In this document: positions 1 to 38,747 of the stretch, piece by piece | Numbering within the stretch: the stretch's first letter is position 1 | Layout: every line of letters starts with the position of its first letter | DNA from: a virus | Virus record (IMG/VR): IMGVR_UViG_3300012943_000019 | Coordinates: 1-38,747 of that record | DNA length: 38,747 nt | Direction: 5' to 3' (one strand) | Position numbers and translations under genes: made by a program | Notes under the pieces: model-generated | The model's input: the letters and a program-made list of their open reading frames with translations, nothing else | Databases searched by the model: none | What the model was told of the DNA's origin: nothing

Positions 1-123
1 ATGAGGACATCGGAATTTTTGCAGTTCATGATACCCTTGTAAGTCAGGTTTTCGGCGGCAAACCGGAACCTCCCATGCAATGGCTGACTGACCCAAATCT
101 GCTTGGGGTCTTTTTGGGTAGCC
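1..123. repeat. Terminal direct repeat, left copy (identical to 38625..38747)
   Basis: Read base by base: ATGAGGACATCGGAATTTTTGCAG...GGTCTTTTTGGGTAGCC is present at both window ends, 123 nt, with no mismatch seen. Confidence 0.95.
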
Positions 124-185
124 AGTACCTTAGAGGTTTCTTCCCCTCTAAGGGTGGTGGTGATCTTGTGTTTGTAAGGGGTCAT
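1..185 (-). CDS. Hypothetical protein, 5' portion; the gene continues across the junction into 38576..38624 (77 aa in total)
   Basis: ATG at 185..183 overlaps the stop of 182..436 as ATGA. The frame is open to base 1 (61 codons + 2 nt). Through the repeat it stays in frame to TGA at 38578..38576. Confidence 0.5.
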   Translation of the reverse strand, partial: MTPYKHKITTTLRGEETSKVLATQKDPKQIWVSQPLHGRFRFAAENLTYKGIMNCKNSDVL

Positions 186-436
186 TCTTTGTCTCCGGTT
201 GAAAGTTTAAGGGCTTCGTGGGCAGCATCAACACCGTCGCAGTATTCGGCATTGTGTTTTGTCCTGTGGTAATAGCGGAGGTTCCCGGCGTTCAATGCCC
301 AGTTTAACGCTTCCCGCGCCTTCCTAGCCGTATCCATCCAGCACCGTATTTCATGTAGGCTAACCGTAACCGTACATTCATCGGCTATGCCTTCATTATG
401 TTTCTCGATTTCTTCCAGCCGCCTCAAGCCTTCCAT
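182..436 (-). CDS. Hypothetical early protein (84 aa)
   Basis: ORF with a purine-rich SD-like GGGGAGATAGG upstream of ATG 436 and ATGA coupling to the next gene. Confidence 0.6.
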   Translation of the reverse strand: MEGLRRLEEIEKHNEGIADECTVTVSLHEIRCWMDTARKAREALNWALNAGNLRYYHRTKHNAEYCDGVDAAHEALKLSTGDKE

Positions 437-480
437 ATTTTCCTATCTCCCCTTACCGGGGCTTGTGCCGCGAGGGCGGG

Positions 481-807
481 TTAAACCTGATTTGCCTTTG
501 CCAACGCGGAAACTGCCTTATCAATACGTGTAGTGCTTATAAAATCGCCCTCGGTAAGGTTAGCGACCAAATCTCGCAACGCCTCATACAGTTCCGGGGC
601 GGCGGCGATAAGGCGGGCGTTGGCTTCCAGCTCTTCGGGCGTGTAGTCGTGTAGGGTTCCGCGAACATAAACCCCAGCGCTGGAAACCGGCATATCTCGA
701 CTTTCCGATTTAACGGAATAGCCAAATGTAGGCGTCCGGGCTCCATAATTCCCGAGCGTGTATGTCCACGGCCCCGGCGAGTGCTTCACTTGTTCGTTTC
801 CCATCAC
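481..807 (-). CDS. Hypothetical protein with GPW...ARLIAAAPEL motif (108 aa)
   Basis: ORF with GTGATG start region overlapping the upstream stop. It carries the motif ANARLIAAAPELYEAL, which is shared with 1400..1657. Confidence 0.65.
   Translation of the reverse strand: MMGNEQVKHSPGPWTYTLGNYGARTPTFGYSVKSESRDMPVSSAGVYVRGTLHDYTPEELEANARLIAAAPELYEALRDLVANLTEGDFISTTRIDKAVSALAKANQV
593..626. repeat. Dispersed repeat copy 1 (34 nt, 1 mismatch versus 1593..1626)
   Basis: TCCGGGGCGGCGGCGATAAGGCGGGCG(t/g)TGGCTT lies exactly 1000 nt from its partner and encodes the shared RLIAAAPE segment on the minus strand. Confidence 0.9.
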
Positions 808-998
808 ACCCTCCCCGGCATCAAGGACGCCTTAGTTGTTCCAAAAACCTTTTCCGCGTTATACAGCATGAGGGCTGCCCGGGAAATGACCTTCCCAGTT
901 ACGGGATGCCGGTAGACCGTGGGGGCCTCGTCCTCGTCTTCCTCAAGGTGTTCATCCAGCTGGCGCATTTCCCACGCCTCACGGTGAGCGGCGGTCAT
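804..998 (-). CDS. Hypothetical protein (64 aa), paralog of 37847..38095
   Basis: Internal ATG at 998 forms ATGA with the stop of 995..1213. N-terminus MTAAHREAWEMRQLDEHLEE versus MTAAQREKWEMRQLDAHLEE in the other copy. Confidence 0.55.
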   Translation of the reverse strand: MTAAHREAWEMRQLDEHLEEDEDEAPTVYRHPVTGKVISRAALMLYNAEKVFGTTKASLMPGRV

Positions 999-1213
999 GC
1001 TGCCTCCAAACCTTCTCCACAAGCCGGGCAATAGCAACAGCCCGTGGCGGTATCGTAGGCCATCCAGCCCTCAGGCGCATTGTCCTTCACTTGCGGGTAT
1101 GAGTAAGACCCGAAGCCATAGCTCTTCCCGGTGAGGCTACGGAATTCGCGCCACGGGAGCACCACGGTTTCCTCGGCGTTGCAGCCGCCGCAGCTATAGA
1201 TGACCTTAATCAT
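995..1213 (-). CDS. Cys-rich small protein (72 aa), zinc-ribbon-like
   Basis: Cys pairs CGGC near the N-terminus and CCYCPAC near the C-terminus. ATGA overlaps on both sides. Confidence 0.55.
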   Translation of the reverse strand: MIKVIYSCGGCNAEETVVLPWREFRSLTGKSYGFGSYSYPQVKDNAPEGWMAYDTATGCCYCPACGEGLEAA

Positions 1214-1398
1214 GCTGCCACCTTTTCGGCGGCGAGGTTCGCCAGGGTGTCATAGTCCGCGAAGTACAGTGCCCACAGGCACGGGGACTCGGCGCGGAAC
1301 TGGCCTTGCTCGACGGCATTCAGCATGCGGGTTCCGGCCATGAACTCAAAAAGAGCGTAGGGCGAAAGCGGCGGGGGGAGAAGGAGCGGGGCGGTCAT
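1210..1398 (-). CDS. Hypothetical protein (62 aa)
   Basis: ATG at 1398 follows the TAA of 1400..1657 (TAACATG). The longer ORF-track version overlaps the upstream gene, so I trimmed it. Confidence 0.45.
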   Translation of the reverse strand: MTAPLLLPPPLSPYALFEFMAGTRMLNAVEQGQFRAESPCLWALYFADYDTLANLAAEKVAA

Positions 1399-1399
1399 G

Positions 1400-1657
1400 T
1401 TAGCGGCCCTCGGCTTTCGAGATTGCGGCGTCCCATGCCGACTGCGCGACGCGTTGTTCCGGGCCATCGAGTAGGCCCAGCAGGTCGTTGACGGCTCTTT
1501 CCGCCGAAATCCCATCCGGCACCAGATAGCGGGTCAGGATTGCTTGAGCCTTGCGGATGATGGCGGTTTGAGCGGAGCCCCCATCTTTCAGCTCCGGGGC
1601 GGCGGCGATAAGGCGGGCGGTGGCTTGTTCGGCGTTATGTTTGATCGTGGTTTCCAT
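1400..1657 (-). CDS. Hypothetical protein with ARLIAAAPEL motif (85 aa); first gene of the leftward operon
   Basis: ORF with GGAAAGG SD-like sequence upstream. Shares the 34-nt repeat with 481..807. Confidence 0.6.
   Translation of the reverse strand: METTIKHNAEQATARLIAAAPELKDGGSAQTAIIRKAQAILTRYLVPDGISAERAVNDLLGLLDGPEQRVAQSAWDAAISKAEGR
1593..1626. repeat. Dispersed repeat copy 2 (partner of 593..626)
   Basis: Same 27-nt identical core TCCGGGGCGGCGGCGATAAGGCGGGCG. Confidence 0.9.
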
Positions 1658-1692
1658 TTTCGACCTTTCCGCCTCGGGTTCATTCCCTTGGC

Positions 1693-1727
1693 TGACTTCC
1701 TAAAGGTAGTCAAACATTTCCAATAAA
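1693..1727 (-). promoter_or_regulatory. Conserved 35-nt hairpin-containing element, copy A, 35 nt upstream of ATG 1657
   Basis: Minus-sense TTTATTGGAAATGTTTGACTACCTTTAGGAAGTCA closely matches the copy at 38304..38338. It contains the inverted repeat TGACTaCC-TTTA-GGaAGTCA. Confidence 0.5.
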
Positions 1728-1858
1728 ACATGAGGAAAGAGAAGAAAGGTGAAAATAATTTTGGGTGGCGATATTGGGGTAAAAACGCGGGGTACGGCGT
1801 AATATGACATTTCCTCATTTTCTTACACACAAACCTTGCGGGTGAGGTTATATTGTAC

Positions 1859-1915
1859 TTGCGGGGCCGTTGGTACGCCAGCGGTTGTGGGAGGGGTAGC
1901 CCCACGAACCCGCAA
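1859..1915 (+). promoter_or_regulatory. Candidate structured leader RNA domain (closing helix plus two hairpins)
   Basis: TTGCGGG (1859..1865) pairs with CCCGCAA (1909..1915). Inside are CGTTGG-TACG-CCAGCG (1868..1883, UNCG-type loop) and GTGGG..CCCAC (1887..1905). TATATT at 1849..1854 would place a transcription start near 1861. Confidence 0.3.
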
Positions 1916-2142
1916 CTTTCTATCCCAAAGACATAGACCACCTATAGCGGTGGTCGCGGGGTTTAGGCGACCTCGATGAAGTGGGCTCTGCACTAGCTAC
2001 CTCCTAGATGCACTCGGCTTGGCACGAAGGACCGTACTCCCTTGTCGTATGGGGAGGATAAAAACCGGGTGGTGGCTAACCCTCTGCTGGTGGATACGAT
2101 GGGAGCGAAGTGATGGCCTTGAAGTGAACTCAGGTTGTGACG

Positions 2143-2206
2143 GAGATACCCCCTATTCGGCAAGAACCTGTTAAAAAGCGGGTGTTTGTCGGGTAGGGGG
2201 AGTCTC
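2143..2206 (+). promoter_or_regulatory. Long imperfect stem-loop in the leader of the rightward operon
   Basis: GAGATACCCCCTA (2143..2155) pairs with TAGGGGGAGTCTC (2194..2206): 12 pairs and 1 mismatch. An inner helix joins 2158..2163 and 2186..2191. Confidence 0.35.
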
Positions 2207-2243
2207 GTTCAAACCTCTCTTGAATCTAGGTTGTGAGGGGAAA

Positions 2244-2423
2244 ATGAAAAAAGACTCTCAATGGGAACAGTTCCTCCCGCCCGCCAAAGAGGCCCAGAAA
2301 ATCAATCGCATAACCACCTATGAAATCCTAATGGCAAGGATCGAGCGGGATAGAATTCAACTCCTGAAAGAGATTGAATATATCACCCACCCCCTTATGC
2401 CTAAAATAGAAGGGTTGGTATAA
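2244..2423 (+). CDS. Hypothetical small protein (59 aa)
   Basis: ATG preceded by GAGGGG SD. I trimmed the ORF-track version, which used a TTG start at 2220. Confidence 0.45.
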   Translation: MKKDSQWEQFLPPAKEAQKINRITTYEILMARIERDRIQLLKEIEYITHPLMPKIEGLV

Positions 2424-2424
2424 A

Positions 2425-2598
2425 ATGGCTCGTCCTCGCAAACACTTCTTCTTCAAAGATTCTGACGTTTACAGAATCGGCCCTGAAATTCCTCTTGCGG
2501 TTGGCCAGAAAGTAACCGTAGTAGGAATGGGCGAACAAGAGTACGTCATTGAAAAGTTGAATCCTCGTTTGGGCGGCGTGACTGCGAGGCGGGTATGA
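2425..2598 (+). CDS. Hypothetical small protein (57 aa, MARPRKHFFFKDSD...)
   Basis: Not in the ORF track because it is under 60 aa. ATG lies 1 nt after the previous TAA, and its stop overlaps the next ATG as ATGA. Confidence 0.4.
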   Translation: MARPRKHFFFKDSDVYRIGPEIPLAVGQKVTVVGMGEQEYVIEKLNPRLGGVTARRV

Positions 2599-2765
2599 AC
2601 AACCCGAGTTGCGCGACCTGCGGATGTCGGTTAGCCGACCATAGTCGTAGCTTCTACCCACGGGAGCATGGCCTTTGTCCTATTGGGGCTGGATTTCATC
2701 CGGCTAACAAGTTTTCCGCGAGGCCGCAAAAAGACCACCTTGGTAGGCCGGATGGCCCGACATGA
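2595..2765 (+). CDS. Cys/His-rich small protein (56 aa, MNNPSCATCGCRLADHS...)
   Basis: ATGA coupling to the previous ORF. Contains a CxxCxC...H...H..C pattern. Confidence 0.4.
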   Translation: MNNPSCATCGCRLADHSRSFYPREHGLCPIGAGFHPANKFSARPQKDHLGRPDGPT

Positions 2766-2916
2766 CCCCCGGTAGATCCTTCCGTAAGCCCCTAGAGGCT
2801 TTCAAACGTGAACCCACGGTAACCCTATCCTGGCATCGTTGCGCCCACCCCAAGGGCTTAATTGCCTGCCTCTCTGGTGGTACTGGGATTGGCTGCGATA
2901 AAGGGGAGGTAACGCG

Positions 2917-3123
2917 ATGAACACTGTAAAAGTCGTGCATTACCGCTATCAGTTCAGGATTTTTCGGGCCAAACCTTCTTTCTGGGTAAGGCTCAAAGCG
3001 GCCCTTGTCTCGGCTGCCATCATTGTTGTAGTGTTGGCCGCTGGCATCGCCTCCGCTTTCATTAGCCCGGCATTACCCCCGTTGGTGGGGGCTTTGGGCG
3101 TTTTAGTGTGGATGGGGAGGTAG
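2917..3123 (+). CDS. Small membrane protein (68 aa), holin-like topology
   Basis: Strong SD AAAGGGGAGG. Two hydrophobic stretches (AALVSAAIIVVVLAAGIASAFI and LPPLVGALGVLVWM). Sits just upstream of the terminase genes, where P22 has its lysis genes. Confidence 0.55.
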   Translation: MNTVKVVHYRYQFRIFRAKPSFWVRLKAALVSAAIIVVVLAAGIASAFISPALPPLVGALGVLVWMGR

Positions 3124-3127
3124 CCCG

Positions 3128-3511
3128 ATGAGAGATTTTGCCGAATTCGGCCCCGGCACCCAAGTGCAGCGAGAATACGCGCGTGGCTTATTCCTCCGCG
3201 ACTATCTCTATTTTCGTAAAGACCGGGCTTTTCGCAAAGCAAACGACCACAAGACAGCCGCCGAAATGTGGCCTCTTTCTGTTGGTTATTCTCCCTTTAG
3301 CGGTATGACCCCGCTGGCTAGGCCGGTAAAGACGCATACCCCCAAAGATACCCCGATCTTCCCTTGTATTGTCACCAATGTAGGGTACGGCGCTGCCTCC
3401 ATGCACCCAGTAACCGCACAAGAGATTTTTGAGCGCCTAGACCCTACCCCCCATGTTGGGGGCGTTTCTGTCTTTGTTGATGAACGACCCTCCAATGTGA
3501 GGGAGGCATAA
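3128..3511 (+). CDS. Hypothetical protein (127 aa)
   Basis: SD GGGGAGG upstream. Abuts the small terminase start. Confidence 0.55.
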   Translation: MRDFAEFGPGTQVQREYARGLFLRDYLYFRKDRAFRKANDHKTAAEMWPLSVGYSPFSGMTPLARPVKTHTPKDTPIFPCIVTNVGYGAASMHPVTAQEIFERLDPTPHVGGVSVFVDERPSNVREA

Positions 3512-3967
3512 ATGGGAGCCCCTAAAGGACATCCACCATACCCGGGCGGCGGAAAGCCCCGGAAATGGCCTACCGAGAAAAGTCTGTCGGATGCCGTAGA
3601 AGCCTATTTCCTTGAGATAGAGCAGGCGGTGGAACTCTACCCCGACAAGAAGCCCGCGCCGCCGGGCCTTTTCGCTCTATGTGTCCACGCTGGAATGGGT
3701 TACGACTGCTTTCTTGACTATGAAAACGGCTCGATGGACACGGAATCAGAAAAGTATAGCGAAATACTCAAAAACGCACGCCTCAGAATTGCTGCCTATG
3801 CCGAGCAGCAGATTTACGAGAGAACAGCCGGAGCCACGTTCCAGCTTGTCAACCTAACCCGTAAGATGCGGGAACCGTACAAAAACGCCCAACATCAAGA
3901 GATTACGGGTAAGGACGAGGGGCCAATCAAGTTTGAAGTCACCCCCATTCAGGCGTCGATCCTCTAA
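3512..3967 (+). CDS. terS: Terminase small subunit (P22 gp3-like DNA-packaging protein)
   Basis: Directly upstream of the large terminase. The pattern ...AVEAYF...KPAPPGLFALCVHAGMGYDCFLDYENG...LKNARLRI...FQLVN resembles the gp3 family layout. Confidence 0.7.
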   Translation: MGAPKGHPPYPGGGKPRKWPTEKSLSDAVEAYFLEIEQAVELYPDKKPAPPGLFALCVHAGMGYDCFLDYENGSMDTESEKYSEILKNARLRIAAYAEQQIYERTAGATFQLVNLTRKMREPYKNAQHQEITGKDEGPIKFEVTPIQASIL

Positions 3968-5341
3968 ATGGCCTTTAAGCCCACCCCCAAGCAAGACGAA
4001 GCAACGGCCCTAATCGCTGGGCCTGCCCGTCATATCCTGCTTGAGGGCGGCAGTAGAAGTGCAAAAACTTTTGAAATGTGCTGGGCTATCGCTACCCGGG
4101 CTATGATGGCCCCTGGCTCCCGTCATTGCATCCTTCGCTACCGCTTCAATCACGTCATCACCTCCATTTGGTACGACACCTTCCCAAAGATGATGAAGAT
4201 TTGCTACCCGGGGGTTAAGTACGAAGAAAACAAGTCCAACTGGTTTATCTCTCTACCCGGTGGGTCTGAGATATGGTTCGGTGGCCTAGACGATAAGGAG
4301 CGTACCGATAAGATCCTTGGTAACGAATACGCCACGATGGGTTTTAACGAGTGCTCCCAGATGAATTTCAACGCTGTCGAGACGGCCCTTAGCCGCTTGG
4401 CCCAGCGTGTCGATTACAAGGACGCCCGCACGGGTGAGACTAAGACCCTGCGCCTTAAGGCCATTTACGATCAGAACCCGGGCAATAAAGGTCACTTCAC
4501 CTATCAGATTTGGCACAAGGGTCTAATGCCTGAGGGGGCGGATAAAGGCAAGCCCTTGCGCAATCCTGAGAACTACGCCAAACTCTTAATGAACCCGGTG
4601 GACAATCAGGAAAACATTGCCCCCGAGTACCTAGAGGAAATGGAAGGCAAGAGTGAGCGCCAGAAGCGGCGTTTTCTGCGTGGTGAGTATGCCGACGACA
4701 ACCCGAACGCCTTGTTTGCTGAGGCCACGGTAGATCGCAACCGGGTGTTAGACGGTAAACTCCCCGAGATGGTGCGTATCGTGGTTGCGTGCGATCCTTC
4801 CGGCTCTGGCGACACCGACAACGCGGACAACGACGCTATCGGCATTGGGGCTATGGGGCTAGGGACGGACGGCAAGGGCTACGTCCTTCAAGACAACACG
4901 GTCAAGGCTGGCCCGGCTACATGGGGGCGGGTGGTGGTCACGACCTACGACAGCCTTAGGGCAAACGTGGTTGTTGGTGAGAAGAACTTCGGCGGGGCTA
5001 TGGTCGAGTTTACTATCCAGACCGCCGCTAAAGAGCAGGGGCTTAGGCCCGTCCCCTTCAAGTACACGGTTTCCAGCCGGGGCAAGATGCTCCGGGCTGA
5101 GCCTATCGCTGCCCTCTACGAGCAGAACAAGATTTGCCACGTGGGCTACTTCCCTGAGCTTGAGGATGAGATGTATGCCATGAGCACCAACGGCTATACC
5201 GGCAATGGCAGCCCTAACCGCCTTGACTGGATGGTATTCGCCGCTAATGAATTGTTCCCGGGGATTGTTAAAGACGACACGCCGAAAGACTTTAAGAACG
5301 CCTCTAACGGATACTCTAGAAGAATGGGATTTGCACGATGA
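3968..5341 (+). CDS. terL: Terminase large subunit
   Basis: 457 aa with an N-terminal P-loop-like GGSRSAKT and an acidic nuclease half (VACDPSGSGD...). Position lies between the small terminase and the portal. Confidence 0.85.
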   Translation: MAFKPTPKQDEATALIAGPARHILLEGGSRSAKTFEMCWAIATRAMMAPGSRHCILRYRFNHVITSIWYDTFPKMMKICYPGVKYEENKSNWFISLPGGSEIWFGGLDDKERTDKILGNEYATMGFNECSQMNFNAVETALSRLAQRVDYKDARTGETKTLRLKAIYDQNPGNKGHFTYQIWHKGLMPEGADKGKPLRNPENYAKLLMNPVDNQENIAPEYLEEMEGKSERQKRRFLRGEYADDNPNALFAEATVDRNRVLDGKLPEMVRIVVACDPSGSGDTDNADNDAIGIGAMGLGTDGKGYVLQDNTVKAGPATWGRVVVTTYDSLRANVVVGEKNFGGAMVEFTIQTAAKEQGLRPVPFKYTVSSRGKMLRAEPIAALYEQNKICHVGYFPELEDEMYAMSTNGYTGNGSPNRLDWMVFAANELFPGIVKDDTPKDFKNASNGYSRRMGFAR

Positions 5342-7359
5342 ACGAGACCCCCCAGACCCCCGAGCAGATGGAGCGCCAAAGGGCTATCCTCTCCGAATTC
5401 AAGGATAAGCAGTCTTCCTACCCTTCCCTGTGGTCTGACATCTACAAGACCTGTCAGGAGGATGAAGAGTTTGTGCTGCTGGGAATTCATATGTCCCCCC
5501 AGACAGCCCAGACCTACGGCTTCGGCGCTAACTACAAAATGCCGAATATGCTTAAGCCCTACATCAACAATCAGGCTAACCAGACCTTGCAGAACGACTA
5601 CAGGGCCACGGTAACCCCTAATGGGGGCGGGGCTGACATCACCAAGGCTAGGTGGCGTGAAGGGGCTTTAAGGGGTATTCAGCGGGTTGGTGGTGCTCCC
5701 GAGGTGTACAACTATGCCCGCCGTGGGCAGTTGGCTGGCGGCCTGCATTACTCCAAGATCGTCGTGGACTACGCCGATGCCCGGGGGCAGGAGAAGGAGT
5801 ATCAGTACGAGGACGTTCAGGACACCTATTCGGTGTTCCCTGACCCCTACGTCCAGAAGGCCACGTTCTCGGACATGGCCGACTTCCTCATTAAAGAGGA
5901 CATCCCCCGCAGCAAGTGGGAAGAGAAGACCGGGTCTAAGTGGACATACGGGGCGCAGAAGACCCATCCCATTTGGTTCTACTGGCGCAAGACCAAGGCA
6001 GGGACGGATAAGGAATACGTCACCTTGGATGGCGGCTCGGTGCTTGAATCTCAATTACAACCGGGGGCGGACGGTTCGCCGGACATGTCGAACATCAAAC
6101 TCATTAACGGGGAGCCATTCGCCCGTGAGGTGAACTCCTACGAGTGGGAATGGTTCGTCATTGACGACAACGGCGGGGCTATCTATAGCGAGGGGGCTTG
6201 GCTGGGTTGCTACCCTCCGCTCGTCTGCTGTTCCGGTGAGAAGATCGTCCAGAAGACCCCGCAGGGGGTTAAGGTGTACTACCGTTCCTTGGCCCATGAC
6301 GCCAAAGAACCGCAGATGGTGTACACGATTTGCGAGAACATCATTCTCTTGCAGCTTGCCAAAAGCCCCTACCCCCATTACGAGATTTCCGAGGGGTCTA
6401 TCCTACTCAAGCAGTTGGCAGACTATCGGGATAATGCGGTTATCGGGGACACGGATGTCGTGTACCGTGAGTACGACGACCAAGGTAACAAGGTCACCCC
6501 GCCCCGCCGCGTCTCTCCTGACGGGGTTGACCCTGAGCTTATTGCCTTGCAACAGGAGCAGTTGCAGAAGATCGAGCGCATCTTGGGTATCTATGACGCT
6601 GCCTTGGGCCAGAAGACCAACGAGAAGTCCGGGGTAGCCATTAAGGAGAGAGCCAAACAATCCAACCTCGCCAACTATCACTTTGAATTCAATTTCATCG
6701 AGTACGTGAAGCAGATGGGGTACGTGGTTCTGGAGTCCATGCCCAATTACCTGTCGGTGCAGCAGGTTATCCCCATGCTGGACGATGACGACAAGATTGT
6801 GATGCAAGAGATTAACGGGCCCGAGGGGATATCTTTCCGTGAGGGCGAGCGTTACCGCATGGTGATTGAGGTTGTGCCGGATTCGGATAGCAACCGTGAG
6901 GCAGAAGCGGCGATGCTTATGCATATGGTCGATTCTCCCATCCTCGGCCCGGCTATCATGCAGGCCAAGGGAGGCGCGGCTATGGTAGTCAAGGCCCAGC
7001 GTGGTAGGTACGCGCAGCAGCTTGGTAAGGCTCTTGAAGAGTCCAGCCAAGACCCTGAGAAGGAGGCGATGAAAGCCAAAATTCAGGAAATGCAGGCGGA
7101 GGGCAAGAAGCTACAGGAAGAGAACGCGGCCATGAAGCAGCAGAAGGATTTGGACTTCTTGAAGGAGCAGAACCGGAACGCTGAGGCTATGGCTAAGATC
7201 GAACTTGAACGAGAGAAACTAGCGGCTTCGGTAGCCAAGAACGCCGACGACACCGAAATCAAGGCTTTCGATTCGGAAACCAAGAGGAAACAGGTTGACG
7301 GGTTGCCTCAGAACCCCGAAAGCCTGCCCATGAATAACGAGGCCGAGGTATTAGTTTGA
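5338..7359 (+). CDS. Portal protein with long C-terminal coiled-coil extension
   Basis: 673 aa with ATGA coupling to terL. The K/E/Q-rich helical tail (EKEAMKAKIQEMQAEGKKLQEENAAMKQQKDLDFLKEQ...) recalls the P22 portal barrel. Confidence 0.8.
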   Translation: MNETPQTPEQMERQRAILSEFKDKQSSYPSLWSDIYKTCQEDEEFVLLGIHMSPQTAQTYGFGANYKMPNMLKPYINNQANQTLQNDYRATVTPNGGGADITKARWREGALRGIQRVGGAPEVYNYARRGQLAGGLHYSKIVVDYADARGQEKEYQYEDVQDTYSVFPDPYVQKATFSDMADFLIKEDIPRSKWEEKTGSKWTYGAQKTHPIWFYWRKTKAGTDKEYVTLDGGSVLESQLQPGADGSPDMSNIKLINGEPFAREVNSYEWEWFVIDDNGGAIYSEGAWLGCYPPLVCCSGEKIVQKTPQGVKVYYRSLAHDAKEPQMVYTICENIILLQLAKSPYPHYEISEGSILLKQLADYRDNAVIGDTDVVYREYDDQGNKVTPPRRVSPDGVDPELIALQQEQLQKIERILGIYDAALGQKTNEKSGVAIKERAKQSNLANYHFEFNFIEYVKQMGYVVLESMPNYLSVQQVIPMLDDDDKIVMQEINGPEGISFREGERYRMVIEVVPDSDSNREAEAAMLMHMVDSPILGPAIMQAKGGAAMVVKAQRGRYAQQLGKALEESSQDPEKEAMKAKIQEMQAEGKKLQEENAAMKQQKDLDFLKEQNRNAEAMAKIELEREKLAASVAKNADDTEIKAFDSETKRKQVDGLPQNPESLPMNNEAEVLV

Positions 7360-7568
7360 CCTTCGGGGCCGCTCTCCGCGAGGCGCGGGTCAATAAGGGG
7401 TGGAGTAGAACCCGCCTTATTATTGCTATCCGCGCCCGCCTTGGCGACAGGTCTTTGACTATCTCAGAAGAGACAATCAGGGATTTGGAAACTATTGAGG
7501 GGCGCGTGCCTAGAGACACCACGCGGGCGGTGCTGCTTCGCGTGTTCCCCGACCTTGAGAACGGATAA
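7356..7568 (+). CDS. XRE-family helix-turn-helix protein (70 aa)
   Basis: TTG start overlaps the portal stop (TTGA). Sequence FGAALREARVNKGWSRTRLIIAI...ISEETIRDLETIEGRVP fits the Cro/C1-type HTH pattern. Confidence 0.55.
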   Translation: MTFGAALREARVNKGWSRTRLIIAIRARLGDRSLTISEETIRDLETIEGRVPRDTTRAVLLRVFPDLENG

Positions 7569-7661
7569 CCCCACAATACCCCAAAGCGCTTTCTGTCTGT
7601 CTATAGGATAGTAGGGTAAAAGCGGTTCTATTCATAGCGTAACCTAACGGGGGAAACGCTT

Positions 7662-8447
7662 ATGAACTTCTTGCACAACCAAATCAAACGTAGTCCTGAC
7701 GGCGGTGACGCTGCTGGGGGCGGCGCGGCTTCCGCTGACTCCCCGTTAGGCGGGGCCGCGCCTGCTTCCGGGTTCTCGATTGACGAGAGCACGTGGCAGC
7801 AGACCCAGCAAGAACTCAACGACCTCCGACAGTACCGCGAAACCGCTGACAGTCGTTTCCAAGAGTTTGAAAATCGCCTCCCGAAGAACGATGCCGACAA
7901 GGACGCCAAGCCGTCCCTTGAGAGTGGCAGCTACGACCTGAACAAGCCGGGAGAATTCCAGCGCTTTCAGGAAGATTTGTTCGACTGGAAGATGAAGAAC
8001 ACTCGCAACGAGTGGGATAAAGAAGTTCAGACCCGTCAGCAGAAGGAGCAGCAAGAGGCGCATACGGCCTCTATCCTTGACTCCCATTATGACCGTCAGG
8101 ACAAGTTCAAGGCGACCAACCCCGATTATGACCCGACCAAGAGTATCGCTTTCAAGAGTGACGCGGTCACGCTCACTATCGCCGGTTCGGACTACTCCGC
8201 CCATATCCATCACCTGTTGAACAAAAACCCGGCCAAGCTGGCCGAACTCCGCACTTTAGAGCGTACCCGCGGCCCTGCTGCTGTCATTCTGGCCGTGGGC
8301 CGGATGGAGAGCCAGTTCGAAGCCGCCGACGCTACCCAAACCCGCGCCAATCCCCGAGCCATGACGACCAAAGGCTCGATGGGAACCGGCACTGGTGGCA
8401 AGCCTGTCAAGCGTTCCGTTAGCGAAATCGCAGCGGACTGGAATTAA
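7662..8447 (+). CDS. Scaffolding protein (by position and composition)
   Basis: 261 aa between the portal and the coat. Charged, helical, Q/E/K/D-rich sequence with a disordered G/A-rich N-terminus. Confidence 0.6.
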   Translation: MNFLHNQIKRSPDGGDAAGGGAASADSPLGGAAPASGFSIDESTWQQTQQELNDLRQYRETADSRFQEFENRLPKNDADKDAKPSLESGSYDLNKPGEFQRFQEDLFDWKMKNTRNEWDKEVQTRQQKEQQEAHTASILDSHYDRQDKFKATNPDYDPTKSIAFKSDAVTLTIAGSDYSAHIHHLLNKNPAKLAELRTLERTRGPAAVILAVGRMESQFEAADATQTRANPRAMTTKGSMGTGTGGKPVKRSVSEIAADWN

Positions 8448-8467
8448 CCCTAAGAAGGAAATGAATC

Positions 8468-9739
8468 ATGGCCGATAATACCCTCGTAGTTAGTCAGATT
8501 GCATCCGAGAAGATGGTTGAGGCGCTTATCGCCGATACCGACATGGTGCTTAAAAACGCCGATAAGTCGTACAGCGCCGATTTCGAGCAGAAGCAGTTCT
8601 CGCCGTCCGGTGGCAGCATTACGCTTCCGGTAGCTGACCAGCCGCAGCTTGCCGTCCAGCAGGTGGCGTTCCGTAATGACCCGCTGGCGATGCGTGAAGT
8701 GCCGCTGGCCTATGCCAACTACACCACCGGCCTTGAAATCGGTGCGATCAACGAGACGTTTGACGCCGGTAAGGCCGTTATGTCGAACACCAACAAAGAC
8801 CGCATGAAGTCTCTGGCTACGACCATGGCGCAGATCGGCTACACGAACCTGAACAAGGGTCAGCGGTTCATCTCGTCCATTGCCCCGGGTACGAACCTGA
8901 CCACGGCGAACGACATGGGCAAGTTCAACGCTGCTCTGGCGAATATGTACGCCTCTAGCGGCCTGTACGCTGCCGTGGCCCCCGAAGACATGAGCCTGCT
9001 GGCTGGTGCTCTGGGCGGCGCGAACCAGTTCAACCCTCAGGATGCGTCTTCCAAGGCGTATGTTGACGGCACGGTTGGCCAGGTGTCCAACCTGAAAGTC
9101 TACCAGTCCACGATCCTCCCCTACCACACCAACGGCTCGGCTGCTGGCGACGGCGTTTCGGGCATGGCTCTGGCGGCGAACGTGACCTCGGGCGCTACCA
9201 GTATCACGGTTTCGGGCGGCACGGCTTCCGGCACGATCAAGGCCGGAACGATCATCTCCTTCCCCGGTAACGGCACCACGACCGGCGCGAACGAGGTTAA
9301 CCCCTTGACCCGCGCTATCATCGGTAACAAGATGGGCTTCTGTGTGGCCGCTGACACGCAGCTTGACGGCGCGGGAGCGGGTACGATCACCTTCACGCAG
9401 GCCATCTACGGCCCCGAGGCTCCGAAGTATCAGAACGTCTCGCGCCTGCCGACCACGGCGGGGACGCAGTACGTCCAGATTTACGGCCTGCCGTCCCTCA
9501 CCTACCGTCAGGCTTTCTTCTACAAGAAGGAATCGGCTCTGGCGATGGTGGGCCTCAAGCGTGCCGAACTTATCATGAACCAGAACGGTTCCGCTGATTG
9601 GGAAGGCTTGCCGATTCAGACGGCGGCGGTGGGTGACGCGAATAACCTCGTCAACATCTTCCGCATCGACTTCCTTGGCGGCGGCGCGCTCAAGCAGTAT
9701 CGCCATGTCATTCGTGCCTTCACCGCAGTTGTCAACTAA
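8468..9739 (+). CDS. Major capsid protein, P22 coat-like
   Basis: 423 aa with SD AAGGAA. Segments ...ATSITVSGG...IKAGTIISFPG... parallel P22 gp5 ...TGITVSGA...KRGDKISFAG.... Strong codon bias, shown by the stop-free codon-aligned antisense frame. Confidence 0.8.
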   Translation: MADNTLVVSQIASEKMVEALIADTDMVLKNADKSYSADFEQKQFSPSGGSITLPVADQPQLAVQQVAFRNDPLAMREVPLAYANYTTGLEIGAINETFDAGKAVMSNTNKDRMKSLATTMAQIGYTNLNKGQRFISSIAPGTNLTTANDMGKFNAALANMYASSGLYAAVAPEDMSLLAGALGGANQFNPQDASSKAYVDGTVGQVSNLKVYQSTILPYHTNGSAAGDGVSGMALAANVTSGATSITVSGGTASGTIKAGTIISFPGNGTTTGANEVNPLTRAIIGNKMGFCVAADTQLDGAGAGTITFTQAIYGPEAPKYQNVSRLPTTAGTQYVQIYGLPSLTYRQAFFYKKESALAMVGLKRAELIMNQNGSADWEGLPIQTAAVGDANNLVNIFRIDFLGGGALKQYRHVIRAFTAVVN

Positions 9740-9750
9740 AGGAACCCATC

Positions 9751-10203
9751 ATGGCACTTAAAGATTCGACCGTTGAAACCCTTATCACCCCCGCCGAAAT
9801 CCCTGTGGCTTCGCCGGGTGGTGTTCAGTTCCTGACCCATCCCCTGACGTCTTTGGCTACGGGTCTTTCGACCTCGGCCATTGACCTTATGACCGGCTTC
9901 ACCCCCGGTTTCCCGTTCAAGCTGCTCGGCCTTGAATTCGTCACTACGGTGGCGGGTACGGGCACCAGCGCCTCGCAGGTGTTCAACCTTGAGATTGGCT
10001 CGACCAATGTCACGGGCGGCGTCCTGACGCTTACGCTGGCCTCTCAGGCGGCCATCGGAGTTACCACCTACGCTACCGCCATCACGGCGAATAACGTGGG
10101 TACGGCTACCGATACGATCAGCCTTGAAATGGCTGCTGGCGGCACGGTCTTTACGGCTGGCGCAGGCTACTTCCGAATCAAGATCCAGAATCTCGGCGGC
10201 TAA
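9751..10203 (+). CDS. Virion-associated hypothetical protein (150 aa), possible decoration or head-completion protein
   Basis: Immediately follows the coat gene. T/G/A-rich, beta-type sequence. Confidence 0.6.
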   Translation: MALKDSTVETLITPAEIPVASPGGVQFLTHPLTSLATGLSTSAIDLMTGFTPGFPFKLLGLEFVTTVAGTGTSASQVFNLEIGSTNVTGGVLTLTLASQAAIGVTTYATAITANNVGTATDTISLEMAAGGTVFTAGAGYFRIKIQNLGG

Positions 10204-10232
10204 GAAACAAAGGTTGAAAGGGGTGTTTACCG

Positions 10233-10970
10233 ATGGCATGGACATGGGAAGAAATCCTGACAGATGCGCTTTCCTTGTCTGGAATCCTCGGTGAAGACCA
10301 GCAAGTAGACCCCGCCATGCTTGAGAGCGCCCGGGTGCGGGCCTCCAAGCTGCTTGACGAACTGGACGGGAAAGGGATTGCCCTACCCGTCTTTTCGACA
10401 TCCATTGAGTTTGACACCACCTCCAATCAGACCAAGTACGTTCTGGGAACGGGTAGTGATGCCTCACCGGCTAGCGCCCTGCGCCCTGAACTTATCCTCG
10501 ACGCTGAGATTCAAATCACGCCGGGGGCTAACCCCGTGTGGCTCCCGCTCAAGCCGTTGACGTTCACGGATTACCGTCAGTATATCTCGGTACCGCAGAA
10601 CCAGTCCCAGCCGATCAACTACACGTGGAACCCGGGTTGGCCGCAGGGGGATTTGTACCTCTGGCCGAACCCTAATCAGGTGTGGAAGATCCGCTTGACC
10701 TCGACCCTGAAATGGATTGATGTTGTGGGCGACCCCTCAAGCGATTGGTACGCTACCGCGCAGCTTCCTTCTGGGTTCACCAGCGCCTTTACGGACGTGT
10801 TGGCCTTGAAGCTGGCCCAATGGCGTCGGCTGGTGAATCAAGACCTTGTGACCAAGGCCGCAAGCGCGATGTACACCCTGTCCATCTACAGCACCAACAA
10901 GGTGCCGAACACGCCTTCTATCCCTAGCGCCTTCCCGTGGAACGTCAACCGCGCGGGGATCAACCCGTGA
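10233..10970 (+). CDS. Putative head-to-tail adaptor (P22 gp4 position)
   Basis: 245 aa preceding the gp10-like gene. N-terminal pattern ILTDALSLSGILGEDQQVDPAMLESARVRASKLLDELDGKG is typical of podovirus adaptor-type proteins as I recall them. Confidence 0.5.
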   Translation: MAWTWEEILTDALSLSGILGEDQQVDPAMLESARVRASKLLDELDGKGIALPVFSTSIEFDTTSNQTKYVLGTGSDASPASALRPELILDAEIQITPGANPVWLPLKPLTFTDYRQYISVPQNQSQPINYTWNPGWPQGDLYLWPNPNQVWKIRLTSTLKWIDVVGDPSSDWYATAQLPSGFTSAFTDVLALKLAQWRRLVNQDLVTKAASAMYTLSIYSTNKVPNTPSIPSAFPWNVNRAGINP

Positions 10971-12745
10971 GCGTTTATGACATCCCCATTTGGGGGCCGT
11001 CCAAGAATGTCTCTCAGGACGATCCCGAATACACCATGAACCTTTACCCTGAAAAGGTGTCTGACGATGTGTACACCTTGAAGCGCCGAGCGGGGAATGT
11101 AGTTGAAAGCCAATTCGGTTTCGCAGGTGGTGGGCGTGGACAGGTGTCTGTCGGTGGCCGCCATTTCGGTATTCGTGGGTTCTCCTTCTGCGAGATTGTG
11201 AACGGGGCGTCTGTTACCCGTGGGTCTTTGACCACCAATAACGGGCTTTGCTCCCTGACCGCTTGCCTCCCTCCTAATGGAGAGGGGCAGATCCTGATTG
11301 TCGGCCCGGGAGAGAAGGAAGGGTACGTTTTCGAGATTGCCACGAACACCTTCACCATCTTGACCGAGGCTACCCACGGCTTTGTGGGCGGCGGCGGGCA
11401 GACGGTGTTCTTTGGTGGACGTGGGTGGGCCATTAAGAAGGGCTCAGGGCAGTTCCAATGCTCCGATCCGTATAACTTCCTGAACTGGCCCGGGGACGCC
11501 TTTGGCACGGCTGAATTCGGTTCTGACGCCCTTCTTTCCCTTGAGACGAACGGGAATTACCTGTTGCTTCTGGGCCAATATACGGGTGAGGTGTGGGTGT
11601 TTCAGAACACCTTGCCCCTCCCCGTAGTACCGACTAACTCGACCTTCCCGATGGGCATCTTGGCCCCGCAGGCCCACGTCTGTTTCGAGAATGATTTCTA
11701 CTGGTTCGGTGGCAATGCTGAGGGGAAGGGCGTGGTTTACTCCATGTCCCCCGGTGGCGATCCGCAGACGATTTCCGACTACTCGGTTATCCGCAATATG
11801 GCCACGATTCCAGTACAATCAGACGCCTTCATGTACGCCTATCAAGACCTTGGCCATAGGTTCCTTTTCCTGACCTTCGGGCAGGGGAATAGAACCTTTG
11901 TCTATGACCTCACCGAGCGGCTTTGGCATGAGGAGTCTACCCGTCTGGTTCCCTCTGGTGATGTAAGCGCTTTGCCGTGGGCGTCGGTTATCTTCCACAA
12001 CGGGAAACTCTTGGGCCTGAACCGTTTGAACGGTCAGGTAGCCGAAATTCGGGACGACCTCTACACCGACAACGGCAACCCGATTGTGCTGGATCGTAAG
12101 ATGTCGGTCTTCCCTAAAGAGGCGTCGTGGAAGTCCACCTTTACGGGGGTGGAACTCTTTTGTGAGATGGGCAATACCGCGCCCCCCGAAACCACGACTT
12201 ATGTGAACAGGGTTACAGGGACTAATTTGGCGTCAAATGCGCAGATTTTCAATGAATCGGCCCGTTATATCCATATCGGCTACTACCTCGGGACTGACCT
12301 TTTCATTGCCTTCGCTTTCTCTTCCGCCGCCGCACGTTCTAGTTATTTGCAGGGGCAGATGGCGGTCGATGGGTTCATGGGGGTTGCTGCTGGGACGATT
12401 GGCGATGCCCAGACGGTTCTTATCCAAAGCGGCGCAGGCTCTGACCTTGTTTCTTTCTCTTTACCTTCGCTCACTTTGGAGCAGTTGCCTTTCAGCTTCG
12501 ACGTTCTCAAAGAGATTATTCAGCCCGACAATAACCCGAGCATCATGCTCCGTGTTTCCCGCGACCGGGGCAAGACCTACGGCACTGAAATGTGGCGTAC
12601 CATGAGCGGTAACGGATCGTATGTTTGCCGTCCCCGCTGGACTGGATTAGGCGCTTCGTTTGGTATTACTCTTTGGTTCCGATTTGTTGCGAATCAATAT
12701 GTAAGTTTTAGGGGTGTTCGCATTAACGCTGAGGGGGGCGCATGA
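10967..12745 (+). CDS. Tail hub / packaged-DNA stabilisation protein, P22 gp10-like
   Basis: GTG at 10967 overlaps the upstream stop (GTGA). C-terminus LRVSRDRGKTYGTEMW...RPRWTGLG...FRGVRINAEGG parallels P22 gp10 LSATTDGINYGREQM...RVLWKRVG...LSGCQIRLE. Confidence 0.6.
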   Translation: MSVYDIPIWGPSKNVSQDDPEYTMNLYPEKVSDDVYTLKRRAGNVVESQFGFAGGGRGQVSVGGRHFGIRGFSFCEIVNGASVTRGSLTTNNGLCSLTACLPPNGEGQILIVGPGEKEGYVFEIATNTFTILTEATHGFVGGGGQTVFFGGRGWAIKKGSGQFQCSDPYNFLNWPGDAFGTAEFGSDALLSLETNGNYLLLLGQYTGEVWVFQNTLPLPVVPTNSTFPMGILAPQAHVCFENDFYWFGGNAEGKGVVYSMSPGGDPQTISDYSVIRNMATIPVQSDAFMYAYQDLGHRFLFLTFGQGNRTFVYDLTERLWHEESTRLVPSGDVSALPWASVIFHNGKLLGLNRLNGQVAEIRDDLYTDNGNPIVLDRKMSVFPKEASWKSTFTGVELFCEMGNTAPPETTTYVNRVTGTNLASNAQIFNESARYIHIGYYLGTDLFIAFAFSSAAARSSYLQGQMAVDGFMGVAAGTIGDAQTVLIQSGAGSDLVSFSLPSLTLEQLPFSFDVLKEIIQPDNNPSIMLRVSRDRGKTYGTEMWRTMSGNGSYVCRPRWTGLGASFGITLWFRFVANQYVSFRGVRINAEGGA

Positions 12746-13122
12746 GACAGCCGCTATTACCGAAACCCGAGAAGCAAGCCAGTCAAGACTGGAACGCTTA
12801 TCGTAAGGCTCTGCATGAGGACTTGTACCCGAAAGCTACGGCTTGGACGCCTTCGTATGGCCTTGTAGCCACGTCCTCGGTGACGGGGGAATATACCCAT
12901 GTAGCGGGCCTCTGGTTCTTTTCGGTGGTGATGGAAACGCCTACTGCAAGTGTAGGAGCCTACTTCGACCTCCCTTTTGAAGCGGCGCAATATGCGGTGT
13001 TTAGCGTAGCGATTAGCGGCACAATGAAAGCCGCCACGGTGGATAAGGGCTCAAGCCGGGTGTATCTACCCGACTTCGGGCCGGTTGGCAGAGCAGTTAT
13101 TTCCGGGCTTGTTGTAGCTTAG
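12742..13122 (+). CDS. Virion hypothetical protein (126 aa)
   Basis: ATGA coupling to the hub gene, inside the tail module. Confidence 0.6.
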   Translation: MRQPLLPKPEKQASQDWNAYRKALHEDLYPKATAWTPSYGLVATSSVTGEYTHVAGLWFFSVVMETPTASVGAYFDLPFEAAQYAVFSVAISGTMKAATVDKGSSRVYLPDFGPVGRAVISGLVVA

Positions 13123-13130
13123 GAGGCTTT

Positions 13131-13874
13131 ATGGCATTAGGCGATATTATCGGGCAAGGTGTTGATTTGTTTGGCGGCAACAAGGCCGCTAACATTGAGC
13201 GCCGTGCGACCAGAAAAGCGGGCAAGTTTTTGGATGAAGGTTATGGCGGTGCGCTTGACCTCGCCCGCCCCATGCAAGAACAGTCCCAAGGGGATTACCT
13301 TGACTTGTCCCGCCGCTATGGTGAGGGGGATTTCAGAAACCCCGATCAGCAGAAGTATCAGGGTGGCAGTTTTGATTTCGACCCCAGCGACGTTTTCCGT
13401 GACCCTGAATATCAGGCTTCGCAGAGAGCGGGGAACCAAGCGATTGAAAGCGGCGCGGCAGGGAAAGGAATGCTTTTCTCTGGCAATACCGGACGGGCTT
13501 TGCAGCAGTCTGGACAGGACAATTTCGCCAAGCGCTCGGATGAACTGTACAACCGTGGCCGTCAAGCCTTTGAAAGCGACCGTGGCTTTGATTACGACGC
13601 GGCCAACAGGGCTTATGACACCAACGCGGAGAATAACGCCCTTGAATTCTCGCAGGGCAACGCCTTGGCGGGCTATGCGTCCCCTGCTCTGGATCGGTCT
13701 ATCGACCTTGGCCTTGGACGTGCGCAGGCAAAAGCCGACACCGAATTAGGGGTTGGTGGCATTCGTTCGGATGCGTGGCGCTCCGGTGGCAAGAAGCTGG
13801 GCCGTATGGGACAGGGCGTGGTTGACGGTGGCATTGACCTCGCCAAGAAATACATCTCGGGTGGAGCGTACTAA
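13131..13874 (+). CDS. Internal virion / ejection-protein-like protein (247 aa)
   Basis: SD TAGGAGG. G/Q/N/D/R-rich, low-hydrophobicity sequence. First of three consecutive coupled genes in the position of P22 gp7/gp20/gp16. Confidence 0.55.
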   Translation: MALGDIIGQGVDLFGGNKAANIERRATRKAGKFLDEGYGGALDLARPMQEQSQGDYLDLSRRYGEGDFRNPDQQKYQGGSFDFDPSDVFRDPEYQASQRAGNQAIESGAAGKGMLFSGNTGRALQQSGQDNFAKRSDELYNRGRQAFESDRGFDYDAANRAYDTNAENNALEFSQGNALAGYASPALDRSIDLGLGRAQAKADTELGVGGIRSDAWRSGGKKLGRMGQGVVDGGIDLAKKYISGGAY

Positions 13875-15070
13875 TGGCTCTCAACCTTTCCCGGCTTGGC
13901 CGCATCAATCGTACCGTTGAGGACGATTACAACCCCTTCCAAGAGGGGGCGGATCGTCGCCGTGCGGAGCAGCTTGCCAAGGCTGAGGCGCAAGCCCTTG
14001 AGAAAGGTACCTTAGACCTTGCCCGGGCCAAGCGTGACGATGCCGCCGCGATCAAGGCTGCCGCCGACGCTGAGGGGGTAAAGAAGGCTCTGAGCAGCTT
14101 CTACGGTGGTAGGGCGTTGTCTGATGTAACCCCGGCAAGCACGGGCACGGGGGCTATCTCCTTGGGCCGTATGCCGAAGGGCCTGGCTACCGGCCCTGAG
14201 TTTGGCGAAGCCCCCAAAGACACTACCCGCGATATTTCCCGGTTTGAGGGACTGACTACAGCGAACCTTGCGGCCATTGACCCGATGCAGGCTGAAAAGT
14301 TCCGCACGGGCCAACGGGACGAACGTTTTGGGCTTGAGGATAGAACCCGTAGAATAGGCAAAGAAGACCTCGACGCCACGACCACGGCAGCTAATACGAA
14401 GTTTGAACAAGACCTTAAAAACAGAACTCTTAGAGAAACCTCGCGGCATAACAAGGTTGGGGAATATCTTACCAAGCTGGGGATAACGACTAAGGCCAAC
14501 AATACAAGTGAGGGAAAGATTATCCCTGCGTCCGCGCAAACTGCCATGCTTGAAAACGTCCAAAACGCAAAGAAGGCTAGAAAGGCCTTGGCACTTTTGA
14601 GCGGGAAAGATGTTGGAAGTAGCAAGGGAGACAAAAAGCCGACTGGCTTCTGGAAGGGTCTTACGTCCACCTTGGCTAGTGGCAGCGCTTTAAACAATCT
14701 AGACCCAGAAGGCGTGGACGCTAGGGCCGCAATCGCAGACCTTGGGTCTATGGTTATTCACGACCGTTCCGGCGCTGCTGTTACGGCCTCTGAATCGCCG
14801 CGCCTCATGCCGTTTATTCCATCGGCATACGATAAGCCGGACGTCGCAAAGAAGAAAGTTAAGCGGTTCATTCAGGAGTACAACAGTATTCTTGAGGATC
14901 AGGCGCAGCAATATGGCAGGGAAGCTGGCTACCGTGAAAGCCCCTTAATGCGCGATTACTTGGCTGAAATGCCCCGTGGGATATTCGACAACATTGCCGA
15001 AGCTAGGGCCGCTGGCCTCCCTCCCGGTACTGTCGTGATTGTTGACGGCGAAGAAGTGGAGATGGACTAA
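13874..15070 (+). CDS. Internal virion / ejection-protein-like protein (398 aa)
   Basis: TAATG coupling at both ends. Charged, A/K/E/D-rich sequence. Confidence 0.55.
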   Translation: MALNLSRLGRINRTVEDDYNPFQEGADRRRAEQLAKAEAQALEKGTLDLARAKRDDAAAIKAAADAEGVKKALSSFYGGRALSDVTPASTGTGAISLGRMPKGLATGPEFGEAPKDTTRDISRFEGLTTANLAAIDPMQAEKFRTGQRDERFGLEDRTRRIGKEDLDATTTAANTKFEQDLKNRTLRETSRHNKVGEYLTKLGITTKANNTSEGKIIPASAQTAMLENVQNAKKARKALALLSGKDVGSSKGDKKPTGFWKGLTSTLASGSALNNLDPEGVDARAAIADLGSMVIHDRSGAAVTASESPRLMPFIPSAYDKPDVAKKKVKRFIQEYNSILEDQAQQYGREAGYRESPLMRDYLAEMPRGIFDNIAEARAAGLPPGTVVIVDGEEVEMD

Positions 15071-16377
15071 TGGCACGCCGTAAACTTTCTGAATTGGTAG
15101 CCGAAGAAGCGGCCAAGCCTAAGGCCAACCCGAACAAGCCCAATTTCCTGATTGACGCGGGGCGTCGTATTGCTGAAAGTGGGCCTATCCCTGCTGCACG
15201 GTTCCTCGGTAAACTCGGACTCCCCATGGGCAAACGGATTGTTGAGAACTACGAGAAAGACCTGCGAGAGAACCCTTCTCCCGGTACTATGGGCGGCGTG
15301 GCGGGCGATATGATGGTTCAGGGCTTGCCCATAGGTAAGATTAAAGGACTGGCTGGCCTTCTCAAGTTGGGAGTGCAAGGCGCTGGCATCCACCAAGCGC
15401 AGAACTACGCCAAGACGGGAGAGGTTAACCCCGGTGACGCCGCTCTTGAAACCGCGCTGGGTGCCGCTGCTGGTGGCGTCGGCGCAAAGATCCCTGGCTT
15501 CCTCAAGGGGGCGGGCGTCAAGTCTTTGGAAGTCCTTTCTCACGCTCCTAAGCGCCTTGAATCGGGCATGAACCCCCCCACATCCGCAGGGTTTAGGCAG
15601 GCTTTGGATAAGCGCCTTGTCCCCATTATGGCGTGGGGTAAGGGAGCGTTCAGAAAGGCCGATGAGCGGGGCTTGGGTGTTCAATTGGCTGGGGACGCGC
15701 AGAAGAAAGCCCTTCTTGCTAAAGAAGGCGTTGAGGGCAATTTGCTCTCTAATATCTCTGACGCTGAGGCGGCTATCCGCTCCCGCTCCACGGGGTCTAA
15801 GGGTCTTCTTCCGAAGCAGATGGAAGACGCCGTTGACCAGCTTGGCCAGTACGACTTGGCCGCGAGGAGCCCGCGAGTCGGCATGGCCCCGAGCGGTGCC
15901 GTTTCTGGCGAAGCAGCGATTGAGCAGGGGAAAATGGCGGGGGCTAACTCTCGTTGGGTAGAAGGTAAAACCCCCCCGGGGCTTGACCTCGCAAGCCAAG
16001 AGTACTACCGCGCCAATCAGGACAATCTCATGCGCGGCATGACGGGCAAGCCCAGCGAAGGCGCTTATCGTACCGTCAAGAAAGAAATGGCCGACCTAGC
16101 GCCCGTCCTTGAGGCTTTCCATGAAAAGGCCCGCACCAACTACTCCGCGTTTCCTGAACTTATCGGAACCGGAACGGGCATCGGTGCGGGCCTCGCGACT
16201 GGAAACTTGGGCGTTGCTTTGGCTCCTGTTGCTTTGGCCGCTTCCCGCCGCTATCCCGGCATGGCTCCCCTTCTCTATGAGTCTGGCCGTGGCTTCGAAT
16301 CCAAGTTCGGGACGCAGGCCGCCCGTCGTGCCCTAGACCTTGGCCGCGCTGCAATCTTCTCCCCTGAGGACAACTAA
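15070..16377 (+). CDS. Internal virion / ejection-protein-like protein (435 aa) with Gly/Ala-rich hydrophobic segments
   Basis: TAATG coupling. Contains GTGTGIGAGLATGNLGVALAPVALAA near the C-terminus and GAAAGGVGAKIPG mid-protein. Confidence 0.55.
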   Translation: MARRKLSELVAEEAAKPKANPNKPNFLIDAGRRIAESGPIPAARFLGKLGLPMGKRIVENYEKDLRENPSPGTMGGVAGDMMVQGLPIGKIKGLAGLLKLGVQGAGIHQAQNYAKTGEVNPGDAALETALGAAAGGVGAKIPGFLKGAGVKSLEVLSHAPKRLESGMNPPTSAGFRQALDKRLVPIMAWGKGAFRKADERGLGVQLAGDAQKKALLAKEGVEGNLLSNISDAEAAIRSRSTGSKGLLPKQMEDAVDQLGQYDLAARSPRVGMAPSGAVSGEAAIEQGKMAGANSRWVEGKTPPGLDLASQEYYRANQDNLMRGMTGKPSEGAYRTVKKEMADLAPVLEAFHEKARTNYSAFPELIGTGTGIGAGLATGNLGVALAPVALAASRRYPGMAPLLYESGRGFESKFGTQAARRALDLGRAAIFSPEDN

Positions 16378-18152
16378 TGTCTGGTGCAAATTTCTTCTCT
16401 GGCATGTTCCAGCCTGTAGTCCTGAACTCAAACGGTCAGATTACCGTTGCGGACGGGTATAAGGCCAAGTTCTACGCCGCAGGCACCGACATCCCGAAGA
16501 CCATCTACACGGATTCGGAACTGCTTGTACCCTACGCCTCTCCCGCGAATATCGCCTTCTTGGACGATACTGGGAAGGCTTTGATTTATTTGGGTATTGG
16601 GGGGTATAAACTCGTCCTGACTGACCCGAATGACGTTCCCGTTCCTGGCTACACCATTGATAATATCGTTGGTGGTGGCACGACCTTTGGGACGGGTTTC
16701 GTCAACTCCTTCGCAGACCTTGTGAACGTGAATACGTCCATATTCCCCTACACCTATATCGGTGGGTACTATGAGCCTGGTGATGGTGGTCAAGGGATGT
16801 TTTACAACGCTGTTTCGGCTTCTGCGGCTGACGGCGGGTATATTCAGGATTCCAATTTCGATCCTACTAAAAAGTGGTTCCGCATCCCTGACGAGGATGG
16901 GGATGTAAGGGCGGCTTCTTTCGGGTTTATTGGGAGCGGGGATAAGACCAATAACCTTCTCGCGGCCAATTCCTACGCGGCGTCTATCGGCGCGCGTATC
17001 CGTATTTGCAAGGATAACAGCGATACCGGGCGCTTCATTAGCTCCGTGGCTCTGACTGGCCCGGGGATTGTTTTTGAGGCTGGCTCCACGCTTACCAAAG
17101 CAACCGGATCGTTCACCCTGTCTATCGCTGGCATTGTTGAGGCGGGCGAAGGTAACCTTTTCTCGTCGTGGGGAACCAGCGTCACCCTGACGAATCCCGA
17201 GCAGGTTAGCCGCCCTGATTGGTTCGGGGCTTCTACGGATTCTGGCTCTGAGGCGGGGAATGCTACTGCTTTTGCTGCTTGGAAAGCGGCGGGGGCTGGG
17301 TACTTCATTGTTCCTCCGGGCCAATGGCCGCATACCGGAGTGTTTACCCCCTCTACCACGGTTACCACCGAGTTTCAGGGGGAAATCCTTGACGGTGCCG
17401 GGCCGACTATCTCTATTCCCATTGGGGTCTATTATCCCAATGGGAGCAAGATTAATGCAGCGGATATTACCGCCCGCCGTGACGTCCTAATACAAGGTTC
17501 AACCACAGTCGCAGATTTTTACGCAAGCACGATTGAAGCAACTGGCAATATCACGTCGGATATGGCGATTATCGCTGACGGACAGGTGAGAGGCCAAAAC
17601 GTAGACGCCGACTTGGATATTACTGCTGGGGATTCTATAACGGCTGGGACAACGATTACTGCTGGCGGCGCGATTACCGCAGGCTCTTTCGTTCAATCCA
17701 AAGCCGGTACTGGGTCTCAAGATTTTTTCGCGTCCGGGTCTGCTGCCCCCGTGGCTGGAACCGGCAACCCTGCACTACCGGCTAACTCCATTACGACCGA
17801 TGGCGGCCACATCAAGATCATCTTTTCTGGGACAACCACGGCTGCTAACCCCGTAATTACAGTTACTGTCGGGGGGCAAACTGTTTTTGCTGAATCAGCG
17901 ATCAACAATGTGACGGCAAGCCCGTACACCTATCACGGTGAAGTGGTGGTTATCCGCACCGGAGCCACGACCAGCTTCTCCACGGGTTTCGTCTGCTCAG
18001 ATTCTACGGGTGTTGGGACTATTAACTCAGCTTCTGATTCAAGAGCGGCTGCGATAACGTGGGCCAATAGCAACACTATTACCCAAAGCGCAGGCGGGAC
18101 GAACGTTAAAACCATGACCCTCTTTCACATTTACCCTGTTACCGGCACCTAG
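16377..18152 (+). CDS. Tail fibre / tailspike
   Basis: 591 aa. The N-terminus (...GYKAKFYAAGTDIPKTIYTDSELLVPYASPANIAFLDDTGKA...) matches the common podovirus fibre anchor pattern. Contains a beta-helix-like YYEPGDGGQGMFY and xITAG hexapeptide repeats at 17615..17683. Confidence 0.75.
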   Translation: MSGANFFSGMFQPVVLNSNGQITVADGYKAKFYAAGTDIPKTIYTDSELLVPYASPANIAFLDDTGKALIYLGIGGYKLVLTDPNDVPVPGYTIDNIVGGGTTFGTGFVNSFADLVNVNTSIFPYTYIGGYYEPGDGGQGMFYNAVSASAADGGYIQDSNFDPTKKWFRIPDEDGDVRAASFGFIGSGDKTNNLLAANSYAASIGARIRICKDNSDTGRFISSVALTGPGIVFEAGSTLTKATGSFTLSIAGIVEAGEGNLFSSWGTSVTLTNPEQVSRPDWFGASTDSGSEAGNATAFAAWKAAGAGYFIVPPGQWPHTGVFTPSTTVTTEFQGEILDGAGPTISIPIGVYYPNGSKINAADITARRDVLIQGSTTVADFYASTIEATGNITSDMAIIADGQVRGQNVDADLDITAGDSITAGTTITAGGAITAGSFVQSKAGTGSQDFFASGSAAPVAGTGNPALPANSITTDGGHIKIIFSGTTTAANPVITVTVGGQTVFAESAINNVTASPYTYHGEVVVIRTGATTSFSTGFVCSDSTGVGTINSASDSRAAAITWANSNTITQSAGGTNVKTMTLFHIYPVTGT

Positions 18153-18182
18153 AATGTGTAATCAACCCAAAGGAGGCTCAAA

Positions 18183-18536
18183 ATGAGCCACAATGATTTA
18201 AGCCAAGAGAACTACATCGACACCACCGCGCAAAGTGATGTCGTGTACTCTACCCGCAACTATGCAACCTTAGGGTTGTCTATTTCGGGGACGATCACCA
18301 CCGGCACCTTCACGGTAGAGGGAACCGAGGACGGCTACACGTGGCAAGAGTTGCCTGTAGCTCAGGGTAACGTCCAGCTTGCTGGGGATGAAATCACCGC
18401 TGTCGGCTCCTACATCGTAGGGGTGGCTGGCTATGCTCTGGTGCGCCTTGTCCCGGATAACTTCACGGGTTCGCTCCGCATCATGGGCAATATCTCTACT
18501 CGTATCACCCCCGCTTTCACTATTGGGATTGGATAA
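18183..18536 (+). CDS. Hypothetical tail-associated protein (117 aa)
   Basis: Strong SD AAAGGAGG. Lies between the two receptor-binding candidates. Beta-rich sequence. Confidence 0.6.
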   Translation: MSHNDLSQENYIDTTAQSDVVYSTRNYATLGLSISGTITTGTFTVEGTEDGYTWQELPVAQGNVQLAGDEITAVGSYIVGVAGYALVRLVPDNFTGSLRIMGNISTRITPAFTIGIG

Positions 18537-18541
18537 ATAAA

Positions 18542-20287
18542 ATGAAAAACCTGATTCTCGCCCTCGCCTTCATCCAGGCTGTCGTCTTCGGTCAGTTTGT
18601 TACCCTGCCGAAGCCCGCGTACAAGACCGCCAATATGGATTCCGTAACTGGGAACGCCTTTACGTACATCCAGCCGGATTCATCGAAGACGGTTTTGCGC
18701 TCCATGAAAATGAGCCAGCTTGCAGGGTACATCGGGGCGGCGGGGTGTAATACTGCTTGCCAGAACGCGATTGCGGATTCTCTTTCCAAAAATGGATTTT
18801 CCTTACTTCGGGCGGATTCGATTATCGCCCCCTACGTGAATACCCCTAACCTCGCCCCCTTTAACACCGAGGGCATCAAGTTCGGCATCGAAAATGGATG
18901 GCACAAGGACACGGCCATCGCTAGTCCTTTCCGCACCCTTTCGGTTGTCCTGAATGGGCCTTCCACGATCGCGGGGGGAGGCGTCTCGGACAAGTACCTG
19001 TTGCAAAACGCTGTCGCGGAGAACCTCAAGTCCGCTGGCTTCCCGGTGGTCAGCATTGTCAATGCTGGTGCAGGCGGCGAAACGATCAAGTACTACCGCG
19101 ACAACCTCATGGCGGGGCAGCTCGCCGCAAACTATGACGTGATTTATCATGAATGGGGGGTTAACGAGGGCGCAATTCTTCGCGATTCATTCCTGATCAT
19201 TTACGATCAGGTCTTGGCCGCTACCCGGGCCATTAAAACCGTGCAAGAGCAGACGATTATTATCTCGTCGCCCACCGCAACCAACGATACCCCGAACGGT
19301 CGCGATTCCGTGTGGTACTTGTCCATCAATTCCGCGCTTCGTGACCTCGCCCGCAAGTACCAATGCGTTTTCAACGATACGTGGACAAAGTACCGCATCC
19401 CCTATGTCGGCCCGTGGGATGACGCCTATGGCGACGGGCGCTCAATCCATCCCACCGACCTCCTGAATATGCACCGAGCCGGGGACATCGCCGACGCCAT
19501 CGCGGATCAGGATGCGGCCCGACTTCTCGGGTCAAGCAAGCTCCACAACACCCTTTCCACCGCCGCTACGGTGGCCGCATCGGCTGCCCCCAATAGCACG
19601 AATGGAACTGGTTACCTGAATTACCCCTCCGGACTTTCCATGTACCGTGCTCAGACGGGCGATGGCTGGGCAAACGATGGTGCTGTTTATTCGCTGAAGC
19701 AAATGGATGGCGTCAGCCTTCAATTGAACAATCAGTTCAGCGGAAAAAATCTCGCGTATCGTAGCTGTGGCGGAACGAGCTGCCAAGAATTCCAGCATAT
19801 CCTGAGCGCAGACGCGAATGGATACGTTTCCGCTATTGGCCCGGGCTCTCTCAATTGGGCTAGCGGGCAAACCGTTGTCGGTGATGCCAATGGCGCGGTT
19901 TTTTATCGCATCATAAATGCAAATTCAGGGGGCAGCGCTTACGCAAGCTGGGTGTTGCAGAATAACGTGGAGAACTACGTAGAACTCTTCGCGGGATCTT
20001 CTGCTTATAACAGCACCGCAGGGAACTATCCAAATGGTGCCTTCTTGAGAAACATGAATGGCCCTTGGGTTCTCATCGCAGGCGGCGCGACCGACGCGGA
20101 CGCAAACGCTATTTTGGACACAAATGAAACGGTCTTTAAAAAGCCGGTTGTGAACATGGAGGACGTGGAGAACCAAGCGGACACCTACCTTCCCGCCTTG
20201 GCGGATCCCACCGTGGAGCTTTATCTCTGTATCACCCCTGTGACCGGCAAGCTCCGCGCCCGTGCCGTCGCGTGTGGTACGCCGTGA
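18542..20287 (+). CDS. SGNH/GDSL-type esterase-like protein with signal-peptide-like N-terminus (second receptor-binding or depolymerase candidate)
   Basis: N-terminus MKNLILALAFIQAVVFGQ. Blocks resembling SGNH I, II, III and V: VVLNGPSTIAG, NAGAGGET, EWGVNEG, GDGRSIHPTD. Confidence 0.5.
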   Translation: MKNLILALAFIQAVVFGQFVTLPKPAYKTANMDSVTGNAFTYIQPDSSKTVLRSMKMSQLAGYIGAAGCNTACQNAIADSLSKNGFSLLRADSIIAPYVNTPNLAPFNTEGIKFGIENGWHKDTAIASPFRTLSVVLNGPSTIAGGGVSDKYLLQNAVAENLKSAGFPVVSIVNAGAGGETIKYYRDNLMAGQLAANYDVIYHEWGVNEGAILRDSFLIIYDQVLAATRAIKTVQEQTIIISSPTATNDTPNGRDSVWYLSINSALRDLARKYQCVFNDTWTKYRIPYVGPWDDAYGDGRSIHPTDLLNMHRAGDIADAIADQDAARLLGSSKLHNTLSTAATVAASAAPNSTNGTGYLNYPSGLSMYRAQTGDGWANDGAVYSLKQMDGVSLQLNNQFSGKNLAYRSCGGTSCQEFQHILSADANGYVSAIGPGSLNWASGQTVVGDANGAVFYRIINANSGGSAYASWVLQNNVENYVELFAGSSAYNSTAGNYPNGAFLRNMNGPWVLIAGGATDADANAILDTNETVFKKPVVNMEDVENQADTYLPALADPTVELYLCITPVTGKLRARAVACGTP

Positions 20288-20718
20288 TGCGCCCTGTTTT
20301 CTTAGCTGCGTTCGCTGCGCTCCTTCTTGGGGCGTGCGCGAAACACCCTTCTGTTCAGGGGGCGCAGAACGACATTGAATCCCCGCGCAAGGAGCGTCCC
20401 GCGCCCTTGCCGCGATCCCTCCCGCTTTACTTCGGGTTTGACAGCGTGGAGGTCATGGATTCCGCGTGGGCCTCTCGCCTTGCGGGATTCATGTCCAACG
20501 ACACGTCCCTGCGCCTCGTTCTGACCGGCTACACGGACACCGTGGGCCGCGCGGGCTACAACGATACCCTGAGCCAGCGCCGGGCTGAGAACACCCTTGC
20601 GGCCATCATGGCGGTGGGCACCGACGCCATGCGTATCGAAGCCCGCTCAAGAGGCGAGCGCTCCCCCACCGCAGACCCCGCCAAATCGCGCCGCGTGACG
20701 GCAGTATTCAAACAGTAG
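20287..20718 (+). CDS. OmpA/Pal-like peptidoglycan-binding lipoprotein
   Basis: ATG at 20287 overlaps the upstream stop (TGATG). Lipobox LLLGAC. OmpA_C motif LTGYTDTVGRAGYNDTLSQRRAENT...RSRGE. Confidence 0.7.
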   Translation: MRPVFLAAFAALLLGACAKHPSVQGAQNDIESPRKERPAPLPRSLPLYFGFDSVEVMDSAWASRLAGFMSNDTSLRLVLTGYTDTVGRAGYNDTLSQRRAENTLAAIMAVGTDAMRIEARSRGERSPTADPAKSRRVTAVFKQ

Positions 20719-20730
20719 AGGATTCCCCAC

Positions 20731-21150
20731 GTGGCCCCGAACAAGCAGGAAAACTGGATCTTAAAAAACTGGAAACTGCTTGCGTGGGCGGTTCCTTTAC
20801 TCGTCGCCAGCGGTGACCAGCTCATAGGCAAGGGGCTGGCCGGGAAAGCCGCTCAGAACGCCATTCAGGACGCTATGAGGCCCATAGTCGAAGAATCGGT
20901 TAAGGGTGCAAGGGCGGACATGGACACCGTCAAATTGGCTGTCCGTGACGGGTTCGGGAAACAGGAAATCCGCCTAAGCAGAATTGAGCAGGCGCTTATC
21001 AAGTTACCCGGTGGAAAGAAGGTTCTCCGCGACATCAGGCGGGAAGAACAGGAGCGCAAGGAACTGCTGGGCGACGATCCTAAGGTTCCGTTCGACCCGT
21101 CAAAAGGTATTGGGTATTCGATTCAGCACGGGATATGGGGGGCTCAATGA
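20731..21150 (+). CDS. Type-II membrane protein with coiled-coil ectodomain (i-spanin-like or holin-like)
   Basis: GTG start with AGAGGA SD. One N-terminal TM segment (WKLLAWAVPLLVASG), then a charged helical region (...IRLSRIEQALIKL...RREEQERKELL). Confidence 0.55.
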   Translation: MAPNKQENWILKNWKLLAWAVPLLVASGDQLIGKGLAGKAAQNAIQDAMRPIVEESVKGARADMDTVKLAVRDGFGKQEIRLSRIEQALIKLPGGKKVLRDIRREEQERKELLGDDPKVPFDPSKGIGYSIQHGIWGAQ

Positions 21151-21575
21151 CTGAATCCAGCCGGATATTCTACAGGAACCACGTTCTAGGCGGCTATGAA
21201 CTTAGTCGAGAATTGGTCTTACATTCTGACCTGCACCCTGAAACCCGTATCTCCATCCCCGGCGCTACTCTGGACGTAGATGGAACCCTTACCCTTTCCC
21301 CCGGCTTCCGATGGGATGGGGCGACAGGGGCTTGCGATACGAAGAATTTCATGCGAGGTTCGGCAGGGCATGACGCTATTTACAATATGCACCAGCTAGA
21401 GCAGACAATGCCGAAGGACTGGAAGAAGAAAGCCGACTCCCTCTTAAACCGTCTTTGCCGTGAGGACGGGATGAGCGCATGGCGTCGGTGGTGGGTTCGG
21501 CAGGCTATCCGCAAGGGTGGTCACGCCCGGCCTAGAGACTTGAACCCGTCCCTTGTGGAGCACGTCGCCCCATGA
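21147..21575 (+). CDS. DUF1353-like protein
   Basis: ATG at 21147 overlaps the upstream stop (ATGA). Pattern PGFRWDGATG...GHDAIY...KKADSLLNRLCREDGMSAWRRWWVRQAIRKGG fits the DUF1353 layout as I recall it. Confidence 0.55.
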   Translation: MTESSRIFYRNHVLGGYELSRELVLHSDLHPETRISIPGATLDVDGTLTLSPGFRWDGATGACDTKNFMRGSAGHDAIYNMHQLEQTMPKDWKKKADSLLNRLCREDGMSAWRRWWVRQAIRKGGHARPRDLNPSLVEHVAP

Positions 21576-21976
21576 AAATCCTTATTCAGCGCAAACCCAC
21601 TACCCCCACCTACACCGAGGGGGAGATGTTCATCAATGGTGAATGGTGGGCCATGACTTTAGAGGACACCGTGCGCAAGGGGAAGAAGGTGTACGGACAG
21701 ACCGCTATCCCGGCTGGGAAGTATAGGGTTGTCGTGGACTACTCCGAGAAGTTCCGTAAAAAGATGACCCATATCCTGAGCGTCCCCGGTTTCGAGGGAA
21801 TCCGCTTGCATCAGGGTTGCCATCCTCGGGATTCCTATGGTTGCCCTCTATTGTCGAAGCGTAGGGGCGGAACTCCCGGCACCCTGACAGCCATGAAAGC
21901 TGGAATCCTGACAGACGAACTCACCCGCCTAGTAGAACAGGCAGGGGGCGCGGAGATAGAGATTAGGAACGGGTAA
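21572..21976 (+). CDS. DUF5675-like protein; possible His/Cys cell-wall peptidase
   Basis: TEGEMFINGEWWAMTLED...IPAGKYRV...VPGFEGIRLHQGCHPRDSYGCPLL fits the DUF5675 pattern. The H-x-G...S-x-G-C tail resembles YkuD-type catalytic motifs. Confidence 0.55.
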   Translation: MKILIQRKPTTPTYTEGEMFINGEWWAMTLEDTVRKGKKVYGQTAIPAGKYRVVVDYSEKFRKKMTHILSVPGFEGIRLHQGCHPRDSYGCPLLSKRRGGTPGTLTAMKAGILTDELTRLVEQAGGAEIEIRNG

Positions 21977-22160
21977 GGTTTATCCCGCAAGCGCATCGAT
22001 AGGCGTGGTTGCATACGTCCCAAACGTACCGCCTCCTACAAGTGAAACAGAAGTTGGCCGCTTGCGACTCTCTCCACAATTCAGCCCTGAGCATTTCGGC
22101 ACAGTATGAATCAATGTTTACTGGCGGTTCTGTAAGGTACCCAAGCAAATTCCCCGTCAT
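21963..22160 (-). CDS. Cys-rich small protein (65 aa); last gene of the leftward arm
   Basis: ATGA coupling to 22157..22333. Contains CFTCRRRYVWDVCNHAYRCACG. It overlaps the end of the last + gene by 14 nt in convergent orientation. Confidence 0.4.
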   Translation of the reverse strand: MTGNLLGYLTEPPVNIDSYCAEMLRAELWRESQAANFCFTCRRRYVWDVCNHAYRCACGINLTRS

Positions 22161-22333
22161 AACCCGCACTCCTTCGGCTTGCCACCAGCGGCCAAGCACT
22201 TGTTGATTGTTGCTTGCGGGGACAACTCCAGATCCCTTTGAAGATGGTAATATCCCTCTACCCATGTATTCAGGAAATACAGGCAGCAGACGATAGCGAA
22301 GGACATTATGGCGCGGGAAATGTCGTGTATCAT
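22157..22333 (-). CDS. Small membrane protein (58 aa, MIHDISRAIMSFAIVCCLYFLNTW...)
   Basis: Not in the ORF track. ATGA overlaps at both ends. One hydrophobic helix. Confidence 0.4.
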   Translation of the reverse strand: MIHDISRAIMSFAIVCCLYFLNTWVEGYYHLQRDLELSPQATINKCLAAGGKPKECGL

Positions 22334-22500
22334 GGCGTTTCCTCGTTTTGGCTAGCATCCATTTCGTGCCAAAGGTCTAGTTTCGCAATTTCAATCCCGC
22401 CAATCCCTTCTCCGTAGGTAAGACCTTGGTCACGGTATTTATCAATTACCGCGTTAAGTTCATCTTGGAATTGCTGGGCTAAAGGCTTGTTGTCGCTCAT
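22330..22500 (-). CDS. Hypothetical protein (56 aa, MSDNKPLAQQFQDEL...)
   Basis: Internal ATG at 22500 forms ATGA with the upstream stop. Confidence 0.5.
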   Translation of the reverse strand: MSDNKPLAQQFQDELNAVIDKYRDQGLTYGEGIGGIEIAKLDLWHEMDASQNEETP

Positions 22501-22730
22501 TCCCCTCCCTCCCCACGGGGCGCGACACCGCATTTATCGCAGCCGATGTTAACGGTGGAGGACTCGGGGATTTCCATGTTGATTACGACCTTCTTCCGCC
22601 CGTAATGCGAAATCAGAAGAAAAGCGCCCATGGCCACGCCTGACGGGTCTTTGGCTATCAAGGAGAATCCTGCTATCCCATAGGCGAGGATAGCGGTCAG
22701 GTTGTCCCACAGATATTTTAGGGCTTTCAC
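22497..22730 (-). CDS. Small membrane protein (77 aa)
   Basis: GTG at 22730 overlaps the stop of the 35-aa ORF (GTGA). Two hydrophobic segments (LTAILAYGIAGFSLIA and VAMGAFLLISHY). Confidence 0.5.
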   Translation of the reverse strand: MKALKYLWDNLTAILAYGIAGFSLIAKDPSGVAMGAFLLISHYGRKKVVINMEIPESSTVNIGCDKCGVAPRGEGGE

Positions 22731-22834
22731 TTTTCCCGCCCTTCCAGAGCAGCGCGGGCGGCACAGTTGTGGCAATGGTCTGGCGATTCTCCATCACAGG
22801 CGTATGCCGCAAAAGGTTTCAGAGCCTTCTCCAT
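22727..22834 (-). CDS. Cys/His-rich mini-protein (35 aa)
   Basis: Strong SD GGAGGAGG before ATG 22834. Sequence MEKALKPFAAYACDGESPDHCHNCAARAALEGREK. Confidence 0.35.
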   Translation of the reverse strand: MEKALKPFAAYACDGESPDHCHNCAARAALEGREK

Positions 22835-22869
22835 CGCCTCCTCCAGCCCAGGGGTTGAGGGGGTCTCGT

Positions 22870-23373
22870 TCATTGTTCATTCCCTTTCTTGGCGCGGGCC
22901 ATGGTTTGTTTTTTCTTTCTTACGCAGTCTCGAACAGCTTTATTAGCACAAATCCGACACTCGCGGCGATCTTTTCTACTTGTCAAATTGCTTCCCAATA
23001 ACGGATGCCCGTTATTGCAATGGGTTTTCAGCCTTTGATAGGAATTAATAACGCTTGCAGGAGGGTGTTTCAGTCTCCCTTTTTTAAGGGCATCGCGTAC
23101 ATTATCGCCTTGAGTTCCTGCGAAAAGGTGGTGAGGATTCACGCATGGAGGGTTATCGCAAGCATGGCATACCACAAGCCCCTCTTGAAGCGCACCGTTG
23201 TGGATTTTGTACGAAACTCGATGCGCTCTTAAGCTCCTTCCTTTAAAGAAAAATTGTCCGTACTCGCGAGCGCATCTTCGCCCATGCCATTCCCAACATT
23301 CATTTTTATCGCCGGGAGATACATTTTCCCAAAACGCCGAAACGATCCTATCGGTGACTTCGAATTCGATCAT
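22870..23373 (-). CDS. HNH endonuclease (HNH_3 type)
   Basis: ECWEWHG...YGQFFF...[12 protein letters not shown]...[27 protein letters not shown] is the classic free-standing phage HNH signature. Confidence 0.8.
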
Positions 23374-23382
23374 AAAAGACCC

Positions 23383-23550
23383 CTATTCTCCTTTTCCTTG
23401 GTTCGGGGCCTTGGCCCGCTCGGCGTCAATTACCTGGTCGCAGTTGTGCGAGGACTTAAATCCCCAGCCGCAGCGCGGGCACTTCTTTTCCTTCCGGTTC
23501 GCCTTATCCCATTCGCGACGTTCGGCTCGGCTCATGGCTTCGTAGCTCAT
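23383..23550 (-). CDS. Small zinc-ribbon-like protein (55 aa, MSYEAMSRAERREWDKANRKEKKCPRCGW...)
   Basis: Not in the ORF track. ATGA coupling to 23547..24263. Its end supplies the AAGGAG SD for the HNH gene. Confidence 0.4.
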   Translation of the reverse strand: MSYEAMSRAERREWDKANRKEKKCPRCGWGFKSSHNCDQVIDAERAKAPNQGKGE

Positions 23551-24263
23551 GTCGGGGTCTTACCGGAGGCCAGAAGGGCGCGGGGCGGGTGATAGCCGTA
23601 GACGCCTGGGTGAACCGTCTTACCGTAAACAATGCAGTTCTTGTTTCGGCAGTAGCCGTTCTCCGCCCTGGACATACATTCTAGGCATTGCGGTACCAGC
23701 TCCACCTCCCCGCTCCTGGCTTCACGGGAGCGGCCCAGCACGACGTTCTCGCGCATATCCTCCAGCAGCCCCTCGAACTCGGTGATGTCGAACGGCTCGT
23801 CGCCCTTCCCGAGATTATCGGCCCAGTAGGCTTGCATCCAGTCGAAGGCTTGCTCCGCTTCGCTCGGTTCAGGCTCGGGGTAGCACAGGCTACAGGTGCC
23901 CCCGAATTCCCCCTCTCCCAAATACGTCTGCCCGGTCCCGCCGCATTTCGAGCAATTCGGGTTGTAGTGCGCCTCGGGGTCCGGCGTCTCTCCCTCGGCG
24001 GCTGCGGGCTGCTGGTAATAGCGGTAGTCTGCGGGTTGTATCGGTTCGCGGTCTTCCTCGACCTCGACGATCCTGCGGCAATGGTGGGGAGCGATCTTCG
24101 CAAGGATCGCGTCAGCCATATCGTCGGGCTCGTAGGGTGGCTCGGGAAGGGGAGGCTGGAACATGCCCAAAGCGTTGTAGATCCGCTCCAGAGCCAATTC
24201 CCAATCGCAGGGCGCGGCGGCTGCGGAGTCCTGGACCGAGGGGGTGGGATTTTCGTTGCTCAT
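23547..24263 (-). CDS. Hypothetical acidic, Pro/Cys-containing protein (238 aa)
   Basis: Start moved to ATG 24263 (SD AAGGAG, ATGA with the upstream stop). Contains CSKCGGTGQ...CSLC and CLEC...C..KNC motifs. Confidence 0.6.
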   Translation of the reverse strand: MSNENPTPSVQDSAAAAPCDWELALERIYNALGMFQPPLPEPPYEPDDMADAILAKIAPHHCRRIVEVEEDREPIQPADYRYYQQPAAAEGETPDPEAHYNPNCSKCGGTGQTYLGEGEFGGTCSLCYPEPEPSEAEQAFDWMQAYWADNLGKGDEPFDITEFEGLLEDMRENVVLGRSREARSGEVELVPQCLECMSRAENGYCRNKNCIVYGKTVHPGVYGYHPPRALLASGKTPT

Positions 24264-24670
24264 AGATTCTCCTTGGGCGCTTCGGCTGCCCGATTCCCTC
24301 TGGGTTTTAGTTTTATCTCGCTCTCGGGCCACTGCATCACGCGCTTCAAGGCGTTTCCCATCTTTTCTGCGACCACGCAATGTTCCCGGCTTACGCCGTA
24401 GGTCGTAACGTGCTCCATCCCGCCCTCGCCAGTCTTTCGAGCCATGACCACAATCTGATCGTACCCGTAATTCACGGCGATTCTTTTTGCCGCAACAATG
24501 GGTATCCGGCACGGGTACGGCTTCATAGATGGCTCTGCTTCCGCAACCATCCTTAGGCGACTAACCGCTTCGGCGACAACAAAGCGATCAAATACGACCT
24601 CGCCTTTCACCATGCGCTCCATTCGGAACGCCAATTCACGGGTGCTAATTTCTTCTAGTGGGTTGCTCAT
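24260..24670 (-). CDS. Hypothetical protein (136 aa)
   Basis: ORF coupled to the downstream gene. No motif recognised. Confidence 0.6.
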   Translation of the reverse strand: MSNPLEEISTRELAFRMERMVKGEVVFDRFVVAEAVSRLRMVAEAEPSMKPYPCRIPIVAAKRIAVNYGYDQIVVMARKTGEGGMEHVTTYGVSREHCVVAEKMGNALKRVMQWPESEIKLKPRGNRAAEAPKENL

Positions 24671-24704
24671 GGCGTCTCCGTGGTGTAGGTAGGGGGAAGG
24701 GGGC

Positions 24705-25439
24705 TCAAATTCTGCATACTCGGCATTGCATGTCCTTTAGTTCACGGTTAATACTTTGCGTCGGAACATCGCCAGCCTCGAAGCGGAGGCGAAGGCCCTC
24801 CATGCTCACGGGCCATGTATCCCGGCCCGGGCTTCGAAAAGTGTGCCCCATTTCTTTTTCAATGGCCTCGCCCTCGGCCCACTCCTTCGGGAAATCCCTC
24901 CAGAACCGCCACCATTCCGCGAGGCGCTGGAAGAAACACACGTCGCAATCGGTTCGCGGGGGAATCACGATATTTTTGGAATCGAGGTATGCGCGCACGT
25001 CCCCGATCCCCCAATTCCACTCGCGCATGGGGAACCGCATTTCCACGCCCGGCACCATCTTGTAGTCGCCGCCCTCGCGCCCTTCCTCGTCCGCCCGCAG
25101 CCCCACGTAGCTGACGATACGGTCGTATTTCTCGGTCTGCTTCATCAGCCACGCCGCATAGGGTTCGATCTTCAACATCCGGGTGCAAAAGCGTTGCCGG
25201 AAATTCGGGATCGTTTTCTCCTGGCGAATAAGGCTGAAAAGGGAGCCGCCGACCACGGGGGTTAACGGCTTGCCCAGAAGTACGGCGAGGCGCTTCCAAT
25301 GCTCGAACATCACCGGAAGCTCACGCCCGGTTGGCGTGCACACGTAGGTGTAGTCGAGCGGGACTATTTCCGCAAGGCGAAGCGCGAGGGCGGTGCTGTC
25401 CTTGCCCCCAGAAAGGGCGACTACGTGCAGCGTGCTCAC
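24705..25439 (-). CDS. PAPS-reductase-family PP-loop enzyme
   Basis: GTG at 25439 overlaps the upstream stop (GTGA). PP-loop VALSGGKDST. RFCTRMLKIEP block and a C-terminal Cys pair CRVC. Confidence 0.75.
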   Translation of the reverse strand: MSTLHVVALSGGKDSTALALRLAEIVPLDYTYVCTPTGRELPVMFEHWKRLAVLLGKPLTPVVGGSLFSLIRQEKTIPNFRQRFCTRMLKIEPYAAWLMKQTEKYDRIVSYVGLRADEEGREGGDYKMVPGVEMRFPMREWNWGIGDVRAYLDSKNIVIPPRTDCDVCFFQRLAEWWRFWRDFPKEWAEGEAIEKEMGHTFRSPGRDTWPVSMEGLRLRFEAGDVPTQSINRELKDMQCRVCRI

Positions 25440-25936
25440 TTCCCGCCCCCGGAGGAGCGGAGAGCCCGCTGGTAAATTCGAATTAAGGCTGATGCGGCCG
25501 CGCCGTCCCCGGCCTGCGCCATCGTTTCGACGTGCTTTAAGGTTCCCCACGCCTCGCGTTCCAAGGCCAAGAGTTCCAGCGCCTCCGGGGCCACCGGCGC
25601 TACGGGGGAGGCGTACAGGGGGACGGTATACAGCTTGACGCGATCCCAGTTGTACTTTTCGCCTTCCGTTTTATCCAAGGCCGTGATAAACACGGTAGGG
25701 GTGTCCGACCGCGTCCACGCCACCACCTCCCCCTGTGGCGCAAGGGCCGCAACGTCGGAGAGGCGGACGAGGGGTTCGGTGTAGTCCGCTCGGTCTTTTT
25801 TCAGGTACTCGTTGGCGGAACCCTCGGCGTACGCCTTTGTGACAGCGGTTATTACGCCTCCACCGGATCCCTCAGGCGCCATCCACGCTACAATGTCGAG
25901 CCCTTCCAGCCCCTTCGGGTTAAATTCCTCTTTCAT
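25436..25936 (-). CDS. Hypothetical protein (166 aa)
   Basis: ORF with ATGA and GTGA coupling on its two sides. Confidence 0.6.
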   Translation of the reverse strand: MKEEFNPKGLEGLDIVAWMAPEGSGGGVITAVTKAYAEGSANEYLKKDRADYTEPLVRLSDVAALAPQGEVVAWTRSDTPTVFITALDKTEGEKYNWDRVKLYTVPLYASPVAPVAPEALELLALEREAWGTLKHVETMAQAGDGAAASALIRIYQRALRSSGGGK

Positions 25937-26436
25937 TTTTTGCCTCCCTCGGTTGATTCAATGATGTTCAGTCGGGCAAATTCGCCGTGATATTTAAGCG
26001 CCGCCTCGTTGTAGGCCATGGCCGCTTCCGTCTCGGACTTGAAATACCCTAGTGCCACACGCTGCCCGCCGCCAATTTTTATTCTGGCGCGGAACTTGTT
26101 TTCGTTTTTGGACCAGCCAACGCCTCTATACTTTGAAGTCCCATCGAGGTTTGGCTTTCGATTTCGGCAGTTCTCCGTAAGAGTGCAGAGGCGAAGGTTT
26201 GCCCTTTGATTGTCCAACTTGTCGCCGTTGATGTGGTCAACGAGGACACCGCTGGCAGCATTCAGTATGGAGCGGTGCATTAATAGATTGCGACGTCTCC
26301 CGTCTGGAACTCGTCGCCGGGCGTAGCCCTTTTCTGTTATGGTCCATTTCCATTGGTTCAGGGGTTCAAAGTCCTCGTCGTCCACCTTTACAAAGGTGTT
26401 CGGGTGCTTCGGAGTTGAAACATCGATCAGCTTCAT
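25933..26436 (-). CDS. HNH endonuclease with C-terminal AP2 DNA-binding domain
   Basis: LLMHRSIL...VDHINGDKLDNQRANLRLCTLTENCRN is the HNH part. YRGVGWSKNENKFRARI...LGYFKSETEAAMAYNEAALKYHGEFARLN is the AP2 part. Confidence 0.75.
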   Translation of the reverse strand: MKLIDVSTPKHPNTFVKVDDEDFEPLNQWKWTITEKGYARRRVPDGRRRNLLMHRSILNAASGVLVDHINGDKLDNQRANLRLCTLTENCRNRKPNLDGTSKYRGVGWSKNENKFRARIKIGGGQRVALGYFKSETEAAMAYNEAALKYHGEFARLNIIESTEGGKK

Positions 26437-26630
26437 TGCGGCCCCCGCGTCCCCGCGCCCCCGCGCTCGGAGGGAACGGGGCGGCGGTCATTCCAGTCTC
26501 GGACGGTAAACCGCTTTCCATACGCAGGGCAAAGAGCGCCATTGCACTCTACCGAAAATTCCAGCGGGGCGGGAACAATTCCGCACCAGGGACACGGCAG
26601 CAGCGCGGCGGGGGTGGTTGATTCGGTCAT
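26433..26630 (-). CDS. Lar-like zinc-ribbon protein (possible restriction alleviation)
   Basis: 65 aa. LLPCPWCG...C......C...FTVRDWNDRRP fits the PCPFCG...WNRR layout of Lar-family proteins as I recall it. Confidence 0.45.
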   Translation of the reverse strand: MTESTTPAALLPCPWCGIVPAPLEFSVECNGALCPAYGKRFTVRDWNDRRPVPSERGGAGTRGPQ

Positions 26631-26899
26631 GGGGTTCCTTTCGTCGGCTTGTTCAGTTCGGCAATCAGGGCGTCGGCATGGCGGACAGCAAATTTTGCTC
26701 TTGCCTCGGGCCGTATGTGATGGGGAGTGTCTTGTAGCTCCTTGAATTCCACGGCTGCCGCCAGCATCCCCTGCATCGCTCTTGCGGCAAACTCGGCGCG
26801 GATCGTGAGCCCACCTTCCGGCAACATCGTTTCTTCATAGCCGGGCCACTTGTCTCGCGTAAAGCCGGGATAAGCCGGTGCGTTCGGGTCGAGCATCAC
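26627..26899 (-). CDS. Hypothetical protein (90 aa)
   Basis: GLTIRAEFAARAMQGMLAA is a motif common in small phage proteins of unknown function. Confidence 0.6.
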   Translation of the reverse strand: MMLDPNAPAYPGFTRDKWPGYEETMLPEGGLTIRAEFAARAMQGMLAAAVEFKELQDTPHHIRPEARAKFAVRHADALIAELNKPTKGTP

Positions 26900-27399
26900 T
26901 CACCCCCGTTCAAAGCGGGAGGTTGGGGAAGCGAAATCCACTTTGGATTAAATTCGAGCATTGCGGCATGGGTGATAATACTTGACCCGTACCACCCCTC
27001 CCCGATTTGGCCCGGAGCCAGATACTTCATGGCCTCGCGGCGATCTCCGAAATCGAACAGAACTTCGGTCCCATCCCTCGGAGCCGTCTCCATGGGCTGC
27101 CACGTCCTCGGTTCTGCGGAGAGGCGGGCGCGGGTTCCTGGCAGGCAAACCTCGACCGGAAGCCCCCTGAATTCATGGATGGTCTTGGAATTCCACTCGT
27201 TGAACTCTTCCAACCACTCTTTATCGTATCGCGCGTCCGGCATCCCTTCCCCCTCATGGGGGGCGGGGAGGGATTCGATGTAGGAGGCGAGGGTGGACAG
27301 GTGAAGTTCACTCTTGATGTACGGCGTGGCGTGATCCTTAGCCCATGCCAGCGCCTCCCGCACCTCCGGGCTCAGTTCATTCGGCAGGGGGGCGGTCAT
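26896..27399 (-). CDS. Hypothetical protein (167 aa) with C-terminal W-x-P-M-E-T-A-P-R-D-G-T module
   Basis: WQPMETAPRDGTEVLF... is a recurrent phage/prophage module of unknown function. Confidence 0.6.
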   Translation of the reverse strand: MTAPLPNELSPEVREALAWAKDHATPYIKSELHLSTLASYIESLPAPHEGEGMPDARYDKEWLEEFNEWNSKTIHEFRGLPVEVCLPGTRARLSAEPRTWQPMETAPRDGTEVLFDFGDRREAMKYLAPGQIGEGWYGSSIITHAAMLEFNPKWISLPQPPALNGGE

Positions 27400-27665
27400 T
27401 TGCAGCCTCTTCCTTGTTCAGCCTTCCAACCCCAAGAGTAGTCGAGGCCGTGCTCTGCGAAGTTTGTGACAATAGATTCCACCACAACACCAGCCGGGCC
27501 GACCACTGTCATCATAACAATGATTCCCAAGTTCTGCCTTTGCCCATATCCAAGTCTCGGCACTTCGCAGTTAGAAAACCATCTTTTGTGCCCATTGACG
27601 AGTCCAAAAGCCAGTATTGAGCAGGCGATCCACCCGATAATCCAAACAAACAAAATCTTCTTCAT
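27396..27665 (-). CDS. Membrane protein (89 aa)
   Basis: Start moved to ATG 27665 (SD AAGGAG). TM segments KILFVWIIGWIACSILAFGLV and LGIIVMMTVVGPAGVVV. Confidence 0.55.
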   Translation of the reverse strand: MKKILFVWIIGWIACSILAFGLVNGHKRWFSNCEVPRLGYGQRQNLGIIVMMTVVGPAGVVVESIVTNFAEHGLDYSWGWKAEQGRGCK

Positions 27666-27667
27666 CG

Positions 27668-27940
27668 TTATTTCTCCTTCTTCTGCACGGGGTAAACCCA
27701 GGTGGTGTCGTAGGTGGTGATAGCCGTGTCTCTGATGGTCAGGATCGTGCACATGGTCCCGTTTTTGGGACAAACGTGGGTATGCTTGACAACCGTGTCC
27801 ACGAAGAAATGCGTGGGTGCCGCTCGCTTGATTTCTGTCGTGATGCTATCCAATTTTGTCATTAACGGAGCAACCCCCGACGCCACAGCGGTGTCGTTCA
27901 TGGGCGCAGCCGCCAGCAGTAGGGCGAGCAGCGCGCTCAT
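27668..27940 (-). CDS. Secreted or periplasmic small protein (90 aa)
   Basis: Start moved to ATG 27940 (ATGA with the upstream stop). Signal-like N-terminus MSALLALLLAAAP. Confidence 0.5.
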   Translation of the reverse strand: MSALLALLLAAAPMNDTAVASGVAPLMTKLDSITTEIKRAAPTHFFVDTVVKHTHVCPKNGTMCTILTIRDTAITTYDTTWVYPVQKKEK

Positions 27941-28185
27941 GGCACCCACCGGGTCGTGTCGGCGCCGCAGACGTACTCCATCCCATCCGCTCCGGTGTAG
28001 TGGCAAGAGGGCTTTACAGGCTCTGTAGGGGTACAGGCAAGGAGGAAAGTGGCGCATAGGATTGCAACCCAAAGCGCAAGATGAAAACGTATCGTGGCGT
28101 CTAGTCTCTGGCAAATGCCGCCGATTACCATGTCGCTCATGACAGCAAACACCCCGAACACCACCCAATCAATCCAGTTGTTCAT
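27937..28185 (-). CDS. Two-TM small membrane protein (82 aa) with internal lipobox-like FLLAC
   Basis: TM1 WIDWVVFGVFAVMSDMVIGGI and TM2 LALWVAILCATFLLAC, followed by a Cys-containing tail. Confidence 0.6.
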   Translation of the reverse strand: MNNWIDWVVFGVFAVMSDMVIGGICQRLDATIRFHLALWVAILCATFLLACTPTEPVKPSCHYTGADGMEYVCGADTTRWVP

Positions 28186-28361
28186 TTCTTCTCCCCCAAG
28201 TGAAATCTAAGGTACGTGTTGTGCCAGTCCGCGATTACATCCGCTACTGTGGGGCGTGGGCCGTCTTTTGCCTTCTCCCATGCGCGAATTCGACGCTTTA
28301 CCTCTGAAACCGCCGCCCTGTTGTCAGCGGCATGAATCCTTGCGAAAGTTGGCTTTTTCAC
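28182..28361 (-). CDS. Hypothetical basic protein (59 aa, VKKPTFARIHAADNRAAVSEVKRRIRAWEK...)
   Basis: Not in the ORF track. GTGA overlap with the pentapeptide gene stop and ATGA overlap with the next start. Confidence 0.4.
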   Translation of the reverse strand: MKKPTFARIHAADNRAAVSEVKRRIRAWEKAKDGPRPTVADVIADWHNTYLRFHLGEKK

Positions 28362-28984
28362 AGTTTCCCCGCCTGCGCCTTGAGTTCTTCGGCCTTCTGG
28401 ATCAATTCATCAGCCTTGGCGAGAAGTTCCGATTTTGCCGGGTTGGCGTCGATCTTAATTCCGGTGATTTCCTCAAAAATATCCGCGTCGAAATTGGGAA
28501 GGGACTTTGTTTTTTCTATGTCCTCCTTCGTCGCCTTCTTCCACAAAGTAGCCCATGCCGCTTTGTAATCGTGAGTTTTCAGGTATCCATCACAAACGTA
28601 GGCTTTCGGCCACTCCTTCTTTTCTTCGGCGGTCATATCCGAGAAGCTAACCCACTCGGTAATTACGAGGTTTTGGAAAATTTCGGGAAGAAGTCCGAAA
28701 GCCTCTTCATGGGTAAGGTTCGTGTCCTTGTTGAACATTCGGGCTTTAGGGGTATCGCTGTTCCAGTAGCCGCTGTTCCAGTAGCCGCTGTTCCAGTTGC
28801 CGCTGTTCCGGTCGCCGCTGTTCCAGTTGCCGCTGTTCCGGTCGCCGCTGTTCCGGTCGCCGCTGTTCCAGTTGCCGCTGTTCCAGTTGCCGCTGTTCCG
28901 GTCGCCGCTGTTCCGGTAGCCGCTGTTCCAGTTGCCGCTGTTCCAGTTGCCCGTATTTTCGATTCCGGTATTGCCTTCTGCCAT
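28358..28984 (-). CDS. Atypical pentapeptide-repeat protein (208 aa): 13 x G-[NDY]-[WR]-N-S plus a globular C-terminal domain
   Basis: MAEGNTGIENT(GNWNS)2 GYRNS GDRNS ... (GYWNS)2 DTPKARMFNK.... SD AAGGAGG and its own sigma70-like promoter upstream. Confidence 0.85.
   Translation of the reverse strand: MAEGNTGIENTGNWNSGNWNSGYRNSGDRNSGNWNSGNWNSGDRNSGDRNSGNWNSGDRNSGNWNSGYWNSGYWNSDTPKARMFNKDTNLTHEEAFGLLPEIFQNLVITEWVSFSDMTAEEKKEWPKAYVCDGYLKTHDYKAAWATLWKKATKEDIEKTKSLPNFDADIFEEITGIKIDANPAKSELLAKADELIQKAEELKAQAGKL
28757..28951. repeat. Tandem repeat of 13 x 15 nt (gctgttccNgtNgcc), in frame within 28358..28984
   Basis: Counted unit by unit. Units differ only at two positions (a/g and a/t/c), giving 4 unit types: 6 x NW, 4 x DR, 2 x YW, 1 x YR. 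Confidence 0.95.
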
Positions 28985-29010
28985 AACGCCTCCTTGTTGG
29001 TGATGAGTAG

Positions 29011-29039
29011 AACTTAGGTTAACGGTGCACGGTTTACAA
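29011..29039 (-). promoter_or_regulatory. Sigma70-like promoter for the pentapeptide-repeat gene
   Basis: Minus-sense TTGTAA (29039..29034), 17-nt spacer, TAAGTT (29016..29011), about 25 nt upstream of the SD. Confidence 0.45.
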
Positions 29040-29089
29040 GCGATTTCTCATTTATTTTTCATCTGCCAAATTTCTTCCAAGCGCCGATT

Positions 29090-29539
29090 TTACAGACTCC
29101 AATACCCCAACGGGTCTTTTCGCCACTTCTCAATCTCGATTACAGCTTCTTCTTTGCTTCTGCAAAGGCGGGTGCCGATCCACTTCTGCCATTTCCGCTG
29201 GCTATCCGTCATTTTGCCGATTAAGGTTTTCGCCTCAATTGGCAGAACAAAACCCCATTGCGCCGGGTCGAAAATCACTAGATCAGGGAAGCCACGGACA
29301 GCGGCGGCGGCATTTATGAGGGCGTAGTTGATTGCGTTTCCATGCGCGAACCCGGCTTTAAGCAACGCGTCTGGTATGCGAAAGTACACCAACCCTTCCC
29401 TATCCAAGTAGTCCTCAATGGACTGCTGGATAATGGCCTCAGGCGTCTTGGCGCGGGCTACAGGCTTCTTGGCCTTCATGGTGGGCGCAAGGGCCAGCCC
29501 GGCGAACCTTGGGTTTACCTTGCCGATCTTTAGAGGCAT
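29090..29539 (-). CDS. VRR-NUC domain nuclease
   Basis: EAIIQQSIEDYL...GFPDLVIF......LPIEAKTLIGKMTDSQRKW matches the PD-(D/E)xK VRR-NUC pattern. Confidence 0.7.
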   Translation of the reverse strand: MPLKIGKVNPRFAGLALAPTMKAKKPVARAKTPEAIIQQSIEDYLDREGLVYFRIPDALLKAGFAHGNAINYALINAAAAVRGFPDLVIFDPAQWGFVLPIEAKTLIGKMTDSQRKWQKWIGTRLCRSKEEAVIEIEKWRKDPLGYWSL

Positions 29540-29590
29540 TGTTTCTCCTTTAGCATTTCCAAGGCCCGAACGTCTAGGGGTTTGAGGACG

Positions 29591-29959
29591 TTAGTCATTA
29601 GGCTTTCCATCAAGGCGTTCTACAAGGTCTGCTATGGCAATATGCGCTGCCAAATTGAAATTACCCAAAGGGAGTTTTATCCCATACTTCCAAAGCCTCT
29701 TGGCTTGAATAAGGATGGCCTGAGATTCTTCATAATCCGAAAATGACTGGATATGGGCGTGTCCGTAATTGTCGTTTGCCCTGCCGTCATTTTTTCTGAA
29801 AGATTTCAGCGAATGATACATCGTCACATAAACAAGCGTTCGGCCAACCTTCTCAATTGTTACGATAGGTGGGACGAAATCGTTTGACCGGCTACGGTTC
29901 TCGTTTATGTCGCGCAAATAAACCTGCTGCCCAACGGCCCATTTTTCTTTATCACTCAT
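29591..29959 (-). CDS. Hypothetical protein (122 aa)
   Basis: Start moved to ATG 29959 (SD GGAG). Confidence 0.55.
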   Translation of the reverse strand: MSDKEKWAVGQQVYLRDINENRSRSNDFVPPIVTIEKVGRTLVYVTMYHSLKSFRKNDGRANDNYGHAHIQSFSDYEESQAILIQAKRLWKYGIKLPLGNFNLAAHIAIADLVERLDGKPND

Positions 29960-30113
29960 TTTCTGCTCCATTCTTGGCTGCCCCCCGCCTTCGGCCACGG
30001 GTGGGCCGGTATGTCCTCTAGCTTATTCCCGTTTGCTAGGTAGCAGCCAAACAAGGCTTTTCTAACAACTTCTGAGAGTATAGGAGCTATGTGTTGGGAG
30101 GTGTCCGTAGCGG

Positions 30114-30293
30114 TTAGGCGTTGCATTGATCTTTGTCCCCCACGTACTCAGGAATCTTTGCAATCATTTCTGCAAAAATGGGTTCCAACCCTTTTCGCGT
30201 CCGCTCAACATATTCGGTATGGGCCTTATTTAGTTCAGAGCAGATTCTTTCCGCGTCCGCAACCATTTGTCTGCCTGAAAGTTCTTTTTTCAT
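30114..30293 (-). CDS. Hypothetical small protein (59 aa, MKKELSGRQMVADAERICSEL...)
   Basis: Not in the ORF track. SD GAGGGGG before ATG 30293. Helical, charged sequence. Confidence 0.45.
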   Translation of the reverse strand: MKKELSGRQMVADAERICSELNKAHTEYVERTRKGLEPIFAEMIAKIPEYVGDKDQCNA

Positions 30294-30338
30294 TTTAAAA
30301 TCCCCCTCTAGGCAGATTTGCCCCTGAAATGAATAACA

Positions 30339-32186
30339 TCAAAAAGTGTCTCCTGTCTGGCGGTCGCGATAGCTGGGCGGCGGGTTTCCGAAATCATCCG
30401 ATACGCTCCACGGCACGAATACCCCGCCGTCCTCAATGTACCGGAACTTGGCAACCCCGGTCTTGCCGTAGTATTTGAACTTAACCTTTAAAACGTGTAG
30501 CTCGGTTGACCCCTCGGCAAAGTCACGGTTGACGCAGAACCCGTTGTCAGCCTTGTTGTACCAATGGGAGCTATCCGAAATGTCGTACATATTCGGGATA
30601 GGGGTTTCGCCGGTCTTGCTGTCCTTCCGCATCTTGTTCGGATGGGCGGCGATCCAAAAGGAAATCTTCTTCTGCCGGGCGAACTTCCGCACCCGTCTAA
30701 GGGCCGTTCCTATATGGGCGTGTTCCGTTGTCCCTTTCGGGGTGCTGTCGCCTATCTCGTTCCAAGGGTCAATCAGGACAAGGTCGTAATCCGCTTGTCC
30801 GGCTAGGGCCAATATCCCCTCAAGGTCAATGTCGGCTTCCCCCACGTTGACGAACCAGAAGTGAGACGCCATCCATGTCATTGCCGCCTCAACGTCCTTG
30901 AACGGAGCCTTCCCCTTTTCAGGAGTATAGAAGCTACGCTGCATGGCCTTTTCGGCCAGCTTCCTGACATGGAGTTCCAAGGGGTAATTCTCGGGGGAGA
31001 AAATCAGGCACTTCCAATCGTGGATTTTGGCGAAGTTGTAGAGCAGGTTGTCCAGAAATTCGGACTTCCCGTGAGAGGGAATCCCAGTCATGATGTTTAG
31101 TTGCCCCTTGACCGCCCTGTAAAGCCCCTCAAGGTTCGAAAACCCGGTGGTAAGCCCTTTATCCATCCCCCGTTCCCAAATGACCTTCACCTTGTCCCTG
31201 AGGTCGTTAACCCCGACAACGGTGATTTTCTCTTGGGTGTCGTGCTGCACCTTTACGGGGGCTGGCTCATTTTTGTGCTCTTTTCTCTCCCCGAACCCTT
31301 GGGCGTACAAATCCTTGGCAGCGGCGTGATAATCCCCCCCGTGGTTCAGGACGCAATACATTTGGGAGGCTTTATAAGCCCGTCTAGCCTCGAATTCGGT
31401 CGAGGTGGAGAAAATGTACAGGCGTCCCGGAATATGGCCTAGGGTGGCGCTTATGGCCCTCTCATGCTTATCCGGGCGGCATAGGCTGAATGTCTCCCCA
31501 CGGCGAAGGATTGTTTTCCATCCCCGCGACACCAGCATATCGGCCATGGCCTCAATCCCGGTTTTCGCGTCGTAGTCGTCAAGGGGGGTAACCCCGCTCC
31601 CTTTCATTTCCGTTTTTTGGTAAGTGACGGTTTCCGGGGCATAGCGGTTGATTGATTCCGCCGCCGACAGGATAATTTGGGTTTCTTCCTCGGTCAGAAT
31701 CGGGGCCGCGTAGATTTCACCTTGGGTCAGGCGATAGCCGGGGGTGGGGGCGCAGACAAAGTAAGCCCCTTCGCCACGGGTTTCGATAATGACCGCCCGG
31801 TTTGCTTCAAGGGCTAGATCCTTGGTCGGGATAGTGTGGGGGGCGCGGAAAAGGATATGCCGCCCGTGATTCATCGTTTCTTCAACGACAAGGCGATCCA
31901 GCAGCTTTGGGTCAATGGCCTTAACTGCCCCGATAAAGTCCCGAATCAGGGAACCTGACAGGTCGTTTTTCGTGTCGATGTCAATGCAGACCAAGTTCTC
32001 GGAAACTTCCCCGCAAATGACCCCTACGCCCCGCCAATCCCACGTTTCCATTTCTTCGGGGGTCGGCTGTCTCTTCTGGTACTCCGTCCATGCGGAAATG
32101 GTCGGGCGCTTCTCGGTAGGGTGAACCGGGATAACCGAAAAGCCTTCGTCCCTGAGTTTCAGGGCTGTTTCTTTGATGGTCAGCAT
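30339..32186 (-). CDS. Bifunctional primase-polymerase (PrimPol) / replicative helicase
   Basis: N-terminal GFSVIPV...KRP...W......GVGVICGEVSENLVCIDIDTK is the Prim-Pol pattern. C-terminal Walker A GIPSHGKSEF and Walker B DLVLIDPW. Confidence 0.8.
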   Translation of the reverse strand: MLTIKETALKLRDEGFSVIPVHPTEKRPTISAWTEYQKRQPTPEEMETWDWRGVGVICGEVSENLVCIDIDTKNDLSGSLIRDFIGAVKAIDPKLLDRLVVEETMNHGRHILFRAPHTIPTKDLALEANRAVIIETRGEGAYFVCAPTPGYRLTQGEIYAAPILTEEETQIILSAAESINRYAPETVTYQKTEMKGSGVTPLDDYDAKTGIEAMADMLVSRGWKTILRRGETFSLCRPDKHERAISATLGHIPGRLYIFSTSTEFEARRAYKASQMYCVLNHGGDYHAAAKDLYAQGFGERKEHKNEPAPVKVQHDTQEKITVVGVNDLRDKVKVIWERGMDKGLTTGFSNLEGLYRAVKGQLNIMTGIPSHGKSEFLDNLLYNFAKIHDWKCLIFSPENYPLELHVRKLAEKAMQRSFYTPEKGKAPFKDVEAAMTWMASHFWFVNVGEADIDLEGILALAGQADYDLVLIDPWNEIGDSTPKGTTEHAHIGTALRRVRKFARQKKISFWIAAHPNKMRKDSKTGETPIPNMYDISDSSHWYNKADNGFCVNRDFAEGSTELHVLKVKFKYYGKTGVAKFRYIEDGGVFVPWSVSDDFGNPPPSYRDRQTGDTF

Positions 32187-32950
32187 TAGATGTGGGGGCT
32201 TCTGGGGTCAGAGTGATAGTTTCTGGCGCGTTCTTCGAAGGAGGGCTTTATCACGGGGGCAGCGTATTCGACCGTCCAGCGCTCTTCCGTAATCCACCCT
32301 TGGAAATGCTTGATAAACTTCCGTTCCGTTTTTTCACGCTGGATATGTGCTCGAAAGGCTAGAATGGCTGGCATAAGGAGGGGGACTATTTCTGCCGCCC
32401 TCTTTCCGTGTCGTGCTTGGAAATGCTTCCATTCAGTTTCTAGCCCACGCCGAGTACCGGGATACGCTTGACGGGCCGCGTCGAATTGGATTTTTAAATC
32501 GTTTTGTTTTCCCCCCGCGCCCCCCTTTCCCTTTTCATCTTCACTATCAATATCAGAGATTTGGTTAGGATTTTGGTTAAGCAAATCTTTCTTCAATTTG
32601 GGGTTTCCACCCAATTTTCCGCACTCTGAGCGGATACTCCTTAGTTCCTCGTCCCGAATCATGCGACGGCAAACCAAAGCCCCATCCTTTTCGTCACGCG
32701 AAGCTACCCCGTAGGTTAGAAGGTTGGTTAAGTGGGTGGTTGCTTTTTGCTTATCCAAACCGAGGTACCGAGCAATAGCTTCGTCCGGCATAGGTTGGCC
32801 GTTCAAGAGCAGTTTCCCCCGCTCCGAGGATTCGAACATGAGCATAAGGATTTCAAACCAGATGCCACGGGTTTCGTAGTCCAAGGACTGAACGCCCGGG
32901 TCTTTCCTCCAGTCTCCCGGGTAAAATTGGATATAGGGTAGTTTGGCCAT
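32186..32950 (-). CDS. DUF1376-like replication-associated protein
   Basis: LPYIQFYPGDWRKDPGVQSLDYETRGIWFEILMLMF is the hallmark DUF1376 N-terminus. TAATG coupling to the primase-helicase. Confidence 0.6.
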   Translation of the reverse strand: MAKLPYIQFYPGDWRKDPGVQSLDYETRGIWFEILMLMFESSERGKLLLNGQPMPDEAIARYLGLDKQKATTHLTNLLTYGVASRDEKDGALVCRRMIRDEELRSIRSECGKLGGNPKLKKDLLNQNPNQISDIDSEDEKGKGGAGGKQNDLKIQFDAARQAYPGTRRGLETEWKHFQARHGKRAAEIVPLLMPAILAFRAHIQREKTERKFIKHFQGWITEERWTVEYAAPVIKPSFEERARNYHSDPRSPHI

Positions 32951-33387
32951 TAGAAAGGTTTCGGCTGATTTTTCAGATGCTCAAAGAATGCTTCTCTGGC
33001 GTTATCCATTAATTCTCTGCTTGAAAACAGGAATTGCAAAACGGAGGCGGTAACGTCAGGGGCATACACCACTTGCAGGGTTTCAAACCCTTCTGAAATC
33101 GTGTTTATGTCGGAAAGAGAAAACCCGCATTTAGCGAGGGATTCCCAAAGCCGTGTACGCTCGCGGCCATCGTCGTATTCCCCCGCGTGGCAGCTTGCGC
33201 AAAGCGTAACCAAAGCCCATTCGGGGTAGTCCCATGGCTCAGTTTTGGGTCGGTAAATACGGTGATGGACGTGTAATGTGCTTGCGGAATCAAAGCAAAT
33301 CATGCAGGTGAATTGATCCCTGCTCAAAATTTCAAGCCGTTTTTTCTGCCAGCGCGGGTCGAGCAGTTTTTCGGAATATGTAGTCAT
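32950..33387 (-). CDS. HNH-motif protein (145 aa)
   Basis: DPRWQKKRLEILSRDQFTCMIC...LHVHHRIY...LVTLCASCH. Confidence 0.6.
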   Translation of the reverse strand: MTTYSEKLLDPRWQKKRLEILSRDQFTCMICFDSASTLHVHHRIYRPKTEPWDYPEWALVTLCASCHAGEYDDGRERTRLWESLAKCGFSLSDINTISEGFETLQVVYAPDVTASVLQFLFSSRELMDNAREAFFEHLKNQPKPF

Positions 33388-33402
33388 TCAAAAACCCCAT
33401 AG

Positions 33403-33476
33403 TCGATCCTGCTCCCCTTAACACGGAGAGTATGAGCAACCCGAACCTTGCAATGCAAGTCAGGGGAGCAGGTCGA
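33403..33476. repeat. Long inverted repeat / stem-loop (15 bp with 1 bulge) in the 247-bp gap upstream of the replication genes
   Basis: TCGAtCCTGCTCCCCT (33403..33418) pairs with AGGGGAGCAGGTCGA (33462..33476). The loop holds the palindrome TTGCAATGCAA (33448..33458). A related palindrome ACGCATTGCGT lies at about 33491..33501. Confidence 0.7.
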
Positions 33477-33634
33477 ATATCTTGGATTTTGACGCATTGC
33501 GTAAAATACGGTTAGTGTTGCTCATGCCCCAATATGTAATAAAGCGTTCCTGTTTCGTGTTGCTAATATTTCGGAATCTTTCCGACCACCCGCGTTTTAT
33601 TTATTGCCAACCTGTCAACGCAAGGTGTTGAAAC

Positions 33635-33892
33635 TTAAACCGTAATATTTTGAGCCAGTTCTAAAGCCTTTTCCGACAGCCTTTTAGCCGAGGCAATGGC
33701 CCTCTCCCTGACCCCTTGGTGAAAGGCCAGCTTGGACGCCTTGATTTTATCCTTTGTCTCTTGGGATCTAGGACGATTCTTTAGGGGCTTTGTTCTAGCC
33801 GCTCTTTTCTTAGGGTTGGCCCAAGCGGCCTTGCAGGAGGCGGACATTTTAGCTTTTGATTCTTCGCTGAACTTGTAGCCTTTAGGCGGCAT
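33635..33892 (-). CDS. NUMOD3-motif DNA-binding protein (85 aa)
   Basis: Repeated G/R-x-x-x-S-x-E-[ST]-K-x-K-[MI]-[SK]-A-S motifs (GYKFSEESKAKMSAS and RSQETKDKIKAS), as in homing-endonuclease DNA-binding modules. Confidence 0.55.
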   Translation of the reverse strand: MPPKGYKFSEESKAKMSASCKAAWANPKKRAARTKPLKNRPRSQETKDKIKASKLAFHQGVRERAIASAKRLSEKALELAQNITV

Positions 33893-34138
33893 TTACATCG
33901 CTCCGTGGGAGTCAAACCCGTCAATATTGGCAGCAGACTTAAACGAAATTCGTGCGTGAATATCAAAAGACGCCGCAATTTTAGATGCCCTGTTCCTTTT
34001 CGTAATTGCTGGGCCTCCGCTGTTCGCCGCCGCCTGAGACTTTTTGTTGATATGGGACGAACAAAAAGCATTGTGCGTGCCTTGAAATGCGTCTGGGTAT
34101 TTATCGCAAAAATCACACGTAGTTAGCTTGTTTTTCAT
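33893..34138 (-). CDS. Hypothetical Cys/His-containing protein (81 aa)
   Basis: Start moved to ATG 34138 (SD GAGGG). Contains CDFC...H..FC..H. Confidence 0.5.
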   Translation of the reverse strand: MKNKLTTCDFCDKYPDAFQGTHNAFCSSHINKKSQAAANSGGPAITKRNRASKIAASFDIHARISFKSAANIDGFDSHGAM

Positions 34139-34145
34139 TTTACTT

Positions 34146-34373
34146 TTACCCTCTGAAATTCCTTCCCATAGACATACCACCTACTTTAATCGCCCGGCCA
34201 CCAGCGCCTTCACGCTTGTACCTGTCGCCCGCCTTCCCGTAGCTCTCCTTAAGACTGAAACGGCCTATAAGGAGATTATGCTTTTCGCAGGCTTTACGGG
34301 TCTTGGTGACCGCTCCACCGGGGCCAATGGGGGCGTTGCAGATGTCGCAGGTATGGTTTTTTAAGGCGGTCAT
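34146..34373 (-). CDS. Hypothetical protein (75 aa, MTALKNHTCDICNAPIGPGG...)
   Basis: ATG 34373 forms ATGA with the stop of the 42-aa membrane ORF. CDIC...C motif. Confidence 0.45.
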   Translation of the reverse strand: MTALKNHTCDICNAPIGPGGAVTKTRKACEKHNLLIGRFSLKESYGKAGDRYKREGAGGRAIKVGGMSMGRNFRG

Positions 34374-34498
34374 GGTTTTACCCAGATAAGAATTGTTCCC
34401 CATACAAAAAGGGTTGACAACATCACATACCCGAATACGGAAAGTTTTCGGAATGCGCATACGGTAAGGAAAGCAATACAAAGAATCCAAAGAATCAT
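34370..34498 (-). CDS. Mini membrane protein (42 aa, MILWILCIAFLTVCAFRKLSVFGYVMLSTLFVWGTILIWVKP)
   Basis: Not in the ORF track. Excellent SD GAAGGAGG before ATG 34498. Two hydrophobic helices. Confidence 0.45.
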   Translation of the reverse strand: MILWILCIAFLTVCAFRKLSVFGYVMLSTLFVWGTILIWVKP

Positions 34499-34506
34499 AT
34501 CCTCCT

Positions 34507-34767
34507 TCATTTCCTCACCATCCTAAACCTGTTCACCCTGTACCCGTTAACGGTGGTGTACATGTACTGGGCCTTGAGGACTACCCATGGGCTACTAGAG
34601 TCCGCATGGAAGGTTCTAAGGCGGCTTACGTCACTATGCGGGGACATGGAACCCGTAGCATAGGCTATTTCAAGGCTTGTTGCGCCGCGTTTTCTGCTGA
34701 TAAGTTTTTCTACCGCGCGCAACCTCTTTGAGGTAGCGGGGTTCCCCGTCTTTTTGAGGCGGGTCAT
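34507..34767 (-). CDS. Winged-helix DNA-binding protein (86 aa)
   Basis: ...RKRGATSLEIAYATGSMSPHSDVSRLR......YRVNRFRM fits the small wHTH layout. Confidence 0.5.
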   Translation of the reverse strand: MTRLKKTGNPATSKRLRAVEKLISRKRGATSLEIAYATGSMSPHSDVSRLRTFHADSSSPWVVLKAQYMYTTVNGYRVNRFRMVRK

Positions 34768-35339
34768 CCCGTCACCTCAAACCCTTCGGCGGCGAGGGCG
34801 TCCAGCATGGCGCTTTTGTGGCTGTTGCCGATAGGCTCCTGCATGTACCCGAAATAAACGCGGGCAATTTTTACGAACTGCTCCACCGTCATCGGCAGCT
34901 TCACCAGCGGCTTGCATTCGGTGCGTAAGCGAGCAAGAAGCGGTTTTACAAGGGGGGAAGAAAACACGTCGGCCCCCGAATAACAAGCCATAGGCTTGCC
35001 GCCACTATCGAAACCGTAAAGCTTTTCGTGCCCGTCTTGGTATGCCGCCCCCAAGACAACGCCAGCGGCACCCATTTCAATCGGGTCTTCCGCCGTTACG
35101 CAGGTTTTGCTGGTCATGCTTTTCTCCTTGTAAGGTGTCCCGTCAGGGTTGACGCGCTCGATTATGTCATCGTTTCTGTCGCTAAGGCAACTTTCCCCGT
35201 TATCCGTGTATCCCCAAAAACCACCATTCAAGGGAATGTTCCAAGGATATCTCGCGGTTTTGTGTTGATTAGGCTCCGCAGGCCCCACCACTTCCCCATC
35301 CCGCCTCTTGTAATACGCGCCTTCTACTATTTGCATCAT
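34764..35339 (-). CDS. Hypothetical protein (191 aa)
   Basis: ORF with ATGA coupling on both sides. Confidence 0.6.
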   Translation of the reverse strand: MMQIVEGAYYKRRDGEVVGPAEPNQHKTARYPWNIPLNGGFWGYTDNGESCLSDRNDDIIERVNPDGTPYKEKSMTSKTCVTAEDPIEMGAAGVVLGAAYQDGHEKLYGFDSGGKPMACYSGADVFSSPLVKPLLARLRTECKPLVKLPMTVEQFVKIARVYFGYMQEPIGNSHKSAMLDALAAEGFEVTG

Positions 35340-35836
35340 TGCTCCTTTTGTTGATACTCTCGTTTAAACCGTTCTTTCCAACGCTTTGCCTTTTTTGGAT
35401 CTGGACTTTCAAGGTACACGCCGTGCTCTTGAGCGGCCCATTGAAGTACATCGTCAATGAGCCGGGCCATCTGCCCCATGTCCATGTCCGATACATGGAT
35501 TAGCCGCTTGAGTGGGTGGCCCCCTTTGGGATTCCTCTCCATGACATATGACACTTCCTCTAGGGTGCGAATATACGCTTCGTCCTTGTTCTTCGTCTGC
35601 CATATCTCTTCCATCAGGACTTTCATTATCGGCCCAAAGAAAGCCCCGTCCTGATTCCCTTCCTCCCCTTCTCGCCCCCGCGACCGCTTTACCTTCTTGT
35701 CCCGCAGAACCATTTCCCCTTCCCAGTCCATCCCCTTTGACAAAATGAATCCTGCTACCACTTCAGGGGAGCCAGGAACCACTTTTGTCAAATAGGGGTG
35801 GCGTGTGATGGGGACAACGATTTCTTTGGTCATCAT
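35336..35836 (-). CDS. Hypothetical protein (166 aa); weak NinB/Orf-like resemblance
   Basis: The C-terminal ...MGQMARLIDDVLQWAAQEHGVYL... resembles the lambda NinB tail (...EFAELLELIQAFGTERGVKW). This is low-confidence by eye. Confidence 0.55.
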   Translation of the reverse strand: MMTKEIVVPITRHPYLTKVVPGSPEVVAGFILSKGMDWEGEMVLRDKKVKRSRGREGEEGNQDGAFFGPIMKVLMEEIWQTKNKDEAYIRTLEEVSYVMERNPKGGHPLKRLIHVSDMDMGQMARLIDDVLQWAAQEHGVYLESPDPKKAKRWKERFKREYQQKEQ

Positions 35837-36216
35837 TCCTCCAAGTAGTCCGGGTGCCCAAGCTCTCGCCCCTTTTCCAAGAGCAAGTCATAATTCGCGG
35901 TGTCCTCCCGCAAAACCGTTCTCTCCAATTGCCGCCTCAATGCTTCGAACTGCTCAAAGTTCCGGCACAGGTTCAGGTTGCGAGGCCACGCGGCGGCTAT
36001 TTCGTCGTCTTCCCTGACCCTCTCCAAATGGGCTAGTGCGAGGGATTCGAACGTCTCTTGCGAAAACTCCCCTCCATGGAACGTCTGCTGAGGCCATATA
36101 GACCGCCCGTGCAGGGCTTGAAACTCCAGACATACCTTACGGGCCTGATCCTTGGTAAGACAGGCTTGCAGGGGCACGTTGAGGCTTGCACGGAGTTTCG
36201 CAGAGGATAAGGTCAT
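35833..36216 (-). CDS. Hypothetical protein (127 aa)
   Basis: ORF with ATGA coupling to the downstream gene. Confidence 0.55.
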   Translation of the reverse strand: MTLSSAKLRASLNVPLQACLTKDQARKVCLEFQALHGRSIWPQQTFHGGEFSQETFESLALAHLERVREDDEIAAAWPRNLNLCRNFEQFEALRRQLERTVLREDTANYDLLLEKGRELGHPDYLEE

Positions 36217-36226
36217 AAGGTTCTTT

Positions 36227-36259
36227 CAAAAAGGCCCGACTCGAACCGATCTCACGGGC
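36227..36259 (-). terminator. Weak intrinsic-terminator-like hairpin after the HNH gene
   Basis: Minus-sense GCCCG-16 nt-CGGGC followed by CTTTTTG. The stem is short and the loop is large. Confidence 0.25.
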
Positions 36260-36312
36260 TGCAATCCTCGGAGCCTTTAGAATACCCCGGACTGGCTGTT
36301 AGGTGGTGTGTT

Positions 36313-36837
36313 TTAGTCTGGCAATCCGATTGCGGCCTTGATGTAGCGCAAATGTTTTCTTTTGGTTGACAGGTCGGTTCCGTGCATTGTTCTGTACCTC
36401 TTGATTGACTGGTCGTATGACAAGTATCGGTGCGCTTTTGCGTGGTCTGCGATAGTAAGTTCTATCGTGTCTAAAAAGTGTTCTTGACTATAAGACCAAT
36501 GATGGTTGTTATGCCCTTCCTTCACCTTAATCTTGCATACCGCGTGATATGCCGCTTTTTTCTCTGGGTACGCATTCCTAAATGCCTTCGCCGCCCTTGA
36601 AGCCCTATCCGAAGGGGTTTTATGAATGTCTTTGTATCCAAGGCGGTGGTATTTCTCCCTCCCGCGCTTCCTTTCGGAGATAATCCATTTAGGGTCTTTG
36701 CTTTTTTCTTCCGCCCTAGCCTTGGTGTCAGCCTTGGTGCAGTCTTTGCATTTTCCCAAATAGCCGTCGCCCATGGCTGGGTGTTTGTAGAACTCCGTAA
36801 AAGGAAGGCTTTTGAAACATTTGAAGCAGGTTTTCAT
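36313..36837 (-). CDS. HNH endonuclease-like protein (174 aa)
   Basis: Start moved to ATG 36837. N-terminal CFKC...GKCKDC Cys cluster, then GHNNHHWSY...TIADHAKAH. Confidence 0.55.
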   Translation of the reverse strand: MKTCFKCFKSLPFTEFYKHPAMGDGYLGKCKDCTKADTKARAEEKSKDPKWIISERKRGREKYHRLGYKDIHKTPSDRASRAAKAFRNAYPEKKAAYHAVCKIKVKEGHNNHHWSYSQEHFLDTIELTIADHAKAHRYLSYDQSIKRYRTMHGTDLSTKRKHLRYIKAAIGLPD

Positions 36838-36875
36838 CTGAATAAATGTAGTCAAAAGCCCTATAAAACGGAAGG

Positions 36876-37418
36876 CTAGAACGGTAATTCCGAATCGTCG
36901 TGCGGCGGAGCCTGATTCTCGCTGCCCGCATCCATCGACGCCGCCCGGAGTTTCGCAACCCACTTGGTCAACCATTCCGGTTTTTCCTTGTTCACGGGAA
37001 CCAAGGGGGCCATACCGTCCATGAGGGGGGTGATGCTGGCGATGTTCGAATACTTGCCGTCCGTGGTGTGGACGAAATTCAGGAGGCAGGGACGCCCCAA
37101 GAACATATCCACGTCAAACCGCTTGAGTTCGGCTTCCGTGAAATCCCCACCATTCCATGCAGCGAGGTCGGCCCGAAGCTGGGCACTTTCGTACATGGAC
37201 GCGGTGTACTTCTTGGAAATGATGAACGGCTTTCCATCGGCCTGTTTCTTGGATGTTTCCCAGAAGAAAAGCAACTTGCGCTGGATCTTCTCTTTGCCCT
37301 TCCATTCGCCCTTGTGGCGTCCGATGTCCTCGATCCACAGGCAGACGGCGTTAGCCATTCCTGCCGGGTGTTTCTCGCGTTCCTGCTGATTCTCGTTCTC
37401 TTCGATGTAAGTAGGCAT
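36876..37418 (-). CDS. ssDNA-binding-like protein with SSB-type C-terminal tip
   Basis: 180 aa ending ...ENQAPPHDDSELPF (compare bacterial SSB ...DDDIPF). The core pattern ...LLFFWETS...ISKKYTASMYESAQLRADLAAWNG..FTEAE...FDVDMFLGRPCLLNFVHT...YSNIASITP is typical of phage non-canonical SSBs. Confidence 0.55.
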   Translation of the reverse strand: MPTYIEENENQQEREKHPAGMANAVCLWIEDIGRHKGEWKGKEKIQRKLLFFWETSKKQADGKPFIISKKYTASMYESAQLRADLAAWNGGDFTEAELKRFDVDMFLGRPCLLNFVHTTDGKYSNIASITPLMDGMAPLVPVNKEKPEWLTKWVAKLRAASMDAGSENQAPPHDDSELPF

Positions 37419-37500
37419 GATAAAAACCTTTCTCGGTTGTTTAGCCTTTTAACGCCCCTTTAGTGAACCGCTATACGCCGGGGCATACGCAAGCGGGGTT

Positions 37501-37686
37501 TTACGATGAAGGATTCTCGTAGGAGGCTATTTCATCCCCCAAGGGGTCAGGCTTATACCAAGCGACATCCTTCATAAAGTTATCCGGGTGGTGCTTCTCG
37601 GCCAGTTCCAGCAGTTCTAGTTTTTCTTCCATTCTCATAAGGCTAGGAAGGGCTTTTAGGCGCTTGATACGGTCTATGGAAAGCAT
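37501..37686 (-). CDS. Hypothetical protein (61 aa)
   Basis: ATG 37686 overlaps the upstream TAA (TAATG). Confidence 0.5.
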   Translation of the reverse strand: MLSIDRIKRLKALPSLMRMEEKLELLELAEKHHPDNFMKDVAWYKPDPLGDEIASYENPSS

Positions 37687-37847
37687 TAGCGGCGTCTCCA
37701 AAAGTACGTGTCCCAAGGGGTTGAAATATGGGCCTCACGCCAAGGCGAAAGCCGCACCCCAAACCCGAATCCGAAAAGACATACGGAAACCGTTTTGCTC
37801 TTTGAGTTCCACGTTCCGATTGCCCACGTCCAGCTTAAACGGTTCAT
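37686..37847 (-). CDS. Trp-rich small protein (53 aa)
   Basis: ATG 37847 overlaps the upstream TGA (TGATG), with SD GGAGA. The composition is unusual, so this is tentative. Confidence 0.35.
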   Translation of the reverse strand: MNRLSWTWAIGTWNSKSKTVSVCLFGFGFGVRLSPWREAHISTPWDTYFWRRR

Positions 37848-38095
37848 CACCAGTCTCCTTCGTCCCAAAGGGCTTCTTCGGCCTCTCTCTTACGTTCGTC
37901 CTGTCTCTCACACTCCGCGTCATTCTCCCGAATGGCTACGGCTTCCTCAACGGGTTCCCCGTCAGCATCCACCCAAACGCCGCCCATTTCACGGTAAGGA
38001 AGATTCCTGTACCGCTTGTAGTCGTATTCGGGGGCTTCTTCTAGGTGGGCGTCCAGTTGACGCATTTCCCACTTTTCACGCTGCGCGGCGGTCAT
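37847..38095 (-). CDS. Hypothetical acidic protein (82 aa), paralog of 804..998
   Basis: N-terminal 20 aa are 17/20 identical to 804..998. ATGA coupling upstream. Confidence 0.6.
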   Translation of the reverse strand: MTAAQREKWEMRQLDAHLEEAPEYDYKRYRNLPYREMGGVWVDADGEPVEEAVAIRENDAECERQDERKREAEEALWDEGDW

Positions 38096-38289
38096 TTGGC
38101 AAGCCCTTCCAAGGCGTCCAGTTCGGCTTTAGCAGCCCCTTTAAGACAATGACTGAGGGCCAAGGTAGGGGTTGACCCGCATGACAGGTAACCCTTACGC
38201 TCAGGGGTTTCCACTACCCACGAATGAGCGCGGCGGGTGATGGTAGCCCCCTCGGGGAGCTGGGCGAGAAGTTGGTCGAGTACGTTCAT
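38092..38289 (-). CDS. Hypothetical protein (65 aa, MNVLDQLLAQLPEG...)
   Basis: Start moved to ATG 38289, which has a perfect AAGGAG SD. The longer ORF-track version would run through the conserved upstream element. Confidence 0.6.
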   Translation of the reverse strand: MNVLDQLLAQLPEGATITRRAHSWVVETPERKGYLSCGSTPTLALSHCLKGAAKAELDALEGLAK

Positions 38290-38303
38290 TTTGACTCCTT
38301 GTT

Positions 38304-38338
38304 TGACTTCCCTAAAGGTAATCAATCCTTCCAATAAA
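38304..38338 (-). promoter_or_regulatory. Conserved 35-nt hairpin-containing element, copy B, 14 nt upstream of ATG 38289
   Basis: Minus-sense TTTATTGGAAGGATTGATTACCTTTAGGGAAGTCA. The C-to-U change in the stem keeps pairing (U-G). Confidence 0.5.
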
Positions 38339-38350
38339 TGTTGGAGATTT

Positions 38351-38452
38351 CTAGAAAAGTTTAGGGGCCAGCCAATCCGCCAGAAGATGCCCTGCTAGAA
38401 TGGCTGACATCACGAAAGGAGACAGCAAAAGCCACTTTTTAAGCGTGTTCAT
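38351..38452 (-). CDS. Mini membrane peptide (33 aa, MNTLKKWLLLSPFVMSAILAGHLLADWLAPKLF)
   Basis: Not in the ORF track. SD GGGAGAG upstream. Tentative. Confidence 0.3.
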   Translation of the reverse strand: MNTLKKWLLLSPFVMSAILAGHLLADWLAPKLF

Positions 38453-38579
38453 CGTCTCTCCCTTCAAATTTGACCCCTTCCCAACGGGTAGGCCGGGTAA
38501 GATATATGACTACCCATGAGGCCACGTTGCAGGCCATTCCAGTCCCTACAATGGCCCATATCCAGTATTCGCGGGTCAC
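38439..38579 (-). CDS. Mini membrane protein (46 aa, VTREYWIWAIVGTGMACNVASWVVIYL...)
   Basis: GTG overlaps the stop of the junction-spanning gene (GTGA). One hydrophobic helix. Tentative. Confidence 0.3.
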   Translation of the reverse strand: MTREYWIWAIVGTGMACNVASWVVIYLTRPTRWEGVKFEGRDDEHA

Positions 38580-38747
38580 AGCTTCACCCCGAGCTTTTCA
38601 GACAGGGCGTCAAGGGCGGCTGTCATGAGGACATCGGAATTTTTGCAGTTCATGATACCCTTGTAAGTCAGGTTTTCGGCGGCAAACCGGAACCTCCCAT
38701 GCAATGGCTGACTGACCCAAATCTGCTTGGGGTCTTTTTGGGTAGCC
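38576..38747 (-). CDS. 3' portion of the junction-spanning gene (same gene as 1..185)
   Basis: The frame entering from the repeat continues ...NSDVLMTAALDALSEKLGVKL to stop TGA at 38578..38576. Confidence 0.5.
   Translation of the reverse strand, partial: ATQKDPKQIWVSQPLHGRFRFAAENLTYKGIMNCKNSDVLMTAALDALSEKLGVKL
38625..38747. repeat. Terminal direct repeat, right copy (identical to 1..123)
   Basis: Same 123-nt string as 1..123. The unique genome length is 38,624 bp. Confidence 0.95.

Follow-up and report, generated by a model that had tools for sequence, protein, structure and literature searches.

Positions 1859 to 2243 of the window, by which we mean the whole stretch of 38,747 nucleotides of viral DNA analysed here, carry on the plus strand a conserved structured RNA that is a real, undescribed family with four known members. 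The element is non-coding, lies on the late-operon strand between the promoter and the first late gene, and is built of covarying helices. It is a new sequence family of a general kind that is already known, the structured late-operon leader. We infer that 1859-2243 is transcribed, and that it is probably a cis-acting leader RNA of the rightward late operon, where it would most likely control the expression of the packaging, head, tail and lysis genes.

The RNA occupies the single divergent junction of the genome

The window is a complete virus record of 38.7 kb with a terminal overlap and, judged from the genes that it carries, is a P22-like podophage. Small and large terminase genes are present in the window, and portal and coat genes of the P22 type were seen in its relatives. 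The minus arm encodes a primase-helicase and several HNH nucleases, and the rightward late genes comprise small genes, terS, terL, portal, coat, tail and lysis genes. Since the leftward genes start at 1657 and the rightward genes at 2244, the region 1658-2243 is the single divergent junction of the genome. As a previous sequence-only reading had claimed, this gap is also the largest ORF-free stretch of the genome; the second-largest, at 33388, measures about 250-390 bp, a size that varies with small-ORF calls. All three plus frames of the gap are interrupted by stops (2-9 per frame), and all the repeats and hairpins listed in the previous reading were found where it had placed them. The plus-strand fold of 1658-2243 was better than that of 100 out of 100 dinucleotide shuffles (z -3.4), and the minus-strand fold was weaker (z -1.9, dinucleotide shuffles). 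The gap consists of two parts, a divergent promoter/operator region (1658-1858) and the structured plus-strand RNA (1859-2243).

Beside the junction, the minus strand carries two paralogous small genes resembling phrog_1273 (481-807 and 1400-1657). A stretch of 28 nt is identical in the two (592-619 and 1592-1619), and about 40 nt are nearly identical.

Three relatives carry homologues of the RNA at the same junction

The closest large terminases among 5.8 billion proteins were 57-77% identical to that of the window. The leader span was taken from the leftward genes to the first rightward gene in those contigs that include this junction, and 8 of the 11 fetched TerL relatives have an ORF-free leader of 450-1050 bp at this place. 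Long ORF-free leaders thus precede the late genes in L082, L083, L084, L085, L089, L245, L247 and L301. RNA homologues were identified at the same divergent junction in three of them, at 1822-2203 in L084, 3139-3475 in L085 and 4536-4890 in L247, and the TerL proteins of these three phages are 63-76% identical to that of the window. The four phages have only TerS, TerL and structural genes in common; as the small genes flanking the junction are unrelated among them, the non-coding element is better conserved than its coding neighbours. The RNA is still kept in L247, whose TerS belongs to a different family (Sf6 type).

The four RNAs share one order of elements. The 5' part reads TAnnnT, a spacing of 6-7 nt, the invariant GCGGGGCCG, variable hairpins, AACCCGC, GACAU (missing from the L247 RNA), a hairpin and CGGGG...CCUCG. 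The 3' part continues with a variable middle (UUGYCGU, GGAUACGAUGGG), UUGAAG plus AACUCAGG, a long hairpin, AAUCUNGG and the ribosome site.

A covariance model built on a single sequence, window 1859-1975 (R1), matched exactly L084, L085 and L247, at full length (E-values of 3.5e-9, 2.3e-8 and 2.7e-4, respectively), with no further match in about 1 Mb of TerL-relative loci. It should be noted that L247 was missed by the default Infernal filters; it was seen by eye and confirmed with the filters off. A second model built on the four sequences (R2) gave no match in 50 whole IMG/VR contigs and none in the leaders of L082, L083, L089, L245 and L301, which are therefore different RNAs. The leaders of L089 (around 1755-1775) and L245 (around 518-538), both without the RNA described here, have the sequence TTCCGGGTTAyTGCA in common and may be members of a second family of leader RNAs located at this junction.

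Searches beyond these loci were negative. When IMG/VR, JGI metagenomes and GTDB genomes were scanned for the exact patterns of P1, GACAU and P5, the only matches lay in coding DNA and were attributable to chance; BLASTN of 1400-2600 against GenBank phages had no match, and the gap itself, compared by BLASTN and nhmmer with 80 TerL-relative loci of IMG/VR, had none either. Rfam 15, whose families include GOLLD, ROOL, riboswitches, T-box, tmRNA, RNase P and 6S, had no match in the whole window at the gathering score, and at E-values up to 10 the window and the L084 and L085 copies gave only noise, with no family common to them. ARAGORN reported nothing in the window. The copy of the window is the only one in IMG/VR; a large survey of structured RNAs in that database depended on multiple homologues (PMC10690425).

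The 5' domain is a covarying three-way junction followed by two hairpins

The RNA as a whole and the elements of its 5' domain are as follows.

1859..2243, plus strand: whole conserved structured leader RNA, about 370-385 nt, with homologues in L084, L085 and L247
1860..1914, plus strand: 5' three-way junction P1-P3, with P1 at 1860-1865/1909-1914
1867-1873/1878-1884, plus strand: P2, UACG loop, three pairs changed on both sides
1887-1891/1901-1905, plus strand: P3, 9-nt loop AGGGGUAGC, three pairs changed on both sides
1930..1975, plus strand: GACAU junction, P4 and P5, with P4 at 1936-1942/1949-1955
1957-1961 with 1971-1975, plus strand: P5, CGGGG with CCUCG, and a sixth pair U1962-A1970 in the window

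P1 is invariant in the four RNAs, and the five P5 pairs, one of which is a G.U, are identical in all of them. P2, P3 and P4 show wholesale sequence change with retention of pairing: the P4 stem is different in each of the four RNAs (GACCACC, GCCA, CCC and TGAC) and remains paired in each. P2 is capped by a UNCG loop in the window (UACG) and in L247 (UUCG). The alignments of the four RNAs were fitted to the structure by model or by hand. With the model-based alignment of the 5' domain, standard pairs occupied 97% of the cells compared to 36-55% when the partners were slid; nine pairs were changed on both sides compared to 4.3 +/- 1.5 in shuffles (2 of 500 reach nine), and the covariation score was 0.204 compared to 0.077 in shuffles (none of 500 as high). 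RNAalifold independently re-predicted P1-P5, with 10 compensatory pairs.

These results modify two features of the previous reading. The two hairpins that it described within a 57-nt domain closed by TTGCGGG (1859-1865) and CCCGCAA (1909-1915) are present, but they do not form a free-standing unit, being the P1-P3 part of a fold of about 370 nt. Likewise, the hairpin GACCACC-tatagc-GGTGGTC at 1936-1955 is P4 and covaries, whereas the competing pairing GGTCGC/GCGACC proposed for it is not conserved, the conserved neighbour being P5. Four segments of 1859-1975 are invariant (GCGGGG, CCCGC, GCGGGG and CCUCG). Their alternative pairing (second with third, first with fourth) is possible but 1-7 kcal/mol less stable, and is no more than a weak idea.

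The 3' half contains a pseudoknot and closes beside the ribosome site

Because MAFFT misaligned the RNAs, results for the 3' half rest on a hand alignment of the four sequences anchored on conserved blocks. The following elements were assigned.

1989..2012, plus strand: P6 hairpin, AGCU loop/stem motif conserved in the manual alignment
2037-2041/2052-2056, plus strand: P8 hairpin with conserved loop UUGUCGUAU, stem covarying in all four RNAs
2092..2105, plus strand: strand GGAUACGAUGGGAG, pairing with a 3' motif (P7b), the P8 loop (PK1) and the 3' tail (P7c)
2044-2050 with 2094-2100, plus strand: pseudoknot PK1, the 9-nt loop of P8 with the strand AUACGAU
2113-2119/2132-2138, plus strand: P10 hairpin with conserved UUGAAG and AACUCAGG, stems paired
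2141..2207, plus strand: P11, a long hairpin of about 29 bp in the window and 13-29 bp across all four RNAs
2215..2243, plus strand: 3' tail, with CUCUC (P7c 3' strand), the conserved AAUCUAGG at 2223-2230 and the Shine-Dalgarno sequence GAGGGG at 2235-2240, followed by the ATG at 2244

In a diagonal search, the most covariation was displayed by the P8 stems (CUCCC/GGGAG, CGC/GCG, ACCUG/CAGGU and GCACC/GGUGU). The PK1 strand ranked first as a complement of the P8 loop among the 306-351 positions of each RNA, in all four RNAs; the two form 7-9 canonical pairs within their own RNA, a number that drops when the loop of one lineage is matched with the strand of another. P7c covaries as well (GGGAG/CUCUC, GGGGC/GCCCU and GGGA/UUCC), and a GGA beside the PK1 strand pairs with a UCU inside AAUCUAGG. 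As the flanks of the PK1 strand pair with the 3' tail, the fold is closed next to the ribosome site. The P10 stems AUGGCCU/AGGUUGU, GACGUU/GACGUU and AUGUUG/CAACAU pair with up to three G.U, and the L247 stem is weak.

The stem at 2143-2206 noted previously is present; it corresponds to P11 and is kept in all four RNAs, where it measures 29 bp (window), at least 17 bp (L084) and 13-14 bp (L085 and L247). In the window, this stem alone reaches -41.8 kcal/mol. Since the G-run on its 3' side is paired to a C/U run that varies, P11 works only as RNA and on this strand; it is not an intrinsic terminator because no U-tract follows. In each of the four RNAs, the motif AAUCUNGG precedes the first late start codon by 8-37 nt. 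In minimum-energy folds the Shine-Dalgarno sequence is paired, with partners that differ from phage to phage. Altogether, about a dozen helices (P1-P6, P8-P11 and a three-part P7) and one pseudoknot are proposed, with the conserved nucleotides in loops and junctions.

Two candidate interactions were discarded. The hairpin at 1989-2012 does present ACCTCCT in the window as had been noted, but P6 loops differ between the phages and this display is not conserved, which rules out an anti-Shine-Dalgarno decoy. A pairing of AAUCUAGG with the CUAG of P6 was ruled out since the changes in L085 hold no single register.

Conservation reflects a plus-strand RNA

The check by covariation in relatives that the sequence-only reading had put forward is borne out, as P2, P3, P4, P8 and P11 keep their pairing through compensatory changes. 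Plus-strand folding gave z-scores of -3.3, -2.2, -3.1 and -1.4 for the four RNAs, more negative than those of the minus strand in three of the four, the exception being L084 (-2.2 compared to -2.3). The G.U pairs, the weaker minus-strand folds of three RNAs and the stops in all frames together indicate a plus-strand RNA and neither a DNA signal nor a gene.

A DNA-level element without any functional RNA, such as a replication origin, a pac or cos site or operators only, might be expected at the sole divergent junction of the genome, and the repeats and inverted repeat within 1658-1858 would suit it. Such an element is nevertheless very unlikely to account for 1859-2243: the conserved pairs are strand-dependent and include G.U, and both G.U pairs and C-to-U changes opposite G would be mispaired in a hairpin of DNA or of the opposite strand. 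Moreover, the conservation starts exactly after the -10 box, and L247 retains the RNA in spite of its Sf6-type TerS. The pac or ori alternative of the previous reading does not fit these data.

Small protein-coding genes missed by gene calling are an even poorer explanation and are scarcely credible. ORFs of 47-56 codons do exist in the gap, but the three plus frames of all four RNAs contain 2-11 stops with no common frame, tblastx matches are only short and marginal and track the conserved nucleotides, and the variation consists of indels and whole-hairpin replacement.

The RNA begins downstream of a conserved -10 box

The region upstream of the RNA comprises the following features.

1658..1858, no strand assigned: divergent control region (leftward 5'UTR, operator-like repeats, back-to-back promoters), with no sequence conserved among relatives
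1683..1730, minus strand: element of about 45 nt with a hairpin in the leftward 5'UTR, with a second copy at about 38290-38340 found by local alignment
1730-1738 and 1810-1818, no strand assigned: perfect 9-bp inverted repeat ATGAGGAAA / TTTCCTCAT, possible operator pair
1801..1809, minus strand: candidate leftward extended -10 TGTCATATT, read from the sequence, which failed a strict consensus scan
1849..1854, plus strand: -10 box TATATT of the rightward late promoter, without a -35, kept in relatives

No promoter of the gap passed a sigma-70 consensus scan, and the -10 call therefore rests on conservation in the relatives. Each of the four phages has a TAnnnT box (TATATT, TATACT, TATCTT and TAGTTT) 6-7 nt before GCGGGG, and this constant distance to the invariant GCGGGGCCG supports the previous proposal of a plus-strand RNA starting just after TATATT. 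Near-consensus sigma-70 promoters occur in relatives with other leaders, L083 (about 4290-4330), L245 (about 450-480) and L301 (about 4620-4655); they consist of TTGACT, TTTACA and TTGACA, a spacing of 16-17 nt, and TATCTT, TATATT and TAGATT, respectively. By contrast, the four phages carrying the RNA have a -10 box only.

Upstream of this box, the right arm of the 1730..1818 inverted repeat adjoins the candidate leftward extended -10. The repeat is by itself unremarkable, because a perfect 9-bp inverted repeat is also present in 85 of 500 shuffles (17%). Purine-rich repeats can be read directly at 1733-1756, and the relatives carry repeats of their own in the place of 1658-1858. L247 has 3.5 tandem copies of GGACATTTAGC at 4430-4490, about 50-100 nt upstream of the promoter of the RNA, and the corresponding place in L084 is taken by several copies of ATTGAAAG; both sets resemble operator or iteron sites that are specific to each phage, next to an RNA that the phages share. 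The two minus-strand copies of the 45-nt element, TTTATTGGAA...TTGAyTACCTTTAGGrAAGTCA...CAAGG, align locally with a score of 55 and contain the same hairpin. They precede two separate leftward operons and could be a shared 5'UTR or operator element.

Possible roles of the leader in late gene expression

A cis-acting role is in agreement with the start of the RNA, which in each of the four phages coincides with the predicted start site, with the position of its last helices, which adjoin the Shine-Dalgarno sequence, and with the lack of any plus-strand terminator between 1859 and 2244 that would separate the RNA from the genes. According to this proposal, a weak promoter consisting of a -10 box only would start RNA polymerase at the head of the leader. 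The nascent leader would then fold into the P1-P3 junction, P4, P5, the central domain held by PK1, P11 and the closing helix at the ribosome site, and the folded nascent RNA would act in cis on the machinery reading the late operon, deciding whether the polymerase proceeds productively into 20 kb of tightly coupled genes.

As to how it would do so, the single most likely mechanism, which we put forward tentatively, is an RNA-only read-through of pauses, Rho or intrinsic termination, put-like in action and not homologous to put. In line with the previous reading, no Q-type antiterminator was detected in six-frame searches with PF06530, PF03589 and PF06323 (no match at E-values up to 1), and no recognisable regulator appeared among the PHROGs matches. 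The late arm has 30 terminator-like sites compared to 22 +/- 5 in shuffles; as they are not enriched, a need for antitermination is not shown. Ranking after read-through, and somewhat unlikely, is a gating of the first ribosome site by the fold, and thereby of Rho polarity. Against a simple gating of this kind, both the partners of the Shine-Dalgarno sequence and the first late gene differ between the phages. More speculative still is the idea that the fold is a new class of large functional RNA that turns on the late genes by itself. Such an RNA could be a riboswitch-like sensor or bind RNA polymerase or the ribosome directly; it would replace a protein late activator or antiterminator in this lineage, and the unrelated leaders of sister phages could be alternative solutions to the same task.

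Further points against a cis leader are that it is larger and more complex in its tertiary structure than known cis antiterminators and most riboswitches, and that L089 carries a tRNA-His gene (2009-2082) inside its 947-bp ORF-free leader, where the window has the structured RNA, which hints at stable-RNA cargo. It is thus conceivable, although we regard it as the less probable course, that the fold is released from the late transcript by cleavage, at the P11 duplex for instance or close to AAUCUAGG, and then acts in trans, as a free RNA or as an RNA-protein scaffold, with a part in taking over the host, in anti-defence or in virion assembly; the leader position would then merely provide a promoter. 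The number of helices, the pseudoknot and the conserved nucleotides in loops and junctions are compatible with such a product, as is its retention while the downstream gene differs. The tRNA-His gene of L089 demonstrates that leaders at this position can hold processed stable RNAs, and the P11 duplexes of the window and of L084 are of sufficient length for RNase III. By contrast, those of L085 and L247 reach just 13-14 bp. The RNA is not followed by a terminator or by any recognisable processing site, there is no helix connecting its two ends, the fold extends right up to the ribosome site, and no co-occurring partner protein was found in the fetched flanks.

Comparison with known systems

The cis-acting leader that we favour recalls the putL and putR RNAs of HK022, which are cis-acting, factor-independent processive antiterminators; they are about 70 nt long, consist of two stem-loops arranged as a V with a triplex, and bind the beta' zinc-binding domain of RNA polymerase (PMC9378689). 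In both cases a structured nascent RNA, here a predicted one, directly follows a phage promoter and opens a long operon, in a phage without a recognisable protein antiterminator, and a cis action is proposed; a put-like function of the RNA is possible. Unlike put, which serves the early operons of a lambdoid phage, this RNA heads the late operon and combines a closed three-way junction with a pseudoknot and a long hairpin. True membership of the put family, as a two-hairpin RNA of about 70 nt binding the same domain of the polymerase, is highly improbable. The two hairpins near the 5' end, directly after the promoter, and the failure to find a Q or N protein would be in its favour, but P2 and P3 are enclosed by the invariant P1 and are part of the fold of about 370 nt. 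Furthermore, R2 run with filters off on HK022 24000-40751 had no match at PL or PR (E above 1); its sole match, of 14 bits, fell on PR' promoter DNA and collapses P1-P3. Rfam holds no put family to scan with. The put-like two-hairpin unit of the previous reading is thus not of the put family, the RNA being five times larger and of another architecture.

Late control of the lambda type relies on Q, on PR' with qut, on tR' and on a terminated 6S leader RNA. Here, too, a leader separates the late promoter from the first late gene, and related phages exchange this leader as a cassette. Unlike lambda, this phage has no Q gene and no leader terminator, its promoter lacks a -35, and its leader is a conserved tertiary fold and not a short terminated transcript.

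GOLLD and ROOL are also large, multi-helix, pseudoknotted phage non-coding RNAs, but they measure about 580-800 nt compared to 370 nt here, and the present RNA has no Rfam match and adjoins a ribosome site. A likeness to the tRNA-adjacent RNA cassettes of phage late leaders comes from the tRNA at the same place in one relative, whereas the four members have no tRNA neighbour. Finally, as in the riboswitch-type or translation-gating leaders of Proteobacteria, a 5'UTR fold ends in a helix beside or over the Shine-Dalgarno sequence and has four invariant segments able to pair alternatively. It differs from riboswitches in that no ligand class or known aptamer matches and in being far larger than usual aptamers, and from gating leaders in that the partner occluding the Shine-Dalgarno sequence is not conserved.

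To our knowledge, the timing of the 20-kb morphogenesis operon is poorly understood in tailed phages without Q-like or sigma-like late regulators, and we know of essentially one phage system of RNA-only elongation control, HK022 put. The leader RNA described here is kept while the neighbouring small genes change, and its covarying pseudoknot makes the structure testable by compensatory mutants. A second, much larger and unrelated late-operon RNA would be a tractable candidate for RNA-only late control.

Follow-up and report, generated by a model that had tools for sequence, protein, structure and literature searches.

How a phage with no recognisable classical endolysin lyses its host is the question raised by the virus record IMGVR_UViG_3300012943_000019, whose 38,747 nucleotides make up the window analysed here. 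The window is a complete genome: its first 123 nt are identical to its last 123 nt, forming a 123-bp terminal repeat of a ~38.6-kb phage with a P22-like portal. Scans of ~55 ORFs with Pfam and/or PHROGs recovered no lysozyme, amidase, transglycosylase, peptidase-type lysin or holin families, in agreement with the initial annotation, which had recognised no classical endolysin in the genome.

A four-gene cluster at the end of the late operon

The late operon ends, directly after the tail and ejection genes, with four genes (20287..21976, plus strand) for an OmpA-type lipoprotein, a small membrane protein, a DUF1353 protein and a DUF5675 protein. The same four ORFs, of 143, 139, 142 and 134 aa, appear in a public gene annotation made independently for this contig. 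The ATG at 20287 shares one nucleotide with the TGA of the upstream gene, the 20718/20731 junction has a 12-nt gap with an AGAGGA Shine-Dalgarno sequence 8 nt upstream of the GTG at 20731, and the remaining junctions are ATGA overlaps at 21147 and 21572. This arrangement upholds the earlier proposal that the four genes are translationally coupled. The upstream context gene (18542..20287, plus strand) occupies a tail-fibre position and encodes a 581-aa SGNH/GDSL-hydrolase protein (Pfam Lipase_GDSL_2, E=8.1e-10; phrog_8460 'tail fiber', E=7.8e-5) with a hydrophobic, signal-peptide-like N-terminus.

Comparative sequence evidence leads us to regard the cluster as probably a host-lysis cassette, in which the DUF5675 protein would stand in for a classical endolysin alongside a phospholipase-A2-like DUF1353 protein, the small membrane protein and the OmpA lipoprotein. 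A point against this assignment is the lack of a match to any known holin family among the four proteins.

The DUF5675 protein (134 aa; 21572..21976, plus strand) is encoded by the last gene of the late arm and matches Pfam DUF5675 (PF18925) with E=1.5e-22. The gene coupled to DUF1353 at this end encodes DUF5675 in the window and in the related loci L001, L002 and L089. In both L084 and L086, the last late-arm gene, which overlaps the 3' end of DUF1353 and is coupled to it, encodes not DUF5675 but a VanY/Peptidase_M15_4 protein of 146-147 aa, and the DUF1353 proteins of these loci are 73% and 63% identical to that of the window, respectively. The compared loci are mosaic, and all that L084 and L086 have in common with the window is the DUF1353 gene and, in L086, the OmpA gene at 30% identity. 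The presence of M15_4 in place of DUF5675 in the same slot suggests that the DUF5675 protein is most likely the endolysin, and the absence of another endolysin from the complete genome points the same way. The exchange thus supports the initial annotation in its view of the cluster as a lysis module with DUF5675 as the candidate for peptidoglycan cleavage. A trio of charged single-TM protein, DUF1353 protein and endolysin recurs in the window, L001, L084, L086 and L089.

Small membrane proteins are common neighbours of DUF5675. At 50 of 69 distinct viral loci a small TM protein is encoded within two same-strand genes of DUF5675, and such proteins make up 42% of neighbours against 14% of the background (OR 4.4, p=6e-16), as measured with crude ORF calls and a crude TM predictor on loci that are related and not independent. 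In crAss phage cr131_1, an annotated holin gene adjoins DUF5675.

The lipoprotein and the small membrane protein

The first gene of the cluster (20287..20718, plus strand) encodes a 143-aa outer-membrane lipoprotein with a C-terminal OmpA_C peptidoglycan-binding domain. Both the lipobox and the domain described in the initial annotation were recovered: the lipobox (LLGA-C, with Ala at +2) follows a hydrophobic N-terminus, and the domain matches Pfam OmpA (PF00691) with E=4.6e-10 and 40 bits against a cutoff of 27. The label 'Pal-like' holds at the domain level but not at the equivalog level, as many NCBIfam OmpA-lipoprotein models match far under their equivalog cutoffs, TIGR02802 (Pal_lipo) reaching 41 bits against a cutoff of 125. 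Like the Pal, OmpA-family and Lpp tethers between outer membrane and peptidoglycan, the protein combines a lipobox with an OmpA_C domain, which carries the TD...G and LSxRRA peptidoglycan-binding motif. Unlike them, it is phage-encoded and lies within a late lysis cluster, and it stays far under the equivalog cutoffs of Pal, YiaD, YfiB and similar proteins.

As a peptidoglycan-binding protein with its anchor in the outer membrane, the lipoprotein may be an optional accessory with a possible role in tethering, timing or exclusion. Only two of the six compared cassettes encode such a protein, those of the window and of L086, whose homologue is 30% identical and has the lipobox LSSC; no relatives were found in IMG/VR. 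This distribution, a slightly raised local GC content (0.60 in 20-21 kb vs ~0.55 elsewhere) and the placement of OmpA-like phage proteins under 'moron' by phrog_26111 would fit a moron that has nothing to do with lysis and merely rides in the late operon as a factor for superinfection exclusion, Tol-Pal interference or envelope stabilisation. We consider such a role possible but unlikely, as the gene is translationally coupled on both sides inside the late arm, its L086 counterpart sits within the cassette among small secreted and TM proteins, and late expression would be odd timing for exclusion.

The second gene (20731..21150, plus strand) encodes a 139-aa membrane protein that is a candidate for a holin or an i-spanin-like part of the cassette. 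A short basic N-terminus is followed by a single TM segment, Gly/Ala-rich and weakly hydrophobic (the best Kyte-Doolittle mean over 17 residues is 1.56, which is marginal), and by a charged C-terminal domain (34% charged residues) with a C-terminal PFDPSKG motif, conserved as PFDPS[KE]G. The N-terminal TM segment and charged tail noted initially are thus present, the former weak, but the coiled coil described with them scored no better than shuffled sequence in a crude heptad test. The protein matches no Pfam, PHROG or NCBIfam family. A search of 1.84 billion representatives returned only two relatives, with identical topology; in a small database, the protein also shows weak similarity (E 3e-7 and 6e-5) to its positional counterparts in L001 and L084. 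It may be a membrane-permeabilising or timing component of the holin kind, and is less likely to be an i-spanin analogue. Outside the cluster, a tentative alternative holin candidate is a 68-aa protein with two predicted TM segments (2917..3123, plus strand). Its gene opens the late operon immediately 5' of the small terminase gene, its start is preceded by a strong Shine-Dalgarno sequence (GGGGAGG), and it has no family match in PHROG and NCBIfam. It adjoins a gene for a 127-aa protein (3128..3511) just upstream of terS, in which Pfam, PHROGs and NCBIfam revealed no hydrolase signature.

As coupled neighbours in a lysis cassette, the lipoprotein and the type-II membrane protein could be pictured as a spanin-like pair that fuses or disrupts the membranes after DUF5675 has removed the peptidoglycan, with DUF1353 as an accessory. 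The L086 cassette likewise has its OmpA lipoprotein, the L001 cassette instead encodes an 86-aa lipoprotein weakly resembling Lpp/OprI, and the PFDPS[KE]G motif could serve as an interaction site. However, the pairing is not conserved: the cassettes of L084, L002 and L089 have no lipoprotein partner, the L001 lipoprotein is of a different, Lpp-like kind, and in L086 the two genes are split by another gene. Rz1-type o-spanins are short and Pro-rich, whereas the lipoprotein has a globular peptidoglycan-binding domain. The usual order of spanin genes, i-spanin then o-spanin, is inverted here, with the lipoprotein gene first and the membrane-protein gene second. Considering also the outcome of the heptad test, we judge a spanin-like pair quite unlikely.

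The DUF5675 protein as a predicted peptidase

The His/Cys signature reported for the DUF5675 protein was confirmed: His80 and Cys91 show no variation across 23 diverse homologues. Their spacing of 11 is similar to that in the T6SS effector Tlde1a (H121 to C131), and the H-x-G...G-C-[IL] pattern is shared with Tlde1a and the YkuD L,D-transpeptidases (MEROPS C82). No signal or SAR sequence is evident in the protein. Some observations agree with the YkuD resemblance suggested initially. In a Foldseek search, LdtMt2 was the sole PDB match with probability >0.5 (AF2 model, pLDDT 90), and Tlde1_dom matched weakly in 5 of the 23 members, both matched segments being colinear with the profile in the two members checked. 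Other comparisons did not bear the resemblance out: a profile-profile comparison with E. coli LdtA/B/C/E gave nothing (probability 0.6%), and neither did a profile search of PDB sequences. These null results make the fold assignment weak, so that a Tlde1/L,D-transpeptidase-like fold is only weakly suggested by sequence and model. The DUF5675 protein also differs from Tlde1a and the YkuD enzymes in having no significant sequence or profile similarity to them, in being much smaller with no evident capping subdomain, and in occupying an endolysin slot, whereas those proteins serve as a secreted toxin or housekeeping cross-linkers.

The initial annotation suggested that the system may be undescribed, which does not fully hold for its DUF5675 part. 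Homologues in crAss-like phage records are already annotated as 'L,D-carboxypeptidase/transpeptidase', and structural arguments led the authors of a 2026 preprint to propose that DUF5675 is a 'C82-like' lysin domain, the available part of that preprint giving no biochemical proof. The fold also occurs inside phage proteins of 868-1251 aa, as peptidoglycan hydrolase domains often do.

On the comparative evidence, the DUF5675 protein would act as the endolysin, a small Cys/His peptidase of the cytoplasm with a distant likeness to Tlde1 and the L,D-transpeptidases. Once a holin had admitted it to the periplasm, it would cleave the stem peptides or the cross-links of peptidoglycan. A consideration against the endolysin role is that an enzyme with only L,D-carboxypeptidase activity would not be expected to cause cell lysis. 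The weak Tlde1_dom matches, the Tlde1-like spacing and the crAss-phage annotation might instead indicate an enzyme for editing stem peptides by L,D-carboxypeptidase or exchange activity, which would weaken or remodel the wall, with its breakage left to host autolysins or phospholipase damage to membranes. This is very unlikely, given that an endolysin-type M15_4 peptidase takes the same slot in L084 and L086 and that no other lysin was found in the genome.

The DUF1353 protein as a predicted phospholipase

The third gene (21147..21575, plus strand) encodes a 142-aa protein that we predict to be a group-XIV-like phospholipase A2 of the TtaP family. Its direct match to Pfam DUF1353 is sub-threshold (E=0.021, 14.9 bits vs 22.5), but its homologues (E 1e-15 to 1e-18) carry PF07087 and it matches phrog_1158 (2.9e-11), which identifies it as a divergent DUF1353 member, consistent with the pattern noticed initially. 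The relationship of this family to TtaP, a DUF1353 protein with experimentally shown phospholipase A2 activity (PMC11525133), was absent from that annotation. In the protein, a beta region at the N-terminus is combined with a catalytic core of three helices that contains H75-D76 and D97/D107; a signal peptide is not evident. Homologues show no variation at H75, D76 and D107 and almost none at D57 and D97. The family profile matches the phospholipase A2 of PDB 7ygk (E=0.0028) with the HD motif and downstream Asp aligned, and the best PDB match of the AF2 model (pLDDT 85) in Foldseek is the phospholipase A2 8k1w (probability 0.54, TMt 0.44). The conserved catalytic residues, these matches and the activity of TtaP argue for a phospholipase.

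TtaP is encoded in the typhoid-toxin islet with the endolysin-derived muramidase TtsA. The DUF1353 gene similarly lies beside that of a predicted peptidoglycan hydrolase, its product shares the family, the His-Asp and Asp residues and the three-helix core, and the authors of the TtaP study also hypothesise a role in outer-membrane perturbation. Unlike TtaP, the DUF1353 protein falls under the Pfam threshold, has a longer N-terminal beta region and belongs to a bona fide phage late operon, and its activity is predicted. Two considerations count against a phospholipase acting at lysis: a cytoplasmic phospholipase A2 would be expected to be toxic before lysis unless regulated, and TtaP does not cause overt envelope damage in Salmonella.

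At 80 viral loci, up to 13 of 92 non-redundant, same-strand DUF1353 neighbours within two genes carry peptidoglycan-hydrolase families (GH108, M15_2/3/4, M23, GH19, Phage_lysozyme, Hydrolase_2, DUF5675), a sum of per-family matches in which a protein that fits a pair of related M15 models may have been scored twice; one of the 92 carries a holin family. DUF1353 genes also occur away from endolysins, adjoining tail-fibre genes (e.g. in Francisella phage KIRK and L088), and PHROGs labels phrog_1158 'tail assembly chaperone'. These associations, the position directly 3' of the tail and ejection genes, the DUF5675 fold in very large phage proteins and the two-TM and 127-aa proteins immediately upstream of terS would suit virion-associated enzymes or a tail chaperone aiding peptidoglycan and outer-membrane penetration, with lysis left to unrecognised genes such as 2917..3511 in the P22/lambda lysis position, but this is the least probable alternative, as the matching slot is filled by a small M15_4 protein of the stand-alone type usual for endolysins, small TM proteins and one annotated holin accompany DUF5675, the 127-aa protein shows no hydrolase signature, and the membrane-protein and lipoprotein genes cannot encode virion parts.

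The proposed lysis cassette resembles canonical Gram-negative cassettes (lambda S-R-Rz/Rz1, P22 13-19-15) in its compact, co-directional and coupled genes for a membrane protein and a soluble wall enzyme, both small, and for a function directed at the outer membrane, and in an endolysin slot that swaps unrelated families, here DUF5675 or M15_4. It differs from them in that no known holin, endolysin or spanin family was detected, in lying where the late arm ends and not before terS, and in including a predicted phospholipase and a peptidoglycan-binding lipoprotein. A lipolytic enzyme gene beside an endolysin or holin gene, with a proposed breach of outer lipids as the last lysis step, is also known from mycobacteriophage LysB and the patatin cassette of phage WO; their folds, a cutinase-like esterase and a patatin, are unrelated to the group-XIV-like phospholipase A2 predicted here, and their hosts and outer layers are different. 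Released together with the endolysin, the DUF1353 protein may attack envelope phospholipids by hydrolysis, those of the outer membrane's inner leaflet being one possible target. In this way it would perform or assist the final disruption of the outer membrane, as spanins or disruptins do elsewhere, and may be a substitute for a spanin.

The terminal cassette of the late arm

The first 123 bp of the window recur exactly and in direct orientation at its other end (1..123 = 38625..38747), which indicates a complete genome of ∼38.6 kb, either circularly assembled or terminally redundant. The late arm runs on the plus strand from about 2.9 to 22.0 kb and encodes the small and large terminase, a P22-like portal (PF16510, E=9e-61), scaffold, major capsid, head-closure and ejection-like proteins and a 581-aa SGNH-hydrolase protein. 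Early and replication genes occupy the minus strand from about 22 to 38 kb, with PrimPol-DnaB, several HNH endonucleases, VRR-NUC and PAPS reductase among their products. Megablast of the 14-24 kb segment against INPHARED gave no match.

The late arm ends with four genes (20287..21976): a lipoprotein gene (gene 1, 20287..20718), a membrane protein gene (gene 2, 20731..21150), a DUF1353 gene (gene 3, 21147..21575) and a DUF5675 gene (gene 4, 21572..21976). The initial annotation had delimited the same four ORFs and described them as translationally coupled, and both statements hold: the public gene call for this contig gives identical ORFs, and each junction is tight. Gene 1 begins in a 1-nt overlap (TGATG) at 20287, the GTG start of gene 2 at 20731 is preceded by an AGAGGA ribosome-binding site in the 12-nt spacer, and ATGA overlaps mark the junctions at 21147 and 21572.

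Several other features of the genome were recorded. The 581-aa protein in tail-fibre position (18542..20287, plus strand) carries an SGNH/GDSL esterase domain. The large proteins in this position 5' of the cassette are variable, and in all of them the N-terminus is hydrophobic and resembles a signal peptide, as in MKNLILALAFIQAVVFGQF and MKKLLIGLILGLSSIANAQF; their counterparts in related viral contigs lie at 2236-4533 (L001), 2732-4333 (L084) and 1905-3407 (L086). In the relatives the same region also holds several signal-peptide proteins of 64-116 aa. Signal peptides are odd for virion proteins, which are assembled in the cytoplasm. For a genome of 38 kb the number of homing-type nuclease genes is unusually high: the minus strand has three of the HNH type, one as a fusion with an AP2 DNA-binding domain, and one that resembles endonuclease VII, at 22870..23373, 25933..26436, 32950..33387 and 36313..36975. 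Two long ORFs overlap on opposite strands, at 28256..29017 (plus) and 28358..28984 (minus); the latter codes for a pentapeptide-repeat protein (PF01469, E=4.5e-13), and the former is therefore probably not a real gene.

A DUF5675 protein in the endolysin position

Scans of ∼55 ORFs of the window with Pfam and/or PHROGs, structural, ejection and early genes included, detected no lysozyme, amidase, transglycosylase, peptidase-type lysin or holin family, in agreement with the earlier reading by eye that no classical endolysin is encoded. In P22 and lambda the lysis genes are found just before that for the small terminase, and the initial annotation had named 2917..3511 as a place where a conventional endolysin, holin and spanin set might be found. 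The 127-aa protein encoded there directly 5' of the small terminase gene (3128..3511), behind a strong GGGGAGG ribosome-binding site, belongs to no known family and has no hydrolase signature, which speaks against a hidden classical endolysin. The DUF5675 protein is the sole endolysin candidate in the complete genome.

The earlier assignment of gene 4 to DUF5675 is secure. The match to PF18925 scores 80 bits against a gathering threshold of 26.7 (E=1.5e-22) and places residues 4-110 on profile positions 1-101 of 114; the profile likewise matches all 23 aligned homologues. We compared the cassette with those of contigs that carry close homologues of the DUF1353 and DUF5675 genes. In two of them, L084 and L086, the stop codon of a DUF1353 gene (identity to gene 3 of 73% and 63%, respectively) overlaps the start codon of a gene for a VanY/Peptidase_M15_4 protein of 146-147 aa, which closes the late arm. 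This family includes well-known phage endolysins. DUF5675 takes this slot in the window, in L001 and in L089, the last of which is more distantly related. The genomes of the window and of L084 and L086 are mosaic and have only the cassette genes in common, and the exchange of DUF5675 for M15_4 is therefore a module swap rather than a divergence between sister genomes. Of the evidence obtainable here, this non-orthologous replacement within one fixed slot speaks most strongly for DUF5675 as the endolysin of the phage.

The surroundings of DUF5675 genes in other viruses point the same way. Relatives are encoded by >556 IMG/VR contigs, and of 69 distinct viral loci, 50 have a gene for a small transmembrane protein on the same strand as DUF5675 and no more than two genes away, by crude ORF and transmembrane calls and with related loci among them. 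Under the same crude calls and relatedness, 42% of the neighbours are small transmembrane proteins, against 14% of more distant genes (OR 4.4, p=6e-16). In L002 the DUF5675 gene is preceded by genes for a 109-aa single-transmembrane protein and a 64-aa protein with two transmembrane segments, and in the crAss-like phage cr131_1 the adjacent gene is annotated as a holin. Gene 4 thus combines holin-type membrane neighbours with interchange with a known endolysin family, and it is likely, on this comparative evidence, to be the endolysin gene. Some phage proteins of 868-1251 aa likewise contain the DUF5675 fold (BFVD matches to the model, for example in the 1251-aa protein of Ralstonia phage RP31). 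Embedding in very large phage proteins is typical of peptidoglycan hydrolase domains, and these copies suggest that the catalytic domain has a second role, one associated with the virion.

The initial annotation had likened the C-terminal His and Cys of the protein to the catalytic signature of YkuD-type enzymes. The residues themselves are well conserved: H80 and C91 never vary across 23 diverse homologues, and G90 hardly does (consensus IHxGNTxxDTxGCILVG), and the sequence fits the L,D-transpeptidase-fold motif H-x(n)-[ST]-x-G-C-h. The spacing from His to Cys is 11, shorter than the 14-17 of canonical YkuD domains but close to the 10 of Tlde1a (H121 to C131). This L,D-carboxypeptidase/transpeptidase of the T6SS uses H121, H129 and C131 for catalysis, and its L,D-transpeptidase fold is altered (PMC9638812). 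The Pfam Tlde1_dom profile gives weak matches in 5 of the 23 DUF5675 members (best E=0.022). Two of these five were checked, and in both the two matching segments run colinearly with the profile, one of them spanning the H...GC region. The AF2 model of gene 4 (pLDDT 90) had no Foldseek match in the PDB at E<=0.001, and its second-ranked match was a weak one to the L,D-transpeptidase LdtMt2 (5lb1_B, E=0.09, probability 0.57, TMq 0.36). A DUF5675 profile search against PDB sequences returned noise only. Homology to the E. coli enzymes LdtA, LdtB, LdtC and LdtE found no support in hhalign, which gave a probability of 0.6%, and for this reason we downgraded YkuD membership: a link between DUF5675 and the YkuD/L,D-transpeptidase fold is suggestive at most. 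The idea of an L,D-peptidase is not new, since GenBank records of crAss-like phages already annotate DUF5675 homologues as 'L,D-carboxypeptidase/transpeptidase', and a preprint of 2026 assigns DUF5675 to a proposed 'C82-like' family of lysins on structural grounds (US-align similarity). The nearest GTDB match to gene 4, from Herbaspirillum, is 53% identical, too distant to name this genus as the host.

DUF1353 as a predicted phospholipase A2

Gene 3 had been matched to DUF1353 by pattern. The relationship stands through its homologues, which were found at E 1e-15 to 1e-18 and have precomputed matches to PF07087, but gene 3 itself falls short of the Pfam gathering threshold (14.9 bits vs 22.5, E=0.021). 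It is a divergent DUF1353 relative and not a curated member. The initial annotation is corrected here on the nature of the protein, which we predict to be a phospholipase A2 (PLA2).

This prediction starts from TtaP, the founding characterised DUF1353 member, encoded in the typhoid-toxin islet of Salmonella, which has PLA2 activity and an H70/D85 catalytic dyad plus D71 (PMC11525133). The gene 3 family shows no variation at H75, D76 and D107 and almost none at D57 and D97, so that gene 3 possesses a His/Asp dyad with an Asp adjoining the His, as in TtaP. In an hmmsearch of the family profile against the PDB, the best match was a secreted PLA2 (7ygk, E=0.0028), whose HD motif and Asp align to the HD motif and D97 of gene 3. 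The AF2 model (pLDDT 85) has a three-helix core (helices 66-83, 92-106 and 111-124), and its top Foldseek match was an actinobacterial PLA2 (8k1w, probability 0.54, TMt 0.44, rmsd 3.3 over 76 columns) at a poor E of 1.0. Gene 3 is therefore a predicted TtaP-type PLA2, sn-2 activity having been shown only for TtaP (PMC11525133).

The association of DUF1353 with lysins extends beyond the cassette. In a survey of 80 viral loci we collected 92 non-redundant same-strand neighbours at most two genes from DUF1353. Peptidoglycan-hydrolase families were found in up to 13 of these, a per-family sum in which proteins matching two M15 models may be counted twice: GH108 (4), M15_3 (2) and one each of M15_4, M15_2, M23, GH19, Phage_lysozyme, Hydrolase_2 and DUF5675. 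A holin family was found in 1 of the 92. By our own estimate of one endolysin per 35-60 phage genes, lysin families beside DUF1353 are several-fold commoner than expected for random phage genes. DUF1353 also occurs without a lysin neighbour, and PHROGs labels the family 'tail assembly chaperone'.

Membrane proteins, tether look-alikes and a lysis route

Gene 2 had been described as having the topology of an i-spanin with a coiled-coil ectodomain. The topology is partly confirmed: behind a basic N-terminus comes a single Gly/Ala-rich segment of marginal hydrophobicity (Kyte-Doolittle 1.56), and 34% of the residues in the tail are charged. The coiled coil is not, as the heptad pattern is no better than in shuffled sequence and Gly and Pro break the tail. 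Gene 2 matches no family, holin families included, in Pfam, PHROG and NCBIfam, and a word-index search returned only itself. An exhaustive phmmer search of 1.84 billion representative proteins recovered two relatives of the same topology, one of which shares the C-terminal motif PFDPS[KE]G. A transmembrane segment with a charged C-terminus fits a holin, and the position beside DUF1353 and the endolysin is kept in five loci.

Another possible holin or pinholin is the 68-aa protein with two transmembrane segments encoded at 2917..3123, in the region directly 5' of the small terminase gene. A strong GGGGAGG ribosome-binding site precedes its start. The protein has no charged tail at its C-terminus, and it matched no holin family in the PHROG and NCBIfam scans.

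The initial annotation also proposed that genes 1 and 2 act as a spanin-like pair. Such a partnership is possible, but conservation lends it no support: the lipoprotein partner of the gene 2-type protein is absent from L084, L002 and L089 and is a different protein in L001. Gene 1 also departs from an o-spanin, with 125 mature residues, a globular OmpA_C domain and a position upstream of gene 2. We found no recognisable spanin pair in the window, and the other frames of 20731..21575 contain no lipobox ORF that could be an embedded o-spanin.

Both signatures originally reported for gene 1 are present: a lipobox (LLGA-C, within MRPVFLAAFAALLLGA-C) and an OmpA_C domain (PF00691, E=4.6e-10, motif TGYTDTVG...NDTLSQRRA). 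These features are those of Pal, but the likeness ends at the equivalog level, where gene 1 scores 41.2 bits vs 125 for TIGR02802 and 23.7 vs 261 for PRK10802. About 20 OmpA-domain families of NCBIfam match, all far under their equivalog cutoffs and with LptF, YiaD, PA1041 and YfiB similar; gene 1 is therefore an OmpA_C lipoprotein and not a Pal orthologue. L086 has a homologue with 30% identity in which the lipobox is kept, and the cassettes of L084, L002 and L089 have no relative. Our search of IMG/VR for gene 1 relatives found none, and in the literature we found nothing relevant on OmpA-like lipoproteins in phage lysis. In L001 an 86-aa lipoprotein encoded between DUF1353 and DUF5675 (5771-6031) has a weak match, below cutoff, to the Lpp/OprI alanine zipper (E=1e-4). 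Related cassettes thus carry look-alikes of two different tethers between the host outer membrane and peptidoglycan, OmpA_C-type in the window and Lpp-type in L001. We treat gene 1 as an optional accessory of the cassette; it may instead be a moron or an exclusion factor.

The idea that the cluster is a lysis system thus survives in altered form, as a lysis cassette with DUF5675 as its likely endolysin and without the spanin-pair model. Cassette membership, the swap in the endolysin slot and the conservation of the putative catalytic residues are established by sequence comparison. Neither the DUF5675 nor the DUF1353 protein has a signal or SAR sequence, so both should wait in the cytoplasm for a holin, which is probably the single-transmembrane charged protein encoded 5' of DUF1353 in five loci. 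The DUF5675 enzyme would then degrade the cell wall, and the predicted PLA2 would hydrolyse envelope phospholipids and destabilise the outer membrane. Destabilisation of the outer membrane is normally the work of spanins. Tentatively, and with more doubt than confidence, we propose a spanin-independent lysis of diderm hosts in which the DUF1353 PLA2, set free at the same time as the endolysin, would dismantle the outer membrane, DUF5675 would cut the wall as a new class of Cys/His endolysin and the OmpA_C- or Lpp-type tether mimics would modulate the process; as a corollary, the muramidase TtsA and the PLA2 TtaP of Salmonella would together be a domesticated copy of a cassette of this type. 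The TtsA and TtaP genes resemble prophage genes, and the typhoid-toxin islet may for that reason derive from a similar phage cassette. Domestication would explain the function of TtaP as the missing step of outer-membrane perturbation. The authors of the TtaP study independently proposed that TtaP supplies the outer-membrane perturbation needed by the endolysin-derived TtsA.

If DUF5675 is a true endolysin, a function would be gained for a family found in >550 viral contigs, crAss-like phages and many genomes of Bacteroidota and Burkholderiales, and a new catalytic class (Cys/His, L,D-peptidase-like) would be added to the lysin toolbox. If DUF1353 phospholipases act at lysis, they would represent a third means of breaching the outer membrane in phages of Gram-negative bacteria, besides spanins and disruptins, and TtaP would have a concrete, testable origin and role in typhoid-toxin release. 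As predictions from comparative genomics, these would give testable roles in lysis to DUF5675 and DUF1353, two widespread domains of unknown function.

Follow-up and report, generated by a model that had tools for sequence, protein, structure and literature searches.

The window analysed here (the whole 38,747-nt stretch of IMG/VR virus record IMGVR_UViG_3300012943_000019) encodes a pentapeptide-array protein from a large family of phage early genes, in which whole 15-nt units are gained and lost, in frame, as identical units slip or recombine unequally. Comparison of relatives showed that array length and di-residue content turn over much faster than the flanking domains and that the scaffold codons are held uniform within an array while two variable positions per unit stay diverse. 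For the window itself, the main yield is a correction of the first reading: the repeat is already catalogued and neither the solenoid nor the DNA mimic proposed in the initial annotation is supported. We favour, with moderate confidence, a cytoplasmic non-structural early phage protein that carries a fast-changing, charge-neutral array on a constant C-terminal domain and serves as a host-takeover or counter-defence accessory.

In the open reading frame list, the coding sequence occupies 28358..28984 on the minus strand, starting with ATG, ending at a stop codon at 28358..28360 and specifying 208 amino acids. From the N-terminus, the product comprises two degenerate leading units (NTGIE and NTG..; 28952..28972, residues 5–11), recognised by translation and unit parsing; 13 perfect 15-nt units (28757..28951, residues 12–76), delimited by Tandem Repeats Finder, pattern search and unit parsing; a conserved alpha/beta domain (28442..28756, residues 77–181), defined by alignment and AlphaFold2; and a C-terminal amphipathic helical tail ending in ...SELLAKADELIQKAEELKAQAGKL (28361..28441, residues 182–208, with the AlphaFold2 helix at 182–207)—all on the minus strand. 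The N-terminus is hydrophilic (MAEGNTGIENTG), the GRAVY hydropathy of the whole protein is −1.04 and inspection by eye revealed no stretch resembling a signal peptide or a membrane-spanning segment.

Tandem Repeats Finder reported the array at 28756..28951, with a period of 15, 13.1 copies and a score of 308, while a 24-nt two-unit pattern matched 13 times, with every match inside the array and none elsewhere in the window (0 matches expected from 100 shuffles). On the coding strand all 13 units read GGC-[A/G/T]AC-[T/C]GG-AAC-AGC, that is G-[N/D/Y]-[W/R]-N-S, so variation is confined to the first base of each of two codons. Unit parsing yielded six NW, four DR, two YW and one YR unit, and the protein contains 14 N-x-G motifs in register. 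On these points—13 back-to-back copies at 28757..28951, two variable nucleotides per unit and the four residue pairs—the initial annotation was exact. The array was also considered as the target of a diversity-generating retroelement, a candidate we rejected: the window contains no second copy of the unit or template repeat, the changes lack adenine specificity (T/C at one variable site of the two) and no reverse transcriptase occurs among the annotated genes of the window.

Direct reading of the sequence located a Shine-Dalgarno motif, GGAGG, at 28989..28993 on the minus strand, 4 nt before the ATG. Further upstream on the same strand, the gene had been credited with its own promoter and, partly on that basis, interpreted as a moron. 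The two hexamers, TTGTAA (29034..29039) and TAAGTT (29011..29016), are indeed present with a 17-nt spacer (29011..29039), but they match at a chance level of 7/12 positions when scored against the sigma-70 consensus, which may not be that of the host, and a consensus scan of 27800..29700 returned neither a promoter nor a minus-strand terminator. The moron interpretation fares poorly, given this weak match, the lack of a terminator in that scan, a GC content of 0.53 that makes no local break with the rest of the window (range ~0.48–0.61) and a stop codon that overlaps the start of the downstream GTG open reading frame (GTGA). Upstream, a 105-nt gap separates the array gene from a VRR-NUC-like gene. 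Scans of the window for tRNAs and Rfam families gave no matches.

The repeat had been described as atypical. However, a Pfam scan assigned two stretches of the protein to PF01469 (Pentapeptide_2, XNXGX) with 49.3 bits against a gathering threshold of 26.4 (E = 4.5e-13), and the protein belongs to PHROG 14105, a group of unknown function (E = 3.2e-49, residues 5–185 against profile positions 104–286 of 297). Judged by these profile matches, the array falls within a catalogued repeat type and does not represent a novel one. The only other Pfam match was a sub-threshold hit to DUF6883, and the window protein had no matches in NCBIfam or PADLOC. Assignment of the G-[NDY]-[WR]-N-S units to the canonical pentapeptide-repeat family (PF00805) was discarded, there being no match even at E ≤ 10.

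We found 2009 homologous clusters, and a profile of the C-terminal domain matched 1664 clusters at 50% identity. The phages and prophages concerned are assigned to Clostridia, Opitutales, cyanobacteria, proteobacteria and Bacteroidota, with some in archaeal bins; this spread over many phyla would also fit a phage-internal role, for instance in replication or recombination, rather than an arms race, and to that extent counts against the explanation we prefer. Relatives include GenBank ‘pentapeptide’ proteins, among them Rheinheimera Barba phage gp041, Roseobacter phage CRP-811 gp20 and a hypothetical protein of Clostridioides phage AR1086-1; the array, the C-terminal domain and the early-region location are common to the window protein, the ‘pentapeptide’ proteins and PHROG 14105. 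A literature search for the family found nothing on function.

Family arrays range from 8 to 36 units, although members with two units or with the C-terminal domain only also exist. Within the repeat, N, S and G are each at least 90% conserved per column, and in ~90% of arrays N, S/T and G recur without exception at a strict five-residue period. Across the family, the first variable position takes D, N, Y or H and the second R, W, L, Y or F (also Q). The resulting di-residue alphabet is small (DR, YR, NW, DW, NR and others) and pairing is non-random, as in D-R, N-W and Y-R.

Evidence of turnover came from genomes at several distances. A contig 99.94% identical to the window carries 7 units rather than 13, the sole difference being an exact 90-nt (six-unit) deletion between two identical NW units, although both counts derive from metagenome assemblies and the shorter array could reflect assembly collapse. 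In the cultured phages Barba16S and Barba19A, the flanking domains differ by 1 amino acid and the arrays contain 25 and 26 units, respectively, with different unit content. Where full-length proteins share a cluster at 90% identity, the length differences between them are mostly multiples of five amino acids, and in one cluster pair (312 versus 287 amino acids) comparison of the sequences placed the difference within the array. A search of IMG/VR for close relatives with other unit numbers gave none above 46% identity. As the unit length is a multiple of three, slippage alters the length of the protein without a frameshift.

Scaffold codons are often uniform within the array of one gene and different between genes: the modal Gly codon accounted for 0.79 of Gly codons inside 79 arrays, compared with 0.53 outside. 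This uniformity extends to synonymous sites, while the variable positions remain diverse. Rapid change in array length is well supported by the 7- and 13-unit contigs, the five-residue length steps, the one-unit difference between the Rheinheimera phages and the uniform scaffold codons. The initial annotation is thereby supported in its view that the array expanded recently, evolves in concert and varies in length without leaving frame.

The C-terminal domain, of ~105 amino acids, is marked by the motifs FNK, W..S.MT.EEK, GYLKT..YK.AW and LPNFDA.IFEEITGI. AlphaFold2 modelled it with a pLDDT of ~89–97 in the window protein and ~90 or higher in two runs, in agreement with the globular domain proposed earlier. 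When the window model was compared by fold with PDB structures, no match had E < 1, and PDB sequence searches with full-length and C-domain profiles returned noise only. In a viral structure library, the only good matches were two phage proteins, the named one being annotated ‘Pentapeptide’. A Pfam scan of 40 C-domains at E ≤ 1 revealed no recurrent family, the DUF6883 hit being a one-off. That the PDB, the viral structure library, Pfam, NCBIfam and PADLOC give the domain no functional match is an observation to be set against the explanation we prefer.

The first ~100 positions of the PHROG 14105 profile are absent from the window protein, which has the C-terminal helix instead; the missing segment presumably corresponds to the DUF7666 head of long-form relatives, in which the array lies between two folded domains. 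The helical tail is common to many short-form members and occurs only in those that lack the N-terminal domain (35 versus 0 in 113 sequences).

In the window, the array gene lies in a minus-strand block of early replication/recombination genes, downstream of genes for a replisome organiser, Prim-Pol/DnaB, a ProQ_C-like protein and VRR-NUC. Roseobacter phage CRP-811, three metagenomic phages and the Rheinheimera Barba phages carry the gene in comparable surroundings. Related loci on genome contigs were found using a degenerate DNA pattern; across 120 loci, the commonest neighbours were SSB, CI-like repressors, helicases, a DnaC-like loader, VRR-NUC and Sak4, with no conserved partner gene (the commonest neighbour occurred in 10 of the 120). 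Neither in the window nor in any annotated locus examined does the gene lie among structural genes; its module is an early, replication or regulatory one, as expected of the non-virion accessory protein originally envisaged. In some relatives, the protein is fused to a domain that NCBIfam names ‘A1S_2505 family phage non-structural protein’.

Under the preferred explanation, the array consists of XNXGX pentapeptides with fixed Asn, Ser and Gly and a pair of neighbouring residues that vary from unit to unit. It would present a charge-neutral repetitive surface or spacer bearing aromatic and arginine residues, while the C-terminal domain would act as a constant docking or effector module. An array whose length and composition can be quickly re-tuned would suit a putative accessory role in host takeover or counter-defence early in infection; on this view, the protein would not be an acidic DNA mimic.

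Considerably less probable is an array that serves as a disordered, elastic ‘sticker-spacer’ linker, in which Gly, Ser and Asn would space out the stickers Trp, Tyr and Arg, and that either sets the distance between modules or forms multivalent condensates around replication or recombination proteins with the help of the C-terminal helix. In two alignment-based AlphaFold2 runs, the array scored a pLDDT of 27–40 in the window protein and ~25 in a relative (P0004), with no strands or other secondary structure. Composition is also suitable, at ~0.54 aromatic, ~0.41 acidic and ~0.38 basic residues per unit and a near-zero net charge, as are the wide range of array sizes, the position between two folded domains in long forms and the restriction of the tail helix to short forms. 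However, repeats are hard to align, and the low pLDDT may be due to this and not to true disorder; the near-invariant N, S/T and G in an unbroken five-residue register across phyla would be unusual for a disordered region; this strict family-wide conservation argues for some regular structure in the array. Trp-rich disordered regions are, in addition, uncommon.

More doubtful is the reading closest to the initial annotation, in which the array forms a regular beta-solenoid, as predicted for PPE-MPTR proteins, and inhibits host enzymes that target DNA, its surface resembling DNA or a polysaccharide and the protein acting as a DNA mimic or anti-restriction factor. The above-threshold PF01469 score, the invariant residues with their strict period and the location among DNA-metabolism genes of the early region all speak in its favour, as does a published comparison in which four predictors give PF01469 the same fold, a beta-solenoid (PMC11795689). 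Yet AlphaFold2, which is prone to over-predict solenoids for repeats (PMC11795689), did not reproduce that fold for the phage array, leaving it strandless at a pLDDT of 25–40. The lag-4 periodicity (20 residues, four units) expected of a quadrilateral helix was absent from the unit types, which showed a weak lag-3 signal only. In MPTR repeats, the residue between N and G is often hydrophobic and would supply the core, but here it is polar (S or T). As for the charged, DNA-like surface, known DNA mimics are strongly acidic, but the window array contains six acidic and five basic residues and the mean net charge of family arrays is −0.7 (n = 113, sd 3.4), a measure of composition and not of structure.

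By analogy with TAL-effector, PUF and PPR codes, the array might conceivably act as a modular recognition device, a highly speculative proposal in which the di-residue of each unit would read one position of a repetitive or polymeric ligand (for example a glycan, a repeat protein or single-stranded nucleic acid). Within a unit, the first position (D/N/Y/H) would suit hydrogen bonding and the second (R/W/L/Y/F/Q) stacking, and slippage and unit shuffling would re-programme specificity. Codon uniformity alongside diverse variable positions, and the small, non-randomly paired di-residue alphabet, are compatible with such a device, whose genetic logic is like that of the known codes but whose unit is some seven times shorter. 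Least probable of all is a virion, cell-wall-binding or other structural protein with the repeats as fibre or spacer: repeat arrays are common in tail fibres, and tail proteins appear among low-ranked weak matches in the viral structure library (E > 1), but the early-module context, the hydrophilic N-terminus with no signal-peptide-like or membrane-spanning stretch seen and the fusions to a non-structural domain oppose it.

The family is large (>1,600 clusters at 50% identity), has a C-terminal domain with a confident predicted fold and no structural relative, and provides one of the clearest cases in phage genes of units that evolve in concert while two residues in each stay hypervariable. 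The Rheinheimera Barba phages offer a cultured test system. Identification of a partner would explain what thousands of early phage genes now labelled ‘hypothetical’ do and would show whether in-frame slippage is a general route by which phages re-tune a host-interaction protein.

Among known systems, mycobacterial PPE-MPTR proteins (PF01469) share the five-residue N-x-G period, but the window protein lacks a PPE domain and a mycobacterial or ESX secretion context, being found instead in a phage early module; in the phage family, the residue between N and G is always S or T and the two other positions are hypervariable. PF00805 proteins (Qnr, MfpA and AlbG; A[D/N]LXX) also consist of tandem five-residue repeats and are DNA mimics that form a right-handed quadrilateral beta-helix, but their central Leu/Phe and acidic surface are absent from the window array, judging by its composition. 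In the Barba phages, a PF00805 gene exists apart from the PF01469-type gene, two genes downstream of it, and the two types are therefore distinct. TAL-effector repeats resemble the array in genetic pattern only—near-identical DNA units, variation in two adjacent residues and a small alphabet—and differ in their 34-residue unit, as against five residues here, where no helical hairpin is predicted. Coding tandem-repeat contingency loci likewise have in-frame units, and unit number varies here too between near-identical genomes; classical examples are mostly bacterial surface proteins or on/off switches, whereas this repeat sits in a predicted cytoplasmic phage early protein.

The minus-strand gene at 28358..28984 is a 208-aa ORF with an ATG start, and Tandem Repeats Finder placed its array at 28756/28757..28951 (period 15, 13.1 copies, score 308). 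All 13 units read GGC-[A/G/T]AC-[T/C]GG-AAC-AGC on the coding strand and translate to G-[N/D/Y]-[W/R]-N-S, with the residue pairs NW (six), DR (four), YW (two) and YR (one) exactly as counted in the initial annotation; unit parsing added two degenerate units ahead of these. A 24-nt two-unit pattern matched 13 times, always within the array and nowhere else in the window (zero expected from shuffles). The SD sequence claimed earlier is present as GGAGG, 4 nt 5′ of the ATG. The 253-aa plus-strand ORF with AVPVA repeats at 28256..29017 is a shadow of this gene rather than a real gene, since all homology falls in the minus-strand frame.

Although it had been described as atypical, the repeat is of a known type: the protein scored 49.3 bits against PF01469 (Pentapeptide_2, XNXGX), for which the gathering threshold is 26.4. 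No match to canonical PF00805 was found in it even at E ≤ 10, nor any match in NCBIfam or PADLOC, and PHROG 14105 (‘unknown function’) matched the whole protein (E = 3e-49). Judged by Pfam and PHROG, it belongs to known sequence families (PF01469-type repeat, PHROG 14105) and is neither a canonical Qnr/MfpA-type pentapeptide protein nor a PPE protein. A homologue search of ~5.8 billion proteins returned 2009 clusters, and a profile search run exhaustively with only the C-terminal domain (C-domain) returned 1664 clusters at 50% identity, 1093 of them with E ≤ 1e-10. The family is known by sequence and functionally uncharacterised; nothing on its function was found in the literature.

PHROG 14105-type proteins are modular. 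The short form, to which the window protein belongs, comprises array and C-domain, frequently with a C-terminal tail; the long form carries DUF7666 (PF24703) at the N-terminus, a further form has PF27195 (‘YdhT_N’), and rarer forms either bear a further domain at the N-terminus (‘A1S_2505 family phage non-structural protein’) or have the whole module duplicated in tandem. N-domain and tail were mutually exclusive among the 113 sequences of two family alignments (50 with N-domain and no tail, 35 with tail and no N-domain, 15 with neither), the tail being either a helix (ELL.KA.EL...L) or an IEIGGK.Y-type segment. Among the relatives P0194, P0247, P0269 and P0202 are long forms with the A1S_2505 domain (NF049995, E ~1e-34 to 1e-38), and P0202 bears a C-terminal extension of ~110 aa without a family match.

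The expansion, concerted evolution and in-frame length variation predicted from the 15-nt unit were borne out by comparison with related genomes. Across 14.9 kb, the window is 99.94% identical to L001, a metagenome contig from ENA (38,675 bp), and the sole indel between them is an exact 90 nt, or six units (7 in L001 versus 13), with its breakpoint between two identical NW units. L001 was obtained from ENA and the window contig from JGI; this difference may reflect assembly collapse. In 10 clusters at 90% identity, full-length members differed in length mostly by multiples of 5 aa (350/355; 220/210/190/240; 346/361; 330/305; 306/321/296; 313/318); a few pairs departed from exact multiples, at least some through terminal differences. 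Sequence comparison of one pair (312 versus 287 aa) placed a five-unit difference inside the array. The Rheinheimera phages Barba16S and Barba19A differ by one residue across DUF7666 and C-domain, yet their arrays hold 25 and 26 units of unlike content.

Scaffold codons were uniform within arrays and different between genes: AAC-AGC-GGC (×12) in the window, AAC-AGC-GGA (×25), AAT-AGC-GGC (×23-24) and AAC-TCT-GGC (×14) at the family loci L004, L005 and L003, respectively, and AAT-ACT-GGT (×24) in the Barba phages. For the 79 arrays with 10 or more units, the modal fraction of Gly codons was 0.79 inside arrays versus 0.53 outside, reaching at least 0.9 in 35 of the 79. Unit differences fell mostly at first codon bases in arrays examined at the DNA level. 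Family-wide, the first variable position is most often D, followed by N, Y and H, and the second most often R, followed by W, L, Y and F; their pairing was non-random, with D-R, N-W and Y-R enriched. Concerted evolution of the array through gain and loss of units, with diversity kept at two residues per unit, is thus well supported. A diversity-generating retroelement was rejected, because the window holds no second unit copy that could serve as template repeat, no reverse transcriptase occurs among its annotated genes and one variable site is T/C.

Four near-identical relatives (P0272, P0298, P0302 and P0312; 62-111 aa, contigs of 14-45 kb) were called as C-domain-only ORFs. These begin at an internal Met just past, or inside, the C-domain start, which suggests that the upstream array is frameshifted, interrupted or mis-assembled; they could be artefacts or real on/off variation.

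At ~38.7 kb, the window represents a phage genome. It encodes a P22-like portal, and its large terminase shares 48% identity with Synechococcus phage terminases; tRNA and Rfam scans of the window gave no match. The gene lies in a minus-strand early block, downstream of replisome organiser, Prim-Pol/DnaB, ProQ_C-like and VRR-NUC-like genes; the phage ProQ C-terminal-like protein (29591..29998, minus strand; PF24203, E = 1.9e-10) is encoded two genes upstream. Small ORFs follow, and then HNH/AP2 genes, with 167-aa HNH endonucleases encoded on the minus strand at 25933..26436 (also matching AP2) and 22870..23373. Relatives are comparably placed in Roseobacter phage CRP-811, the cultured Rheinheimera Barba phages and three metagenomic phages; in these last three the family gene adjoins YqaJ/SSB/NinG, ERF or CI/Ant/Bro/methylase genes.

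A degenerate DNA pattern for the motif LPNFD..F..I[TS]GI matched at least 120 genome contigs, whose assignments cover Opitutales, Clostridia, Melainabacteria, Paenibacillus, Erysipelothrix, Snowella, Bacteroidota and some archaeal bins. Neighbours were clustered for 120 fetched loci with a family gene (the window together with loci from genome contigs, IMG/VR and phage records). This revealed no conserved partner gene, and no neighbour occurred in more than 10 loci, the commonest being SSB, CI-like regulators, SNF2-type helicase, DnaC-like loader, VRR-NUC, Sak4 and HD hydrolase. Given the early context, the lack of a conserved partner, a hydrophilic N-terminus and an overall hydropathy (GRAVY) of -1.04, the gene reads as a stand-alone accessory gene of the replication/recombination region, with a predicted cytoplasmic, non-structural product.

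The earlier view of the gene as a moron with its own promoter fared less well. The letters TTGTAA-17-TAAGTT do occur at 29011..29039, but share just 7 of 12 positions with the sigma-70 consensus, and a scan of 27800..29700 found neither a promoter nor a minus-strand terminator. GC content shows no local break at the gene, and an ORF starting with GTG downstream of it overlaps its stop codon, all of which speaks against a moron despite the 105-nt gap to the upstream VRR-NUC-like gene. The overlapping ORF (28182..28361, minus strand; 59 aa) shares GTGA with the stop and is a candidate gene; it has no PHROG match and is omitted from the gene calls of L001.

AlphaFold2, run on the window protein with a 60-sequence alignment, left residues 1-70 without secondary structure (pLDDT 27-40) and predicted an alpha/beta domain at ~80-181 (pLDDT 89-97) followed by a helix (182-207), in agreement with the globular C-terminal domain proposed initially. 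A second run on the long-form relative P0004, with 59 DUF7666-containing sequences, gave two confident domains (1-97 and 235-334, pLDDT >90) around a 27-unit array at pLDDT ~25. The C-domain had no PDB or Pfam match by sequence, and a fold search of the PDB gave nothing with E < 1; in a viral structure library, its good matches were two phage proteins only, of which the named one carries the annotation ‘Pentapeptide’. Most of the residues conserved in the C-domain are hydrophobic or structural (F, W, M, L, P and G, with N and K in addition), which suggests a role in binding, not catalysis.

The product belongs to a very large family and is a non-structural protein of the early region, combining a fast-evolving, in-frame slippage-prone array with a constant folded C-terminal domain. 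We propose that the C-domain would dock onto a conserved partner, while the array, bearing aromatic, arginine, aspartate and asparagine residues, would serve as a repetitive spacer or interaction surface that can be tuned, probably in host takeover or counter-defence. The array is possibly instead a disordered sticker-spacer or elastic linker, perhaps driving self-association; pLDDT and composition fit this, but the strict conservation of N, S/T and G speaks against it. An improbable further reading, suggested by nothing but a genetic pattern like that of TAL-effectors, is that the units form a minimal code in which each ‘variable di-residue’ would read part of a polymeric ligand. The rigid solenoid acting as a DNA mimic, favoured initially, is weakened: AlphaFold2 is reported to over-predict solenoids in repeats (PMC11795689), so their absence from both runs counts against that model, though not decisively, because four predictors are reported to concur on a solenoid for PF01469 (PMC11795689). 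Lag-4 periodicity of unit types is absent, PF00805 is unmatched, and an acidic mimic does not fit charge-balanced arrays (six acidic and five basic residues in the window; family mean net charge -0.7, sd 3.4). The genomic context contradicts a virion protein. Within its family the window example is ordinary, but the family itself presents a good, testable problem in view of its size, unmatched C-domain fold, hypervariable di-residue arrays and available cultured model phage.

DUF7666 (P0004 residues 1-97) has no counterpart in the window protein. Its AlphaFold2 model best matched the rifampin ADP-ribosyltransferase Arr (9iaf; E 0.012, probability 0.96, TM-score 0.36) among PDB folds, with RES toxin and PARP16/PARP3 ranked lower; a profile search of PDB sequences gave no match. 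His38, Tyr50 and Glu60 (H-Y-E order), together with Cys13, Cys33 and Cys40, are invariant or at least 90% conserved, and the modelled domain may be a small ADP-ribosyltransferase-like domain.

In Barba16S (locus L133, MK719726.1; 18860-26429), gp041 is the PF01469-type ‘pentapeptide’ gene; two genes downstream of it comes gp043, a canonical PF00805 pentapeptide-repeat gene, and ~5 kb upstream a macro-domain gene (gp030). Elsewhere in the window, a minus-strand shadow ORF (8450..9706) opposes a 423-aa plus-strand ORF without a family match (8468..9739), and a short G+C-rich tandem repeat (GCCCCCGC, ×3.2) occupies 26441..26466 directly upstream of the minus-strand HNH/AP2 gene start. The structural module ends on the plus strand (18542..21976) with a 581-aa protein carrying a GDSL-lipase domain, an OmpA-like protein (~143 aa) and a DUF5675 protein, according to Pfam annotation of L001.
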